58,956 bases of DNA, filler included, from 4 parts of 4 records of this genome joined end to end with filler, not necessarily neighbours in it; one strand, 5' to 3'. Positions 1-58,956 are shown, counted from the first letter of the whole stretch. Notes: generated by a model from the sequence alone, not told the origin. A program made the numbers and translations.

Positions 1-162
1 TGGCATTCCATATGATGCAGCGGCCACTCCTCCGCCTGACAGGTATAGCGCTTGGTGCCCTGATTTTTCTGCTAATATAGCTGAGTATGCATTAATAGCT
101 CCTGGAATTATAAGAGGATCATTCTCTGCAAGAGCTTTTCTAAATTTTGTGCCTGATGACAT
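1..162 (-). CDS. prpB: 2-methylisocitrate lyase, N-terminal 54 aa (runs off window start)
   Basis: Manual translation MSSGTKFRKALAENDPLIIPGAINAYSAILAEKSGHQALYLSGGGVAAASYGMP matches the PrpB N-terminus (PGAINAY, YLSGGGVAA.S.G.P). Confidence 0.9.
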   Translation of the reverse strand, partial: MSSGTKFRKALAENDPLIIPGAINAYSAILAEKSGHQALYLSGGGVAAASYGMP

Positions 163-208
163 GGTCGAAAATTATAAAGCACAAACATGGTAATTCCCAA
201 ATGTTAGT

Positions 209-871
209 CTAAGAATAAAATTTAATACCTCTAATTATCCTGTCTCTATTATTCTCTTTACGCCACTTATTAGTATCCCGAAGACTATAAACACAACCAC
301 AATACTCTTGCTGATAAAATTCTTCTTTTTTTGATATTTCAATCATTCTGGATGAACCGCCTTTTTTTCTCCAGTTAAAATCCCAGTACATAACATCCTC
401 GTATCTTTCTGCAGATCTATGACCAGAATCATTGATTTGATCCATATTTTTCCAACGTGATATTCCAAGAGTAGTTGCATAAACTCTATAGTTATTTTCT
501 TGAGCATAAAGTGCAGACCTTTCAAACCTCATATCAAAACACTCTGTACACCTTTTTCCTCTCTCAGGTTCATCTTCAAGACCTTTCACCCTTTCAAACC
601 ATTTATCCTTGTCATAATCAGCATCGATAAAATCAAAGCCAAGCTTGTCACAAAACCTTTTGTTTTCATCCTTCCTTATTTCATATTCTTCTTTAGGGTG
701 AATATTCGGATTATAAAAATAAACAGTTGTTTCTATTTTTGATGCGGCAACTGCTTCCATTATTTCCCCTGCGCATGGTGCGCAACAGCTATGAAGTAAT
801 AGTTTTGAATCTTTGAGTGGAAACTCTAATTCCGGTCTTTCGTAATTATTATGTTTTAAATGTTCGCTCAT
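209..871 (-). CDS. queH: epoxyqueuosine reductase QueH (DUF208)
   Basis: [37 protein letters not shown] motifs. Confidence 0.92.
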
Positions 872-1479
872 TTTACAAAGATTGAGTTTTTTATAAATGC
901 ATTTTCTAAATCATTATAGTTATCAAATGCCTCAATATGAGGTTGAGAAGATGATATCTTCTCTGGTGAATTTATAAAGAATCCCTTTTCTGCAACATCA
1001 AACATTTGAATATCATTATAAGAATCGCCTGCTGCAAAGCATCTATATCCCATTGATTGAAACCCCAAAATAGCTTGTTTTTTTGCTGTTTCATGCCTTA
1101 AATTATAGGCAGATATACTCCCATCATTTTGAACTTCTAAATTGTGACAAAGCAGAAGGGGGAAACCTAATTTCTTCATTAAAGGTTGCGCAATTTCATG
1201 AAAGGTATCAGACAAAATAACAACTTGAAAATTAGATCTAACTTTTTCTATAAACTCTTCAGCCCCAGGAAGAAGGTCTAGTTGATTTGCAGCACTTTGA
1301 ATATCAGATAACTTAACACCATGCTCGCTCATCACGTTTAGACGAAAATCCATTAGCTCAGCATAGCTTGGAATATCTCGAGTCGTTTTTTTAAAGTCTT
1401 CAATTCCAGTATTTAAAGCAACCTGTTCCCAAATTTCAGGAGTTAAAGTCCCTTCCATATCAAAACAAACTATTTCCAT
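868..1479 (-). CDS. thrH: phosphoserine phosphatase/homoserine phosphotransferase ThrH (HAD)
   Basis: [33 protein letters not shown] motifs. Confidence 0.9.
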
Positions 1480-1482
1480 TTC

Positions 1483-2391
1483 CTATCCTTTATTTTTTAT
1501 ACCGTATGGTACATGTCCAGAAGTTAATTCACTAGAGGCCTCTAAAATATTATGTTTTTGATCGTCAAAAAATATATCCGCATCAAAAGATTTTAAAAAA
1601 TCTTTTTTTGGCATGCCCCCTAAGAATAAAGACTCATCAATTCTCACACCCCACTCTCTCAATGTTTTAATAACTCTCTTATCAGATGGAGCAGAACGAG
1701 CAGTAACTAATGCTGTTCGAATAGGACAGTTATCTTGATCAAAATCATTTTGAATTTTATTTAACTCTAGAAGAAAGTTTTTGAAGGGTCCTGCTTTAAG
1801 TGGGCTTTTAGCATTCTTTTCATTATCCATAAAAGCGTTTAAACCTTTTTCTTGATAAATTTTCTCTGACTCATCTGAAAATATAACAGCATCTCCATCA
1901 AATGCTATTCTTAACTGCTCTTTGGTCATATCACTATCTCTAGATTTTGAATCTGATGAAATAATAGTTGCTGCAGCAACCTCAGAATCTATTGCTAATT
2001 TAACATCCTCAATACTGCTTGAAAGAAACAAGTGAACTCCAAAATCTTTTACATATCTGTGAGGACTTTCACCACCACAAAAAGCAGCCCTGCTTATATC
2101 AAGATTATGAGCCTCGATTGAATTTCTTATTCTCAAACCTGTATCAGAAGAATTTCTAGATAAAAGTATTACCTCAATTCTTTTTTCATCATCATAAAAT
2201 TTATTTAAATTTAATATTTTTTTTACTAGCGGGAATGCTTCTCCAGGTTCAAGAATATTTTCTTCATTTTCTATTTGATATTGTTTGTATGACTCAACAC
2301 CACTTTTTTTATAAATATCATGGCTCGCATCTAAATTAAATAACGCTCTTGATGAGATTCCTATGATTAGCTTAGATATACTTTTATTCAT
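1483..2391 (-). CDS. 5'-nucleotidase (cN-I-like family)
   Basis: ISSRALF, LRIAFDGDAVIFSDESE, LVTARSAP, DIFFDDQ motifs. Confidence 0.88.
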   Translation of the reverse strand: MNKSISKLIIGISSRALFNLDASHDIYKKSGVESYKQYQIENEENILEPGEAFPLVKKILNLNKFYDDEKRIEVILLSRNSSDTGLRIRNSIEAHNLDISRAAFCGGESPHRYVKDFGVHLFLSSSIEDVKLAIDSEVAAATIISSDSKSRDSDMTKEQLRIAFDGDAVIFSDESEKIYQEKGLNAFMDNEKNAKSPLKAGPFKNFLLELNKIQNDFDQDNCPIRTALVTARSAPSDKRVIKTLREWGVRIDESLFLGGMPKKDFLKSFDADIFFDDQKHNILEASSELTSGHVPYGIKNKG

Positions 2392-2419
2392 AATTCTTGA
2401 AAAAATGTTTTAATTATTA

Positions 2420-2439
2420 TACTGTATATATATTCAGTA
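2420..2439. promoter_or_regulatory. LexA operator (SOS box) overlapping the lexA -10 element
   Basis: TACTGTATATATATTCAGTA is CTG-N10-CAG, one mismatch from the E. coli consensus; TATAAT at 2438-2443; 13 bp upstream of the lexA ATG. Confidence 0.9.
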
Positions 2440-2452
2440 TAATAATTTAGCT

Positions 2453-3082
2453 ATGAAAGATATTACACCTCAACAAAATAAAGTACTTAATTGTATTAAA
2501 GTTTACATAAAAGGGACAGGATTTCCTCCTACCAGATCAGACATATGCAAGGAGATGGGGTTTAAATCACCCAACTCTGCAGAAACTCATCTAAGAGCTC
2601 TCGAAAAAAAAGGTTTTATATCTATTGCAAGTGGGGCATCTAGAGGCATAACAATAATAGGTGAGGAAAGTGAACAAGAGAGTGGAAGTATAGAAACTGA
2701 TAACTACCCCATAATTGGTTTGGTTGCAGCAGGTTCACCAACACTAGCTTCTGAAAATATTGAGAAACAAGTGCCATGCCCGTCTAATTTTTTTGGATCT
2801 TCTTTTGATTATTTCTTAAGAGTTAAAGGTTTAAGCATGAAGGATGCTGGGATTATGGAAGATGATCTTATTGCAGTTCAAAAAACACATGATGTGAAAA
2901 ATGGAGATATAGTCGTTGCTAGAATTGATGATGAAGTGACTGTAAAATACTTCACAAAACCTTCTAATGACAAAATAGTTTTAGAACCTGCTAATGATGA
3001 TTTCAGTGATATTGAAGTTGATCTAAGGTCAGAAGAGTTTTTTCTTGAAGGGAAATATATAGGTCTTATAAGAGAAAATTAA
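2453..3082 (+). CDS. lexA: SOS repressor LexA
   Basis: wHTH (GFPPTRSDI...SPNSAETHLRALEKKG), VAAG cleavage site, catalytic Ser (GLSM) and Lys (VTVK). Confidence 0.96.
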   Translation: MKDITPQQNKVLNCIKVYIKGTGFPPTRSDICKEMGFKSPNSAETHLRALEKKGFISIASGASRGITIIGEESEQESGSIETDNYPIIGLVAAGSPTLASENIEKQVPCPSNFFGSSFDYFLRVKGLSMKDAGIMEDDLIAVQKTHDVKNGDIVVARIDDEVTVKYFTKPSNDKIVLEPANDDFSDIEVDLRSEEFFLEGKYIGLIREN

Positions 3083-3088
3083 AAAAAA

Positions 3089-3346
3089 TTAATGGAGAAT
3101 GACTGACTTTTTCTGTTTTGTTTCTTTTGCATTTTCCAAGAAATCATCAAAATCACCTACATTCATACTAACAGACTCGATACCAGCTTTAATCATCTCT
3201 TTAGCAACAGATAGCTCCTGACCTTGCAAAAAGTCTTTTGACTCTCCAGAAAATTCAATCTTAACAATAGGGTTGGAGGGATCATCTGATCTTCTAAGTA
3301 CAATTGTTCCATCTGGTAGTTGTGCAAGTTCAAGGTAATTTGACAT
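3089..3346 (-). CDS. conserved small hypothetical protein of the gammaproteobacterial topA-lexA neighbourhood
   Basis: YLELAQLPDGTIVLRR...FSGESKDFLQGQ resembles the small protein lying between sulA and topA in Pseudomonas (from recall); GGAG RBS upstream. Confidence 0.7.
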   Translation of the reverse strand: MSNYLELAQLPDGTIVLRRSDDPSNPIVKIEFSGESKDFLQGQELSVAKEMIKAGIESVSMNVGDFDDFLENAKETKQKKSVILH

Positions 3347-3369
3347 ATTTTCTCCATGCTTAATTCAGC

Positions 3370-3807
3370 TTAACATTCGTGATGAAATTTTCTATAAGAA
3401 GATATCCATTCACCATACTTATTTAATAATAAATTTAATTTTTTCAAGGTGTTTTTGTTTGATGATGTAATTAAATCTATACCAGGAGGGTCAATCTCTT
3501 TTTTATAAATATCTTCAAAGGTCTCAATAAGACCATTGGGCTCGAGCTGTTTTGAAATTACAGAAAGGCTGTTTTTATGATTAGATATTTTATTTAACTT
3601 TGAAAATGCATTCATTTCCATAAAATTATTAATATCAAGATTCTGTTGAATAAAAATTTCATTTGCAAAAGCATCCAAGCTTTTTTCAAATGAAATACAA
3701 AATAACAATCTTAGATTATTATCACCATTTGAATCGTCAAATTTAATCTTTTCGAGTGTTTCTTTGGATAGGTCGAGATACTGATTAACTAATTCTGTAT
3801 TTCCCAC
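3370..3807 (-). CDS. hypothetical protein (possibly DUF6586-like, by synteny)
   Basis: 145-aa ORF whose GTG start overlaps the topA stop; family suggested by position only. Confidence 0.6.
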   Translation of the reverse strand: MGNTELVNQYLDLSKETLEKIKFDDSNGDNNLRLLFCISFEKSLDAFANEIFIQQNLDINNFMEMNAFSKLNKISNHKNSLSVISKQLEPNGLIETFEDIYKKEIDPPGIDLITSSNKNTLKKLNLLLNKYGEWISSYRKFHHEC

Positions 3808-6431
3808 TAATCTTTAAGCCTTTGTTTCCAGCCATCATCTGAAAAAACAGCAGTCCATTTAGTTTTCTTCCCGTTTTTTTCAGAGGCTAGATAATGAATA
3901 TCTTCAGCTTTATTATATCTAACAACATACGGATTACCCTTCTTATCATGTGTTGGAGCTGAAGTTAGATAAGCGTGTTTTTCTTTTTCTTCTAAAAACC
4001 TACATGCATCATTTAGCTCGTTCAATAAAGTATTTATTTCACTTACTTTAGGGGCTCTTGTTTCTCTATTTTTTGGAAATTTACTTGCGGCAAGGAATAG
4101 TCCTTTCATACTATCTCGTAGCAAGTAATGATCTTCACATTTCAAGCATTTTAGGTCTGGCAAAGGTATTGGTTCCATCATTAATGGCTTTGGTTCACCA
4201 TTTCTTTGAAGTTGTCTTGTCGCTCCACAGTTATCATTAAGACATCCAAAATATTTACCAAATCGACCTGTTTTTAGCTGCATTTCTGAGCCACACTTAT
4301 GGCACTCGATGACAGGACCATCATAACCTTTAATTTTAAATTTGCCTTCTTCTACCTCATACCCATTACAGTCTGGATTTCTTCCGCATATATGAAGTTT
4401 TCTGTCTTCATCAATAAGAAAATTATCCATACTAGTTGAACAAATAGGACATCTTCTTTTTATCATTAAATTAGAAGCCTCTTCGGTATCATCTACACTT
4501 ACTGCTTCGTCACCAGATATTAAATTTAGAGTTGTTTTACACTTTTCATCGCCTTCATCGTTATAACCTGTACATCCAAGAAAAACTCCATTACTTGAGT
4601 TTCTTATAACCATAGTTTTTTTACCACAAGGACAAGGTATATCTGTATCAACTGGAAGATTAGATTTCATGCCTCCATCTTCTGATGATGCTAGAACAAG
4701 GTCGTCTTGAAATGCATTATAAAAATCGTTCAGCACACTTTTCCAATCAAGATCACCGTCTGCAACTTTATCAAGAGAGTTTTCAAGATTAGCTGTAAAG
4801 TCATAATCCATTATGTCCGTAAAGCTGTCTAATAATCTTTCAGCAACAATATGACCAATCTTCTTAACAAAAAATCTTCTATTTTCTATTTCAACGTACC
4901 CTCTATCTTGAATGGTAGAAATTATTGATGCGTATGTTGATGGTCTTCCTATTCCTTTTTTTTCAAGCTCTTTAACCAGGGCAGCTTCAGAAAACCGAGC
5001 AGTTGGTTTTGTAAATTTCTGTTCAAGATTTACTTTATCAAGGCCAAGTATGTCACCCTCTTCCAGTACTGGAAGAATGTCAGCCTCTAAATCAACGTTA
5101 GCTACATTAGAAACCTTAGTATATCCATCAAAAACAACCTCTCTACCTCTTGCTGTAAAGGTATATTCATTTAAATCAATTTTTGCTGATGTAGACAAAT
5201 ACTCTGCATTAGGCAGTTGAGAAGAAATATATTGTTGCCATATTAGGCTATATAGCCTCTTTTCTTCTTCAGAAACACTTTTTAATTGACTTGACTCCAT
5301 AAAAGCATTTGTGGGTCTTATGGCTTCATGGGCTTCTTGAGCATTCTCAGTGCTTGAATATATTCTTGGTGCATTTGTTAGGTATTTGTCGCCTAGATTT
5401 TCACTTACATAATTACGAGCATCTTGGATAGATTCTTTGCTAAGGCTTGGGGCATCCGTTCTCATATATGTAATATGACCAGCTTCATATAGCTTTTGTG
5501 CAACTCTCATTGTTCTTTTTACATTGAAACTTAGTTTTGTGCTTGCTGCTTGCTGAAGAGTTGAGGTTATAAATGGAGGTTTTGGTTTAACAGATACAGG
5601 CTTTTTAACAACACTTGATATCTTAAGAGCAGAATTTTCAATGAGATTAACAATTTCTTTTGCTTCTGCTTCTGGTAGCAAAGGGTCAGACTTTTTCCTG
5701 AGCAAAGCAAAGTTAATATTGTTATTTATCTTATCAATGGCATTCAATGATATTTCCCAGAACTCTTCTGGAATAAACTTTTGAATAAGCCTTTCTCTTT
5801 CTACAAGAACTCTTAATGCTACAGATTGAACTCTTCCAGCAGATAAACCTCTTGCAATTTTTTTCCATAAAAGCGGAGATAATTCAAAGCCAACAACCCT
5901 ATCAAGGAATCTTCTTGCTTGTTGAGCCTTAACCAAATCTAAATCGATTTCCTTGGGGTCAGAAAAAGAGTCAATAATTGCATCTTTTGTTATTTGATTG
6001 AATCTTACTCTCGAGAACTCATACTTGTTTGGTCCCAATGCTTCTTTAAGATGCCATGCAATTGCTTCTCCTTCTCTATCTAAGTCTGTTGCAAGATAGA
6101 TATGATCAACACCTTTTGCAGCCTTTCTTAAATCTTTTATAACCTTTTCTTTGTCTGGAATGATTTGATAGTCTGCCTTCCATCCATTATCAGGATCCAC
6201 ACCCATTCTTCTAACAAGTCTTGCTCTATCATTTTTAGCCTTTAGTTTAATTTTTTCTGCAGGTGAGATATCTTTTGGTAAGGTTAATCTTTTTGCAGGT
6301 GACTTAGATTTGCCTTTAGGCAGATCTCTTATATGCCCAACGCTAGACTTGACTACATAATCTTTTCCTAGATATTTGGAAATTGTTTTTGCTTTAGCAG
6401 GTGACTCAACTATTACTAATGAACTAGGCAT
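3807..6431 (-). CDS. topA: DNA topoisomerase I
   Basis: LVIVESPAKAKTI, ATDLDREGE, SAGRVQS, ITYMRTD catalytic Tyr, C-terminal zinc ribbons. Confidence 0.98.
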   Translation of the reverse strand: MPSSLVIVESPAKAKTISKYLGKDYVVKSSVGHIRDLPKGKSKSPAKRLTLPKDISPAEKIKLKAKNDRARLVRRMGVDPDNGWKADYQIIPDKEKVIKDLRKAAKGVDHIYLATDLDREGEAIAWHLKEALGPNKYEFSRVRFNQITKDAIIDSFSDPKEIDLDLVKAQQARRFLDRVVGFELSPLLWKKIARGLSAGRVQSVALRVLVERERLIQKFIPEEFWEISLNAIDKINNNINFALLRKKSDPLLPEAEAKEIVNLIENSALKISSVVKKPVSVKPKPPFITSTLQQAASTKLSFNVKRTMRVAQKLYEAGHITYMRTDAPSLSKESIQDARNYVSENLGDKYLTNAPRIYSSTENAQEAHEAIRPTNAFMESSQLKSVSEEEKRLYSLIWQQYISSQLPNAEYLSTSAKIDLNEYTFTARGREVVFDGYTKVSNVANVDLEADILPVLEEGDILGLDKVNLEQKFTKPTARFSEAALVKELEKKGIGRPSTYASIISTIQDRGYVEIENRRFFVKKIGHIVAERLLDSFTDIMDYDFTANLENSLDKVADGDLDWKSVLNDFYNAFQDDLVLASSEDGGMKSNLPVDTDIPCPCGKKTMVIRNSSNGVFLGCTGYNDEGDEKCKTTLNLISGDEAVSVDDTEEASNLMIKRRCPICSTSMDNFLIDEDRKLHICGRNPDCNGYEVEEGKFKIKGYDGPVIECHKCGSEMQLKTGRFGKYFGCLNDNCGATRQLQRNGEPKPLMMEPIPLPDLKCLKCEDHYLLRDSMKGLFLAASKFPKNRETRAPKVSEINTLLNELNDACRFLEEKEKHAYLTSAPTHDKKGNPYVVRYNKAEDIHYLASEKNGKKTKWTAVFSDDGWKQRLKD

Positions 6432-6460
6432 ATTATAAAAACTAATTTAAAAAATTTACT

Positions 6461-6901
6461 TTAATATTCTAATTTTTCAATGATATTAGATACTTCTTCT
6501 AATACTTCCATACCACCTTTTTCATTCCACAAAAATAAAACATGTGTGGGAGAAAAAATGATTTCAGAAACCTCGACTGGAAGTTTAAATAACTCATTTC
6601 TAATTCCATCGTAGCCATCAGAATACTTTAACTTGAGTGGAGAATACAAAATTAAATCGTCTTTGTCTCTAATAAAGTGTGCATCTTTTAAATTTACTTT
6701 ATTTCTAAACTGATAAACCATCAATAAAAAATCCTTTGATTTAAAGTTGAAATTAGATATTTTTAAAGAGGTTATTTTGAATCCTTTCTTCATTGCATCC
6801 AATCTTAATTTGGAAATAGCCCTGCTCTTCTTTGATGGAACCGCAAGGCTAATAGACCCAAAAAGGAAAAGAATTACAAGAGTGATAACTAAGATTTGCA
6901 T
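6461..6901 (-). CDS. hypothetical protein with N-terminal membrane anchor
   Basis: 146-aa ORF in the pyrD-topA run; hydrophobic first ~22 aa. Confidence 0.6.
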   Translation of the reverse strand: MQILVITLVILFLFGSISLAVPSKKSRAISKLRLDAMKKGFKITSLKISNFNFKSKDFLLMVYQFRNKVNLKDAHFIRDKDDLILYSPLKLKYSDGYDGIRNELFKLPVEVSEIIFSPTHVLFLWNEKGGMEVLEEVSNIIEKLEY

Positions 6902-6904
6902 AAG

Positions 6905-7891
6905 TTATTTCTCAAGTATCTCGCTCACGATTGAAGGTCCTTTGATAATAAAACCGGTATAAATTTGAACCAAGTTGGCGCCACAATCCAACTTATTGCT
7001 AAAATCTTTTTTAGATATAACTCCTCCGACTCCAATCAATGGTAGTTTTTTATCCATAGATCTTATTTTTTTTATAGTGTCATTGGATTTAATAAATAAG
7101 GGTGCTCCAGATAAACCTCCATCATAATTATGATATTTAGAATTTTTAAGAAGCTTTTTATCGACGGTTGTATTTGTTGAGATCAATCCAGAAAAATTAA
7201 ACCTTTTAATTTCATTAACTATTCTTTCAATGGCAGTATCACTTTCATCAGGTGAAACTTTTAAAAAAATAGGTTTAGTATTTTTAAGCTCTCTAGAAAG
7301 AGTTGCGATCTGCCTTAGAAGCTCTGATAGGTTATCCTCGTTATGCAACTCTCTTAAGCTTGGTGTATTTGGTGATGAGATATTTATAACTATATAGTCT
7401 GCAAGTTTGTAAACTTTCTTAAAACAAAAAAGATAGTCATCAATTCTTCCTTGACCTTCTGAAGCTTTATTAGCTCCAATATTTACACCAATAACACCAT
7501 CATAATTAATATTATTTAAATTATTTACAAGATGATCTACACCTTTATTGTTAAAACCCATTCTATTAACGATTGCTTTTTCATCAAAAATTCTAAAGAG
7601 CCTAGGCTTTTCATTTCCTGATTGAGGCAAAGGCGTAACTGTTCCAACTTCTAAGAACCCAAATCCAAGTGAACCCAAGGAATTTATATAGTCTCCATTT
7701 TTATCCAAGCCAGCAGCTGTGCCTAGCTTATTTTTAAAACTCATTCCTAAAAAAATAAATTCTTCATGCTCTATTTTGTTAATAAATAAAGGTAGGATCT
7801 TTAATTTATAAAGAATACTAAGTCCTGATAATGCCAAGGAGTGAGCAAGCTCTTCTGGGAGTTTTTTTAATATGAATAGGATTATCTTCAA
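6905..7891 (-). CDS. pyrD: quinone-dependent dihydroorotate dehydrogenase
   Basis: AAGLDKNG, GTVTPLPQSGNEKPRLFR, NRMGFNN, NISSPNTP. Confidence 0.96.
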   Translation of the reverse strand: MKIILFILKKLPEELAHSLALSGLSILYKLKILPLFINKIEHEEFIFLGMSFKNKLGTAAGLDKNGDYINSLGSLGFGFLEVGTVTPLPQSGNEKPRLFRIFDEKAIVNRMGFNNKGVDHLVNNLNNINYDGVIGVNIGANKASEGQGRIDDYLFCFKKVYKLADYIVINISSPNTPSLRELHNEDNLSELLRQIATLSRELKNTKPIFLKVSPDESDTAIERIVNEIKRFNFSGLISTNTTVDKKLLKNSKYHNYDGGLSGAPLFIKSNDTIKKIRSMDKKLPLIGVGGVISKKDFSNKLDCGANLVQIYTGFIIKGPSIVSEILEK

Positions 7892-8763
7892 AACTTTTTA
7901 CTAAAAATTTCTTTAATCATTTTGGAAAAATAATCATCCTTCATTGCAACAGCTATTGTAGCCTCAAGATAGCCTTCTTTGCTTCCACAATCATACTTTT
8001 CGCCATCAAATAGCTGTGCTTGTACATTTTCTTGTTTAATTAATAACTGAATGGCATCTGTAATTTGAATTTCTCCAGATGCGTCTTCTTTAACATTTTT
8101 TATACAATCAAATATTGATGGATTAAATATATATCTTCCAGCTACAGCTATATCTGATGGAGCTTGAGATGCATGTGGCTTCTCTACAATATTTTTAATA
8201 ACTAAAGTATTTTTATCATCAAGTTGGTTTATACCAGGGTCAATTACTCCATATTTATGAATATTATTTTTATCAATTTTATTAACAGCTATTATTGATT
8301 GAAGGGTTTTTGAATAAGCTTCTGAAATTTGCTGAAGGCATGTTGGTGTTGATAAAAACAAGTCGTCAGGCAATAAAACAGAAAATGGAACTGAGCCTAC
8401 AGCTTTCTCAGCAAGTAAAATTGCATGGCCAAGACCTTTCTGCTCTTCCTGATTGATATATGTAAATTTAATATTTTTGAATATTTCGGGATTAATCTTT
8501 TCTAGTAATTCTTTTTTATCTATTTTATGAAGTTTTTTTTCTAGCTTGGGTACTTCTGAAAAATGATTTTGAATGGCTGGCTTTGTATAATTTGTAATAA
8601 AAATTATTTCCTCAGCTCCTGCTGAAATTGCTTCCTCAACCGCATATTGGATGAGTGGCTTATCAATAATGGCAAGCATTTCTTTTGGTATAGCCTTTGT
8701 TGCAGGCAGAAATCTTGTACCAAGGCCGGCAACTGGCAAGACGGCTTTTTTAATTTTTACCAT
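7888..8763 (-). CDS. galU: UTP-glucose-1-phosphate uridylyltransferase
   Basis: KAVLPVAGLGTRFLPATKAIPKEML, GLGHAIL, VEKP, YDCGSK. Confidence 0.95.
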   Translation of the reverse strand: MVKIKKAVLPVAGLGTRFLPATKAIPKEMLAIIDKPLIQYAVEEAISAGAEEIIFITNYTKPAIQNHFSEVPKLEKKLHKIDKKELLEKINPEIFKNIKFTYINQEEQKGLGHAILLAEKAVGSVPFSVLLPDDLFLSTPTCLQQISEAYSKTLQSIIAVNKIDKNNIHKYGVIDPGINQLDDKNTLVIKNIVEKPHASQAPSDIAVAGRYIFNPSIFDCIKNVKEDASGEIQITDAIQLLIKQENVQAQLFDGEKYDCGSKEGYLEATIAVAMKDDYFSKMIKEIFSKKF

Positions 8764-9397
8764 TTTTTTTTAGAATAGAATTTTTAAATATAATAATGAT
8801 CATAGCAAAGAATACTCCTGAGATTAAACCACCCAAATGAGCAAAATTAGCAATTTCTCCAAATCCAAACAATCTAAGGACTCCTAAGAAGCCCATTACA
8901 AGCCAAGCAATCATAAATATGTATATTGCAGGTGGAAGCCCATATATAATTTTTTGATTTTGAAACTCATTTATCATTGCATATCCAAAGAGACCATATA
9001 CACAACCTGAAAGGCCTCCAAATAGATGAGCACCTTGATCAAGATACTGAGCATAATTACCTATAACTGCAGAAATTATCATTAGTAAGACAAAAACTAT
9101 TTTTCCATCTTTAAGCTCTATTTGTTGACCTAAAACAAATACCCATAAGCAATTAAATACTAAATGAGTTATAGAAAAATGAATGAATATTGGCGTAATA
9201 AGTCTCCACCATTCATTCCCTTTATAGTAAGTATCTTCGAAAGAACTGAATATTAAATAGTTTGAGTAAGCTCCAGTTAATTCAGCTTTTAGAAATAACA
9301 ATGGTTCTATAAATGACATGATTGGAGCAAAAAGATAGAGGCAAGTAACCAATATCGCTAAAGAAATAAAACCTAAGTGAAATCTTATATTTTTCAA
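8750..9397 (-). CDS. rhomboid intramembrane serine protease (GlpG-like)
   Basis: WWRLITPIFIHF, HLVFN, GGLSG catalytic Ser, AHLGG catalytic His. Confidence 0.9.
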   Translation of the reverse strand: MKNIRFHLGFISLAILVTCLYLFAPIMSFIEPLLFLKAELTGAYSNYLIFSSFEDTYYKGNEWWRLITPIFIHFSITHLVFNCLWVFVLGQQIELKDGKIVFVLLMIISAVIGNYAQYLDQGAHLFGGLSGCVYGLFGYAMINEFQNQKIIYGLPPAIYIFMIAWLVMGFLGVLRLFGFGEIANFAHLGGLISGVFFAMIIIIFKNSILKKNGKN

Positions 9398-9400
9398 ATA

Positions 9401-10267
9401 TTAACTCGGATTAGAAATATCTAGACTCCATCCAAGCTTTTCTCTACATGCTTCAAAAAAATCATTATTATGTAAATGGATTAACTTTAATGGCTTGTCT
9501 ATTTTTAAAATTTGTATATCGCTCATATATGAAACATCAATATCATCTTGTCCATCTGCACATATTTTTCCTTGTTTTGAAGATCCCTCTAAAATATTTA
9601 CACTTAATAATTCATTTGATGAGATTACAAACGGTCTAGATGAGAGGCTTTGTGATAGCATCGGGAGAACTGTCCAAACATCTAGATTGGGATGAATAAT
9701 TGGCCCTCCTGCAGATAAGGCATATGCTGTTGAACCTGTAGTAGTAGATATTATTAGTCCGTCTGATCTTTTTTCATATACAACTTTATTATTAATGTTT
9801 AATTTATACCTCATTAATTGAGCATACGAACCTGAGTGAATAACAATTTCATTGACAGCCTGTATTTCCTTATTATCAAAAGTAGCTTTAATTAAACTTC
9901 TTTCTTCAATTTTATAATCTCCATTCAAAACTGAAATTATTGCTTGCTCAAAATTTTTAACTGTCACATCAGTTAAGAATCCGACAGTGCCCATGTTAAT
10001 GCCTAAAATAGGGAGATCATGCTTGTGATATTTTCTTGCTGCTCCAAGCAAAGTTCCGTCACCACCCATTACAACAATTAAATCAGCAGTGGATGAAAAT
10101 TCAGAATAGTCTACATCTAAGCCCTCAGCAAAAATGCTTTTTGTTTTGTCCAAGGAAACTTTAAGAAAATGTTTTATTAGAATACTAATTAAATCATGTA
10201 CAGATGACATAACCTCGTGAGATGGGCTATCAAAATCCTTTATAACTAAACCAACTTCTTTAAACAT
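9401..10267 (-). CDS. nadK: NAD kinase
   Basis: GGDGT, GINMGTVGFL, NE, DGLIISTTTGSTAYALSAGGP. Confidence 0.95.
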   Translation of the reverse strand: MFKEVGLVIKDFDSPSHEVMSSVHDLISILIKHFLKVSLDKTKSIFAEGLDVDYSEFSSTADLIVVMGGDGTLLGAARKYHKHDLPILGINMGTVGFLTDVTVKNFEQAIISVLNGDYKIEERSLIKATFDNKEIQAVNEIVIHSGSYAQLMRYKLNINNKVVYEKRSDGLIISTTTGSTAYALSAGGPIIHPNLDVWTVLPMLSQSLSSRPFVISSNELLSVNILEGSSKQGKICADGQDDIDVSYMSDIQILKIDKPLKLIHLHNNDFFEACREKLGWSLDISNPS

Positions 10268-10416
10268 TGAATGATTATACTCTCAATACATAAATTCAAA
10301 AAATTCTTTAAGTTTTAAAAAAAATCTATATTCCTTTAAATATTTTCTCACTCGAAAAAAAATTTATTTTCTCTATAATAATGCTACTAACTAGAAGTAA
10401 TCATAGGGAAATATAA

Positions 10417-11607
10417 ATGGAACATTTAGATAATTTTAGAAATGAAGTAAAGGTATGGCTTGATGATAATTGTCCTCCTTCAATGAGAGCTGGTGCTGAT
10501 CCAGAGATTCCACATGATGAGGTTTGGGGAGGAAGAAAGGCAGAGTATAAAAATCCTGAGTCTAAAGTATGGCTTGATAGAATGGGCGCAAAGGGCTGGA
10601 CTATGCCTACAGTTCCTAAGGAATATGGTGGTGGTGGTTTATCTAAAGAAGAAATTAAAATTTTAAATGAAGAATTATTTTTAATAGGAGCTAAAACTCC
10701 TTTGTTAAGTTTTGGAATCTGGATGCTTGCCCCTGTATTGCTTGAATATGGTACTGAAGAACAAAAGAAAGAACATCTTCCAAAAATAATTAAAGGTGAA
10801 ATTAGGTGGTGTCAAGGATACTCTGAACCTGGTTCTGGCTCTGACTTGGCTAGCTTGGCAACAAAAGCAGAAGATAAGGGAGATCATTTTCTAGTTAATG
10901 GGCAAAAAGTTTGGACATCATATGCTGATAAGGCTGATTGGATATTTGCGCTAGTTAGAACTGGTCCTCTTGAACCAAAGCATGATGGTATTAGCTTTCT
11001 TCTTATTGACATGGAAACGCATGGTGTTTCTACCAAACCAATAACATTAATTAGTGGAAAGTCACCGTTTTGTGAAACATTTTTTGATGATGTTGAAGTG
11101 CCAAAAGACAATATAGTTGGGGAGTTAGATGCTGGTTGGACAATTGCAAAAAAACTCCTTCAACATGAAAGAACATTTATATCTAACTTTGGACTTGCTG
11201 CTGCAGCTGGAAGTAAGAAAGATTTAGTAACAATTGCAAAGAAATATTTTGGAGAAAATGCTGGAAAAATTAGTAACTCTTTTTTTAGAACTGAAGTTGC
11301 AGACCATAAGATTAAAGAGCATGCATTTGGGCTTACCTTAAAAAGAGCTGGTGATGAAGGAGGAAAAGCAAGTGCTGTTGCATCTATGTTTAAATATTAT
11401 GGAACAGAACACAATAAAAAAAGACACGAGCTAATGATTTCTGCAATGGGAAAAGATGGTGTTGCATGGGATGGTGATGAGTTTGATCAGGAAGATAAAA
11501 ATCTTACTAGGTCATGGTTAAGAACAAAAGGTAACTCTCTTGAAGGCGGTACATCAGAAGTCCAGCTGAATGTTATTTCAAAAAGAGTATTAGGTCTTCC
11601 TAGTTAA
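10417..11607 (+). CDS. acyl-CoA dehydrogenase (PimC-like large subunit of a heteromeric pair)
   Basis: WCQGYSEPGSGSDLASL, NGQKVWTS, EGGTSEVQ. Confidence 0.9.
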   Translation: MEHLDNFRNEVKVWLDDNCPPSMRAGADPEIPHDEVWGGRKAEYKNPESKVWLDRMGAKGWTMPTVPKEYGGGGLSKEEIKILNEELFLIGAKTPLLSFGIWMLAPVLLEYGTEEQKKEHLPKIIKGEIRWCQGYSEPGSGSDLASLATKAEDKGDHFLVNGQKVWTSYADKADWIFALVRTGPLEPKHDGISFLLIDMETHGVSTKPITLISGKSPFCETFFDDVEVPKDNIVGELDAGWTIAKKLLQHERTFISNFGLAAAAGSKKDLVTIAKKYFGENAGKISNSFFRTEVADHKIKEHAFGLTLKRAGDEGGKASAVASMFKYYGTEHNKKRHELMISAMGKDGVAWDGDEFDQEDKNLTRSWLRTKGNSLEGGTSEVQLNVISKRVLGLPS

Positions 11608-11628
11608 ACAAACCAATAGAGATAAATT

Positions 11629-12768
11629 ATGAAACTAGTATTAAATGAAGAGCAGCAATTTTTAAAAGATACGGCTAAAAACTTTGCTGAAGAAAGAACT
11701 CCAATCAACCACTTTAGAAATTTAAGAGATACTAAAGATTCCTTGCTGTGGGATAAAGAAATATGGGATGAAATGGTAAAGCTTGGTTGGGCAGGAATAT
11801 TGATCCCAGAAGAATATGGTGGTTCTGATTTTGGTATAACTGGAATGAGTGTGGTCCTTCAAGAGTGTGGAAAAACACTAACCCCCTCTCCTCTTCTAGC
11901 GACTGCTGTTCTGGGAGTCTATGCTATTAAAGAATTTGGAACAGATAAGCAAAAATCTAAATACTTACCCTTGATTGCAAATGGTGAAATAACTACTGCG
12001 GTAGCCTTTGATGAATCAAGCCATCACGATATATCTCAAACTGAATTAACTGCGATTAAAACAGGTGATAATTTTATTCTTAATGGGGTGAAAAAACTTG
12101 TTGTTGATGGTTCAAGTGCTGATATTCTTATTGTATTGAGCAGAACATCTGGCTCTAAAGGTGAGATGGCTGGACTAAGCTTATTTATTCTTGAGAGTGA
12201 TAGTGATGGAGTTACAAGAACCAAGCTTGATATGGCTGATAGTAGAAACTATGCAAATATAGAATTTAATGATGTCACTGTTTCGTTAAATGAATTGCTG
12301 GGAAGTCAGGAGTTAGGCGGCGAAGCTATGGATCATATTCTAGATATTGGAAGAATAGCTCTATCTGCTGAGATGCTTGGCAATTGCGAGGCTGCCTTTT
12401 CAACAACCATTGATTATCTCAAAGAAAGGAAACAATTTGGAGTTTTGATTGGTACTTTTCAAGCACTTCAACACAGAGCGGCAGAAATGTTTTGTGAGAT
12501 AGAATTAACAAAATCATCAGTGATGGCTGCTATGCAGGGTGCTGATGAAAATTCAAACCAGTTACAGGTTTTAGCAAGTCTTGCTAAATCTATATCAGGT
12601 GACACGCTTCACCTTGTTTCAAATGAAGCAATTCAGATGCATGGTGGGATTGGTGTAACAGATGAGTATGATTTAGGCTTCTTCTTAAAAAGAGCAAGAG
12701 TTACTGAACAAATATTTGGAAGTGTTAACTTTCATAAAGAGCGTTATGCTAACCTCAGTGGATTCTAA
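11629..12768 (+). CDS. acyl-CoA dehydrogenase (PimD-like small subunit)
   Basis: RKQFGVLIGTFQALQHR, IQMHGGIGVTDE; tandem with the preceding ACAD. Confidence 0.88.
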   Translation: MKLVLNEEQQFLKDTAKNFAEERTPINHFRNLRDTKDSLLWDKEIWDEMVKLGWAGILIPEEYGGSDFGITGMSVVLQECGKTLTPSPLLATAVLGVYAIKEFGTDKQKSKYLPLIANGEITTAVAFDESSHHDISQTELTAIKTGDNFILNGVKKLVVDGSSADILIVLSRTSGSKGEMAGLSLFILESDSDGVTRTKLDMADSRNYANIEFNDVTVSLNELLGSQELGGEAMDHILDIGRIALSAEMLGNCEAAFSTTIDYLKERKQFGVLIGTFQALQHRAAEMFCEIELTKSSVMAAMQGADENSNQLQVLASLAKSISGDTLHLVSNEAIQMHGGIGVTDEYDLGFFLKRARVTEQIFGSVNFHKERYANLSGF

Positions 12769-12780
12769 TATAGAGCAAGT

Positions 12781-13680
12781 ATGCTTATTAGAACAATTAA
12801 CAATATAAAAAAATTAATTGTAGGTATTATTACTTTTATTTTAATTGTTACTGTTCTTTTCTTTGGGTTTGGTTCCTTGGCAGTCTTGAATCTTCCTCGT
12901 GCATTAATTCCCTTTAGATCCTTTAAAGTATTACTTAGCAAGATTTCTAATTTTATTGGAGATATTATTGTTTATTGTTGCAGAGTAATTATGTTTGTGT
13001 TGCATCAAAACTCTATAGAAATCTATGATGATAATAAGTTTGATAGATCAAAATGGTACCTGGCAATGTCAAATCATCAGTCTTGGGCTGATATATTTAT
13101 TATTCTTGCTGCAGGTAATTTTAGGATACCATTGATAAAATTCTTTATGAAAAAGGAGCTTGCTTGGATACCATTTATATATCTTGCAAATAAAACACTT
13201 AATATGCCTTTCGTGAGTAGGCACAGTAAAGAAGATCTGAAAAAAAATCCTGCCCTAAGACAGGAAGATTATAGAAATACTTTGGATTCCTGCAGAAGAT
13301 TTAAAAGGTCTCCATCTACCGTTTTTAGCTATGCAGAAGGAACTCGAAACAATCCTAAAAAATATAAATTACAAGAATCTCCATACAAGAATCTTTTAAA
13401 ACCAAAAATTGGAGGAATGGCTACTGCCATATCAGCAATTGATAATATAGATACGCTAGTCGACTTCTCGTTAATTTATAAATCAAATAAACGAAGTGCT
13501 TGGTCTTTTCTAAATGGAGAAATGAAAGACGTAAAAGTGCTTATCAAAAAATATAAAATTCCAGATCATTTAAAAAACAAAAACTACTCTATTGATAAGC
13601 AATATAGAATTGATTTTAAAGATTGGATTGAAGAAATTTGGGAAGAAAAAGACAGGGAAATTGAAAGATTAAAATATTAA
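12781..13680 (+). CDS. lysophospholipid acyltransferase (PlsC/YihG-like)
   Basis: NHQSWAD (HX4D), KFFMKKEL, AEGTR, NLLKPKIGG. Confidence 0.88.
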   Translation: MLIRTINNIKKLIVGIITFILIVTVLFFGFGSLAVLNLPRALIPFRSFKVLLSKISNFIGDIIVYCCRVIMFVLHQNSIEIYDDNKFDRSKWYLAMSNHQSWADIFIILAAGNFRIPLIKFFMKKELAWIPFIYLANKTLNMPFVSRHSKEDLKKNPALRQEDYRNTLDSCRRFKRSPSTVFSYAEGTRNNPKKYKLQESPYKNLLKPKIGGMATAISAIDNIDTLVDFSLIYKSNKRSAWSFLNGEMKDVKVLIKKYKIPDHLKNKNYSIDKQYRIDFKDWIEEIWEEKDREIERLKY

Positions 13681-14157
13681 TTCTTTATCGCTAACAACCC
13701 ACCCATTTAAATCAGCATACACCCAGTTTCCAGACCTAATACTTACAGAGTCAAATAATAAATCAGCAGAACGGTCACCCAATCCTCTTTTTATTGTTTT
13801 TCTTGGGACAGAGCCTTTTGCAAGGATTCCAATTGGAATATTTTTAAGCACTTCTATATCTCTAACGTAACCATTAACTATTATTCCTACCCATTTATTT
13901 TCAGCTGCTTTGCTTGCGATCTGATCGCCTATCATTGATGCATAATTAATATTTCCTGCATCTATGACCAGAACTTTTTTGTAGCCTCTTTCAGCAAGTA
14001 CCTCTTTTACAATTGAATTATCATCAGGACATTTAACAGTTTCAAGTTGTCCATAAAACTTTTCAATAGCTCCATATGACCGATAATTTGCTAAAGCAAC
14101 TTGAATGGAGTCTCCGTATTCATCGCATAAGTCTGGTGTAGTAAATTTATTTTTCAT
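13669..14157 (-). CDS. rraA: RraA family protein (RNase E regulator / HMG aldolase)
   Basis: TPDLCDEY, TVKC..DNS, VLVIDAG, GYVRD, YADLNG. Confidence 0.85.
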   Translation of the reverse strand: MKNKFTTPDLCDEYGDSIQVALANYRSYGAIEKFYGQLETVKCPDDNSIVKEVLAERGYKKVLVIDAGNINYASMIGDQIASKAAENKWVGIIVNGYVRDIEVLKNIPIGILAKGSVPRKTIKRGLGDRSADLLFDSVSIRSGNWVYADLNGWVVSDKELIF

Positions 14158-14230
14158 AGATTTATTCTATTACAAATTAGCTATCTCAAGTATTATTTAA
14201 AATATAAAATAAATTTTTGTGGAGTAGAGA

Positions 14231-15388
14231 ATGAAGTCACCAATCTGTGAAATGTTTGAAATAGAGTTCCCCCTCGTTGCATTTAGTCACTGTAGAGATG
14301 TTGTTGTAGCAGTTTCTAAAGCAGGTGGAATGGGTGTTCTTGGGGCTGTTGGCCATACGCCAGAAATGCTTGAGCAAGATTTAAAATGGATAGATGATCA
14401 TATTGATGGAAAACCATATGGTGTAGATGTTTTAGTTCCAAATAATTTTGAGGGTAAGGGATCTTCTATGACCTCTGAGGATTTAAGGAATATGATTCCT
14501 CAAGAATACAGAGATTTTAGAGCAGATGTCTTAAAGCAATATGATGTTGATGGTGAATCTCTTAGAGGCGGAGGAGATTCAAAAGAAAAAGAAATTCGAT
14601 CTGATTCAAGGTTTGGAAAAAACTTAAAAGAACAAGGTGCTAAAAAACTTTTAGAAGTAGCTTTCTCTCATCCGATTAAGCTTATTGCAAATGCTCTTGG
14701 GGTCCCGCCTAAGTGGATGTTAGATATGGGTAAGGAAAATAATGTAAAAGTTGCTGCTTTGCTTGGAGCTAAAGAGCATGCAATTCGACAAGTGCAGGCA
14801 GGTGTAGATATTCTTGTTGTTTCGGGAACAGAAGGTGGTGGGCATTGTGGCAGTGTTTCTACCATGGTTCTTATACCTGAGGTCAAGAGAGCTATTGCAA
14901 CTTATGGAGATGTGCCTATTTTAGCTGCTGGTGGTATTGCAACTGGCGAGCAAATGGCTGGAATAATGGCAATGGGAGCAGATGGTGTTTGGTGTGCATC
15001 AGTATTTCTTCCAACTACTGAGGCAGAAACGTCTGAAAATATTAAAGAGAAAATGGTTAACGCTACTTCTAGCCAGACTGTCAGATCAAAAAGCAGAACT
15101 GGGAAACATTCTAGACAGCTTAAATCTGCCTGGACTGATGCATGGGAGGCCAAAGATGCACCAGAACCTTTGCCAATGCCACTTCAAACAATGGTTGGTG
15201 AGCCTGCATTAGCAATAATATCTAAACAGGCAACTCTTGGACATAAAGGGGCTAAAGACTTAGACACGTACTGGGTTGGTCAGGGAATTGGTTTGGTAAA
15301 TGAAACTATCTCAGCGGGACAGACTGTTCAAAAATTTAAAGAAGAGTTCATTATTGGCTATGAACGAATAACGAACCTATTTGAATAA
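14231..15388 (+). CDS. nitronate monooxygenase family flavoprotein
   Basis: FSHCRDVVVAVSKAGGMGVLG, GTEGGGHCG, LAAGGIATG. Confidence 0.88.
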   Translation: MKSPICEMFEIEFPLVAFSHCRDVVVAVSKAGGMGVLGAVGHTPEMLEQDLKWIDDHIDGKPYGVDVLVPNNFEGKGSSMTSEDLRNMIPQEYRDFRADVLKQYDVDGESLRGGGDSKEKEIRSDSRFGKNLKEQGAKKLLEVAFSHPIKLIANALGVPPKWMLDMGKENNVKVAALLGAKEHAIRQVQAGVDILVVSGTEGGGHCGSVSTMVLIPEVKRAIATYGDVPILAAGGIATGEQMAGIMAMGADGVWCASVFLPTTEAETSENIKEKMVNATSSQTVRSKSRTGKHSRQLKSAWTDAWEAKDAPEPLPMPLQTMVGEPALAIISKQATLGHKGAKDLDTYWVGQGIGLVNETISAGQTVQKFKEEFIIGYERITNLFE

Positions 15389-15389
15389 A

Positions 15390-16670
15390 TTAAAGCTGAG
15401 CAACCTTACTTCTGGGCACAAACTCTAGAACTGTTGCATTAATACAGTATCTGGGCATTCCATTCGGCCCATCATCAAAAACATGACCAAGATGAATATC
15501 TGATGATAAAGATCTTACCTCAACTCTCTTCATGCCATATCGATTGTCCGGCAATTCATATGTTGCATCATCAACTGGTTTTGTAAAAGACAGCCACCCA
15601 GATTTAGAAACGAATCTATCTCTGGTATCGAATAAAGGTTGGCCGCTAAGCTTGTCTACAAAAATGCCATCAGGCGTATTCTTAAAAATTTGATATTCTT
15701 TGCAAAATCTTGCGTCTGTTCCCTCATTAAAAGCAACATCATAGGCTTCTGATTCACCCAGCTTAAACTTGCCTAGTGCTTTGTAAAAATTAATTGGTTC
15801 CATATAACCTTGCTTAGCAAAAACCTCTTTACCATCTATTAAAAAAATTATTGTAGGTGTAGCCCAAGTTGGAGCTGATATTTGAAGAGAGTTAAGTTGA
15901 TCTGAAGTTCTTTTTGAGAATGGGATAGTGCCTTTATATGATTGTAGAACTTCATTATCAAATTTTTCACAATATGGGCAATATGTCTTTGAATCAATAA
16001 CTAGGATATGTTTTCCAATAAGAAGGTTTGAGTTATCAATTTCTTTGGTCGGCTCATCGTTAAAAACAACACCGGTAGAATGATCTGGACAATATCCATT
16101 AGGGTTCTTCTTTATATAATCTTGATGATAATTTTCTGCTTCAAAAAAGCTTTCAAGCTTTTTAACTTTTGTAACAATTTTTCCATATCCAGACTTGTTT
16201 AAAAGGTCTTGATACTCATTTAAAACTCTTTCAATAATCACCTTCTCTTCATTATTTTTATAAAGAATTGTTGATCTGTATTGAGTGCCAATATCATTTC
16301 CTTGTCTATTTGACTGTGTTGGATCATGCGACTCAAAAAAGTGCTTAATAATTGATCTGAGGCTTATTTCATTTGAATTAAATGTTACTTCTACAACTTC
16401 GGCAAAATTATTATTATTATATTTATTTTTAAATTGTGTAATCGATCTGTAATTAGGTGAAACACCCCTTCCATCTGCATAACCTGAAACGGCATCTTCG
16501 ACTCCTCGTATCTGCTCATAGCCCTTTTCAGCACCCCAAAAACAACCCGATCCTAGAACAATTGACTGTGTATGATTAGTTTTGTTTGCGTTTGCCTCTG
16601 CTTGAGTAACTATTGAAATGAGTACAAAAAATAGCAAAAAATATTTATTCAATTTACTTAACTTCATCAT
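15390..16670 (-). CDS. secreted methionine sulfoxide reductase fusion MsrA-thioredoxin-like-MsrB
   Basis: Signal peptide, GCFWG and GYCP (MsrA), YCPYC and ATPT (Trx fold), SGWLSF/HLGHVF/RYCIN (MsrB). The start is likely ATG 16670/16667 or TTG 16652, not 16763. Confidence 0.9.
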   Translation of the reverse strand: MMKLSKLNKYFLLFFVLISIVTQAEANANKTNHTQSIVLGSGCFWGAEKGYEQIRGVEDAVSGYADGRGVSPNYRSITQFKNKYNNNNFAEVVEVTFNSNEISLRSIIKHFFESHDPTQSNRQGNDIGTQYRSTILYKNNEEKVIIERVLNEYQDLLNKSGYGKIVTKVKKLESFFEAENYHQDYIKKNPNGYCPDHSTGVVFNDEPTKEIDNSNLLIGKHILVIDSKTYCPYCEKFDNEVLQSYKGTIPFSKRTSDQLNSLQISAPTWATPTIIFLIDGKEVFAKQGYMEPINFYKALGKFKLGESEAYDVAFNEGTDARFCKEYQIFKNTPDGIFVDKLSGQPLFDTRDRFVSKSGWLSFTKPVDDATYELPDNRYGMKRVEVRSLSSDIHLGHVFDDGPNGMPRYCINATVLEFVPRSKVAQL

Positions 16671-17277
16671 GTGAAAAATCCTTAATTTTTTTGAATGCCT
16701 TTCTTTCGAATAACATACTAGTCCATCTTGATATATTTGGTTTGAAAGCTTCATCAATTCCAAGACTTTTGGCTAAAAATAAAGCATAGCTCACACATAT
16801 ATCAGCTATCGTAAATCTATTTGAACATAAATACTCCCTATCATTCAGCGATTGTTCTAGTAGCTTTAACCTTGCAATAAACCATCGCCTGTATCCGTCT
16901 GCAGCTTTGTCAGCTACTCCTATTTCTTGAAGTGTATATCTTAAAAAAACTGTTTGTGGGAAAGTTAATGTGGCATCAGAATGTGATAACCAATTGAGAT
17001 AGTCACCGTAATCATCTTCATTTGTAGCTACTTTTAAGTCCGAAGGCCCATACCTATCTACCATGTACTGGCTCATAGCAACTGACTCAGTCATACGAAC
17101 CTCGCCATCAATTAAATAAGGGACTGTTCCAAGAATATTTATATCCATAAAATCTTTATGCAGAAACCTTGGAGGAAATGGCATCATTTCAACCTCGTAA
17201 TCCAATCCCATCTCTTCTGCAGTCCATATTGGTCTCATTCCTCTTGAACCAGCGCAGCTATATATTTTTATTGTCAT
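16654..17277 (-). CDS. glutathione S-transferase family protein
   Basis: LGTVPYLIDGEVRMTESVAM, FTIADI. Confidence 0.9.
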   Translation of the reverse strand: MTIKIYSCAGSRGMRPIWTAEEMGLDYEVEMMPFPPRFLHKDFMDINILGTVPYLIDGEVRMTESVAMSQYMVDRYGPSDLKVATNEDDYGDYLNWLSHSDATLTFPQTVFLRYTLQEIGVADKAADGYRRWFIARLKLLEQSLNDREYLCSNRFTIADICVSYALFLAKSLGIDEAFKPNISRWTSMLFERKAFKKIKDFSHDEVK

Positions 17278-17319
17278 AATTAAATTTATATTTTATGTAT
17301 TAATAATACTGTTTTTAAT

Positions 17320-17347
17320 TGGTAATATTAACTATATTATATTACCA
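17320..17347. promoter_or_regulatory. inverted repeat, candidate TetR operator of the carboxylase/AtuA operon
   Basis: TGGTAATAT-N10-ATATTACCA with perfect 9-bp arms, in the 98-bp divergent gap. Confidence 0.55.
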
Positions 17348-17375
17348 TTTAGAAAGTTTTAATTAATAAAAACAT

Positions 17376-19034
17376 ATGCATTCACAAAATATCGCACAAA
17401 AAATAAGAAGTAATCTTAATATTAATTCTGAAGATTTTAAAAAAAATAAAGAGTTAATGATTGAAAAGCTCAATTTTATAGACGATCTTCTTGATCAAGC
17501 AGAATTAGGTGGTGGAGCTTATCACCATGAAAGATTAGCTAAAAGAGGAAAGATGCCAATTCGACAAAGAATTATGAATGTTCTTGATGACGACAGCCCT
17601 TTTCTTGAAATTAGTCCACTTGCTGCATATGGCACTGACTATACCGTAGGCGGCGGATGTGTTTCAGGCATTGGTCTTATTGCAGGAGTTGAATGTGTGA
17701 TATTTGGCAATGATCCTTCAGTAAAAGCAGGAGCTATGACTGTATATGCTGGAGAAAAATGGCGAAGGGCTATTGAAATATCAAGAGACAACAAAATACC
17801 TTTCATAAGTTTTGTTGAATCAGCCGGGGGTGACCTAAGCATGGGGACAGGAAGTAAAAGTGGACAAGATCCAATCTCTCCAACACTCCAGCAGGATCAC
17901 TTTGCTGCGACTGGAAGGTTTTTTTATGAAATGACTGAGCTTTCAAAACTAAAAATACCTGTAATATCGATTGTTTTTGGTTCTTCAACTGCCGGTGGAG
18001 CATATCAACCAGGCATGTCTGATTATAATATTTTTATAAAAGATCAATCTCAAGTATTTCTTGCTGGGCCTCCGCTAGTAATGGCTGCGACCGGAGAGGT
18101 TTCTGATGCCGAAACGCTTGGTGGTGCACAAATGCATTCAGAAATCTCAGGTCTCTCTGATTATCTTGCGGAAGATGAAATGGATGCATTAAGGATATGT
18201 AGAGAAGTTGTGTCTCATTTAAATTGGAGCAAAAGTGGTAAAAAACCTTCTAAAATTTCTTCTGAACCTGCATATAGTAAAGATGAGTTACTTGGGCTAA
18301 TTAGCGAAGATTTAAAATCTCCTCTTGATATTAGAGAAATTATTGCAAGAATTGCAGATGGTTCTAAGTTTGAGGATTTTAAACCTTTATATGGCCCAAC
18401 AATGGTTTGTGGGTGGGCTTCGATTCATGGCTATCAAGTAGGTATTCTAGGTAATAATGGTCCAATCTATCCTCAGTGTGCTGAAAAAGCTGCTAGCTTT
18501 ATTCAGCTATGTAATAAAAGGAATATTCCTCTTGTATTTCTTCAGAATGTTACAGGCTTTCTAGTAGGTAAAGATTTTGAGAGACAAGCAATTATAAAAA
18601 AGGGCTCTCAACTAATAAATTCAGTTTCTAATTCAAACGTGCCTCATATTACTATTATTGTAGGTGCTTCATATGGTGCCGGAACATACGCTATGTCAGG
18701 AAGAGCTTTTAATAATCGTTTTACCTTTTTATGGCCAACTGCAAAGATAGGGGTTATGGGTTCTGAGCAAATTGCAAGAGTTATGTCCATTGTTAGGCGT
18801 GCAAAAGCTCAAAGAACGGGTGAGAAATTTGATGAAAAGGCAGATGCTCAGATAAGAGAAATGGTTGAGGAAGCTGCTGAAAAGATATCTCATGGACTTG
18901 TTGCAAGCAGTATGCTAACTGATGATGGAATTATTGATCCAAGAGACACAAGAACTGTTTTAGGGTTTTGCTTATCAGTTGTTAATAACGTTGCTGTTGA
19001 AGGTGCAAATGAATATGGGGTATTTAGACTATGA
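17376..19034 (+). CDS. acyl-CoA carboxylase carboxyltransferase subunit (AtuC-like)
   Basis: FVESAGG, GSSTAGGAY, FLAGPPLV, GASYGAGTYAMSGR; clustered with AtuA. Confidence 0.88.
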   Translation: MHSQNIAQKIRSNLNINSEDFKKNKELMIEKLNFIDDLLDQAELGGGAYHHERLAKRGKMPIRQRIMNVLDDDSPFLEISPLAAYGTDYTVGGGCVSGIGLIAGVECVIFGNDPSVKAGAMTVYAGEKWRRAIEISRDNKIPFISFVESAGGDLSMGTGSKSGQDPISPTLQQDHFAATGRFFYEMTELSKLKIPVISIVFGSSTAGGAYQPGMSDYNIFIKDQSQVFLAGPPLVMAATGEVSDAETLGGAQMHSEISGLSDYLAEDEMDALRICREVVSHLNWSKSGKKPSKISSEPAYSKDELLGLISEDLKSPLDIREIIARIADGSKFEDFKPLYGPTMVCGWASIHGYQVGILGNNGPIYPQCAEKAASFIQLCNKRNIPLVFLQNVTGFLVGKDFERQAIIKKGSQLINSVSNSNVPHITIIVGASYGAGTYAMSGRAFNNRFTFLWPTAKIGVMGSEQIARVMSIVRRAKAQRTGEKFDEKADAQIREMVEEAAEKISHGLVASSMLTDDGIIDPRDTRTVLGFCLSVVNNVAVEGANEYGVFRL

Positions 19035-20959
19035 ATTTTAATTCTATTCTTATCGCCAATAGAGGTGAAATTGCAATAAGATTAATCAAATCAGCTCGTA
19101 AAATGGGCATTAGATGCATTGCAGTATATGTTGATGCTGATGCAGATTCTCTATATGTTAAGGCTGCAGATGAAGCTATTCATCTTCCAAATGGGGGTTA
19201 TCTTGATATAAATTTAATTATTGCGGCTGCTAAGAAATCAGGAGCAGAGGCTATTCATCCTGGCTATGGTTTCTTATCTGAAAATGCTTCATTTGCAAGA
19301 AAAGTAATTAAAGAAAATATCGTTTGGATTGGGCCCTCTCCTCACGCAATATCTGTAATGGGAGATAAGCTAAAAGCAAAAGAATTGGCAATTAAAGCCA
19401 ATGTCCCAACTCTCCCAATGACATCAAAACAAAATGAGGTCGCTGAAATAGGTTATCCCCTTCTCATAAAAGCTGCCGCTGGTGGTGGTGGAAAAGGGAT
19501 GCGTATTGTTAAGAAAAAGGGAGATCTTAAAGAATCCATTAAAGCAGCTCAAAGAGAAGCAAAAACAGGATTTAATGATGAGCGTATTTTTATTGAGAGA
19601 TATGTTGAAAAATCAAGGCATATAGAAATACAAATTCTAGGAGATTTATATGGCAATATCATTCACCTTGGTGAAAGGGAATGCTCGATACAAAGAAGGC
19701 ATCAAAAAATTATTGAAGAATCACCTTCACCGAGAATATCTGATGAAATAAGAAATAGAATGGGTGAAGCCGCTATAAAGCTTGCAAAAAGAATTAAGTA
19801 TAAATCTGCAGGTACAGTTGAGTTCTTATTTGATGATGATACTGAAGAATTTTGGTTTCTTGAAGTAAATACAAGGCTTCAAGTAGAACATCCTGTTACT
19901 GAAGAAGTCACTGGAATAGATCTTGTTTATGAGCAAATAAGAATAGCTAGAGGTGATGAGTTGAGCTTTAAGCAAGAAGAAATTGAATGGAATGGACATT
20001 CTATTGAGGCAAGGCTATATGCAGAAAATCCTGCTAATAATTTCTTGCCTGAAACGGGTACCTTGATTGCTTTTGAGCAAAATTATGATGATAAGGCGCG
20101 ATGGGATTCAGGAGTTGAATCTGGATCTGTTATAGGTACAGAGTTTGACCCAATGCTAGCTAAAGTTATTTCTCATGCAAAAACAAGGAAAGATGCTGCA
20201 TTAAAATTATCAAAATCATTAGAATCTGCTCATATAGGGGGAGTGACAACTAATAGAGACTTTCTTATATCTACATTGAGAACAGAAGAGTTTTTAGATG
20301 GAAAAACAACTACAGATTTTATCGATGTCGTTAATCCCGCAAGGGCTCTTATTCTTAGTAAAGAAATGCTTATGCATTCTTTAGCTGTAGCTGCATTATG
20401 GCTTCAGGAATTGAATAGGTTCAATGATAATGTTTTAGGCCATTTACCTTCTGGATGGACAAATGGGAGAATCCCTAAGCAAAACATCAGTTTCAAATAT
20501 AATGATGAGGAAATAGAAGTCCTATATACAAAACTTAGAGATGGAAATTTTAATATTAATAATGTTTATGCAAAGATTTTTGAATGTTTCGAAGATGGTA
20601 TTGATCTTGAATATAATGGACGAAGACATTTTTCTTCAATTACATTAAAAGAAAATAGAATTCTAATTCACATGCCTTTTGGTGATGTGCTTTTAAAAAT
20701 TATGCCTAAGTTTGTTATTCCTGGTATTGATGTTAAAGCTGGGAGTCTTATAGCGCCTATGCCTGGTAAAGTTATCGATTTGAGAGTTAAGAAAGGTTCT
20801 AAAGTGAAGGCAGGTGAGGTATTGGTGATTTTAGAAGCTATGAAAATGGAGCACTCAATAAAGGCATCTGAGGATGGGGTAATTTCTGAACTACACATAA
20901 CAAAGGAAGATCAGGTTGAGAATGGTGCAATTTTAATGGTTATGGATACTGGTAAGTGA
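19031..20959 (+). CDS. acyl-CoA carboxylase biotin carboxylase/BCCP subunit (AtuF-like)
   Basis: ILIANRGEIA, HPGYGFLSEN, ERECSIQRRHQK, EAMKM biotinylation site. Confidence 0.92.
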   Translation: MNFNSILIANRGEIAIRLIKSARKMGIRCIAVYVDADADSLYVKAADEAIHLPNGGYLDINLIIAAAKKSGAEAIHPGYGFLSENASFARKVIKENIVWIGPSPHAISVMGDKLKAKELAIKANVPTLPMTSKQNEVAEIGYPLLIKAAAGGGGKGMRIVKKKGDLKESIKAAQREAKTGFNDERIFIERYVEKSRHIEIQILGDLYGNIIHLGERECSIQRRHQKIIEESPSPRISDEIRNRMGEAAIKLAKRIKYKSAGTVEFLFDDDTEEFWFLEVNTRLQVEHPVTEEVTGIDLVYEQIRIARGDELSFKQEEIEWNGHSIEARLYAENPANNFLPETGTLIAFEQNYDDKARWDSGVESGSVIGTEFDPMLAKVISHAKTRKDAALKLSKSLESAHIGGVTTNRDFLISTLRTEEFLDGKTTTDFIDVVNPARALILSKEMLMHSLAVAALWLQELNRFNDNVLGHLPSGWTNGRIPKQNISFKYNDEEIEVLYTKLRDGNFNINNVYAKIFECFEDGIDLEYNGRRHFSSITLKENRILIHMPFGDVLLKIMPKFVIPGIDVKAGSLIAPMPGKVIDLRVKKGSKVKAGEVLVILEAMKMEHSIKASEDGVISELHITKEDQVENGAILMVMDTGK

Positions 20960-21579
20960 CTTTGAGCTCAAGAAATATCCATACTCTTCAAAGATCACCT
21001 AGAAAACCATTAACTGAAAAGCATATTGAAGTTATTAATAAATTAGAGGTGATGTTAGAAGAAGGCATCCCTAAGCAAACCATGTCTGAATTAGCTAGTA
21101 AATTAAAGATTTCATTAAGAACACTGTACGAGATATCTCCAAGTAAAAATCATTTAATAAGAATGACTGTCAATAGGATATTGATGAGACTTGGAAAGGA
21201 AGCTCTTGAAGAAGTTTCTAACATTAACTCACCAATTGAGGCTTTAAAAAAATACTTAAGGCATGTCAATCAGGCAGTTGGTCCAAAGTTTAAAGTATAT
21301 CTTGAGAGCCTTGGTAACGATGAAGAGTCTATGAAAATGATTGATTTTCATGAGAGGTATATCACTTCTTTTGCTAAAGATTTGCTCGATGAAGCTATTT
21401 TAAAAAAGGAAATTAGTAAAATTGATACTCAAGCATTTGCAATGCTTTTAGGTGGTATAGGACGAGACTTCGCTAAAGATGAAAACATTAAAAAATTATC
21501 AAGGTCACCAGAAGAGTCAGCAAATTCCATTACAGAAATAATTCTTAATGGTATATCTAGAGAGAATAAAAATGGGTAA
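20956..21579 (+). CDS. TetR/AcrR family transcriptional regulator
   Basis: N-terminal HTH TMSELASKLKISLRTLYEISPSK. Confidence 0.8.
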   Translation: MTLSSRNIHTLQRSPRKPLTEKHIEVINKLEVMLEEGIPKQTMSELASKLKISLRTLYEISPSKNHLIRMTVNRILMRLGKEALEEVSNINSPIEALKKYLRHVNQAVGPKFKVYLESLGNDEESMKMIDFHERYITSFAKDLLDEAILKKEISKIDTQAFAMLLGGIGRDFAKDENIKKLSRSPEESANSITEIILNGISRENKNG

Positions 21580-23353
21580 AGATACGATAAAAATTGCTAA
21601 TTGTAGTGGCTATTATGGTGACAAACTTTCTGCTGCTAAGGAGATGGTAGATGGAGGTCCTATTGATGTCTTAACAGGAGACTATCTAGCTGAATTAACA
21701 ATGGCTATCTTATTTAATCAAAAATTGCAGCGTGGAGATGACAAAGGTTATGTAGGAACATTTTTAAAGCAAATAAAAGAAATTGCTCAAACATGTAAAG
21801 AAAAAGAAATAAAAATCGTCTCAAATGCTGGTGGGCTCAACCCCTCTTCAATGGCTTTTGAAATAGAAAAAATATTAGCAGATATGGATATTAATCTTAA
21901 GGTTGCTTATATAGATGGTGATGATCTGATGCCAAGGATAGAAGAGCTTAGTGATCGTGGTGAGTTGCTCATAAATCTCGATAAAAATATTCCTCTTAGT
22001 GATTCTGGCTATCTCCCTCTAACTGCAAATGCCTATTTAGGAGCATGGGGAATTAAAGATGCTTTAGATAGAGGTGCTGATATTGTTGTATGTCCAAGAG
22101 TTACTGATGCTGCTGTTGTAATAGGACCAGCTGCATGGAAGTTTGGATGGGAAAGGGGAAATTATGATGAGCTTGCAGGCGCACTAGCAGCTGGTCATAT
22201 TATTGAATGTGGTTGTCAGGCAACTGGTGGTAATTATTCCTTTTTTAAAGAGGTGCCTAGTTTTGATAATGTTGGGTATCCAATTGCTGAAATTGAAAGC
22301 GATGGCAGTTTTACCATTACCAAACATCCAGGGACTGGAGGATTGGTATCAGTAGGCACTGTAACGGCACAACTTCTTTATGAGATAAGCTCTCCTGCAT
22401 ATATTAATCCAGATGTTGTTAGTCATTTTGATACATTGGATATTAAGCAAATATCTAAAGATAGAGTTTATGTTTCTGGCTGCAGAGGAAGTAGTCCCCC
22501 TAACAAACACAAGGTATGTATTAATCTTTCTGGTGGCTATAGGAATGGCATGGATTTGATTTTGACAGGAATGGATATTGAAGAGAAGTCTGAAGCTTTT
22601 TTAAATGCATTATTCAACTCTGTGGGTGGCAGAGAGCAATTTGATGAAGTGTCAGTAAATCTTCATAGAACAGACAAAGAAAATCCAAACTCAAATGAAG
22701 AGGCTATGGCAACTTTATCTTTATCTGTAAAATCAATGAATCCAGAGATTGTTGGAAGATTGTTTAGTGCAAAAATTATTGAGCTCTCCTTGGCTAATTA
22801 TCCAGGGTTCTTCTCAGCAGGAGGAGGAAAAAAACCTGGACCTGTAATTGTGTATTGGCCTGCATTAGTTGGCAGTGAGCACATAAAAGAATATGTTCAT
22901 CTCGATGGTGAGGTTTCAGAAATCATTCCATCAAGTCAATTAGATTCTAAAGATATTTTTTATCAAAAAAACATTAAGGATATTTCTCCTATGCCTAATG
23001 GTGAAACTAAAAAATATTTATTTGGTCAAGTGTATGGCGCAAGATCTGGCGACAAAGGTGGGTGTGCGAATATTGGAGTTTGGGCAAAAACTGATCTTTC
23101 TTATTCATTTTTGTATGATTTTTTAACAGTTAAGAGATTAAAAAAGCTAATGCCTGATTTGAGAAAATTTGAAATTGATAGATATGAATTGTCCAATATT
23201 AAATCTCTTAATTTCTATATTCATGGAATTCTTGAAGATGGGGTATCATCAAATAATAGAGTTGATGGTCAAGCAAAATCACTGGGTGAATATTTGAGAG
23301 CAAAAATCATAGATATGCCAAAATTAATAATTAATGAGAATAGCAATGGTTAA
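21572..23353 (+). CDS. atuA: acyclic terpene utilization AtuA family protein (DUF1446)
   Basis: IANCSGYYGD, DYLAELTM, AGHIIECGCQATGGNY, ARSGDKGG, DGQAKSLGE. Confidence 0.88.
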   Translation: MGKDTIKIANCSGYYGDKLSAAKEMVDGGPIDVLTGDYLAELTMAILFNQKLQRGDDKGYVGTFLKQIKEIAQTCKEKEIKIVSNAGGLNPSSMAFEIEKILADMDINLKVAYIDGDDLMPRIEELSDRGELLINLDKNIPLSDSGYLPLTANAYLGAWGIKDALDRGADIVVCPRVTDAAVVIGPAAWKFGWERGNYDELAGALAAGHIIECGCQATGGNYSFFKEVPSFDNVGYPIAEIESDGSFTITKHPGTGGLVSVGTVTAQLLYEISSPAYINPDVVSHFDTLDIKQISKDRVYVSGCRGSSPPNKHKVCINLSGGYRNGMDLILTGMDIEEKSEAFLNALFNSVGGREQFDEVSVNLHRTDKENPNSNEEAMATLSLSVKSMNPEIVGRLFSAKIIELSLANYPGFFSAGGGKKPGPVIVYWPALVGSEHIKEYVHLDGEVSEIIPSSQLDSKDIFYQKNIKDISPMPNGETKKYLFGQVYGARSGDKGGCANIGVWAKTDLSYSFLYDFLTVKRLKKLMPDLRKFEIDRYELSNIKSLNFYIHGILEDGVSSNNRVDGQAKSLGEYLRAKIIDMPKLIINENSNG

Positions 23354-24134
23354 AAATTTATCATTAGAGGGTCTAGAATTTTCTGCTACAAAAATTCATA
23401 TCTCTAGTCATATCATGACTATAACTTTAGATAGGCCTGAAAAGAAAAATGCTATCAATAATGTAATGATGAATGAGCTCAACTATGCATTGGCATATGC
23501 TAAGCAGGAAAGAGATGTAAGAGTTGTAGTTATTGGTGCTAAGGGTGATGTTTTTTGTGCAGGCGCAGATCTTAATAGAGAGCAAATGAATTCAAATGTC
23601 CCAAAGTTAGATGAAGCTAGCGACTTGAGCATATCTCTTAGGCATTTATATAAGCCTGTAATATGCAAAATTCAAGGCTCTGTCCTTGCAGGAGCTCTAT
23701 TGATGGTAACAAATGCAACTCATGCAATTGCTGCGGATAATGTAAAATTTTCAGCTCCAGAAATAAAGCGTGGGCTTTGGCCGTTTATGGTAATGGCTGG
23801 GCTATTTCGAGTAATGCCAAAAAGATCTGGCTTAGATTTTATTATGAGAGGAGAAAGTATAAGTGCTGAACAGGCAGAGCAATGGGGACTTATAAACAAA
23901 ATTGTTACTAAAAATAACTTAGACAAAGAAGTAGATGTTATTGCAAAATCTCTTTCAAAGCTGGCACCTGGAACAATGCAGATTGGTTTAGAAGCATATG
24001 CAAAACAAGATAATAAAAGTTTTGATGAGGCTTTGCCCTATTTACAGGATCAAATAGCCAGATGTTTTGAGAGTGATGATGCCAAAGAAGGGATTAGTGC
24101 ATTTCTTGAAAAAAGAAAGCCTAACTGGGATTAG
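23346..24134 (+). CDS. enoyl-CoA hydratase/isomerase family protein
   Basis: LDRPEKKNA, FCAGADL, APEIKRG, EGISAFLEKRKPNW. Confidence 0.9.
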   Translation: MVKNLSLEGLEFSATKIHISSHIMTITLDRPEKKNAINNVMMNELNYALAYAKQERDVRVVVIGAKGDVFCAGADLNREQMNSNVPKLDEASDLSISLRHLYKPVICKIQGSVLAGALLMVTNATHAIAADNVKFSAPEIKRGLWPFMVMAGLFRVMPKRSGLDFIMRGESISAEQAEQWGLINKIVTKNNLDKEVDVIAKSLSKLAPGTMQIGLEAYAKQDNKSFDEALPYLQDQIARCFESDDAKEGISAFLEKRKPNWD

Positions 24135-24152
24135 CAATAGGAGTTACTTAAA

Positions 24153-25311
24153 ATGGATTTAAATTTTGGTTCAGGGTATAAGATATTTTCAAACGAAGTT
24201 AGAGATTTTTGCATTCAATGGAAAGGTGTAAATTTTAGTGATGGTTCAAAAGTTCCTATGGGTCAAAATTTTGAACCAACTGGTAAAACTATAACTCGTC
24301 CAGAATGGCAATCAATTCTTATAGAAAATGGATATTTTGCAAGATCAGTTCCAAAAGAATATGGGGGATATGGTGGCGAAAGTGACATCATTAAAAATCG
24401 AATAATAGCTTCTATGTTTTCAAAATATAAGATTCCTCCTCCAATGGGTGGTCAAGGTATTGACATGCTTGTGCCCACTCTTTTGGAATTAGGAACAGAG
24501 GAACAAAAAAAACAATACATAAAGCCAACTCTTCTTGGAAAAATTATATGGTGCCAGGGTTACTCTGAACCAAATGCGGGCAGTGATTTAGCAGCTTTAC
24601 AAACAAAAGGCGTCCTTCTTGATGGTAATTGGGTGATTAATGGTCAAAAAATATGGACAAGCACTGCACAATATTCACAAATGATGTTCTGCCTTGTGAG
24701 GACAGAACCTGACGCAAAAAAACATGCAGGAATAAGCTATCTGTTGATACCTATGGATACTAAAGGAATAGAAGTTAGACCTTTGGTGGATATGACTTTA
24801 AAAGCGGGCTTTAATGAAGTTTTTTTTACAGATGTGACTATTCCTGAATCAAATATAGTAGGCAAAAGAGGTGAAGGATGGGCTGTTGCAAATGCGACGT
24901 TAGGTCATGAAAGAGGCTCGTTAACAGATCCAAATGCCACAATGAATAGAGTGAGCTCATTAGTTGAGATTATGAAGAAAGAGACTATTGATGGGACAAA
25001 GTTGATTGATATGCCTATTTACAGAGATAGATTGATTAAAATTCAAGGTAAAGTAATGGCATTCCAATCAAACTCCTTAAGAGTCCTATCATCAAAAATT
25101 AATTCTAATCAAGATTCAAAACTATCGGGAATGATCCAAAAACTAATAGGGACTGAAATTAGACATGAGCTAGAGGGTTTTGCAATTGATGTCATGGGAG
25201 AGCTTGGAACCTTATATGAAGATAGTCCAAATCTAAGAGATAAAGGCTCTTGGCAATTTACTTATATGTATTATTTAGGATTAATAATTGGAGGAGGTAC
25301 AAGTCAAATTC
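24153..25311 (+). CDS. acyl-CoA dehydrogenase (3' end cut by contig end)
   Basis: WCQGYSEPNAGSDLA, NGQKIWTS, IGGGTSQI. Confidence 0.9.
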
Positions 25312-25411
25312 NNNNNNNNNNNNNNNNNNNNNNNNNNNNNNNNNNNNNNNNNNNNTTAATTAATTAANNNNNNNNNNNNNNNNNNNNNNNNNNNNNNNNN
25401 NNNNNNNNNNN
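25312..25411. other. artificial contig linker
   Basis: N44-TTAATTAATTAA-N44 (stops in all six frames); genes truncated on both sides. Confidence 0.98.
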
Positions 25412-25412
25412 A

Positions 25413-27227
25413 AAAGAAATTTTAGATATTCCCGTTTTTCACGACGATCAACATGGTACAGCTATTATCACAACAGCTGCTTTAATTAACGCGCTAGATA
25501 TTTCAAAAAAGAAAATTTCTGAAGTAAAAATTGTTGTTAATGGTGCTGGTGCGTCAGCACAAGCATGTGCAAATCTATTTAAAAGTTCAGGTGTAAAAAA
25601 TGAAAATATAATTATGTGCGATAGCAAAGGTGTTATTTATGAAGGTAGAGAAAATGTTGATCAATTCAAATCTGCTCATGCTATAGCAACTAAATTAAGA
25701 ACCTTAACTGAAGCAATGAAAGGAGCTGATGTTTTCTTAGGCCTATCAGCTAAAGATGTTGTTAACAAAGATATGATAAAATCGATGGCCAAAAATCCTA
25801 TAATTTTTGCATGTGCTAATCCAGATCCTGAGATTAAACCTGAGCTTATTAAAGAAGTAAGAAATGATGCAATTATTGCTACAGGCAGATCGGACTATCC
25901 TAATCAAGTAAATAACTTAATTGGCTTTCCATACATTTTTAGGGGTGCACTTGACGTGAGATCAAGAGCAATCAATGAAGAAATGAAGGTTGCTGCAGCA
26001 AAAGCTATTGCTCTACTAGCTAGAGAGAATGTGCCTGATGAAGTTGTTTCAGCATATGGCGGTGATAGACCAAGATATGGAAAAAATTACATAATACCTT
26101 CAACTTTTGATCCAAGATTAATAAGTGTGATCCCGTCTGCAGTAGCAGAAGCAGCTATAAAAAGTGGCGTTGCTCGAAAAAAAATAGAAGATTTTGAGTT
26201 ATATAAAGATCAACTTTCAAATCGTTTAGACCCTTCAATGTCTTTAATGCAAGGTATAAATTCTAAAATTAGAAAAAATCCTAAGAGGGTTGTTTTTGCA
26301 GAGGGAGAAGATGAAAATATGCTTAAGGCAGCGATTGAGTTTGGAAGAAATAAACTAGGTAAACCTGTATTAATTGGTTCTGAAAAAAGAATTAAAGAAC
26401 AGCTTAAAAAAATAGGGTTAGACGAAAATTATAAAATTGAAATTGTTAATTCAACAGATAAAGAAAAAAGAAAAATGTATGTGAAGCATTTGTATAAAAA
26501 ATTACAAAGAGAGGGACAATTAGAAAGAGATGTTGATCGATTAGTTAGAAATGATCGAATTGCATGGGGCTCCTCAATGATAGCGTGTAAAGACGCCGAT
26601 GCAATGGTTACAGGAAACATTAGACATTATGCTGCTTCAATTGAAAAACTCAAAAAAGTTGTAGAAGCTCGACCAGGTGAGGAAATATTTGGTATGACTA
26701 TGATAGTTTCGAAAGGAAAAACTATTCTTATAGCAGATACAAATGTTAAAGATTTCCCATCCTCTGAAAGATTAGTTAAGGTATCAAAATCTTGCGTAAG
26801 AGTTGCTCGTTTATTTGGTTTTGATCCTAAAGTCGCTTTTTTATCACATTCTACTTTTGGTAAACCTATTTCAAAAAATACAAAACATGTAAGAGACGCA
26901 ATTGAAATGTTAAAAAAAGAAAAGGTTGATTTTGATTTTGACGGTGAAATGCAGCCTGATGTTGCTTTAAATCCAATTTACCAAGAAATTTATCCTTTCT
27001 CAAAAATTGTTGGTAAAGCAAACATTTTAATTATGCCTGCTTTACATAGTGCTGCGATTTCAACAAAATTAATGAAAGTTTTTGGAGGTGGAAAAAATAT
27101 TGGACCTCTCTTAATTGGATTAGGGCAACCAATTGAAGTAGCTCCACTAAGAGCCACAACATCAGAGATTTTAAATTTAGCATCTATAGCCTCTTACTCT
27201 TCAGATGTAATTGATTATTTTAACTAA
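25413..27227 (+). CDS. maeB: NADP-dependent malic enzyme with phosphotransacetylase-like domain (5' truncated)
   Basis: Frame open from the contig edge: IPVFHDDQHGTA, GAGAS, ANPDPEI, TGRSDYPNQVNN, then a PTA domain (VVFAEGED, DGEMQPD). Confidence 0.95.
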   Translation, partial: KEILDIPVFHDDQHGTAIITTAALINALDISKKKISEVKIVVNGAGASAQACANLFKSSGVKNENIIMCDSKGVIYEGRENVDQFKSAHAIATKLRTLTEAMKGADVFLGLSAKDVVNKDMIKSMAKNPIIFACANPDPEIKPELIKEVRNDAIIATGRSDYPNQVNNLIGFPYIFRGALDVRSRAINEEMKVAAAKAIALLARENVPDEVVSAYGGDRPRYGKNYIIPSTFDPRLISVIPSAVAEAAIKSGVARKKIEDFELYKDQLSNRLDPSMSLMQGINSKIRKNPKRVVFAEGEDENMLKAAIEFGRNKLGKPVLIGSEKRIKEQLKKIGLDENYKIEIVNSTDKEKRKMYVKHLYKKLQREGQLERDVDRLVRNDRIAWGSSMIACKDADAMVTGNIRHYAASIEKLKKVVEARPGEEIFGMTMIVSKGKTILIADTNVKDFPSSERLVKVSKSCVRVARLFGFDPKVAFLSHSTFGKPISKNTKHVRDAIEMLKKEKVDFDFDGEMQPDVALNPIYQEIYPFSKIVGKANILIMPALHSAAISTKLMKVFGGGKNIGPLLIGLGQPIEVAPLRATTSEILNLASIASYSSDVIDYFN

Positions 27228-27802
27228 AGCTTAGTTCTGCTTAATTCTGTGGCTAAATAAATTGATGGAATTATTTCTTTAACATCATAAATTTTATTAG
27301 CCTCTTTAATCACTTCTTTTTTTTCTTCTTCATCTAAAGCTATACCAAAAATATAAATATTTTTATTAACTGTCTCTAAAGTATAATTTCTTGCTTTAGT
27401 CTTTTTATTAAAGATTAACGCAGTTCTTAATTGACTTGTAATTAAAATATCTTTTGCTGTACTTTTAAAATTACTTTGGCCTTTAATCGTAATTGCATTT
27501 TTAACAGAACGCACACCTTTAGTTTCCCATGCCATCTTGGTTATTTTTATTTTTTTTTCTGGTTCATCAACTTTTCCTGATAAAAAAATTCTACCATCAA
27601 TAACTTCTGATTGAATTGATAAAAAATATTTTTTATCTTTTAGTGCTAATCTAGCAGAAAGATTTTTCTGCATAATCGTATCATCAATTTGCATGCCTAT
27701 AGTTCTTGGATCAAAAGTAATATTTACACCTGCGCCAAATTGGGAAACTGAGGAACAGGATGTTAATAATAACGCAGCTAATAAATTAATAATTTTTTTC
27801 AT
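27224..27802 (-). CDS. dual BON-domain lipoprotein (DolP/OsmY-like)
   Basis: Lipobox LTSC, DPRTIG..IDD, two BON repeats. Confidence 0.85.
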   Translation of the reverse strand: MKKIINLLAALLLTSCSSVSQFGAGVNITFDPRTIGMQIDDTIMQKNLSARLALKDKKYFLSIQSEVIDGRIFLSGKVDEPEKKIKITKMAWETKGVRSVKNAITIKGQSNFKSTAKDILITSQLRTALIFNKKTKARNYTLETVNKNIYIFGIALDEEEKKEVIKEANKIYDVKEIIPSIYLATELSRTKL

Positions 27803-28625
27803 TTTTAATTTTTAAGCACAAATTGTAAACTTTTTTTTTGTTAATTTTTTCTGTTTCTAAAATTAAATTTACAGTATCTTTCAAACTATACTTTTTTAAA
27901 TATTTTTTTATCTTATTCACAATTTTTTCTTCATCGAAATTCTTAATTTTGGTATTATTCTCTGAAATTGCTATTGTCAATTCACCTTTAACATTATTTT
28001 TAAATAGTTTTAATTTATCAATATCGTTTCTAATAAAAGTTTCATGAATTTTAGTGATTTCTTTTGCAATCAATATTTTTCTACCAGAGTAAAATTTTTT
28101 AAAACTCTTAATATAAAAATTTATTTTTTTTGATGGTGTAAAAAAAATTTGTGTATATTTTATTTGAGATAAAGAGATTAAAACTTTTTCTAGTTCTTTT
28201 TCAGTTTTTGGTAAAAAACCATAAAATAAAAACTGATCTTTAAAACCTGAGACACTCAAGGCAGATGTTATTGAAGAAACACCCGGAATAGGTGATATTT
28301 GAATATTGTTTTCAAGACACTGATTAACTAATAACCTTCCAGGATCTGATAATAAAGGAGTGCCTGCATCGGATATTAAAGACAAAATTTTGCCCTCTTT
28401 AAAATATTCAATAATATCCTTGAGCTTTTTTTTTTCATTAAATTTATGGTAGGAAATTAATTTTTTTCTAATTTTATAATGATTTAAAAGTTTTATTGAC
28501 CGTCGTGTATCTTCGCAAAGGATTATGTCTGAATTTTTTAAAACTTCTAATGCTCGTAAAGTGATATCATCTAAATTTCCAATAGGTGTAGAAACAATAT
28601 ATAAGTTATTTAAAAGTAGTTTCAT
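27786..28625 (-). CDS. rsmI: 16S rRNA (cytidine1402-2'-O)-methyltransferase
   Basis: LYIVSTPIGNLDDITLRA, CEDTR, ISDAGTPLLSDPG, KEITKIHE. Confidence 0.95.
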   Translation of the reverse strand: MKLLLNNLYIVSTPIGNLDDITLRALEVLKNSDIILCEDTRRSIKLLNHYKIRKKLISYHKFNEKKKLKDIIEYFKEGKILSLISDAGTPLLSDPGRLLVNQCLENNIQISPIPGVSSITSALSVSGFKDQFLFYGFLPKTEKELEKVLISLSQIKYTQIFFTPSKKINFYIKSFKKFYSGRKILIAKEITKIHETFIRNDIDKLKLFKNNVKGELTIAISENNTKIKNFDEEKIVNKIKKYLKKYSLKDTVNLILETEKINKKKVYNLCLKIKNEKNY

Positions 28626-28626
28626 T

Positions 28627-29781
28627 ATGAAAAGTAAATTTATTTTGTTAATATTTTATATACTATTTGTATTCAATTCTAATCTATTTAGTAATGAAAA
28701 TAATAGGATATTAAAAGTTGGTTTATTGGTGCCTCTTTCTGGTCCATACAGTGAAGTTGGAAATTCGTTGTTATATTCTTTGCAATTAGCCCTCGAAGAA
28801 ATAGATGACAAAAATGTTATTATAGTTCCAAAAGACTCCGGTTTTAATAATAAAGAAAAAATTAATTTAGCTATTAGTGAAATGCGTTCTAAAGGAATTA
28901 AAATAATTATCGGCCCAATTTCTCATAAAGATTTTGATGTAGTAAAGAAATATGATGACTTAATATTTATCTCTCCATCTAACATGAACCCTAAATTTTC
29001 AAACAATATTATTAGTATTGGTGTTAGTTTTGAGTCGCAATTAACAGCTTTAATAGAATTCTTAAAAAAAAAGAAAAAAACAAAAACTGTAATAATGTTT
29101 CCAAAAAATGAATATCTAGATTTAATAAAAAAAAAAATAGAAGTTTTAAATTTAAAAAATATAAGAACTTTTACATATAGCTCTAATCCTGAAGTTTTAA
29201 CTGGTGAAATTGAAACTTTAACTAATTATTCCCAAAGAAAAAGAAATCTAAATATAAGAAAAAAAATGTTAGAGGATAAAGAAGACGAGCAGTCATTAAA
29301 AGAATTAGAACGTTTAGAACAACTATACACCCTAGGCTCTGTCAACTTTGATTCGGTAATAATTATTGACTTTGGAAATAATTTAAAAAGTGTTTTAACT
29401 TCTCTAGTTTACGCAGATGTAGACCAAAATAATGTTCTATTCGCTACGATTAATCAATGGTTTGATGAAAGTATTTTTTATGAAAATACTATAAAAAATT
29501 TATATTATCCTTCTGTTAATTATAAGGAATTTAAAAAATTTAATAATAAATATTTTGAGAAATTTAAAATATATCCAAATGAAATTTCTATTTTGGCTTA
29601 TGATGCACTTGGGTTGATTTATTATGCTTGGGAAAAAAATGGTGAAATAAATTCAATAAATGATTTTTTATTTAAGAATAAGATTAAAGGAAAAATTGGA
29701 ACTTTTAACTTTAAAAATGGAAAAGTAATTCAAGAACTAGATATATATAAAACAGAAAATAATAAATTTATTAAATTTTAA
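28627..29781 (+). CDS. LppC/LpoA-like periplasmic binding-fold protein
   Basis: Signal peptide, KVGLLVPLSG, IIGP, LAYDA; typical neighbour of rsmI; start MKSKF at 28627. Confidence 0.75.
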   Translation: MKSKFILLIFYILFVFNSNLFSNENNRILKVGLLVPLSGPYSEVGNSLLYSLQLALEEIDDKNVIIVPKDSGFNNKEKINLAISEMRSKGIKIIIGPISHKDFDVVKKYDDLIFISPSNMNPKFSNNIISIGVSFESQLTALIEFLKKKKKTKTVIMFPKNEYLDLIKKKIEVLNLKNIRTFTYSSNPEVLTGEIETLTNYSQRKRNLNIRKKMLEDKEDEQSLKELERLEQLYTLGSVNFDSVIIIDFGNNLKSVLTSLVYADVDQNNVLFATINQWFDESIFYENTIKNLYYPSVNYKEFKKFNNKYFEKFKIYPNEISILAYDALGLIYYAWEKNGEINSINDFLFKNKIKGKIGTFNFKNGKVIQELDIYKTENNKFIKF

Positions 29782-30346
29782 TTTTTTTTTTTAATTTTTT
29801 GAAAGCTATATATCTATGATCCATCTTAATTTTTTTAGTTTTATTCATTTGGCCGAAGGTAATTTTATTATTATATGGAATAAAAATAGGATCATATCCA
29901 AAACCTTTTTTTCCTAAAATTTGTTTTGAAATTTTACCTTTTAATTTTCCTTCAACTGTAATTATTTTTTCATTATTTTTTTTATAGGAAAGACTGCACA
30001 CAAAAGTAGCCTCTCTGTTTTTTTTATTTTTTATTTTTTTCAAAATAAACTCCATTGCTTTTATAAAACTTCCATATTTTTTTGCTAACCTCGCAGAATA
30101 AATACCTGGTTTATTATTCAAAACTTTTATGCATAGACCTGAATCATCAGATATAACGGGGTAATCAACATATTTGGAAAAATAATTAACTTTGAGTCTT
30201 GAGTTCGAAAAAAAAGATTTACCAGTTTCTTTAGGGCTTTTAATTTTTAATGTCTCTGGTGAGATTTTTTTATATTTTCTTGATACTAAATAAGCGATTT
30301 CCTTATATTTCCCTTTATTATGAGTGCCAATTAATATTTTTTTCAT
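29771..30346 (-). CDS. rdgB: non-canonical purine NTP pyrophosphatase (RdgB/HAM1)
   Basis: THNKGK, SDDSGL, PGIYSAR, GFGYDPIF, HR. Confidence 0.93.
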   Translation of the reverse strand: MKKILIGTHNKGKYKEIAYLVSRKYKKISPETLKIKSPKETGKSFFSNSRLKVNYFSKYVDYPVISDDSGLCIKVLNNKPGIYSARLAKKYGSFIKAMEFILKKIKNKKNREATFVCSLSYKKNNEKIITVEGKLKGKISKQILGKKGFGYDPIFIPYNNKITFGQMNKTKKIKMDHRYIAFKKLKKKIKI

Positions 30347-30391
30347 ATCTAGACTAGTAATTTAGTAAATACTTACTATATAGCAAATCGC

Positions 30392-30997
30392 ATGGCTAAA
30401 AATAATAAAGAAAATACAATAAAACAAGATAAAGAATTTTTCGATCAAAATGAAAAAGTGTCGTCAGATACTCTTGTAAATGACCAAAAAGAAGAAGCTA
30501 ATGATGAAACTATTGAAGAAAAATTAAAACTATCAGAAGAAAAATTATTAAGGTCACTCGCGGAAATAGAAAATCAAAGAAGAAGATTCGAAAAAGAAGT
30601 TAAGGATGCTTTTGAATTTGGTTCATTTAATTTTGCAAAAGAAAGTTTAGCAATCCTAGATAATCTTGAAAGAGCTAAATTAGCTATGCAGGCTGATGAA
30701 AAGCTAAAAGATAGCAAGGATTTAAGTAAATTTTTAGAAAATTTAACAATTATAAAAAAAGATTTAGTTTCAATTTTTGAAAAAAATAGAATAAATAAAA
30801 TAGATACTAAGGACAAAAAATTTGACCCTAATTTTCACCAAGCAATGTCGGAAATTGAAGATAATAAAGTTGAACCAGGTACTATTCTACAGGAGATACA
30901 AGCAGGCTACATGTTGGGAGAAAGGCTTTTAAGACCAGCACTGGTGGGTGTGGCCAAAAAAATCGATAAAAATAACGATAAAAAAGAAGAAAAATAA
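30392..30997 (+). CDS. grpE: nucleotide exchange factor GrpE
   Basis: AEIENQRRR, FDPNFHQAM, GYMLGERLLRPALVGV. Confidence 0.96.
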   Translation: MAKNNKENTIKQDKEFFDQNEKVSSDTLVNDQKEEANDETIEEKLKLSEEKLLRSLAEIENQRRRFEKEVKDAFEFGSFNFAKESLAILDNLERAKLAMQADEKLKDSKDLSKFLENLTIIKKDLVSIFEKNRINKIDTKDKKFDPNFHQAMSEIEDNKVEPGTILQEIQAGYMLGERLLRPALVGVAKKIDKNNDKKEEK

Positions 30998-30998
30998 C

Positions 30999-31027
30999 CT
31001 TGTAGATGAAAAAAAAACACCCATATA
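30999..31027 (+). promoter_or_regulatory. RpoH (sigma32)-type promoter of dnaK
   Basis: CTTG-N17-CCCATATA just upstream of dnaK, fitting the alphaproteobacterial heat-shock consensus. Confidence 0.7.
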
Positions 31028-31054
31028 AAAAATACTAACAAAGGAATTAATTTA

Positions 31055-32289
31055 ATGAGTAAAGTAATAGGAATTGATTTAGGAACTACAAATTCGTGTG
31101 TAGCCATAATGGATGGTTCACAAGCAAAAGTTTTAGAAAATGCAGAAGGCGCAAGAACAACACCCTCTGTTGTTGCTTTTTTAGAAAACGAAGAAAAACT
31201 AATTGGGCAACCAGCAAAGAGACAAGCAGTGACGAATGCTCAAGATACGATTTTTGCCGCTAAAAGATTAATTGGAAGATCTTTTGAAGATGAAACAGTA
31301 AAAAAAGATGTTAGCAAAGTTCCATTCAAAATTATAAAATCTGATAATAATGAGGCTTGGGTAGAAGGTAAAGGAAAAAAATATTCACCTTCCCAAATCT
31401 CGGCATTCATTTTACAAAAAATGAAAGAAACAGCGGAAAAATATTTAGGCCAAGCCGTTACAAAGGCTGTTATAACTGTGCCTGCTTATTTCAATGATGC
31501 TCAAAGACAAGCGACAAAAGATGCTGGAAAAATAGCTGGCTTAGAAGTTTTAAGAATTATAAATGAACCTACTGCTGCCGCACTTGCTTATGGACTCGAT
31601 AAAAAAAATGGACAAAAAATTGCCGTATATGATTTAGGTGGTGGAACCTTTGATGTTTCTATTCTAGAAATAGGAGATGGAGTTTTTGAAGTAAAGTCAA
31701 CAAATGGTGATACATTTTTAGGTGGTGAAGATTTTGATGATGCCATTGTTGATTATTTAATTAATGAATTTAAAAAAGATAATGGTATTGATCTAAAAAA
31801 TGATAAACTTGCTCTTCAAAGATTAAAAGAGGCTGCAGAAAAAGCTAAAATAGAATTGTCTTCTGCAACACAAACAGAAATTAATCTTCCTTTTATTACA
31901 GCAGATAAAACCGGCCCCAAACACGTAAATCTAAAATTTACTAGAGCGAAACTTGAGGCATTAGTCGCGGATCTCGTTGAAAGAACTTTAGAGCCATGTA
32001 AAATAGCTTTGAAAGACTCTGGTTTTTCGGCAGCAGAAATTAATGAAGTAGTTTTAGTAGGCGGAATGACAAGAATGCCTAAGATCATCGAGACTGTAAA
32101 AAATTTTTTTGGCAAAGAACCTAACAAGAGCGTTAACCCTGATGAAGTAGTTGCTATGGGTGCCGCTATACAAGGTGGTGTACTACAAGGAGATGTTAAA
32201 GATGTATTGTTGTTAGACGTAACTCCGTTATCACTCGGAATTGAAACCCTAGGCGGAGTATCAACAAAATTAATTGAAAAAAATACAAC
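31055..32289 (+). CDS. dnaK: chaperone DnaK (3' truncated)
   Basis: [41 protein letters not shown]. Confidence 0.98.
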
Positions 32290-32389
32290 NNNNNNNNNNN
32301 NNNNNNNNNNNNNNNNNNNNNNNNNNNNNNNNNTTAATTAATTAANNNNNNNNNNNNNNNNNNNNNNNNNNNNNNNNNNNNNNNNNNNN
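32290..32389. other. artificial contig linker
   Basis: N44-TTAATTAATTAA-N44. Confidence 0.98.
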
Positions 32390-32597
32390 GGGCGAATACT
32401 TCAACGAGCATGCTATCTAAGGACTCTCCTTTTTTAATACGCTCTTTAAATTCTTCTGTCTTAACCTTGAAGTCAGAATCTTTTAATTTTTTTACTTCAT
32501 CTTCAAGTGCATTAATTTTTGTAACTAATTTTTTATAGTTACTAATTAATCGATCGTTACGCGTCCCGAAGATACTGCCTAATAAATTTTTTAACAT
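32390..32597 (-). CDS. secA: preprotein translocase SecA, N-terminal fragment
   Basis: IFGTRNDR, INALE, KTEEFKER...GESLD; follows the M23 peptidase as in the betaproteobacterial layout. Confidence 0.92.
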
Positions 32598-32609
32598 AAT
32601 TATCTTATT

Positions 32610-33503
32610 TTATTTTTTTAAATACTGCCTAGGATCAAGTGCTCTCCCATTCAACCTAATCTCATAATGCAAGTGAGGGCCAGTTGAACGCCCTGTATTT
32701 CCTACCAGGGCAATCACCTGATTTTTTTCGATGATATCACCCTTTTTTACTAAAATTTTTGAGCAATGTGCATACCTTGTCTCAAGGCCATCGCCATGTT
32801 TAATCTTCAAAAAATTTCCATAATTCTTACCCTTAGCCACCATCGTTACTATTCCAGCACCCGTTGCTTTAATTTCTTCTCCATGGGCAGCGCTGAAATC
32901 CAAGCCAGAATGAAAAGCTCGTATGCCTAAAAAAGGGTCACGCCTCCAACCAAAACTGGATGATGTATATGGAACTGAAACCGGATAGAGTGTCGGTAAC
33001 GTTTCTTTAAGCACTGAATGTTTTAAGAGCATTGCTTCTTTTTTATTGTAATAAATCTCTCTTTTACCTACTTTTTCAAGTAAATGGGCTAAGGTTTTAT
33101 GAATATCACCCAAACTCAAATTATCATTTATGAAAGGCCCTCCCACATTTTTATCTTTTTTATCCTTTTTATCTTTTAGCGAGGGTAATTTATCTTTCCC
33201 CAAAATTTGACTTCTCATTATTTCTTGAATTCGTTCGGATTGCACATCAAGCTGCATTATGCGTGCATTCAACTCTCCAATCTGACTAATATAAAGCTCT
33301 AGTTCTTGCTTTGAAAGCTCACTGTTGAGGTTAACTTCAGACATCAAGTTAAGGCTCAGAGTTTCCTCTTTTTGTTGAAATATAAATAAGGTGTACGCAG
33401 ATGCAAAACCCACAGCAAATATTATCGTTATCAACACACACAACGAATAAAAACTTAAACTTTTGGGTTTCTTAGCATCCTTATTAAGGAATAATATTTT
33501 CAT
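32610..33503 (-). CDS. M23 family metallopeptidase
   Basis: HSGLDF, YAH, GNTGRSTGPHLHYE; N-terminal TM and coiled coil. Confidence 0.92.
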   Translation of the reverse strand: MKILFLNKDAKKPKSLSFYSLCVLITIIFAVGFASAYTLFIFQQKEETLSLNLMSEVNLNSELSKQELELYISQIGELNARIMQLDVQSERIQEIMRSQILGKDKLPSLKDKKDKKDKNVGGPFINDNLSLGDIHKTLAHLLEKVGKREIYYNKKEAMLLKHSVLKETLPTLYPVSVPYTSSSFGWRRDPFLGIRAFHSGLDFSAAHGEEIKATGAGIVTMVAKGKNYGNFLKIKHGDGLETRYAHCSKILVKKGDIIEKNQVIALVGNTGRSTGPHLHYEIRLNGRALDPRQYLKK

Positions 33504-33552
33504 CTATGTTTGTAATTTATTTCTATTACTTAAAATAATGTAGCATTATAGT

Positions 33553-33975
33553 ATGGAACGTATAAAAAAGTTGTTACATGGTCAAAATTTTTCTGATTTT
33601 GCTGCAAAGAAGAAAGAACATGATTTGTTACAAAAAATTCTTTTAAGTAACGTAAGTAAAAAATTTAAAGAAAAAATTATTGCAAAAAATATACTCAACC
33701 ATACGTTATTAATTGAGGCAGAAAATAGTGCAGTCGCCTCTCAACTAAAACTAGTCAGTTCAGAGATCATAGAAAAAATAAATGGCAGCAGCCGGCTCGA
33801 AAATAAAATCGAAAAGATTAAAATTAATGTTTCCATTCTTCATCCAAAAAATCCAAAAAGAAACATAAAAAAAATTCCATCAACAGCAAATCAAACTCTC
33901 CAGGAATTAAAAGAAAATATGAGTGACTCACCACTAAAAAATATTATTAATGGCTTATTTAAAACCAAAAAGTAA
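33553..33975 (+). CDS. DciA/DUF721 family protein
   Basis: LLIEAENSAVASQLK...IIEKIN core; divergent from M23-secA as in betaproteobacteria. Confidence 0.7.
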   Translation: MERIKKLLHGQNFSDFAAKKKEHDLLQKILLSNVSKKFKEKIIAKNILNHTLLIEAENSAVASQLKLVSSEIIEKINGSSRLENKIEKIKINVSILHPKNPKRNIKKIPSTANQTLQELKENMSDSPLKNIINGLFKTKK

Positions 33976-33983
33976 TTAAATAA

Positions 33984-34775
33984 ATGTTAGAAGTCTTCAT
34001 TTTTATTTTTTCAGGTATTTTCATCGGAATTGCAGCTGGGCTATTTGGATTAGGGGGTGGATTGATGATTGTCCCCGTTGTAACCTACTGCCTGACTTAT
34101 TTTTCCAACCTACCCCTTGAACAAGCAATCGTAATTGGGATAAGTACCTCGCTAGCCTCAATGGTCATAACAGGTGCAATGGCGGCATATGCACATACTA
34201 AGAATAATAATGTGAATTATGAAATTGTAAAAAAATTTATACCAGGTTTAGCTTTAGGTTCTCTTTTGATTGGATTCTTTATTAAAAATATCCCAGGAGA
34301 CTTTTTAAAATATTTTTTTATTTTATATGCATTCTTTATTGCCTATAAATTATTTAAGCATCAAGTTATTTTAAAAAAAAGTACCCTTCCTAATCGATGG
34401 CAATCAAATATAATCGCTTTTCTTTTTTCAATAATCTCTGGTGTTGTTGGAATTGGTGGTGCAACACTATTTGTTCCCTTTCTCATCAAAAAGAATATTC
34501 CACCCAAACTTGCAATTGGAACAGCTAGTGTTTTAGGTTTTTTTATAGGTCTCGGTGCATCCATTGCTATTTATATAGGTTCACTTCATTCAGGATTTCA
34601 AAACAATATTACCTTTGGATTTATTTACACCCCTGCTATTTTATTTTTAACACTTCCTAGCCTTATATTTATCAAATTATCTGCGGGTTGGCTTTTACAA
34701 TTAGACGACCTAGTGATTAAAAGATTGTTTAGCCTATTGCTAATAATAATTGGAATTATGATGCTTTTAAATTAA
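33984..34775 (+). CDS. sulfite exporter TauE/SafE family membrane protein
   Basis: AGLFGLGGGLMIVP and SGVVGIGGATLFVP repeats, multiple TM helices. Confidence 0.88.
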   Translation: MLEVFIFIFSGIFIGIAAGLFGLGGGLMIVPVVTYCLTYFSNLPLEQAIVIGISTSLASMVITGAMAAYAHTKNNNVNYEIVKKFIPGLALGSLLIGFFIKNIPGDFLKYFFILYAFFIAYKLFKHQVILKKSTLPNRWQSNIIAFLFSIISGVVGIGGATLFVPFLIKKNIPPKLAIGTASVLGFFIGLGASIAIYIGSLHSGFQNNITFGFIYTPAILFLTLPSLIFIKLSAGWLLQLDDLVIKRLFSLLLIIIGIMMLLN

Positions 34776-34908
34776 GTGGGTTTGCATTTTTTATACCTAC
34801 ATTTTTAATTCAATTTTTGATTGAACCTTATCTCAAAACAGTTATAATTACGCATTATTTTTTTCAAGTCTTATAGAAGATTTGAATTTTAAAACTCATG
34901 GAGGAAAT

Positions 34909-36951
34909 ATGTCATTAGTCGATTACCCAGTAATTCATATAGCTATAGGTGCAGCCATTTTAGCTGTGATTTATGGTTTGGTTATGTCCAGATGGATCAT
35001 TAATCTACCTGCAGGCAATTCAAAGATGAAAGCGATTGCCGGTGCTATTCAGGATGGAGCAGCCGCTTACTTAACAAGACAATATAAAACTATTGCTCTA
35101 GTTGGAATTATTTTAGCAGTGCTTATTTATTATTTTATTGATTGTAATACTGCCATTGGTTTTGTGATCGGCGCTGTTCTATCTGGTTTATGCGGATTTA
35201 TTGGCATGAATGTTTCTGTTCGAGCAAATGTGAGAACTGCGCAAGCAGCAACTAAAGGTTTACCTCAAGCGTTTGATGTTGCTTTCAAGGGTGGTGCGAT
35301 TACAGGTATGTTAGTTGTCGGTTTGGGCTTATTAGGTGTGGCAGGTTTTTATCTTTACTTAGGTGGCGAGACACTCACAACAACTGAAGCATTAAATCCT
35401 CTGATTGGTTTAGCTTTTGGATCATCACTTATTTCTATTTTTGCACGTTTGGGTGGTGGTATCTTCACTAAAGGAGCTGATGTCGGCGCTGACTTAGTGG
35501 GTAAAGTTGAAGCAGGTATTCCAGAAGACGACCCAAGAAACCCAGCGGTGATTGCAGATAACGTGGGTGATAACGTCGGTGATTGTGCGGGTATGGCAGC
35601 TGACTTATTTGAGACATATGCAGTCACAATTATTGCGACGATGGTATTAGGTGCGCTTATGGTTTCTGACATCAACGGTGTTCTTTATCCATTAATGTTG
35701 GGTGCAGTTTCAATTATTGCATCTATTATTGGTTGTATGTTTGTGAAGGCTAATAATAAAATGACTAATGTGATGCCAGCCCTTTATCGTGGTCTAGCGG
35801 TTGCTGGTATTCTTTCAGCGATTGCATTTTATTACGTCAGCGTTCAAATGTTCCCTGAAGGTATTCAAATTGATGACCAAACTTTTTCAGCAACTGCTTT
35901 ATTTGGTTCAGCGGTGGTGGGTTTAGTTTTAACTGCATTGCTTGTATTTATTACTGAATACTACACTGGTACACAATTTAAACCCGTTCAGCACGTAGCT
36001 AAAGCATCTGAAACTGGCCATGCAACAAATATTATCGCGGGTATTGGTATTTCAATGAAATCAACTGCATTACCAGTGCTTTCAGTTTGTGCGGCTATCT
36101 TTACTTCTTATGAACTAGCTGGGTTATATGGTGTTGCGATTGCAGCGACATCGATGTTGAGTATGGCGGGTATTATCGTGGCACTCGATGCATACGGTCC
36201 TATTACAGACAATGCGGGTGGTATTGCTGAAATGGCAGGTCTTCCACAAAAAGTGCGTGACATTACGGACCCCTTAGATGCGGTGGGTAACACTACAAAA
36301 GCGGTCACAAAAGGTTATGCAATTGGTTCAGCAGGATTGGCTGCTTTAGTTCTTTTTGCTGATTACACACACAAACTTGAACACTACAACATCGTGACAA
36401 ACTTTGACCTAAGTGAGCCGATGGTGATTATTGGTCTATTCATTGGTGGTTTGATTCCTTTCTTATTTGCAGCAATGGCGATGGAAGCCGTTGGGCGAGC
36501 AGCCGCATCGGTGGTTGAAGAAGTGAGACGTCAATTTAAAACCATTAAAGGAATTATGACGGGTAAAGGAAAGCCAGATTATGCGAAAGCCGTTGATTTA
36601 TTAACCGCCTCAGCAATTAAAGAAATGGTTATTCCTTCAATTCTTCCGGTTGCCGTTCCAGTTGTCGTAGGTATTTATTTAGGGCCACAAGCTCTAGGTG
36701 GGTTACTCATGGGAACCATTGTGACTGGTTTATTTGTTGCGATTTCAATGTGTACAGGTGGCGGTGCTTGGGATAACGCTAAGAAACACATCGAAGATGG
36801 TAATCATGGCGGTAAAGGATCTGAAGCACACAAGGCCTCAGTGACAGGTGATACAGTGGGTGATCCATATAAGGATACAGCAGGTCCAGCGATTAACCCA
36901 TTGATTAAAATTATCAATATCGTCGCTTTATTAATCGTTCCAATACTGTAA
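34909..36951 (+). CDS. hppA: membrane H+-translocating pyrophosphatase, K+-independent type
   Basis: [36 protein letters not shown] has Lys at the K+-dependence position; GGAGG RBS. Confidence 0.93.
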
Positions 36952-36966
36952 GGTAAATTTAAATTT

Positions 36967-36997
36967 AAAAGCCCGCCCTTTTGAGGTGGGCTTTTTT
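36967..36997. terminator. bidirectional rho-independent terminator
   Basis: AAAAGCCCGCC-CTTTTGA-GGTGGGCTTTTTT between convergent genes. Confidence 0.85.
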
Positions 36998-37010
36998 ATA
37001 TGTGAAATTT

Positions 37011-37475
37011 TTAGGAATAAACTCGAAACATTAAGAAAGTAACAAAGACAACCCAAATCGGTATCAAGCTCACAATAAATGATTGCGTTTTAAATGTCGT
37101 ATGTAGAAGCCCTACAATAAAACTCCCATAAAAAATTGTAACTAAGTTTCCTAAAATCATACTGCTGAGTGATGAAAAACCCATTGTATAAAAAGGGTAA
37201 GTGACACAAATGAGGAATAAAAGGATGAGGTGTTTAGCAATGAACTCATTTTTCTTAGCAACGACAGAAAAACTATAAGATAAACCCGCAATTAATAACA
37301 TCCACACCGTACCGATGACTTTGGATGATGGGAAAAAAATATCAGTCTGTTCTGATCTGACATTTGAGAGTCCAGAAATATCAAAGTAAGCAATTAATAT
37401 ATTAATTAGACCCGTTATAAAGAATGCTAAAAGGATTAACTGAATTGCATTGAATTTTGAAATTGTCTTAAACAT
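37011..37475 (-). CDS. TspO/MBR-like membrane protein
   Basis: About 5 TM helices, FFPSSKVIGTVWMLL and LIPIWVVF resemble TspO motifs. Confidence 0.55.
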   Translation of the reverse strand: MFKTISKFNAIQLILLAFFITGLINILIAYFDISGLSNVRSEQTDIFFPSSKVIGTVWMLLIAGLSYSFSVVAKKNEFIAKHLILLFLICVTYPFYTMGFSSLSSMILGNLVTIFYGSFIVGLLHTTFKTQSFIVSLIPIWVVFVTFLMFRVYS

Positions 37476-37479
37476 TAAT

Positions 37480-38214
37480 TTATGTATCGTATTGTTGAAG
37501 TTTATTAAATGTAATTACCTGATTGAGTCTTCTTTCGTAATCCCCATTCGTTAATTCGGAATAATGTGATAGCCCTTCAGTCAATTCAATAGAATCCATT
37601 GTCATTACCTTTGAAACTTCTTCTTCACGCAGTCTTCTTAATTCTTTATAGGAATTACTAGTATTTAAATTTCGATAATATGATTGGATACTATCAAATA
37701 CGGAAGCAAATTTAGCTACCTCTACTCTTTTATCTCCACGAGCCTTAATTCCGCAACCTTTAGAAAAACAATGTTGGCCAAAAAAATTATTTCCCTCAAC
37801 TGCAAACCTCGAAGTTCCCCAAGCTGACTCTAAAATAGCTTGAGCTAAAATCAAACTGACGGGATAAACATTAGCCTTATGTATGAGCTCATCGAATTGT
37901 TCTGAAATTGATAGTGTTTCTTTTACTTTATAATATTTAATTAATTTAGATAATTTTTTCCTATCTAATTCGCTAGGAGTTTTACTGAGTGCTAAATCAT
38001 TACGAAGATTTAACACAAAATCTCTATCCTCTTTTATACCAACACTTGCCTTATCAATTAGTGGCCTCACATAGTTGATAAAAACTTTTTTTCTCTCAGG
38101 GCCAGCCGCATATTTTTTAAAATCAGGTTTTGTATCCGCGTAGGCATTTAAAATAGATATGTTTAATAAAACACAAATGATTGACCCAAAAAAACCTAAT
38201 TTTAATTGATGCAT
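37480..38214 (-). CDS. glucosaminidase-domain protein (Bax-like)
   Basis: LAQAILESAWGTSRFAVEGNNFFGQHC, YYRNLNT, YSE. Confidence 0.88.
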   Translation of the reverse strand: MHQLKLGFFGSIICVLLNISILNAYADTKPDFKKYAAGPERKKVFINYVRPLIDKASVGIKEDRDFVLNLRNDLALSKTPSELDRKKLSKLIKYYKVKETLSISEQFDELIHKANVYPVSLILAQAILESAWGTSRFAVEGNNFFGQHCFSKGCGIKARGDKRVEVAKFASVFDSIQSYYRNLNTSNSYKELRRLREEEVSKVMTMDSIELTEGLSHYSELTNGDYERRLNQVITFNKLQQYDT

Positions 38215-38229
38215 TTAATAATCCTTTAT

Positions 38230-39120
38230 TTATAAAATTATTTCACCCGTTAATTTTTCAAATATGTCTAAATATTTCTGGCTAGTTTTTTGGATAATGT
38301 TATCGGGAAGTTTCGGTGGCGGTGGTGTCTTGTCCCAATCCTGACTTTCTAACCAGTCTCTTATGAATTGTTTATCAAAACTATGGGGTGATGTGCCCAC
38401 CTGGTAGTTGTCTTTTGACCAAAATCTTGACGAATCAGGTGTCAGCACCTCATCCATGATAAATAATTTACCACTACTATCTGTTCCAAATTCAAATTTA
38501 GTATCCGCGATCATGATCCCTTTTTCAAGTGCCACTTCATAGGCAACTTTATAAATCTCAAGACTGATGTTTGAAATTTGATCTGTTAAATCCTGTCCGA
38601 TTAATTCAATACAGCTTGCCATTGAAATATTCTCATCATGATCACCAACCGCAGCTTTATTTGATGGGGTAAAAATGGTTTCTGGAAGTTGGCTGGCAAG
38701 TTTAAGTCCAGATGGGAGATCAATCTGACAGATAGATTGATCTTTTTGGTACTCCTTCCATCCACTGCCAACTAGATAGCCACGAACGATGGCTTCAATT
38801 GGGATGGGTGTTAATTTCTTTACCACCACTGCTCGATTTTTTACCCTTAACGCTTCATCTTCTGTAACAAATTGGCTGGCATCTTCATGAGTCAAATGAT
38901 TGGGAACAATACCCTCAATCTTTTTAAACCAGAAACTTGCCATTTGGTTTAGCACCTGCCCTTTGTGTGGAATCGTCTCATTCATAATCACGTCAAAAGC
39001 AGATATCCTGTCAGTCGTGACAATCAACATCTTGTCTTGATTGATGTCGTATATATCTCTGACCTTACCTTGATGAAGTAATGGCAAGGATTGAATGTCT
39101 AATTTAGATTTAGTGTTCAA
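38230..39120 (-). CDS. purC: SAICAR synthase
   Basis: GKVRDIY, TDRISAFD, ADTKFEFG, DEVLTPDSSRFW, DKQFIRDWL. Confidence 0.96.
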   Translation of the reverse strand: MNTKSKLDIQSLPLLHQGKVRDIYDINQDKMLIVTTDRISAFDVIMNETIPHKGQVLNQMASFWFKKIEGIVPNHLTHEDASQFVTEDEALRVKNRAVVVKKLTPIPIEAIVRGYLVGSGWKEYQKDQSICQIDLPSGLKLASQLPETIFTPSNKAAVGDHDENISMASCIELIGQDLTDQISNISLEIYKVAYEVALEKGIMIADTKFEFGTDSSGKLFIMDEVLTPDSSRFWSKDNYQVGTSPHSFDKQFIRDWLESQDWDKTPPPPKLPDNIIQKTSQKYLDIFEKLTGEIIL

Positions 39121-39877
39121 TTGTTGAGCGCTTCTCTAAAATTTCAATTGCAGGTAATTTTTTTCCTTCAACAAACTCTAAAAATGCACCGCCTGCAGTT
39201 GAGATATATGACATATTTTTCAACATACCAAATTTTTCTAGTGCAGCAATTGTGTCACCACCTCCAACTAGAGAAAATGCAATTGCATTTGCAATCGAGT
39301 GGGCTAATGTTTCTGTCCCTTTAGAAAATTGGTCAAATTCAAAAACGCCTATAGGACCATTCCATAAAATAGTTTGTGATTTCTTGATAGTGTCCTCAAT
39401 GCCTTTCATTGTCTCAGGACCTAGATCAAAAATCATGTCTGAAGATTCTAAATCATTTATATTTTTTTTAACTGCAGTTTCATTTTCGTTAAATTCTTTT
39501 GCACAAATTACATCAGTCACCAATGGTAGTGATCCACCTCGTGATTCTAATTTTTGAATAATTTTTTTGGCTGAATCGATAAAGTCTTTTTCGTAAAGTG
39601 AATTTCCAATGTTAAAACCTTGTGCTTTTAAAAAGGTATTAGCAATGCCGCCACCTAAAATTAGTTGATCAACCTTATCTGAGAGACTATCCAAAATTGA
39701 AAGTTTGGTAGAGACTTTACTTCCCCCCACAATCGCTACCATAGGTGATTTAGGATTAGACATTACCTTTTGGAGGGCTTCGAGCTCACTAGAAAAAAGT
39801 TTTCCAGCACATACTTGATCACAAAATTGAGCGATTCCATAAGTAGATGCCTGTTTTCTATGAGCAGTTCCAAAGGC
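39110..39877 (-). CDS. pgk: phosphoglycerate kinase (5' truncated)
   Basis: AFGTAHR, GGSKVSTK, WNGPIGVFE, GGGDT, STAGGAFLE. Confidence 0.96.
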   Translation of the reverse strand, partial: AFGTAHRKQASTYGIAQFCDQVCAGKLFSSELEALQKVMSNPKSPMVAIVGGSKVSTKLSILDSLSDKVDQLILGGGIANTFLKAQGFNIGNSLYEKDFIDSAKKIIQKLESRGGSLPLVTDVICAKEFNENETAVKKNINDLESSDMIFDLGPETMKGIEDTIKKSQTILWNGPIGVFEFDQFSKGTETLAHSIANAIAFSLVGGGDTIAALEKFGMLKNMSYISTAGGAFLEFVEGKKLPAIEILEKRSTIEH

Positions 39878-39878
39878 A

Positions 39879-39978
39879 NNNNNNNNNNNNNNNNNNNNNN
39901 NNNNNNNNNNNNNNNNNNNNNNTTAATTAATTAANNNNNNNNNNNNNNNNNNNNNNNNNNNNNNNNNNNNNNNNNNNN
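39879..39978. other. artificial contig linker
   Basis: N44-TTAATTAATTAA-N44. Confidence 0.98.
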
Positions 39979-42900
39979 TTTTTATCTCCAAGTTCTTCAA
40001 GATCGGTATTAGATAGATCGGTCGGAAATATCCAATTTAGTTTGTCTTTTTTCTTAGTTGCAACCATTGAATAAAAAATTATTTCCCTCTCCTCACCTTG
40101 GCATGTGTCAAAAGTCATAATTTTTAAATTAAGCTTATCAAAAAAGTAATCTTTATCTTTATGCTTAGTTATTAAAGTAGTGAGGTTTTTTTGCTGATCT
40201 GAAAAAGGAGTAATAATCCCAACCGTTGTTTCATCTCCTCTTTCTTTAATTTTTTCCAATTGATTAATGATATATTTTGCCTCTTGATCATTAGTATTTT
40301 GAGTTTCTTTATCAATTTCGTAATCTAAAATTTCAAAATGGATAATATCTTTAATAGATTTTGATCTTAGCCTAATAGCTTGCAGATCATCGCTGTAAAA
40401 AGTCTTTGAACAATAAGCTATATGCTCTGGATATCCTCTAAAGTGTTTTTTTAACATAGCATTATAGTTAGCTATCCTTTCGAAAAAATCTAAGATTGAT
40501 GTCTTGACATTGAAGCTTTCGAGCCTTTCGAGCTGTACTGGATCTTTAGAAATATTATTTTTAAAAACTTTTCTAAGGTTGTTTAACAAAGCGTTATTTT
40601 TGATTGAAGTTGCTTGATAAGATTGCAAGTTACTAAATTGTTTTTTATCTCCAAGCACCAATATTTTCTTGGCTCTTATGATTGCTGGAAATGCTTGAGC
40701 TATACTAACTTGAGAGGCTTCGTCTATGATAATTAAATCAAACATTCCAATATCTAGATCAATATATTCAGCAAAATCTCTTACACTTGAAATAATACAT
40801 GGGAATGTATTTTTAAGTTTTGCAAATTGATTTTTTGGAAATTTTTGTTTTGCTCTTATAATTTTACTTAAACTTTTTGCAGTATTTCTATTTGTATCAA
40901 AGAATTTTATAATCTTTTCATCAATAATATCAGTCATACGAGTTGTGTATAGAGACTGGGCTCTTTTCATCAAAGATGCATAATCAAAATTTTCTGAATT
41001 ATCAAAAATTCCTGAAAAGAAATTTTCCAGGTTATAATAACGTTTTATTGAGTCTACTGTTTCTTCTTCAAGTAGTGCAACTTTATTTTCAAACAACGTG
41101 TCAATATCATTTTCTTTAATATCAAGTTTTTTGGATTGATCTTGATTATCATAAATAATATTTAAAGTATGTTTGTATTTATTAAAAAAAGTTAATTGAT
41201 CTTTTATTGAAGAATAATCTTTATTGGCTTTTATAATTTTAATTAATACTTCATGGTTTAATTTATTTTTTTTACAATAATCAATAAAAGAGTCTATATA
41301 TTCTTTAAAAACTTGAAGGTTTACATCATCTTTTTTTAAATTAATCGATCCTGAATAACCAATATTTTTTTTTATATCATCTTCGATTGTTTGAATTTTT
41401 CCAGCTTTTAAAAAACCACCAAGAATACCGCTAGTTAATTCTCTGTATTCTGAAATTTTTTTTCCTAAATAATCCATTGATTTTTCACTTATCTTATTTA
41501 GCAAATAAAATATTTTGGTTGTCTTGATATTTTCACCCACAAAATTATGTATTTCATTTAAACTTTGTTGATAGTTCCTAAAGTCCAATAATTTTTTAGA
41601 CTTATAAATTTCTTTGAATTTATCGATTACAAACTCATATTCTGAAATTTGATTTAAATTATCAATAAAACTATCTAGAGGTAAATCTTCACTCGTTAGT
41701 GAGTTTGTTTGAAGATACAAATTTAAATCTTTAACGTTAATTACTAAATCTTCTTTAGAGCATTGCTTTGATACCTCAGCAAATTCTTGAAATTTTTCTT
41801 TATCTATCCCCTGATAATGATCTGAGAGTATTTTCAATCTATCATTAACAACTCCAGAAATTTCAGAAATTTCTTTTTCAACATCTTTTCTGTGAGTTTT
41901 TTGAGCTCTATGGAAAGTTCTTAAGTTATCTACTGATGTTTTTGCAAGTATCTTATTATAAGTATTGCCCATCTTTCCTAGCCTTAAAATAGGATTTTGA
42001 ATGTTATGTTTCCCTCTTACCTGGTTTAGAGTTGTATTAATTTTGTTTTCAACAACATCTAAAGCCTCTCTCGTATCTGATAGAATTAAGATTGATTTAA
42101 ATTTTAAAATATAATCAAAAGCAATAGCAGAAATAGTGTGTGATTTACCAGTACCAGGTGGTCCTTCTACAACTACATATTTACATTTTTCATTATTAAG
42201 TGCTTTTAAAATTTTTTGTTGTTCTGGATTAACTGGGATTGGACTTTCATAATTTAATCTATCACTGACTTCTAGTCCATCCCATTCATCTTCGATATTT
42301 TCATTTACTACTTCTGGTTCATTAATTAAGAAATCAGTAATCAGTTGTTTAAACATTTCAGCAACATCGCTATCCCCAGCTAAAAGTTTTGACAAAATAT
42401 CTTCATAATCATTTACAAGAGCTTCATCAGATTTGTCAAAAACACAAAAATAACAATTATTTGAAATATTAAATTCCTTTGCTCTAGATACTTGCTTGGT
42501 AGAATTTTTAAAATTTATATCTCCGTTTGTTCTAAGCTTGGAGACAAGGTTCTCAACTATACCTGTTAATCTTTCAGATAAATTTTCTTCTTCAGAAATA
42601 TATAGTTTTCTTTCTTCATCAAATGTTTCAACTTTTTTGTCATCTTTAAACAAAACCTGGAATGCGTATTGAATAGCTTTTCTATTGACAAACATTTCAT
42701 TTGAAAAACTAATTTTAAAATGGCTCTCTGTAGAATATTCTTTAATATTTGCCTGAATATAGAAAAGTGGAAATTTCTTTTTTTCAATCTCAATATCACC
42801 AAAATATAAATATATTTCTTTTTTATCTAAATTTTTTTGTGAATTAACAATTTCTTGAAGGTCATAATAAAAATCTTTTACTTCAAAACCAGAAAAATAA

Positions 42901-43565
42901 TTCAATAAGCTTGAGGCAATATCTGTTTTGTTAAACAAATTAGCAACATCTTCTTTAGTTTTGTATTTTGGATCCGCAAGAATATTATTAAATATTGAAG
43001 GAACTTGTTCTACTAGTGGGTCAAGTATCAATTCTGTAAGTTCATGCTCTAAACGATCTAAAGATTCTAACTGAAAATTACTTTGACTACCTATTAACGG
43101 GTCCATTTTTTCCGAAATAGGTTTGATGACTATTTCTATTATTTCTTTCTTAATAATTTCATTTATTTTGTCATATGCTTCATCTGGTTTGTTTTTGTGC
43201 GATATAGCAAATTCTTTAATAGTTTTAGATGAGAGAAGAACAATCTTTTCAATATCTTTATCTTTAATTTGTTTTGTTAGTTTTTTAAGTAAATCAATTG
43301 AATTATCATTTAGTTTAACTGTATGAGTTCCTTTTTTAACAGAAATATCTTGTTGAAAAGGTTCGGGTTTATTTAAAATTTTTCTAATAGACTCATTAAA
43401 GTTTTCATACTTTGATAAATTAATTCCAATCTTAAAATTCTTTTCATCTTTTAATCTGATATACCTTTTTGGGAAACGAGTAGATTTAAAACCACTCTGC
43501 AAAAAATCCATAAAATATTTACAAAGTTCTTCAGTAAATATATTTCTAGATTGCTGTGTTGACAT
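39979..43565 (-). CDS. large Upf1/Dna2-like SF1 helicase (AAA_11/AAA_12) with unrecognised N-terminal region, 3' truncated
   Basis: EGPPGTGKS, IIDEASQ, GDKKQ, KHFRG, TFDTCQGEER; long helical insert between motifs I and II. Confidence 0.85.
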
Positions 43566-43570
43566 AAAAA

Positions 43571-43675
43571 TTAATCAGATAATAGTTTATAAGCTAAAAT
43601 TGCAATTTCCAAGGCAATTACTTCGTAAGCTAAATAAGTAAGTTCAATGGCTAATAGTATTTCAAGTCCAGACAT
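43571..43675 (-). CDS. 34-aa hydrophobic micropeptide MSGLEILLAIELTYLAYEVIALEIAILAYKLLSD
   Basis: Manual translation; stops 5 nt before the helicase ATG; paralogue at 58150-58218; internal 12-aa repeat. Confidence 0.55.
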   Translation of the reverse strand: MSGLEILLAIELTYLAYEVIALEIAILAYKLLSD

Positions 43676-43681
43676 AATTTA
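43625..43681. repeat. 57-bp direct repeat, copy 1
   Basis: 53/57 identical to 58168-58224 by manual alignment. Confidence 0.9.
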
Positions 43682-43845
43682 AACCTACCAAACCTTATAT
43701 TGGGTTTCTAAATACTTAAATAATTGCTGTTTAATGAATGGAGGGTTATTAAAATTATAAAGATAATATCATTTCTGATATTTAAAAATATTTCTTTTGA
43801 ATCAAATCTCTTTACCTGCAATAATAAAAGTCTTAATTAAATATA

Positions 43846-44595
43846 ATGTCTGATAAAACAATAATCGTAGGTGAAGGTTATAACGAAGGTGATAAATATG
43901 AAGATAAAATTACTAAAATATTAATAGATAAAAAAATTCTTCCTATAGATTATGAAAGAGCTGGTGCATCAGACAAAACTGATGTCGATTTTATATTTAA
44001 TAAAAAAAATATTAATATCGAAATTAAGGCAGATGAAAATGCTGATTATGGACAAAAATATTTAAAATGGAATAAAGATAATGGTTGGACTTGGTCTAAG
44101 AATGATAACGTTATTGAAATGTATAGTAATATGAAGATTATTGAAACCTATATAGACAGTAATTTTATACCTAGAAAGTTTACTAAAGAAAAATTGCTAA
44201 TTACTAATGAAGATAAGATTTATGACCAGAAAAAATTTGAAAAACCAAATATAGAAATACCATTAAATACTTTATTTGAATATTATGCAGAAAAAAAATG
44301 CTTTTATATACAGTTACAAAATCATGGTCTTTATTACATGAGAGAGGATATTAATAATTTAGGTGTTCCACAATTTGATGGAGTTATAAGTCTTAGATTG
44401 AGAGCTAAAACAATTTATTCAACCGAAAGAAAACGAAAAAAAAATGACAGAGGTAACTTTATTACAATTAATACAGGAAAACCAACTCCTTGGAATTATA
44501 ACTTTCTTGGTGTTATTAAAATGTCAAAAAAACCAACACCTTCAAATAAAGATATTGAGGAACTTGATGGAAGAGAATTTCCTTTTAAAGTTTAA
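43846..44595 (+). CDS. putative PD-(D/E)xK restriction endonuclease
   Basis: E...KTDVDF...INIEIK catalytic-like pattern; convergent with and overlapping a C5 methyltransferase. Confidence 0.65.
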   Translation: MSDKTIIVGEGYNEGDKYEDKITKILIDKKILPIDYERAGASDKTDVDFIFNKKNINIEIKADENADYGQKYLKWNKDNGWTWSKNDNVIEMYSNMKIIETYIDSNFIPRKFTKEKLLITNEDKIYDQKKFEKPNIEIPLNTLFEYYAEKKCFYIQLQNHGLYYMREDINNLGVPQFDGVISLRLRAKTIYSTERKRKKNDRGNFITINTGKPTPWNYNFLGVIKMSKKPTPSNKDIEELDGREFPFKV

Positions 44596-45760
44596 GTTCT
44601 AGTTGTTGCTCTTGATTAGAAACGTCTTTATCATAATTAAATGCTGTACTTCTAATAAATTCTATATTTGTTTGTTTATTTTTTTTTATTTTTTTCTTTT
44701 TGTTTTTTAACATTTTTTTAACTGCATCACCTATTGCCTCAGCCATTAATGGTGGAACAGCATTTCCTATTTGAGTCCATTGGCTAGTAATTGACCCAAA
44801 GAATTCAAATTCTGCTGGAAAAGATTGAAGACTTGCAGCCTCTCTTGTCGTTAAATACCTATTTTCAGATGGATGATAATACATTCTACTTCCAGTAACT
44901 ATTGTTGGTGATGGTTTAGACCTATCAAGTCTTGCAAACTTTGCTTCTCTAAATCTTTTTTCTCCAATTTCATTCCAATCATGATTAAACCATAATTTTT
45001 TGGGTAAGAATTTCTTTTCATCTCTTTCGTATCGAATTGATTTTCCTTCAGGTACGTGGCTTATTCTTAAAAATTCAAGTTTACTCTTAATGCTTGCTGT
45101 TTCGATATTATGATTAAAAGATTTATTTTTAAAACTAATCAAATTTTTAAAAGCCCAAGAAACAGTTCTGGGTGATTGTAATTTGGAATTTATTTCACCT
45201 ACATTTGAAAATTTCTTTTGTGGATAAATATTTTCAATTTTTATTCTGTTTCCAATAAGAATTACTCTTCGTCTTATTTGTGGGGCTCCATAATGATGTG
45301 ATGATAAAACTCTAGCATTTAAATCATAACCTAGCTCCTCAAAGCAATTAAAAATTGATTGTAATGTTTTAATATTTTTTTTTGCCAATAATCCTGTTAC
45401 ATTTTCCAATACAATTATCTCTGGTTCAAGTTCTTTTACAAATCTTACAAATTCTAAAAATAAGTGATTTCTTGAGTCTTTTGCGTCACCAGGCCCTATT
45501 GTTGAAAACCCTTGGCAAGGCGGACCCCCACAAATAATGTTAACTTTTTGATTTTTAATTTTTTTTTTAAAATCTTTTATCAAAATTTTTCTAATATCAC
45601 CATCAATACCAATTGCATTTTTGTGATTTTTTTTAAATGTTTCGATTGCTGGTTTAAGAAAATCAATTCCAGCTAAACAGGTTAATCCTGCTTTTTCAAA
45701 GCCACAGGAAAGACCACCAGCACCAGAAAATAGATCAATAAATGTAAATTTTTTATTCAT
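44585..45760 (-). CDS. DNA (cytosine-5)-methyltransferase
   Basis: DLFSGAGG, GGPPCQGFS, ENV, QIRRR, REAASLQSFP, QIGNAVPP. Confidence 0.95.
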   Translation of the reverse strand: MNKKFTFIDLFSGAGGLSCGFEKAGLTCLAGIDFLKPAIETFKKNHKNAIGIDGDIRKILIKDFKKKIKNQKVNIICGGPPCQGFSTIGPGDAKDSRNHLFLEFVRFVKELEPEIIVLENVTGLLAKKNIKTLQSIFNCFEELGYDLNARVLSSHHYGAPQIRRRVILIGNRIKIENIYPQKKFSNVGEINSKLQSPRTVSWAFKNLISFKNKSFNHNIETASIKSKLEFLRISHVPEGKSIRYERDEKKFLPKKLWFNHDWNEIGEKRFREAKFARLDRSKPSPTIVTGSRMYYHPSENRYLTTREAASLQSFPAEFEFFGSITSQWTQIGNAVPPLMAEAIGDAVKKMLKNKKKKIKKNKQTNIEFIRSTAFNYDKDVSNQEQQLELKL

Positions 45761-45834
45761 AAAGAGAATCAAGCAGAGTAAATATATTAATATCTTATTA
45801 TAATAGAGACGTCTTCAATTAATCTAATAACTTG

Positions 45835-47316
45835 TTATTTTTTCATTAAGTGAATTATTCTTTCTCTAACTTCAGATATTGTTTTTTTAAACATTTTAGA
45901 GAGTGCAATCTCAGGAACATTTCTTTTATAAAGAGCAATCAATTTATTGTCATCTCTGGTTGACCAGTCACCTAATTCTTCTATTTTGATATTGTCTTCA
46001 GCTTTCTTTTTAGTCACTTTTTTAATTGTTGCTTTGTTGTTCACAAAATCTAAAACTTTTTGATCAAAAATAATATCCTTTTTATTAATTTTATTAAGTA
46101 AAAATATTCCCTCTAAACTTTTTGCTCTACTCAAAGCAACATATGTCTGTCCATGATCAAAAGCACCTGTATCTAAATCAATTGCTACTCTTTCAAAAGT
46201 TTGTCCTTGTGATTTATGAATAGTGGTTGCCCACGCAAGTTTAATTGGATATTGTATAAATGAGCCTTTGATTGAAGTATCTACTCTATTACCAGAAAAC
46301 TTATATTCATATTTATCCCACTTAGCTTTTCCTAAATAATAAGATTTATCATCAATTAATATTTTAATCTTATCTTCACTGAGCGATTGAATGACACCAA
46401 GAGTTCCATTAACCCATTTTCGTGGAACCTCGGTGTCATTTTTAGTAATCATAATTTGTGCACCAGCTTTAAGTTTTAAATTTTTCTCGACAGGAAATTC
46501 TTTTTCACTAAATCTACCTTTTACAATTGCATCGTAATTAAAAGTGGGAGTTTTAAGTTGATATAAATTGGTTAAATTAATGTCATCTACTTTTCTATTA
46601 GTGGGTGCTAAAATAATTGTCTCTTTAGGTAAATCATCAATAGCTGTTATTCTATTATTAAGAAAAGATAATTTGTCATCATCAGTGGAACCTGAACGTA
46701 TACTATTCAATAAATCAATAAATGACTTATCCTTTTGTCTAAAAATTTTAGTTAGTTCGATATTTTGAAGATTACCTTCTGAAAAACAATTAGCATTAAA
46801 AAAATATGGACCCTCAGGATAAAACTTTTCCATTATCTCTGCATCTTTTCCTATAATAGGGGGTAGTTGCATCAAATCACCAAAAACAATTATCTGAACT
46901 CCTCCAAAGGGTTCGTCGTTTCCTCTATTCATCTTTAATGAAATATCTATGGCATCAAATAAATCTGCTTTTACTAATGATATTTCATCTATAAGAATTG
47001 TATCCAGTTTGTTTAACAACTCTTTATCCTTTAATATTTTTATATCTTGTTTAGATATAAAATGAGGTGGAAATTTAAAAAAGGAGTGAAGTGTTTGGCC
47101 TTTAGCTTTTATTGCTGTAATTCCTTGGAAAGCCAATGTTACAAAGTTTTTTTTTGTATTTTGCCTAAAATATTCAAGAAGGGTTGATTTACCAGACCCA
47201 GCTTTCCCCGTTATAAATAAATTAGTGTTGGTGTTATTAATTAGATTAAAGGTATCTTTAAATTCTTTAGTTAATTCCAAATTATCTGGAAGTTCAGTAC
47301 CTGTATCTAATTTCAT
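45835..47316 (-). CDS. Pif1-family SF1B helicase with C-terminal HTH-like domain
   Basis: TGKAGSGKS, IDEIS, GDLMQLPP, IFRQ, YPIKLAWATTIHKSQGQT, GQTYVALSR. Confidence 0.9.
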   Translation of the reverse strand: MKLDTGTELPDNLELTKEFKDTFNLINNTNTNLFITGKAGSGKSTLLEYFRQNTKKNFVTLAFQGITAIKAKGQTLHSFFKFPPHFISKQDIKILKDKELLNKLDTILIDEISLVKADLFDAIDISLKMNRGNDEPFGGVQIIVFGDLMQLPPIIGKDAEIMEKFYPEGPYFFNANCFSEGNLQNIELTKIFRQKDKSFIDLLNSIRSGSTDDDKLSFLNNRITAIDDLPKETIILAPTNRKVDDINLTNLYQLKTPTFNYDAIVKGRFSEKEFPVEKNLKLKAGAQIMITKNDTEVPRKWVNGTLGVIQSLSEDKIKILIDDKSYYLGKAKWDKYEYKFSGNRVDTSIKGSFIQYPIKLAWATTIHKSQGQTFERVAIDLDTGAFDHGQTYVALSRAKSLEGIFLLNKINKKDIIFDQKVLDFVNNKATIKKVTKKKAEDNIKIEELGDWSTRDDNKLIALYKRNVPEIALSKMFKKTISEVRERIIHLMKK

Positions 47317-47849
47317 TTAATTTTATCTATTAGGTCTTGAGGTATGTTCTCAGTTTTTCCCTCAAATGTAAAATACTTTGATTTAAAGTATTCTTGCTGT
47401 CTTGGGTCGGTAATCAAATGATTTAATCTTTTAAATTGAAGTTTAAAAAATTCTTCTGCATTTATTCTTTTAAATTGTTTTGGTGAGTTCTTAGGTGTAA
47501 CACGCGTTCCTTTTGGTAATTTTGATAATGTAGATTTTAAAGACTGCTTCAACCAAAAATTACCTACTTTCCAATAAAATTGTGGATCAAACACTTCAGC
47601 TGTTTCTCTAAACTTTTTACTACGTACAACGTTTCGCACCGTTTCTGTTTTTTTTAATAGCCACCCATTTTCATGCTCATCTAATCTAGCCCACAAATAA
47701 AGCTGAAATCTTTTCATTTTCCAGCGAGCTTGAATATTATTAGGGTTATATGGGTCTGCTTTTACAATAATTTCTAAAGCTTTTTTAGGATCTATATTAT
47801 TTTCTTCAAGGTATTTTAAAACATTTTTATAATTTTGCTTAACAGCCAT
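47313..47849 (-). CDS. hypothetical basic protein
   Basis: 178-aa ORF overlapping the Pif1 start by 4 nt; no recognised motif. Confidence 0.7.
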   Translation of the reverse strand: MAVKQNYKNVLKYLEENNIDPKKALEIIVKADPYNPNNIQARWKMKRFQLYLWARLDEHENGWLLKKTETVRNVVRSKKFRETAEVFDPQFYWKVGNFWLKQSLKSTLSKLPKGTRVTPKNSPKQFKRINAEEFFKLQFKRLNHLITDPRQQEYFKSKYFTFEGKTENIPQDLIDKIK

Positions 47850-47851
47850 AA

Positions 47852-47876
47852 TTACCTGTACAAAACTGACAGGTAA
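47852..47876. promoter_or_regulatory. inverted repeat, candidate operator
   Basis: TTACCTGT-N9-ACAGGTAA with perfect 8-bp arms, 2 bp from the ATG of the 178-aa ORF. Confidence 0.5.
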
Positions 47877-47951
47877 ATGTCAATCACTGTTTAAAGTAAT
47901 TATGATAATGTGTAAAACTTTGTATAAAAAAAATAATTAATAATTTTTGCC

Positions 47952-47979
47952 TTGAAATATTATTGTTAAGGTATATGAT
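47952..47979 (+). promoter_or_regulatory. candidate sigma70 promoter
   Basis: TTGAAA-N16-TATGAT upstream of the structured segment; the AT-rich context lowers specificity. Confidence 0.4.
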
Positions 47980-47985
47980 AAATAA

Positions 47986-48253
47986 GTAGCCAATTAGAAA
48001 GTTACCTATTTGAAGGGTTACTATATATACTTTTAATTAAAAGCTTTCTTAAAGTATATTTACTAACCCTTCCGATTAATTTTGATGCGTCCCTACCTCG
48101 TAAAGAGGATCCGGTATTTCAAAATTGTCTTTCATGATTGTTTGCGTAAATAAACAAACAAAGGAACACGGGTTCAATTTTGATAAATAGAAAGCTTAAT
48201 TTTAATAAACTTCATCTTAATCTTTATGAGTCTTTGTTTCAGAAGGAAACAAA
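47986..48253 (+). ncRNA. candidate structured ncRNA or long regulatory leader (family not recognised)
   Basis: 61-nt hairpin 48012-48072; alternative stems 48078-85/48119-26 versus 48119-27/48175-83; two CGTAAA-capped hairpins; RBS hairpin 48233-48253. Strand and ends are inferred. Confidence 0.5.
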
Positions 48254-48526
48254 ATGGAAAAGAAAAAAGTTAATAAATTAGTAAATAATGAAGAGCATAC
48301 AAAGTTAATAAAACTTTTTGCTGAACATTCTCCAGAAGAAAGATCTAGACTTTTAAACGATATAGATAATATCCTTTGTGGGATGCTTGATCTAAAGCCC
48401 TCGGATCTTCCTTGGATTTCACCAAACAAACATACAGAGCGATGGTCTAAACTCATGGTAAATCTTCGTCTTGTAATTGGTAAAATTGAATATGAAAGTT
48501 TTGAAAAAGAAAGAACGGTACATTAA
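48254..48526 (+). CDS. hypothetical protein (90 aa)
   Basis: AAGGA RBS; TAATG coupling to the next ORF. Confidence 0.7.
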   Translation: MEKKKVNKLVNNEEHTKLIKLFAEHSPEERSRLLNDIDNILCGMLDLKPSDLPWISPNKHTERWSKLMVNLRLVIGKIEYESFEKERTVH

Positions 48527-48804
48527 TGAGGAATTACGTAAAAAATAAATTTAAGGACAGATTAACTTATTGTAAGGATTGGAAGAACTCTATTGATCTT
48601 TATTTAGAGAATAAAGAAATCACCAGCAAAACTAATCAAGAATTCTATAAATCTAGGCCATTTTTAAAGATAATATTAGATGTATACTATTTACCATACA
48701 ATTTATGTAAATTATGTGGATATTTGACGTTGATACATCAATATAAAAAAAATGAAACTGAGATTAAAGTTCTATCTAAGGAGTTAAACGAGAACGATAA
48801 TTAA
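48526..48804 (+). CDS. hypothetical protein (92 aa)
   Basis: Translationally coupled to the previous ORF; 18 nt upstream of the nuclease-helicase. Confidence 0.65.
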   Translation: MRNYVKNKFKDRLTYCKDWKNSIDLYLENKEITSKTNQEFYKSRPFLKIILDVYYLPYNLCKLCGYLTLIHQYKKNETEIKVLSKELNENDN

Positions 48805-48822
48805 TTTAATCAAATTAAATTT

Positions 48823-51800
48823 ATGAAAAATGATCATGACAGATTAAAGACTGCGTCAAGGTTGAAAAACTGGATTGCTTGCAACTATACAACCATAAAT
48901 GAAATCAATAAAAAAGAATTAAAGAAAAAAGAACAATCAACTACTGAATTAATTAGAAAAAAAAGAGGTGATCAATTTGAAGCAAAAATTTATCAAAAAC
49001 TAATTAAACAATTTCCAAAACATATTCAAATTAAAAAAGATGAAGATAGATTTGAAAAAACAAAAGAGGCTATAAAAAAAGGTTATGATCTAATACACAA
49101 AGCTCACTTTAAACATGAGGGTTGGGTTGGAGAAATTGATTTTCTTATTATAGATAAAAATAAAAAAACTAAAAATGGTAAGTGTCGGTATGAAGTATAT
49201 GATACCAAGTTATCATCTGTACCTCAAACAGATCATATTACTCAAATTAGCCTATATTCAGAATGGATTGCAACACAGCAAGACAATGAATTACCTGACT
49301 TCATGTATCTAATTTTAGGTATTAAAAACAAAGAAAAAAAAATTACTAAATTAAAAATTGATGAAGAGGTAAAACAATACAAAACGCTAAACTATCAATT
49401 ATATTTTCAAAAAAATAATGCAAATTATATTAAATTTTTAGAGAGTGATAAAAAAAATATAGAACCTAATAGATGTAGTTTTTGCGCTATGTGTAAATGG
49501 TCTGATGTTTGCGATAAAATATGGATAGAAAAAGATCACCTCAATCAAATTGCTAAGATTAGAAAAGATCAAATTGTTAAAATTAAAAAACATGGTGTAA
49601 AAACACTATCGGATTTTGCAAAACTTAAAAAAGCTGAAAAAATTAAAGATTTAAATTCAATAATTCTTAACAAACATCTTTCTCAAGCAGAATTATTAAT
49701 AAATTTTAAAGAAACTAAAATACCACAATTTAAAATACTTCCCTTAGAGAATGAAAGAGGATTCAATAAAATGCCCAAATCAAGTGCACATGATCTTTTT
49801 TTTGATATTGAAGGATTAGATAAAATATTAAATTCTGAAGAATCTGAGCAAGATAAACAAGCCTTGGAGTATCTATTTGGTATTTATGATCCCGATAATA
49901 AGAAAGAACCCTACAAATATTTTTGGGCACATAATCAAGATGAAGAAAAAGAAAAATTTGTTGAGCTACTAGAGTTCATTGACAAGCATTTAAAGAAATA
50001 TCCAGAGGCCCATATTTATCACTATAATCATTATGAAAAGACTGCACTAACCAAGCTTATGAGTAAGCACGATACTCATCTTGAGCAAGTTAATGATCTA
50101 CTGAGATATGGTAAACTGGTTGATCTTCACGCTGTAGTTAATCAAGGAATACAGGTTTCCGAAAGAGAATATTCGTTAAAAAACCTTGAGAAATTCTATG
50201 GATATAAAAGAAAAGGTGAAATTAAGAAAGCCAACGACAGTACAGATAAATACCTTGATTGGATTGAAACAGGTGAAGAAAGACTTTTAGATGAAATCAA
50301 ACTTTACAACCAAGAAGATTGTGAAAGTACATATTTTCTTCGAGAGTGGTTGAGTGAAATCAAACCTAAAGATTCTCTTTATGTAGTCAAAAAAGAGCCA
50401 GAAATTAGAGAAAAAAATTGGGAAAAAGAAAATGAAGAATTAAAAAAATTAATAGAAAAAAATTGCACAGATAAAGAAATAAGACAAATATTAAAAGACA
50501 TTTTAGGATTTCATAAAAGAGAAGAAATGATCTACTGGCAGAGTATTTTTAACCGTGCTGCAAATAAAAATGATGAAGATCTAATTGAAGATGCAAAATG
50601 TATAGGTTTCATGGAAAAAATTGATGAAGAAACTCAAGGAACAAATACTAAAGGAAAAGAGATTAAAACATTTACTTATAAATTTTCAAAACAAGATTTT
50701 AAAGTTAAAGAAAAAGACTCAGTAATAGATGCAACAGATGGTGATTTAAAAACTTATAATGTTGGCAAAGTAATTGGTATTGATGAAAGTAGAAAGGATG
50801 AAAATATTATACTGATATCTTCTACTAAAGATTTACCAGAAATATTATCAATAACTAAAGATGAATTTGTTAGCTCCCAAAAAATTATAGAGGCAATACA
50901 AAGATTTGTTAAATCTGCTGTTAATGGTGAAAAAAAATATAAAGCAACTTACGAAATTTTAAAAAAGAATTATCCAAAAATTAAAAACATTAAAATAGGT
51001 GATGCAATTATAAAAGAAGGAGATTTTTTAAAAGAATCTTTTGAAGCTGTAGAGAATATGGATAACAGCTACCTCTACTTTCAAGGCCCCCCAGGTGTTG
51101 GAAAAACACATACAGCAGCATATATAATTATTGAGTTAATAAAAAAATCAAAAAAAATTGGTATTACAGCTAATAGTCACAAGGTCATATTTAATTTATT
51201 AGACAAGATTGAAGAGCTATCTTCTGCAAAAGAAAACAAAAACTTTTCATTTAAAGGATTTCACAAAGGTAGTGCTAGTGATCCTGAAAAAAAATATGAT
51301 AAAGGTGAATATATACAGCACATTAGTGGTGTCAAAAAAGTATCTGGAAAATCTTTTGATAAAATGGATTTAGAATTTGAAAAAATGGATGCAGATTTGT
51401 TTTCTGGTACTGCGTGGTGTTTTTCTAGACCAGCATGTGATGAAAAATTAGATTATCTATTTATAGATGAAGCAGGACAACTTACGACAGCTGATATCCT
51501 TGCAATTTCTTTATCTGCAAAAAATATAGTAATTATTGGAGACCAAATGCAATTGAGTTCACCCATCTCTGCAGTACACCCTGGGGATTCAGGACAATCC
51601 CTTCCAGAATATCTTTTAGAAAATAATGACACAATTAGTTCAAATAAAGGTATTTTTATAGATAAAAGTAGAAGATTACACCCCAAACTTAGAGGATTTA
51701 TATCTGAGAATTTCTATGATGAGAGATTAAAAAATTTTGATTTTACAGAAAAAAGAAAGATTATATTTTCAAATAAAAAAGATTCATTACCTGAAGCTGG

Positions 51801-52272
51801 AATTGTAATGATTGATGCTAAGCATAAAGAAGTTTGTAGACAAAAAAGTGAAGAAGAAGGATCGCTAGTAAAAGATTTTTTTAACCAATTACTTGGTAGT
51901 ATTTTTTTAGATGAAAACGACAATAAGAAAATAATGAACGAAGAAGATATTCTAGTTGTTGCTCCTTATAATGTTCAGGTCAATTATCTAAAATCGATTC
52001 TACCAAAAGGTGCTAAAGTTGGTACTATTGATAAATTTCAAGGCCAACAAGCTCCAGCAACAATTATAAGTATGACTACGAGTGATCCCGAGAGCTTACC
52101 AAGAAATGTTGATTTTTTCTTTAGTAGAAACAGATTAAATGTTGCAATATCTCGAAGCCAATGTTTGTCAATAGTTATAATAAATAAGAAAATTTTAGAG
52201 ATAGCTTGTAAGAAGATTAAACATATTCACTTAGTTAACACTTTTATGAAATTACTTGAGTTTGAAAAATAA
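48823..52272 (+). CDS. TM0106-family RecB/Cas4-like nuclease + RNase H-like domain + SF1 helicase
   Basis: GEIDFL...YEVYDTK, Cys cluster CSFCAMCKWSDVC, FFDIEG/HIYHY/YNQEDC, QGPPGVGKT, DEAGQ, GTIDKFQGQQ, RLNVAISR. Confidence 0.9.
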   Translation: MKNDHDRLKTASRLKNWIACNYTTINEINKKELKKKEQSTTELIRKKRGDQFEAKIYQKLIKQFPKHIQIKKDEDRFEKTKEAIKKGYDLIHKAHFKHEGWVGEIDFLIIDKNKKTKNGKCRYEVYDTKLSSVPQTDHITQISLYSEWIATQQDNELPDFMYLILGIKNKEKKITKLKIDEEVKQYKTLNYQLYFQKNNANYIKFLESDKKNIEPNRCSFCAMCKWSDVCDKIWIEKDHLNQIAKIRKDQIVKIKKHGVKTLSDFAKLKKAEKIKDLNSIILNKHLSQAELLINFKETKIPQFKILPLENERGFNKMPKSSAHDLFFDIEGLDKILNSEESEQDKQALEYLFGIYDPDNKKEPYKYFWAHNQDEEKEKFVELLEFIDKHLKKYPEAHIYHYNHYEKTALTKLMSKHDTHLEQVNDLLRYGKLVDLHAVVNQGIQVSEREYSLKNLEKFYGYKRKGEIKKANDSTDKYLDWIETGEERLLDEIKLYNQEDCESTYFLREWLSEIKPKDSLYVVKKEPEIREKNWEKENEELKKLIEKNCTDKEIRQILKDILGFHKREEMIYWQSIFNRAANKNDEDLIEDAKCIGFMEKIDEETQGTNTKGKEIKTFTYKFSKQDFKVKEKDSVIDATDGDLKTYNVGKVIGIDESRKDENIILISSTKDLPEILSITKDEFVSSQKIIEAIQRFVKSAVNGEKKYKATYEILKKNYPKIKNIKIGDAIIKEGDFLKESFEAVENMDNSYLYFQGPPGVGKTHTAAYIIIELIKKSKKIGITANSHKVIFNLLDKIEELSSAKENKNFSFKGFHKGSASDPEKKYDKGEYIQHISGVKKVSGKSFDKMDLEFEKMDADLFSGTAWCFSRPACDEKLDYLFIDEAGQLTTADILAISLSAKNIVIIGDQMQLSSPISAVHPGDSGQSLPEYLLENNDTISSNKGIFIDKSRRLHPKLRGFISENFYDERLKNFDFTEKRKIIFSNKKDSLPEAGIVMIDAKHKEVCRQKSEEEGSLVKDFFNQLLGSIFLDENDNKKIMNEEDILVVAPYNVQVNYLKSILPKGAKVGTIDKFQGQQAPATIISMTTSDPESLPRNVDFFFSRNRLNVAISRSQCLSIVIINKKILEIACKKIKHIHLVNTFMKLLEFEK

Positions 52273-52309
52273 ATTTAATCAGTTAATAAATTCTAGATTA
52301 AAAATATTA

Positions 52310-52681
52310 TTACTTTTTCTTCTTTTTTATTTTTTTTGTTAAAGGATTACTCCCATATTTGTTTTTACCTTTAGTTCCATCTCCTAACATAAGAGCTAAT
52401 ACAATCAGACTTCCAATAAAAGGAACTAAACTCCAGAAGTAATGAACTCCAGATCTTCCTGTATCATGCAACCTTCTAACACCCACAGTAAATAGGGGAA
52501 TAAAGATCATAATAATAATCCCAAAAAGAAAATAGCTAACCGTCTCGGATTCGAAAATAAAATTTATTATAAAGCAAGATGACCAAATTAATTGAAACCA
52601 CCAGAACTCAGATTTACTGGCCCTACCCTCCATTACAAAATATTTTTTAAAGCAGGTAGATATTGATTCACCAAAAGTCAT
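52310..52681 (-). CDS. DUF805 family membrane protein
   Basis: GRASKSEFWWF, VGVRRLHDTGRSG, NKYG. Confidence 0.92.
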   Translation of the reverse strand: MTFGESISTCFKKYFVMEGRASKSEFWWFQLIWSSCFIINFIFESETVSYFLFGIIIMIFIPLFTVGVRRLHDTGRSGVHYFWSLVPFIGSLIVLALMLGDGTKGKNKYGSNPLTKKIKKKKK

Positions 52682-52697
52682 TATATAATAAATTTTT

Positions 52698-53558
52698 TCA
52701 AATTTTGCTTATTAATAAATTTCTAAAAAATAATAGTAAAAAAAACAATGATAAAATTTGAGAAATAATACTCCCTAAAACTAAGTAGTTTTTAAGAGAA
52801 CTCACCCTCTTATTAATTGATAGCTCACTATACAATTGATCATTATACTCTAAAAACATTGAATCTATTCTTTGCATTTCTTCACTAACAATATTGTAGT
52901 AACTATCCATATTTCTTAACAAAAAATGAGAGAATTTATAAATATCATGGAAATTTAAATTATTAAATTCTTTTAAAGCTTTATCAGTATTTGGAGGATA
53001 ATATTTATTGAAATCTTTGGTGTGAAAGGAGTTTATGTTACTTTTAAATATATTTCGAAAATCATAATTTAATTTTTCAGCAACATAATATCCTTCGCTG
53101 TCAAAATAATCTTTGAAATAACTTTCATTCCATCTATGGATATATTCAAACTTATCACTAATATCTAATGAATTATAAATTATTTCACTATAATGATAGA
53201 TAAATCTATTTTTAATTGTTTCTATTGTAAAGTTGTAATCAATTACATTATCAATCATTTTTGTATCAGCCAATTTTGAATTTTTTTCCAAAAGGATTAA
53301 ACTCTTAATCCAAAAAAGATTATCTCTATTTAGTTCAACTAAAGTGTCTGTAATAAAGCCTTGTAAAGATAGAAGTTGATTACTTATAGTATCAACATCA
53401 TAAACTTTAGTTGTCAGATTATCTATTTTGATGTCTGATTTTCTTAAATTATCTTCTTGTCTGATCACACCTTGATCACATACATAACTTGTAAGAGTAA
53501 AAATCGCTATTAAGATTATAAATATTAATGAATTTATATTAATAAACTTTCTTCTCAT
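52698..53558 (-). CDS. hypothetical protein, TM - helical extracytoplasmic domain - TM
   Basis: Hydrophobic helices at both ends; overlaps the upstream ORF by 4 nt. Confidence 0.7.
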   Translation of the reverse strand: MRRKFININSLIFIILIAIFTLTSYVCDQGVIRQEDNLRKSDIKIDNLTTKVYDVDTISNQLLSLQGFITDTLVELNRDNLFWIKSLILLEKNSKLADTKMIDNVIDYNFTIETIKNRFIYHYSEIIYNSLDISDKFEYIHRWNESYFKDYFDSEGYYVAEKLNYDFRNIFKSNINSFHTKDFNKYYPPNTDKALKEFNNLNFHDIYKFSHFLLRNMDSYYNIVSEEMQRIDSMFLEYNDQLYSELSINKRVSSLKNYLVLGSIISQILSLFFLLLFFRNLLISKI

Positions 53559-54472
53559 TTCTTTTTTTTCTTTAAATTAAAATTGACTGAATTAATTTCA
53601 AATATTTGGATGATAACGAAAATTAAAAATTGAAATACAAAAGTTGTTAAAATGATATTTTTCTCTAGGTTTGAATAATATAAAATTTCTTTTTCATATT
53701 GTTCAATCAAAAGATCATCATTACCTTTATATGCTTTTAAATAATTCATTAAATTTTCATAAAAAATTGTTAATTGATCTAATGAGTCATAAACAAGAGT
53801 ATAATCTTGCAAAGCTTGAGATGTTTGATTCAATGAGTTCAAATCCTCGTTTTTTATTTCATTTATAATTTCTTCTAAACTTAGAGGCTTTTGCAGTAAA
53901 TAATTTTCAATATTTAAATTTAATAATTTATTCATATACTCATCTACAGAGTCTAAGGAATCTATAAATCTATCAATATTTTCTTTGTCCCATGAATTTT
54001 TTATATTTGGTATTATTTGATCAGTATAAAATGGGTCATTTTTATCGTACATGTTAACTCCGTACGATTTTTTCATTTGTACTATTTCTTTCTCAAGAGC
54101 AAATAAATTATAATAAATAAACGAACCGTAGTAATCTCTTGTTGTATTTATTTTGTTTAAAATTTTAAATTCATCAATAAATCTTTTTTTAGCTGTGTTT
54201 GCACTTTCTTTATTAATAGATTTTGAAAGATTGTTAATTTCATTTTCAAAAAAAGAAATGGTATTATTACCATCTCTTGCACTAATTTGAGTTATTGTGA
54301 GTTCATTTTGTATATCCGAAATTTTTTTTTCTATAAAAAAAGAAATTGTTGCTGAGGAAAAAGCAAAAATTGAAAGAAAAATTCCAGTATTAATAATTAA
54401 TAAAGCTTTTCTTTTATTTTTTTGAATACTTAAAATATATGATTGTAATAAAGTAAATCTTAAGAATCTCAT
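53555..54472 (-). CDS. hypothetical protein, TM - helical extracytoplasmic domain - TM
   Basis: Same topology as the downstream neighbour. Confidence 0.7.
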   Translation of the reverse strand: MRFLRFTLLQSYILSIQKNKRKALLIINTGIFLSIFAFSSATISFFIEKKISDIQNELTITQISARDGNNTISFFENEINNLSKSINKESANTAKKRFIDEFKILNKINTTRDYYGSFIYYNLFALEKEIVQMKKSYGVNMYDKNDPFYTDQIIPNIKNSWDKENIDRFIDSLDSVDEYMNKLLNLNIENYLLQKPLSLEEIINEIKNEDLNSLNQTSQALQDYTLVYDSLDQLTIFYENLMNYLKAYKGNDDLLIEQYEKEILYYSNLEKNIILTTFVFQFLIFVIIQIFEINSVNFNLKKKKK

Positions 54473-54477
54473 ATGAT

Positions 54478-55158
54478 CTATATTTTCTTAATTTCTACTT
54501 CGCTTGATTTTTCTTTCTGTAGTTTTTTGAAGTGTGAATGTAGAGCTACAGCATAAATTGTGATCATTCCAACAATTGTTAAATGATAAGGATGGCTTAT
54601 AAAATTGTATAATCCATGAATTAGATAGGGGATTAATAAGCACAATATTAAGTATTTCTTATTAGCAGTGAATGAATACATTCCAAAATAAAATCCCATT
54701 ATACAACCATTTAAACCATGAAGAGGGATGGCAGAATAAGATCTCCAAATAGCCATTTGGTAAGGATCTATTTCCCAAAGTTCTGCTAATCTAAAAACAT
54801 AATCATAATTTTCATATGTTGCAAAACCTAGGGATACCGTAACACCATAGACAATTCCATCCATAGGTTCATTGAATTCATTTCTTCTTAAGACAACAAA
54901 ATATAAAATAATAAACTTTAATAATTCCTCAGCCCAAGCAGGTCCTAGAAAACTTGAATAAAGTGCTTCAGATAAATCTGTACCATCATTAAAATTTTCA
55001 TACATAAAATCATTGATAATTCCTGCTGGTAAACAAATTAAAATACCTAGAAAAAAAACTAAAGCTATTGAGCCTTTAGGTTCTTTAAATCTATCTGATA
55101 AAAAAAAATATAATAAGATTAATATTGATGGAACAATTGTTATTAAAAGAGTGTTCAT
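54478..55158 (-). CDS. PrsW family intramembrane protease
   Basis: DRFKEP, AEELLK, EPMDGIVYG, GFATYEN, PLHG, IHGLYN. Confidence 0.92.
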   Translation of the reverse strand: MNTLLITIVPSILILLYFFLSDRFKEPKGSIALVFFLGILICLPAGIINDFMYENFNDGTDLSEALYSSFLGPAWAEELLKFIILYFVVLRRNEFNEPMDGIVYGVTVSLGFATYENYDYVFRLAELWEIDPYQMAIWRSYSAIPLHGLNGCIMGFYFGMYSFTANKKYLILCLLIPYLIHGLYNFISHPYHLTIVGMITIYAVALHSHFKKLQKEKSSEVEIKKI

Positions 55159-55169
55159 TTTTGAATATT

Positions 55170-56525
55170 TTAATTAGTTTTTTTCTTCATACTCTCAATT
55201 GTTCGTTCTATTGTTTTTTTATTTTCAGTATTTTCTAGTTTCTCAATCTTTTCAATTAACTCTTGAAAATAAGGAGGATATTTAGAATCATTTTTGGTAC
55301 CTTTTAATAAATTTGAATTAGGAATAAATTTTTTAGCCACTAGTTTTTCTTCAGCTGTATAATCATAATCTCTACAATTTAATTTCAAAGTCCACTTACT
55401 AATAGAAAAACCAGTTTGATCTATATAAGCAAATAAACGAACAGGTTCTCCGTTTTCAAATTGTAGTTTATTTTTGTACTCGTATTTAATTTTTTCCTCT
55501 TCATTGTCGCCAATTACCTCAATAATATTTGTATAAGCGACACTATAGGCGTTTGTGTAAACCTCTGTTTTTTTGAAGGTTTGTTTATCTGCCGCTCCAT
55601 ACATACCAGATAAAACATTTACCTCACCATCTTCAGATATATCTGCTATTTCTTGTCTAATTTCAGATACAAAAAAATTTATAACTTTACCTGCAAATCT
55701 TGGGTAGTCATCTTCTGTTATTTTTGAATTTTTTAAATCTGATGTTGTAATTAAGCAGTAGGCAATGTGATTGGTTGGGTCGGTTGTAATACCCCTTCCA
55801 TAACTTTTATCAATTAAATTTGTTAATGTATTTACTGAAACATAATCATCTTGATGATAATCAGAATAATTATATTCATCATTAAATTTTACTGTTGAAG
55901 CGATTTCTTGAATAACACCAGAATAAAAATTAAAAAACTCTTCTGACTCATTTCCATCTCCAAATAAAAATATTGTTAATTCGATATATCCTTCTCTACC
56001 TAAAATTAAACTTTTATATTCATAAGTAATATCTCCATCTAACCACTCTATTTTATAGGCATATGTGGATAAATTATTTTCTGAAAGACTGGGTTCAATG
56101 AGCCAACTTACTTTCGATGTTGAATCTGACATCCTTTTACTCATCGTTTCAAGTATGTTAGAGGAAGTAAAATTCTTAAATCTATCTGTTTTTATATATC
56201 CAACATCATTATATTCTACGTTAATCTTATAATACCCTTCTCGATCAGATATAATTAATTTTTCATAAATATCTTCAATATTTGTTTCTTGTTCATTGAT
56301 TAAATCTAAACGTTTTTTAATATTTTCTTTTGAGTCTAAATAAATCTCTGTTTCAATGATTTCTATAGAAGCATTGGCATCTGGAATTATAATTAATGTA
56401 TTTTCAGGATTTTCAAGATTTTTCCATCCTATTTTGTAATATGGATCATTTAAATCGATCTCGATGGCATTTGAATTAGAAAAAATAAATATTAAAAAAA
56501 AAAAATTAAGTAATTGTTTCTTCAT
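55170..56525 (-). CDS. secreted protein with DUF2167-like N-terminal domain and unknown C-terminal domain
   Basis: Signal peptide; Y.DVGYIK.D, W...P, LGREGY, FN..Y.YSDY resemble DUF2167. Confidence 0.6.
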   Translation of the reverse strand: MKKQLLNFFFLIFIFSNSNAIEIDLNDPYYKIGWKNLENPENTLIIIPDANASIEIIETEIYLDSKENIKKRLDLINEQETNIEDIYEKLIISDREGYYKINVEYNDVGYIKTDRFKNFTSSNILETMSKRMSDSTSKVSWLIEPSLSENNLSTYAYKIEWLDGDITYEYKSLILGREGYIELTIFLFGDGNESEEFFNFYSGVIQEIASTVKFNDEYNYSDYHQDDYVSVNTLTNLIDKSYGRGITTDPTNHIAYCLITTSDLKNSKITEDDYPRFAGKVINFFVSEIRQEIADISEDGEVNVLSGMYGAADKQTFKKTEVYTNAYSVAYTNIIEVIGDNEEEKIKYEYKNKLQFENGEPVRLFAYIDQTGFSISKWTLKLNCRDYDYTAEEKLVAKKFIPNSNLLKGTKNDSKYPPYFQELIEKIEKLENTENKKTIERTIESMKKKTN

Positions 56526-56530
56526 ATTCT

Positions 56531-57169
56531 TTAATTAATTTTTGCTTGATCAAGTTCTGACAAAACACCTTTAATATGTGCTGCTGTCATATCTAATACA
56601 GATGCTGTTTTCATCAATAGTTTACTTTCTTTAGTGTCTAAATGACCATCAGATGAAGCAACATAATACATTGCCTTAACAACTAATTCTCTGTGTCCTA
56701 CATTTAAATAAGGTTTTATTTTTTTTAAATATTCTTGCACATTTTTTGTGCTTTTTTTGACAAGAGCAATGTTTTTTTCTATTTGATTTTTTGTAAATTT
56801 TTTATTCTTTGTGAGCTTATTATAAATTTCTGAAACGATATTTAATTCTTCGTCCTCAACTTTATTGTCAGCTAAAATCATTAAGCATAAAACATTTTTA
56901 AGTGCCTTTTCATACTCAGACTCCATTTCTTCTTCATTAAGAGCGGGTTTGTAATCTATTACATTAAGATGATAAATACTTTCACATTTTTTACACTCTA
57001 TATGATCGTTTTTTTTTCCACTTATTGGAAAAATTGGAATAAAAAATAATGTGAACCAGTCTTGAACATACTTCTTTCCATATTCTTCTTTGAGATTGCA
57101 ATTTGGACAATGAAACTGTCCACTATCCGTTTCTACTGCTCTATCTTTTGTACCAAATAATATAAACAT
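56531..57169 (-). CDS. zinc-ribbon + TerB-like domain protein
   Basis: CPNC...WFTLFFIPIFP...CKKC ribbon; ADNKVEDEE and SDGHLDTKE TerB motifs. Confidence 0.85.
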   Translation of the reverse strand: MFILFGTKDRAVETDSGQFHCPNCNLKEEYGKKYVQDWFTLFFIPIFPISGKKNDHIECKKCESIYHLNVIDYKPALNEEEMESEYEKALKNVLCLMILADNKVEDEELNIVSEIYNKLTKNKKFTKNQIEKNIALVKKSTKNVQEYLKKIKPYLNVGHRELVVKAMYYVASSDGHLDTKESKLLMKTASVLDMTAAHIKGVLSELDQAKIN

Positions 57170-57271
57170 TTATATTTTTATTAAAATAAATCTTCTCAAA
57201 TTAATCGACAAAATTAAAGGTTTAAATAACAAACTCTATCTAGTTTTTATAAAATTAACTCACTCATAGGT

Positions 57272-57355
57272 TTAATTCAAAAATTTTAGAAAAGCAGGAA
57301 GAGCTAACAAAAGAACTCCAATCATATATACTGCAATTAGTAACTGATCCATCAT
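57272..57355 (-). CDS. 27-aa hydrophobic peptide or gene remnant MMDQLLIAVYMIGVLLLALPAFLKFLN
   Basis: Manual translation; single TM helix. Confidence 0.4.
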   Translation of the reverse strand: MMDQLLIAVYMIGVLLLALPAFLKFLN

Positions 57356-57394
57356 TTCAATAGCTTATTCTAACTCATGTGATAACATTAATGA

Positions 57395-57559
57395 ATGCAA
57401 ATACTTGGATACATTTTAATTATTTTTGCTGTAGCTGACTTTGGTTCTTCTTACGCCGGTTATAACCTAACTAGTTTTCTAGGAGAAGCATCAAGATTTT
57501 CACCGATCGTGATAGGTTTAATTGGTGGAGCGCTTGTTAATTTAGGTCAAAAAAAATAA
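57395..57559 (+). CDS. 54-aa two-helix membrane microprotein
   Basis: MQILGYILIIFAVADFGSSYAGYNLTSFLGEASRFSPIVIGLIGGALVNLGQKK; Gly-rich and protein-like composition. Confidence 0.7.
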   Translation: MQILGYILIIFAVADFGSSYAGYNLTSFLGEASRFSPIVIGLIGGALVNLGQKK

Positions 57560-57604
57560 TTAATTAAAAAATTTAATAATACGTTTGTTAGAAGGGTTAG
57601 AGAT

Positions 57605-57919
57605 ATGAGCTCATTCGATGATAGAAAAAAAGGATTTGAAGGTAAGTTTGCTCACGATGAAGAAGCTTTATTCAAGATTAATGCAAAAAGAAATAAACTT
57701 TTAGGTGAGTGGGTAGCAGATAAATTAAAAAAAACTGATAAAGATAAAGAGGACTATATTCTTGAAGTTATAAAATCTGATATGGCTGAGCCTGGAGATG
57801 AGGATGTTTTTAGAAAGATTAAAAATGATCTATTGCAGGCTGGTTTTGAAAATATTGATGAAGAAATCAGAAATAAAATGAATGAACTAATGGAAACTGC
57901 TAAAAAAGCTTTCTCTTAA
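57605..57919 (+). CDS. F1Fo-ATPase inhibitor zeta subunit (DUF1476)
   Basis: MSSFDDRKKGFEGKFAHDEE, RNKLLGEW, SDMAEPGDEDVFRKI. Confidence 0.9.
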   Translation: MSSFDDRKKGFEGKFAHDEEALFKINAKRNKLLGEWVADKLKKTDKDKEDYILEVIKSDMAEPGDEDVFRKIKNDLLQAGFENIDEEIRNKMNELMETAKKAFS

Positions 57920-57982
57920 ACATACCAAAACAACAACAAACCTAGAACAACGATCAATAGAAGCTTTTTATATTAATTAAAT

Positions 57983-58150
57983 TTATCCATAATTAATTAA
58001 TAAAATTATTATAGTGACAGTTATTAACACAGCACTGACAATAATATAATTCAATCTAATATTAAATTTTTTGAAGACTATTTCGGTAATCTTTTCCCAG
58101 AATAATACGATCAATAAAATTATTATAGCTGGTAGAATATATTTGATCAT
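57983..58150 (-). CDS. 55-aa two-TM microprotein
   Basis: MIKYILPAIIILLIVLFWEKITEIVFKKFNIRLNYIIVSAVLITVTIIILLINYG; TAATG-coupled to the upstream peptide. Confidence 0.6.
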   Translation of the reverse strand: MIKYILPAIIILLIVLFWEKITEIVFKKFNIRLNYIIVSAVLITVTIIILLINYG

Positions 58151-58218
58151 TAATCTATAATTATTGTGTAAGCTAAATAAGCAAGTTCTATGACTAATAG
58201 TATTTCAAGTACAGACAT
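58150..58218 (-). CDS. 22-aa hydrophobic micropeptide MSVLEILLVIELAYLAYTIIID
   Basis: Paralogue of 43571-43675; stop overlaps the next start (TAATG). Confidence 0.55.
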   Translation of the reverse strand: MSVLEILLVIELAYLAYTIIID

Positions 58219-58224
58219 AATTTA
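58168..58224. repeat. 57-bp direct repeat, copy 2
   Basis: 53/57 identical to 43625-43681. Confidence 0.9.
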
Positions 58225-58290
58225 CAATATTAAATTATTTTTTTGTCTCGATATGATCAAGTTCAAGAGCTTCTTTATTATTTTTTTCAT
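58222..58290 (-). CDS. possible 22-aa basic peptide MKKIIKKLLNLIISRQKNNLIL
   Basis: TAATG-coupled to the upstream ORF; ends 3 nt before the next ATG. Confidence 0.35.
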   Translation of the reverse strand: MKKIIKKLLNLIISRQKNNLIL

Positions 58291-58445
58291 TAATTAAACT
58301 TCTTAAATAAGTATATGAAACACTCTGTATCAGTAAGCTTTACATCTATTCTGACTTGTTTATTTTTATATTTATTTCTAAACTTTGTTACAAATTCATC
58401 TACTTTGTATAAGGGTGTGTTCCATTTTAGTTTTGCAATAATCAA
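58290..58445 (-). CDS. possible 51-aa basic protein (TTG start)
   Basis: (M)IIAKLKWNTPLYKVDEFVTKFRNKYKNKQVRIDVKLTDTECFIYLFKKFN fills the gap in a tightly packed run. Confidence 0.45.
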   Translation of the reverse strand: MIIAKLKWNTPLYKVDEFVTKFRNKYKNKQVRIDVKLTDTECFIYLFKKFN

Positions 58446-58471
58446 TTTTTTTTTTCTTAATTAAAACTCAT

Positions 58472-58657
58472 TTATTTTATAATCCAAAAAATGATATTTA
58501 TTATATAAACCAAAATACCATAAAATAAGAACATTAGAAATTTGTCTTTTCCTGACTTTTCTTTCCAATTTAAAGTAAATAACGCAGATGGTGATGCAAC
58601 TAGTAAAATAACCCCAACAACAATTACCAATACTGATAAAATTATAAATACATTCAT
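58472..58657 (-). CDS. 61-aa two-TM microprotein
   Basis: ORF track; two hydrophobic helices with a charged loop. Confidence 0.6.
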   Translation of the reverse strand: MNVFIILSVLVIVVGVILLVASPSALFTLNWKEKSGKDKFLMFLFYGILVYIINIIFWIIK

Positions 58658-58682
58658 AAATTAACTTTTATCATATATTTTC

Positions 58683-58955
58683 TTAAATATTAAATCTGTC
58701 TTTAATTGCATAAAACCATACTGCTAATCTAAAGTAAAATGTTCTCAATTGAGGGAAGATAAATTTCTTAGGTAATCCTTTATAAATTTTTGAAATATCT
58801 AACTCTTTACTGTTTGATAATACTAACTTAGACAATTGTTTTCCAGTCCAAGGAGCAGCACTCACTCCAACCCCATTATAACCAAATCCATAATAAATCT
58901 CTTCATTATCAATTTTACCAATGGAGGGAGTTAATTTTTGAGATAAAGCAATTAA
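58683..58955 (-). CDS. FAD-dependent oxidoreductase (DAO/PuuB-OrdL-like), C-terminal fragment
   Basis: Frame open to the window end: LIALSQKLTPSIGKIDNEEIYYGFGYNGVGVSAAPWTGK. Confidence 0.8.
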   Translation of the reverse strand, partial: LIALSQKLTPSIGKIDNEEIYYGFGYNGVGVSAAPWTGKQLSKLVLSNSKELDISKIYKGLPKKFIFPQLRTFYFRLAVWFYAIKDRFNI

Positions 58956-58956
58956 T

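Follow-up and report, generated by a model that had tools for sequence, protein, structure and literature searches.

What does a long noncoding gap do ahead of an otherwise tightly packed operon, and to which of the genes behind it does it belong? The question is raised by positions 47986-52272 of the window (the whole stretch of DNA that was analyzed, 58,956 nucleotides from 4 parts of 4 records of one genome joined with filler), where a preliminary description had proposed a new RNA-regulated or RNA-associated module built around a TM0106-family nuclease. The setting is SAR11, whose genomes are streamlined, with few protein regulators and with sporadic defense genes that are under-represented in MAGs, according to the excerpted account in PMC13712998.

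Organization and transcription of the operon

Three genes are carried on the plus strand: ORF1 (48254-48526; 90 aa), ORF2 (48526-48804; 92 aa), and a gene for a 1149-aa TM0106/COG2251 protein (48823-52272). The gaps ahead of them are 404, -1, and 18 nt, respectively, and ORF1 and ORF2 are joined by a TAATG in which one A is common to the stop TAA and the start ATG. These coordinates confirm the co-oriented unit reported earlier, which is also conserved, and the 404-bp gap likewise stands, containing a promoter and a noncoding stretch of ∼268 nt.

The promoter is sigma-70-like (47952-47979, plus strand), with TTGAAA, a 16-nt spacer, and TATGAT, and matches the consensus at 10 of 12 positions, in a scan that is by itself not evidence (31 sites overall, with 30.4 expected). 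Of 15 diverse full-length leaders compared, most keep both hexamers, with a variable spacer, the -35 hexamer being altered or unaligned in 3 of the 15, and in contigs with different left flanks sequence conservation starts at the promoter. Metatranscriptome assemblies from three studies contain the leader-operon stretch, one contig corresponding to 48048-49743, from the leader into the TM0106 gene, and another beginning at 47990; they are contigs that may contain DNA, and are compatible with co-transcription rather than proof of it. No terminator-like sites were found in 47300-52800.

The nuclease-helicase and its exchangeable position

The 1149-aa protein is predicted to combine a Cas4-like PD-(D/E)XK nuclease with a Cys cluster, a DEDD-like RNase_H_2 exonuclease, and an SF1 helicase. 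It matches TIGR03491 (TM0106 family) with 200.4 bits (NCBIfam curated cutoff, 97.45 bits) over residues 10-510 and profile positions 2-462 of 462, and RNase_H_2 (PF13482) at 1.9e-23 and 83.6 bits (Pfam cutoff, 22) over residues 325-510; AAA_12 scores 79 bits (4.5e-22) and AAA_11 32 bits (Pfam cutoff 27 for both), and PDDEXK_1 is below its Pfam cutoff, with 18.8 bits versus 22. Among six homologues with 32-41% identity, the nuclease residues D106, E124, D127, K129, Q141, and Y145, the DEDD-type residues D328, E330, and D499, and the helicase motifs GPPGxGKT (755-762; Walker A) and DEAGQ (882-886; Walker B) are all invariant. The Cys cluster, taken from the translation, consists of C20 and C218-x2-C221-x2-C224-x5-C230, cysteines that are not flagged as invariant across all six homologues. 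By its profile match, PD-(D/E)XK catalytic residues, Cas4-type Cys cluster, and RNase H-like domain, the protein is assigned to the TM0106 family with the architecture described for it earlier, and its other half, with Walker A and B motifs and a C-terminal AAA_12 domain, is assigned as an SF1 (Upf1-like, AAA_11/AAA_12) helicase.

A specific tie of the leader and small ORFs to TM0106 had also been proposed. It does not hold in a co-occurrence check across 109 loci, because the leader and small ORFs occur independently of TM0106 genes: the next gene codes for a TM0106-helicase in 38 loci, a short PDDEXK_1-type nuclease in 28, a Cas4+DUF2779 protein in 18, RmuC in 4, and DUF2130 in 1. The three nuclease families have no pairwise BLAST similarity, and a constant leader and ORF1, sometimes joined by ORF2, precede these differing payloads, so that the helicase is optional and ORF1 and ORF2 are probably accessory proteins (regulatory or adaptor) rather than helicase partners. 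The link thus widens from TM0106 to PD-(D/E)XK-type nucleases generally. The leader is detected in 52 of the 109 loci, with 13 more weak matches at the same spacing, and is undetectable in 38; in 7 of the latter, an ORF1-like gene, encoded on the opposite strand, follows a 445-aa gene. The small ORFs are absent from TM0106-helicase homologues of further families within Pelagibacterales (L001 and L002).

The unit belongs, as an accessory operon, to the flexible genomic islands of SAR11 (Pelagibacter), the island having a G+C content of 0.25-0.29 versus 0.32-0.38 for the core. Nearby are a Dcm-type C5 methylase (44585-45772), adjoining a 249-aa ORF, the putative restriction enzyme of the R-M pair noted earlier, that matches no Pfam or NCBIfam family and one PHROG of unknown function, as well as the two further helicases that had been pointed out, one PIF1-like (45835-47316) and one a 1212-aa SF1 protein (39927-43565). 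No Cas families were found among the 15 ORFs scanned in 39927-57919, cas1 and cas2, which would mark a CRISPR-associated Cas4, included, and no PADLOC system matches at the locus. An anti-phage role is a plausible candidate, suggested by the island and neighborhood context.

Small proteins ORF1 and ORF2

All 68 ORF1 candidates are relatives, each ∼90 aa long, with substitutions of 37, 19, and 149 at the three codon positions, and the ORF1 profile finds just 73 clusters among 1.84 billion representatives. The AF2 model has three helices (mean pLDDT, 76.8) and a Lys-rich, low-confidence N-terminus. Searches of Pfam, NCBIfam, PADLOC, and PHROGs found no family, and Foldseek gave no match at an E value of ≤0.001; in a VIA structural comparison, sigma region-2 domains take about 10 of the 50 best rows, a lead toward ECF sigma factor region 2 at Z of 4.8-5.7, within the noise that the tool states for helical bundles. 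For ORF2, 119 of 120 candidates are relatives, substitutions by codon position are 131, 87, and 256, and the AF2 model is a helical hairpin (mean pLDDT, 92.2) with helices at 2-41, 45-54, and 56-91; the family search returned nothing beyond one chance-level PADLOC row. ORF1 and ORF2 are real proteins that are restricted to Pelagibacter and without a known family.

In three loci (L022-L024) ORF1 carries an N-terminal extension that the window ORF1 is without. A possible RHH identity for this extension is a lead from an Atlas cluster in which 11% of the members have RHH_1, and there is neither a Pfam match nor a PDB sequence match. RHH-like DNA-binding modules that some lineages have fused to or ahead of ORF1, reminiscent of type II antitoxins, small upstream genes that overlap or abut the nuclease gene, and a position in an accessory island all bring to mind a toxin-antitoxin-like or immunity arrangement, with ORF1 and/or ORF2 neutralizing the nuclease until a trigger arrives and the leader just tuning their ratio. 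However, the gene order is shuffled, the window ORF1 has no RHH antitoxin domain such as defines a type II toxin-antitoxin system, and a specific inhibitor would hardly be expected ahead of three dissimilar nuclease families, making this arrangement improbable.

A structured RNA leader

The structured 5' leader RNA occupies 47986-48253 (∼268 nt, plus strand) within the 404-bp gap. It folds with -56.9 kcal/mol (z = -3.24; 0 of 200 shuffles as stable), and the minus strand also folds (z = -3.94), so that the strand is not settled by single-sequence folding; covariation across relatives settles it as plus. RNAalifold gives 43 pairs, 16 with compensatory change. With 52 pairs including a pseudoknot, 96.7% of cells are paired versus 85.5% when shuffled (0/500) and 39-50% when slid, and 13 independent distant sequences give 94.1% versus 76.0% (0/500) with both sides changed in 21 of 32 pairs, in an alignment that leans toward the structure because it was fitted to the model. 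Wobble (G-U) pairs fit the plus strand only, and leader model R1 scores 170 bits on the plus strand and 43 on the minus. The noncoding segment is thus evidently, from covariation in two sequence sets, a real plus-strand RNA with three covarying helices and a pseudoknot, and it is tied to the small ORFs. An Rfam 15 search of the whole window gave 0 matches at gathering score, the best sub-threshold rows having 27.2 bits versus 60 and 26.5 versus 74, and the leader represents a new, previously undescribed RNA family without an Rfam 15 match.

The 5' domain is closed by P1 (47984-48000 pairing with 48130-48147, coordinates mapped from alignment columns; helices 1-3), which includes the compensatory pairs 17:199 (CG, AU, UA), 19:197 (AU, GC, UA), and 26:187 (AU, GC). 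Within it are P2 (48008-48076; arms 48008-48033 and 48051-48076, inverted repeat I1; helices 4-5), a long hairpin with a pyrimidine-rich apical loop, and P3 (48096-48108; helix 7, and helix 4 of the distant set), a short CCTC-GTAAA-GAGG hairpin with compensatory change in 3 of 3 pairs of the distant set, which is variable in length and has large insertions in other lineages. In the independent set, 12 of 12 outer P2 pairs have changed on both sides, and the inner P2 stem, ATATATAC/GTATAT, is conserved without covariation. A terminal hairpin (48233-48253; helix 8), TTTGTTTC-agaag-GAAACAAA, contains the Shine-Dalgarno (SD) sequence and ends at the ATG; it is 94.2% paired, with changes mostly from G-C to G-U. 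All of these elements are on the plus strand.

P2 is also a near-perfect DNA palindrome (48012-48033/48051-48072) that could be an operator in a long promoter region, with the RNA structure incidental, and single sequences do fold about equally on both strands. Such a DNA-level role is very improbable: only the plus strand tolerates G-U substitutions, covariation is seen in both the long-range P1 and the loop-to-3' pseudoknot, and the arms diverge between lineages yet stay complementary, which is not expected of an operator bound by a conserved protein.

The leader is more conserved than the synonymous sites of the adjoining ORF1, its last 150 nt having 1 difference where ORF1 third positions show 10-13. 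It is nearly invariant in 18 contigs, including ones with different left flanks, and leaders are near-identical in L043, L046, and L047 despite a TM0106 protein of ∼39% identity, other relatives having 83-99%; all leader sequences come from one clade and represent ∼10 lineages, not hundreds. The window contains one copy, as does each of the 2 genomes in which the leader was found. This very strong conservation, together with the constant association with nuclease operons, could indicate a trans-acting or ribonucleoprotein RNA that serves the nuclease or small proteins as a stable partner (scaffold, guide, or antitoxin-like). That is quite unlikely given a structure that extends into the SD and start codon, the lack of a terminator-like site noted above, and the absence of repeats and of any guide-like variable segment except P3; furthermore, a common RNA-binding surface is unlikely in three nuclease families that are without BLAST similarity.

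A pseudoknot and probable translational control

The P2 loop contains an anti-SD-like CUUUCU within the 5' strand of the pseudoknot, AAGCTTTCT (48041-48049), which is complementary at 9 of 9 positions (inverted repeat I20) to an SD-like decoy, AGAAAGCTT (48189-48197), its 3' strand, both on the plus strand. At least 6 lineages preserve the pairing, using unrelated sequences. The loop of short-form leaders, TTACCTCTT, pairs directly with the SD, AAGAGGTAA, 4 nt ahead of the ATG, and 7 short-form loci (L102, L006, L004, L084, L085, L069, and L005) have the pseudoknot at the SD. Several single-lineage duplexes are no better than shuffles in such A+T-rich RNA (23/300 for the window and 175/300 for L084), and the case for the pseudoknot rests on position and co-change. 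In all lineages the structure directly adjoins the start codon.

Because the short-form loop pairs directly with the SD, the leader is read as a cis-acting element that most likely controls the amount of small proteins and nuclease made; of the two options offered earlier, RNA-regulated or RNA-associated, the former is the best reading. Transcription from the promoter at 47952-47979 would give a transcript starting with the ∼268-nt pseudoknotted leader, whose 5' domain (closing helix P1, long hairpin P2, and variable P3) would present the CUUUCU loop as an anti-SD. In the window, the loop would pair with the decoy AGAAAGCUU (48189-48197), with the true SD in the terminal hairpin ending at the ATG, and in sister lineages the same loop would pair with the true SD. 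The leader most likely sets ORF1 translation initiation, and the TAATG overlap and 18-nt gap may pass this control on to ORF2 and the nuclease-helicase, the payload being a predicted PD-(D/E)XK-type DNA nuclease for which unrelated families have replaced one another in evolution. As a whole, this reading (promoter, cis-acting leader, and swappable payload) is probable; a role in DNA defense or DNA-end processing is what we infer for the payload. Candidates for the signal are feedback by ORF1 or a small ligand.

The first of these sub-variants, autoregulation, has ORF1 bind the 5' domain and stabilize the loop-decoy or loop-SD pairing, a feedback as in ribosomal-protein leaders, with a separate or fused RHH-like protein encoded first instead in some lineages. 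Immediately 3' of the leader there is always either ORF1 or a gene for a small RHH-like protein, the Lys-rich ORF1 N-terminus is of low confidence, and the conserved inner P2 stem suggests sequence-specific recognition, but the searches with ORF1 revealed no RNA-binding fold or family and the RHH call is a lead only; we regard autoregulation as a tentative possibility. In the second, the P1-P2-P3 junction is a small-molecule aptamer (for a nucleotide-derived or damage- or infection-linked signal, for example) and the anti-SD loop its expression platform. SAR11 relies heavily on riboswitches, and the leader has a multi-helix junction, conserved joining nucleotides, covarying stems, a variable P3, and an SD-occluding pseudoknot, matching the riboswitch architecture of a conserved, covarying putative aptamer with an SD-overlapping expression platform. 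No Rfam aptamer is similar, however, and the controlled genes, being neither metabolic nor transport genes, suggest no ligand, leaving a riboswitch rather doubtful. A broader proposal, which we regard as speculative, is that the leader is a new sensory RNA class (a riboswitch or a protein- or RNA-sensing switch) coupling an infection or DNA damage signal to interchangeable Cas4-like nucleases in SAR11, and that, combined with ORF1, ORFx, and ORF2, it would act as a portable front end regulating defense effectors, RNA-based and not a WYL/HTH repressor.

For RNA biologists, this putative translational leader offers a large structured RNA, well supported and not described before, as a new candidate switch with a clear, mutation-testable expression platform. 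The constant front end of leader and ORF1 also gives a handle on the function of the long-uncharacterized TM0106/COG2251 and DUF2779 Cas4-like nucleases, makes three new small-protein families approachable, and illustrates a mode in which effector genes are exchanged behind a fixed control region in SAR11 variable islands.

Comparison with known systems

Mokosh systems (MkoA with MkoB, or MkoC) combine a helicase with a PLD-type nuclease, as a partner gene or domain. PADLOC MkoA matches the SF1 helicase half (5.9e-33; residues 463-1136), and the likeness to MkoA/MkoC, DpdJ, and other helicase-bearing defense proteins is confined to this half; the protein and its neighbors were scanned and showed no PLD domain, and there are no other system genes nearby. 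BrxR/CapW-type WYL regulators are conserved and lie upstream of diverse defense systems. The operon resembles these in having a constant regulatory cassette ahead of variable effectors in variable islands, but its constant part is an RNA with novel small proteins and no WYL/HTH protein, and its defense role is a candidate only.

The combination of TM0106 with AAA helicase domains is already published (PF13482 and DUF83 with tandem AAA domains; PMC3985635, in excerpt), and the 1149-aa protein has the same domain order, although TM0106 is here just one among several payloads that can replace each other. DUF2779 Cas4-like and DEDD nuclease fusions of the MMSYN1_0389 lineage (PMC13621843, in excerpt) have the same two-nuclease logic (Cas4-like with a DEDD-like exonuclease) and stand in the corresponding place of the operon at 18 of the 109 loci; they differ in having no BLAST similarity to the window protein and no helicase. 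The excerpts of these TM0106 and DUF2779 accounts (PMC3985635 and PMC13621843) describe no RNA leader or partner small proteins.

The closest parallels to the leader are the SAM-II/SAM-V and preQ1-II riboswitches and the rpsB ribosomal-protein leader described for Pelagibacter (PMC2704228, in excerpt), which are likewise 5' untranslated elements that end at the start codon, have covarying stems and a pseudoknot involving or competing for the SD region, and occur in SAR11. Those leaders are ∼50-100 nt, and the one described here is much larger, at ∼270 nt. Unlike them, it has a three-helix 5' domain and a decoy SD, and the genes behind it code for nucleases and unassigned small proteins.

Organization of the cassette and its genomic setting

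The unit comprises a ~268-nt non-coding leader (47986-48253, + strand), ORF1 (48254-48526, +, 90 aa), ORF2 (48526-48804, +, 92 aa), which overlaps ORF1 at a TAATG, and the gene for a large nuclease-helicase (48823-52272, +, 1149 aa). The preliminary description had put a structured RNA and these three ORFs together as one unit, and its coordinates hold, with gaps of 404 nt before ORF1, -1 nt between ORF1 and ORF2, and 18 nt between ORF2 and the large protein gene. Judged by its sequence, the 1149-aa protein clearly belongs to the TM0106 family, scoring 200.4 bits with the NCBIfam HMM TIGR03491 (cutoff, 97.45), and Pfam searches add RNase_H_2 and, for the SF1 helicase, AAA_11/AAA_12. The residues of the nuclease and exonuclease sites and of the Walker motifs do not vary across six homologues with 32 to 41% identity.

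The window is rich in A+T. The G+C content at 39900-57200 is 0.22 to 0.30, compared with 0.30 to 0.38 in the first 27 kb of the window (also given as 0.25 to 0.29 and 0.32 to 0.38, respectively), consistent with a SAR11 hypervariable (flexible) island. TerB, PrsW, DUF2167, and DUF805 genes lie on the right side of this stretch; at related loci, the flanking genes are rpoD/dnaG, RseP/HU, or those of M16/M48 peptidases. A 1212-aa SF1 helicase (39927-43565, -) has partial matches to the ProA, Hhe, MkoA/MkoC, and PDC-S37 anti-phage models, all far below their equivalog cutoffs, and could represent a further candidate for defence within this island. A C5 cytosine methylase (44585-45772, -; PF00145, 248.8 bits) is convergent, with an 11-nt overlap, with a 249-aa ORF (43846-44595, +) that has no Pfam family and matches only phrog_26930; the two may form a type II restriction-modification pair, with the ORF as putative endonuclease. 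A PIF1/RecD-like helicase (45835-47316, -) overlaps by 4 nt a 178-aa ORF without a family (47313-47849, -); this pair is divergent from the leader promoter (47952-47979), is kept in the closest relatives, and is replaced in L034, L038, L043, L044, L046, and L048.

The leader is a structured RNA

No Rfam family matches the leader, single-sequence folding is suggestive for both strands, and its status as a structured RNA is decided by comparative data. In plain blastn searches, the intergenic region found only noise among the initial 28 loci, and homology is visible only with profiles, iteration of which picks up related leaders in 33 of the 90 upstream regions. Across 18 metagenome contigs from close relatives, almost nothing changes between the -35 hexamer and the ATG. 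This invariance is not just recent common ancestry, since the left flank is unrelated in six loci (L034, L038, L043, L044, L046, and L048), the TM0106 protein behind the leader is only ~39% identical in L043, L046, and L047, and the final 150 nt of the leader contain a single difference, compared with 10 to 13 third-position differences in ORF1; the last comparison indicates that the sequence itself, as RNA or DNA, is under selection.

Twenty sequences from about four lineages give 43 RNAalifold pairs, and compensatory changes are present in 16. With a loop-to-3′ pseudoknot added there are 52 pairs, both sides of which have changed in 19, and 96.7% of cells are paired, compared with 85.5% when shuffled (0/500 reach the observed value) and 39 to 50% with partners slid. 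A covariance model of the leader 5′ domain (R1), the 3′ domain and pseudoknot resting on the alignment and scripts, matches the + strand immediately 5′ of ORF1 in 15 additional loci, which are far more divergent. In an independent set of 13 sequences, none used in building R1 but with an alignment fitted to it, 94.1% of cells are paired, compared with 76.0% when shuffled (0/500), and 21 of 32 pairs have changed on both sides, including all 12 outer P2 stem pairs. A purely DNA-level palindrome is excluded by the confinement of G-U wobbles to the + strand and by the R1 scores of 170 bits on the + strand and 43 on the - strand. As judged by this comparison, the non-coding segment is a structured RNA.

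Leader architecture and a likely translational switch

The predicted fold contains helices P1 (47984-48000 with 48130-48147), P2 (48008-48033 with 48051-48076), and P3 (48096-48108), a pseudoknot between the P2 loop (48041-48049, AAGCUUUCU) and 48189-48197 (AGAAAGCUU), and a terminal hairpin (48233-48253) that carries the Shine-Dalgarno (SD) sequence and reaches the ATG. The loop-to-3′ pairing is retained in other lineages despite quite different sequences: TAACTTTCTTT with AAAGAAAGTTA in the L054 group, ATTTTACTGACC with GGTCAGTAAAAT in L009, TTTACTGACTT with AAGTCAGTAAA in L022, and TTGCTGACT with AGTCAGCAG in L008. Considered lineage by lineage, several duplexes do not outperform shuffled A+T-rich sequence, and the argument for the pseudoknot rests on constant position and covariation. 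A local GAAC/GTTC hairpin (48164-48175) was rejected, as the L054 group is without it.

In seven related but shorter (short-form) leaders, the partner of the loop TTACCTCTT is AAGAGGTAA, the SD itself, 4 nt before the ATG, an observation that identifies the P2 loop as a putative anti-SD element. In the window, the P2 loop would be engaged with an SD-like decoy and the real SD held inside its own hairpin, an arrangement that is likely the design of a translational switch. The short-form architecture also suggests a long-range GGAAC/GTTTC helix competing with the SD hairpin, in a register that differs between groups.

Small proteins encoded behind the leader

ORF1 and ORF2 have 68 and 119 relatives, respectively, with 54 to 99% identity and nearly all near query length; the few that are named are labelled Pelagibacter. 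Among close relatives, substitutions at codon positions 1/2/3 number 37/19/149 for ORF1 and 131/87/256 for ORF2, and from this codon pattern both are real genes. Searches of Pfam, NCBIfam, PADLOC, and PHROGs gave no credible family for either. Searched against 1.84 billion representatives, an ORF1 profile matched only 73 clusters, almost all of small proteins, and an Atlas search with ORF1 returned only its own unnamed clusters. AlphaFold2 models ORF1 as three helices (mean pLDDT, 76.8) and ORF2 as a long helical hairpin (mean pLDDT, 92.2). Foldseek searches of the PDB gave nothing at an E value of ≤0.001 for either model, with only generic coiled-coil hairpins for ORF2, and a wide structural search (VIA) with ORF1 gave no significant match (best Z, 5.7); its weak matches include several ECF sigma region-2 domains (Z, 4.8 to 5.7), which provide no more than a lead. 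Prediction of an ORF1-ORF2 complex, computed without alignments, scored 0.01 (threshold, 0.34), a value that speaks neither for nor against such a complex.

ORFx (53 aa, MDKITEIRIEEVFDE...; L009:6843-7004) is a third small gene that is conserved. It is absent from the window, but by tblastn it is present in 49 loci (L009 and 48 others) between ORF1 and ORF2, where it occupies an apparent 127- to 157-nt gap and overlaps the ORF1 stop as TAATG. Other loci encode a ribbon-helix-helix (RHH)-like module (KSVAIDxDCYKKIEEL...SRAQVV) directly behind the leader, either fused as the N-terminal 40 aa of ORF1 (L022 to L024) or separate before ORF1 (L091, 4794-4982; L107), and also as a 64-aa ORF in L015/L021. 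The RHH identity is a lead only, with RHH_1 in 11% of one Atlas cluster and nothing in Pfam and PDB sequence searches. In seven TM0106-helicase loci (L019, L020, L025, L026, L028, L029, and L031), an ORF1-like 83-aa gene is on the opposite strand (about 5100-6700, minus strand) behind a 441- to 462-aa protein without a Pfam family; the two genes run divergently from ORFx-ORF2-nuclease, and there is no R1 match in these loci.

The downstream nuclease is swappable

We compared 109 loci, of which 28 come from species genomes, 80 come from metagenomes, and 1 is the window; they were gathered via ORF1 or ORF2 and so are uninformative on the number of nucleases without these genes. The next recognizable downstream gene is a TM0106-helicase in 38, a short PDDEXK_1-type nuclease in 28, Cas4+DUF2779 in 18, RmuC in 4, and DUF2130 in 1; nothing was found in 3, and the contig ends in 17. 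The 52 loci with a clear leader include 18, 16, and 10 with the first three types, respectively, and pairwise BLAST among these three main families detects no similarity. Gene order is shuffled, with the nuclease directly behind ORF1 in eight loci (L072, L074 to L076, and L078; L073, L097, and L108) and ORF2-like genes 3′ of the nuclease in four (L053, L058, L091, and L111). TM0106-helicase homologues in other Pelagibacterales families (L001 and L002) are without such small ORFs. The proposed tie to TM0106 and its helicase is thus not upheld, as the leader and ORF1 also precede other nucleases, and the link is to nucleases in general.

Downstream of the nuclease there is often DUF2130 or RmuC plus two small proteins without known identity, clusters c4 (~115 aa) and c7 (~195 aa) (L009, L018, L006, L008, L016, L013, L027, and others), so the full cassette may exceed the window's version, in which an opposite-strand DUF805 gene directly follows the nuclease gene.

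Distribution and expression

The cassette is sporadic, with the large protein in 3 of 41 related genomes. A search of 2.9 million IMG/VR viral contigs found no relatives of either small ORF (ORF1 or ORF2). An ORF2 alignment gave no matches in 266 order genomes, an empty answer that is uninformative in such searches, and R1 gave none in 139 family genomes, in a search that recovers the RNA in only two of five known carriers. L007 (NZOY01000056.1), with an ORF2 plus TM0106-helicase cassette, is assigned to a Flavobacteriaceae MAG, all others being Pelagibacter type; faulty binning, rather than gene transfer, is the probable cause.

Part of the stretch is present in 10 RNA-type runs, of which four, from three studies, were compared. 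One metatranscriptome contig spans 48048-49743 (leader, ORF1, and ORF2, into the nuclease gene), another starts at 47990, and another has a different flank left of 47951. These are assemblies that may include DNA (uncovered 47835-48008 in X6 and X7 was left out), and they are compatible with an operon transcript, not proof of one.

Comparison with known systems

The earlier interpretation of an RNA-regulated unit tied to TM0106 stands in its first part and fails in its second, with other nucleases downstream; the unit is plausibly a DNA-processing or defence module. The COG2251 architecture of PF13482, DUF83, and tandem AAA is already in print (PMC3985635), and the portions of the literature consulted (PMC3985635, PMC13621843) assign no function to TM0106/DUF2779/TIGR03491 proteins. 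By term search of its main text, the leader is not among the motifs of a 2009 Pelagibacter RNA survey, in which "nuclease" and "helicase" occur 0 times (PMC2704228). The leader RNA, which is without an Rfam family, is apparently new; also apparently new are the small-protein families and the organization itself, a fixed front end followed by a swappable nuclease.
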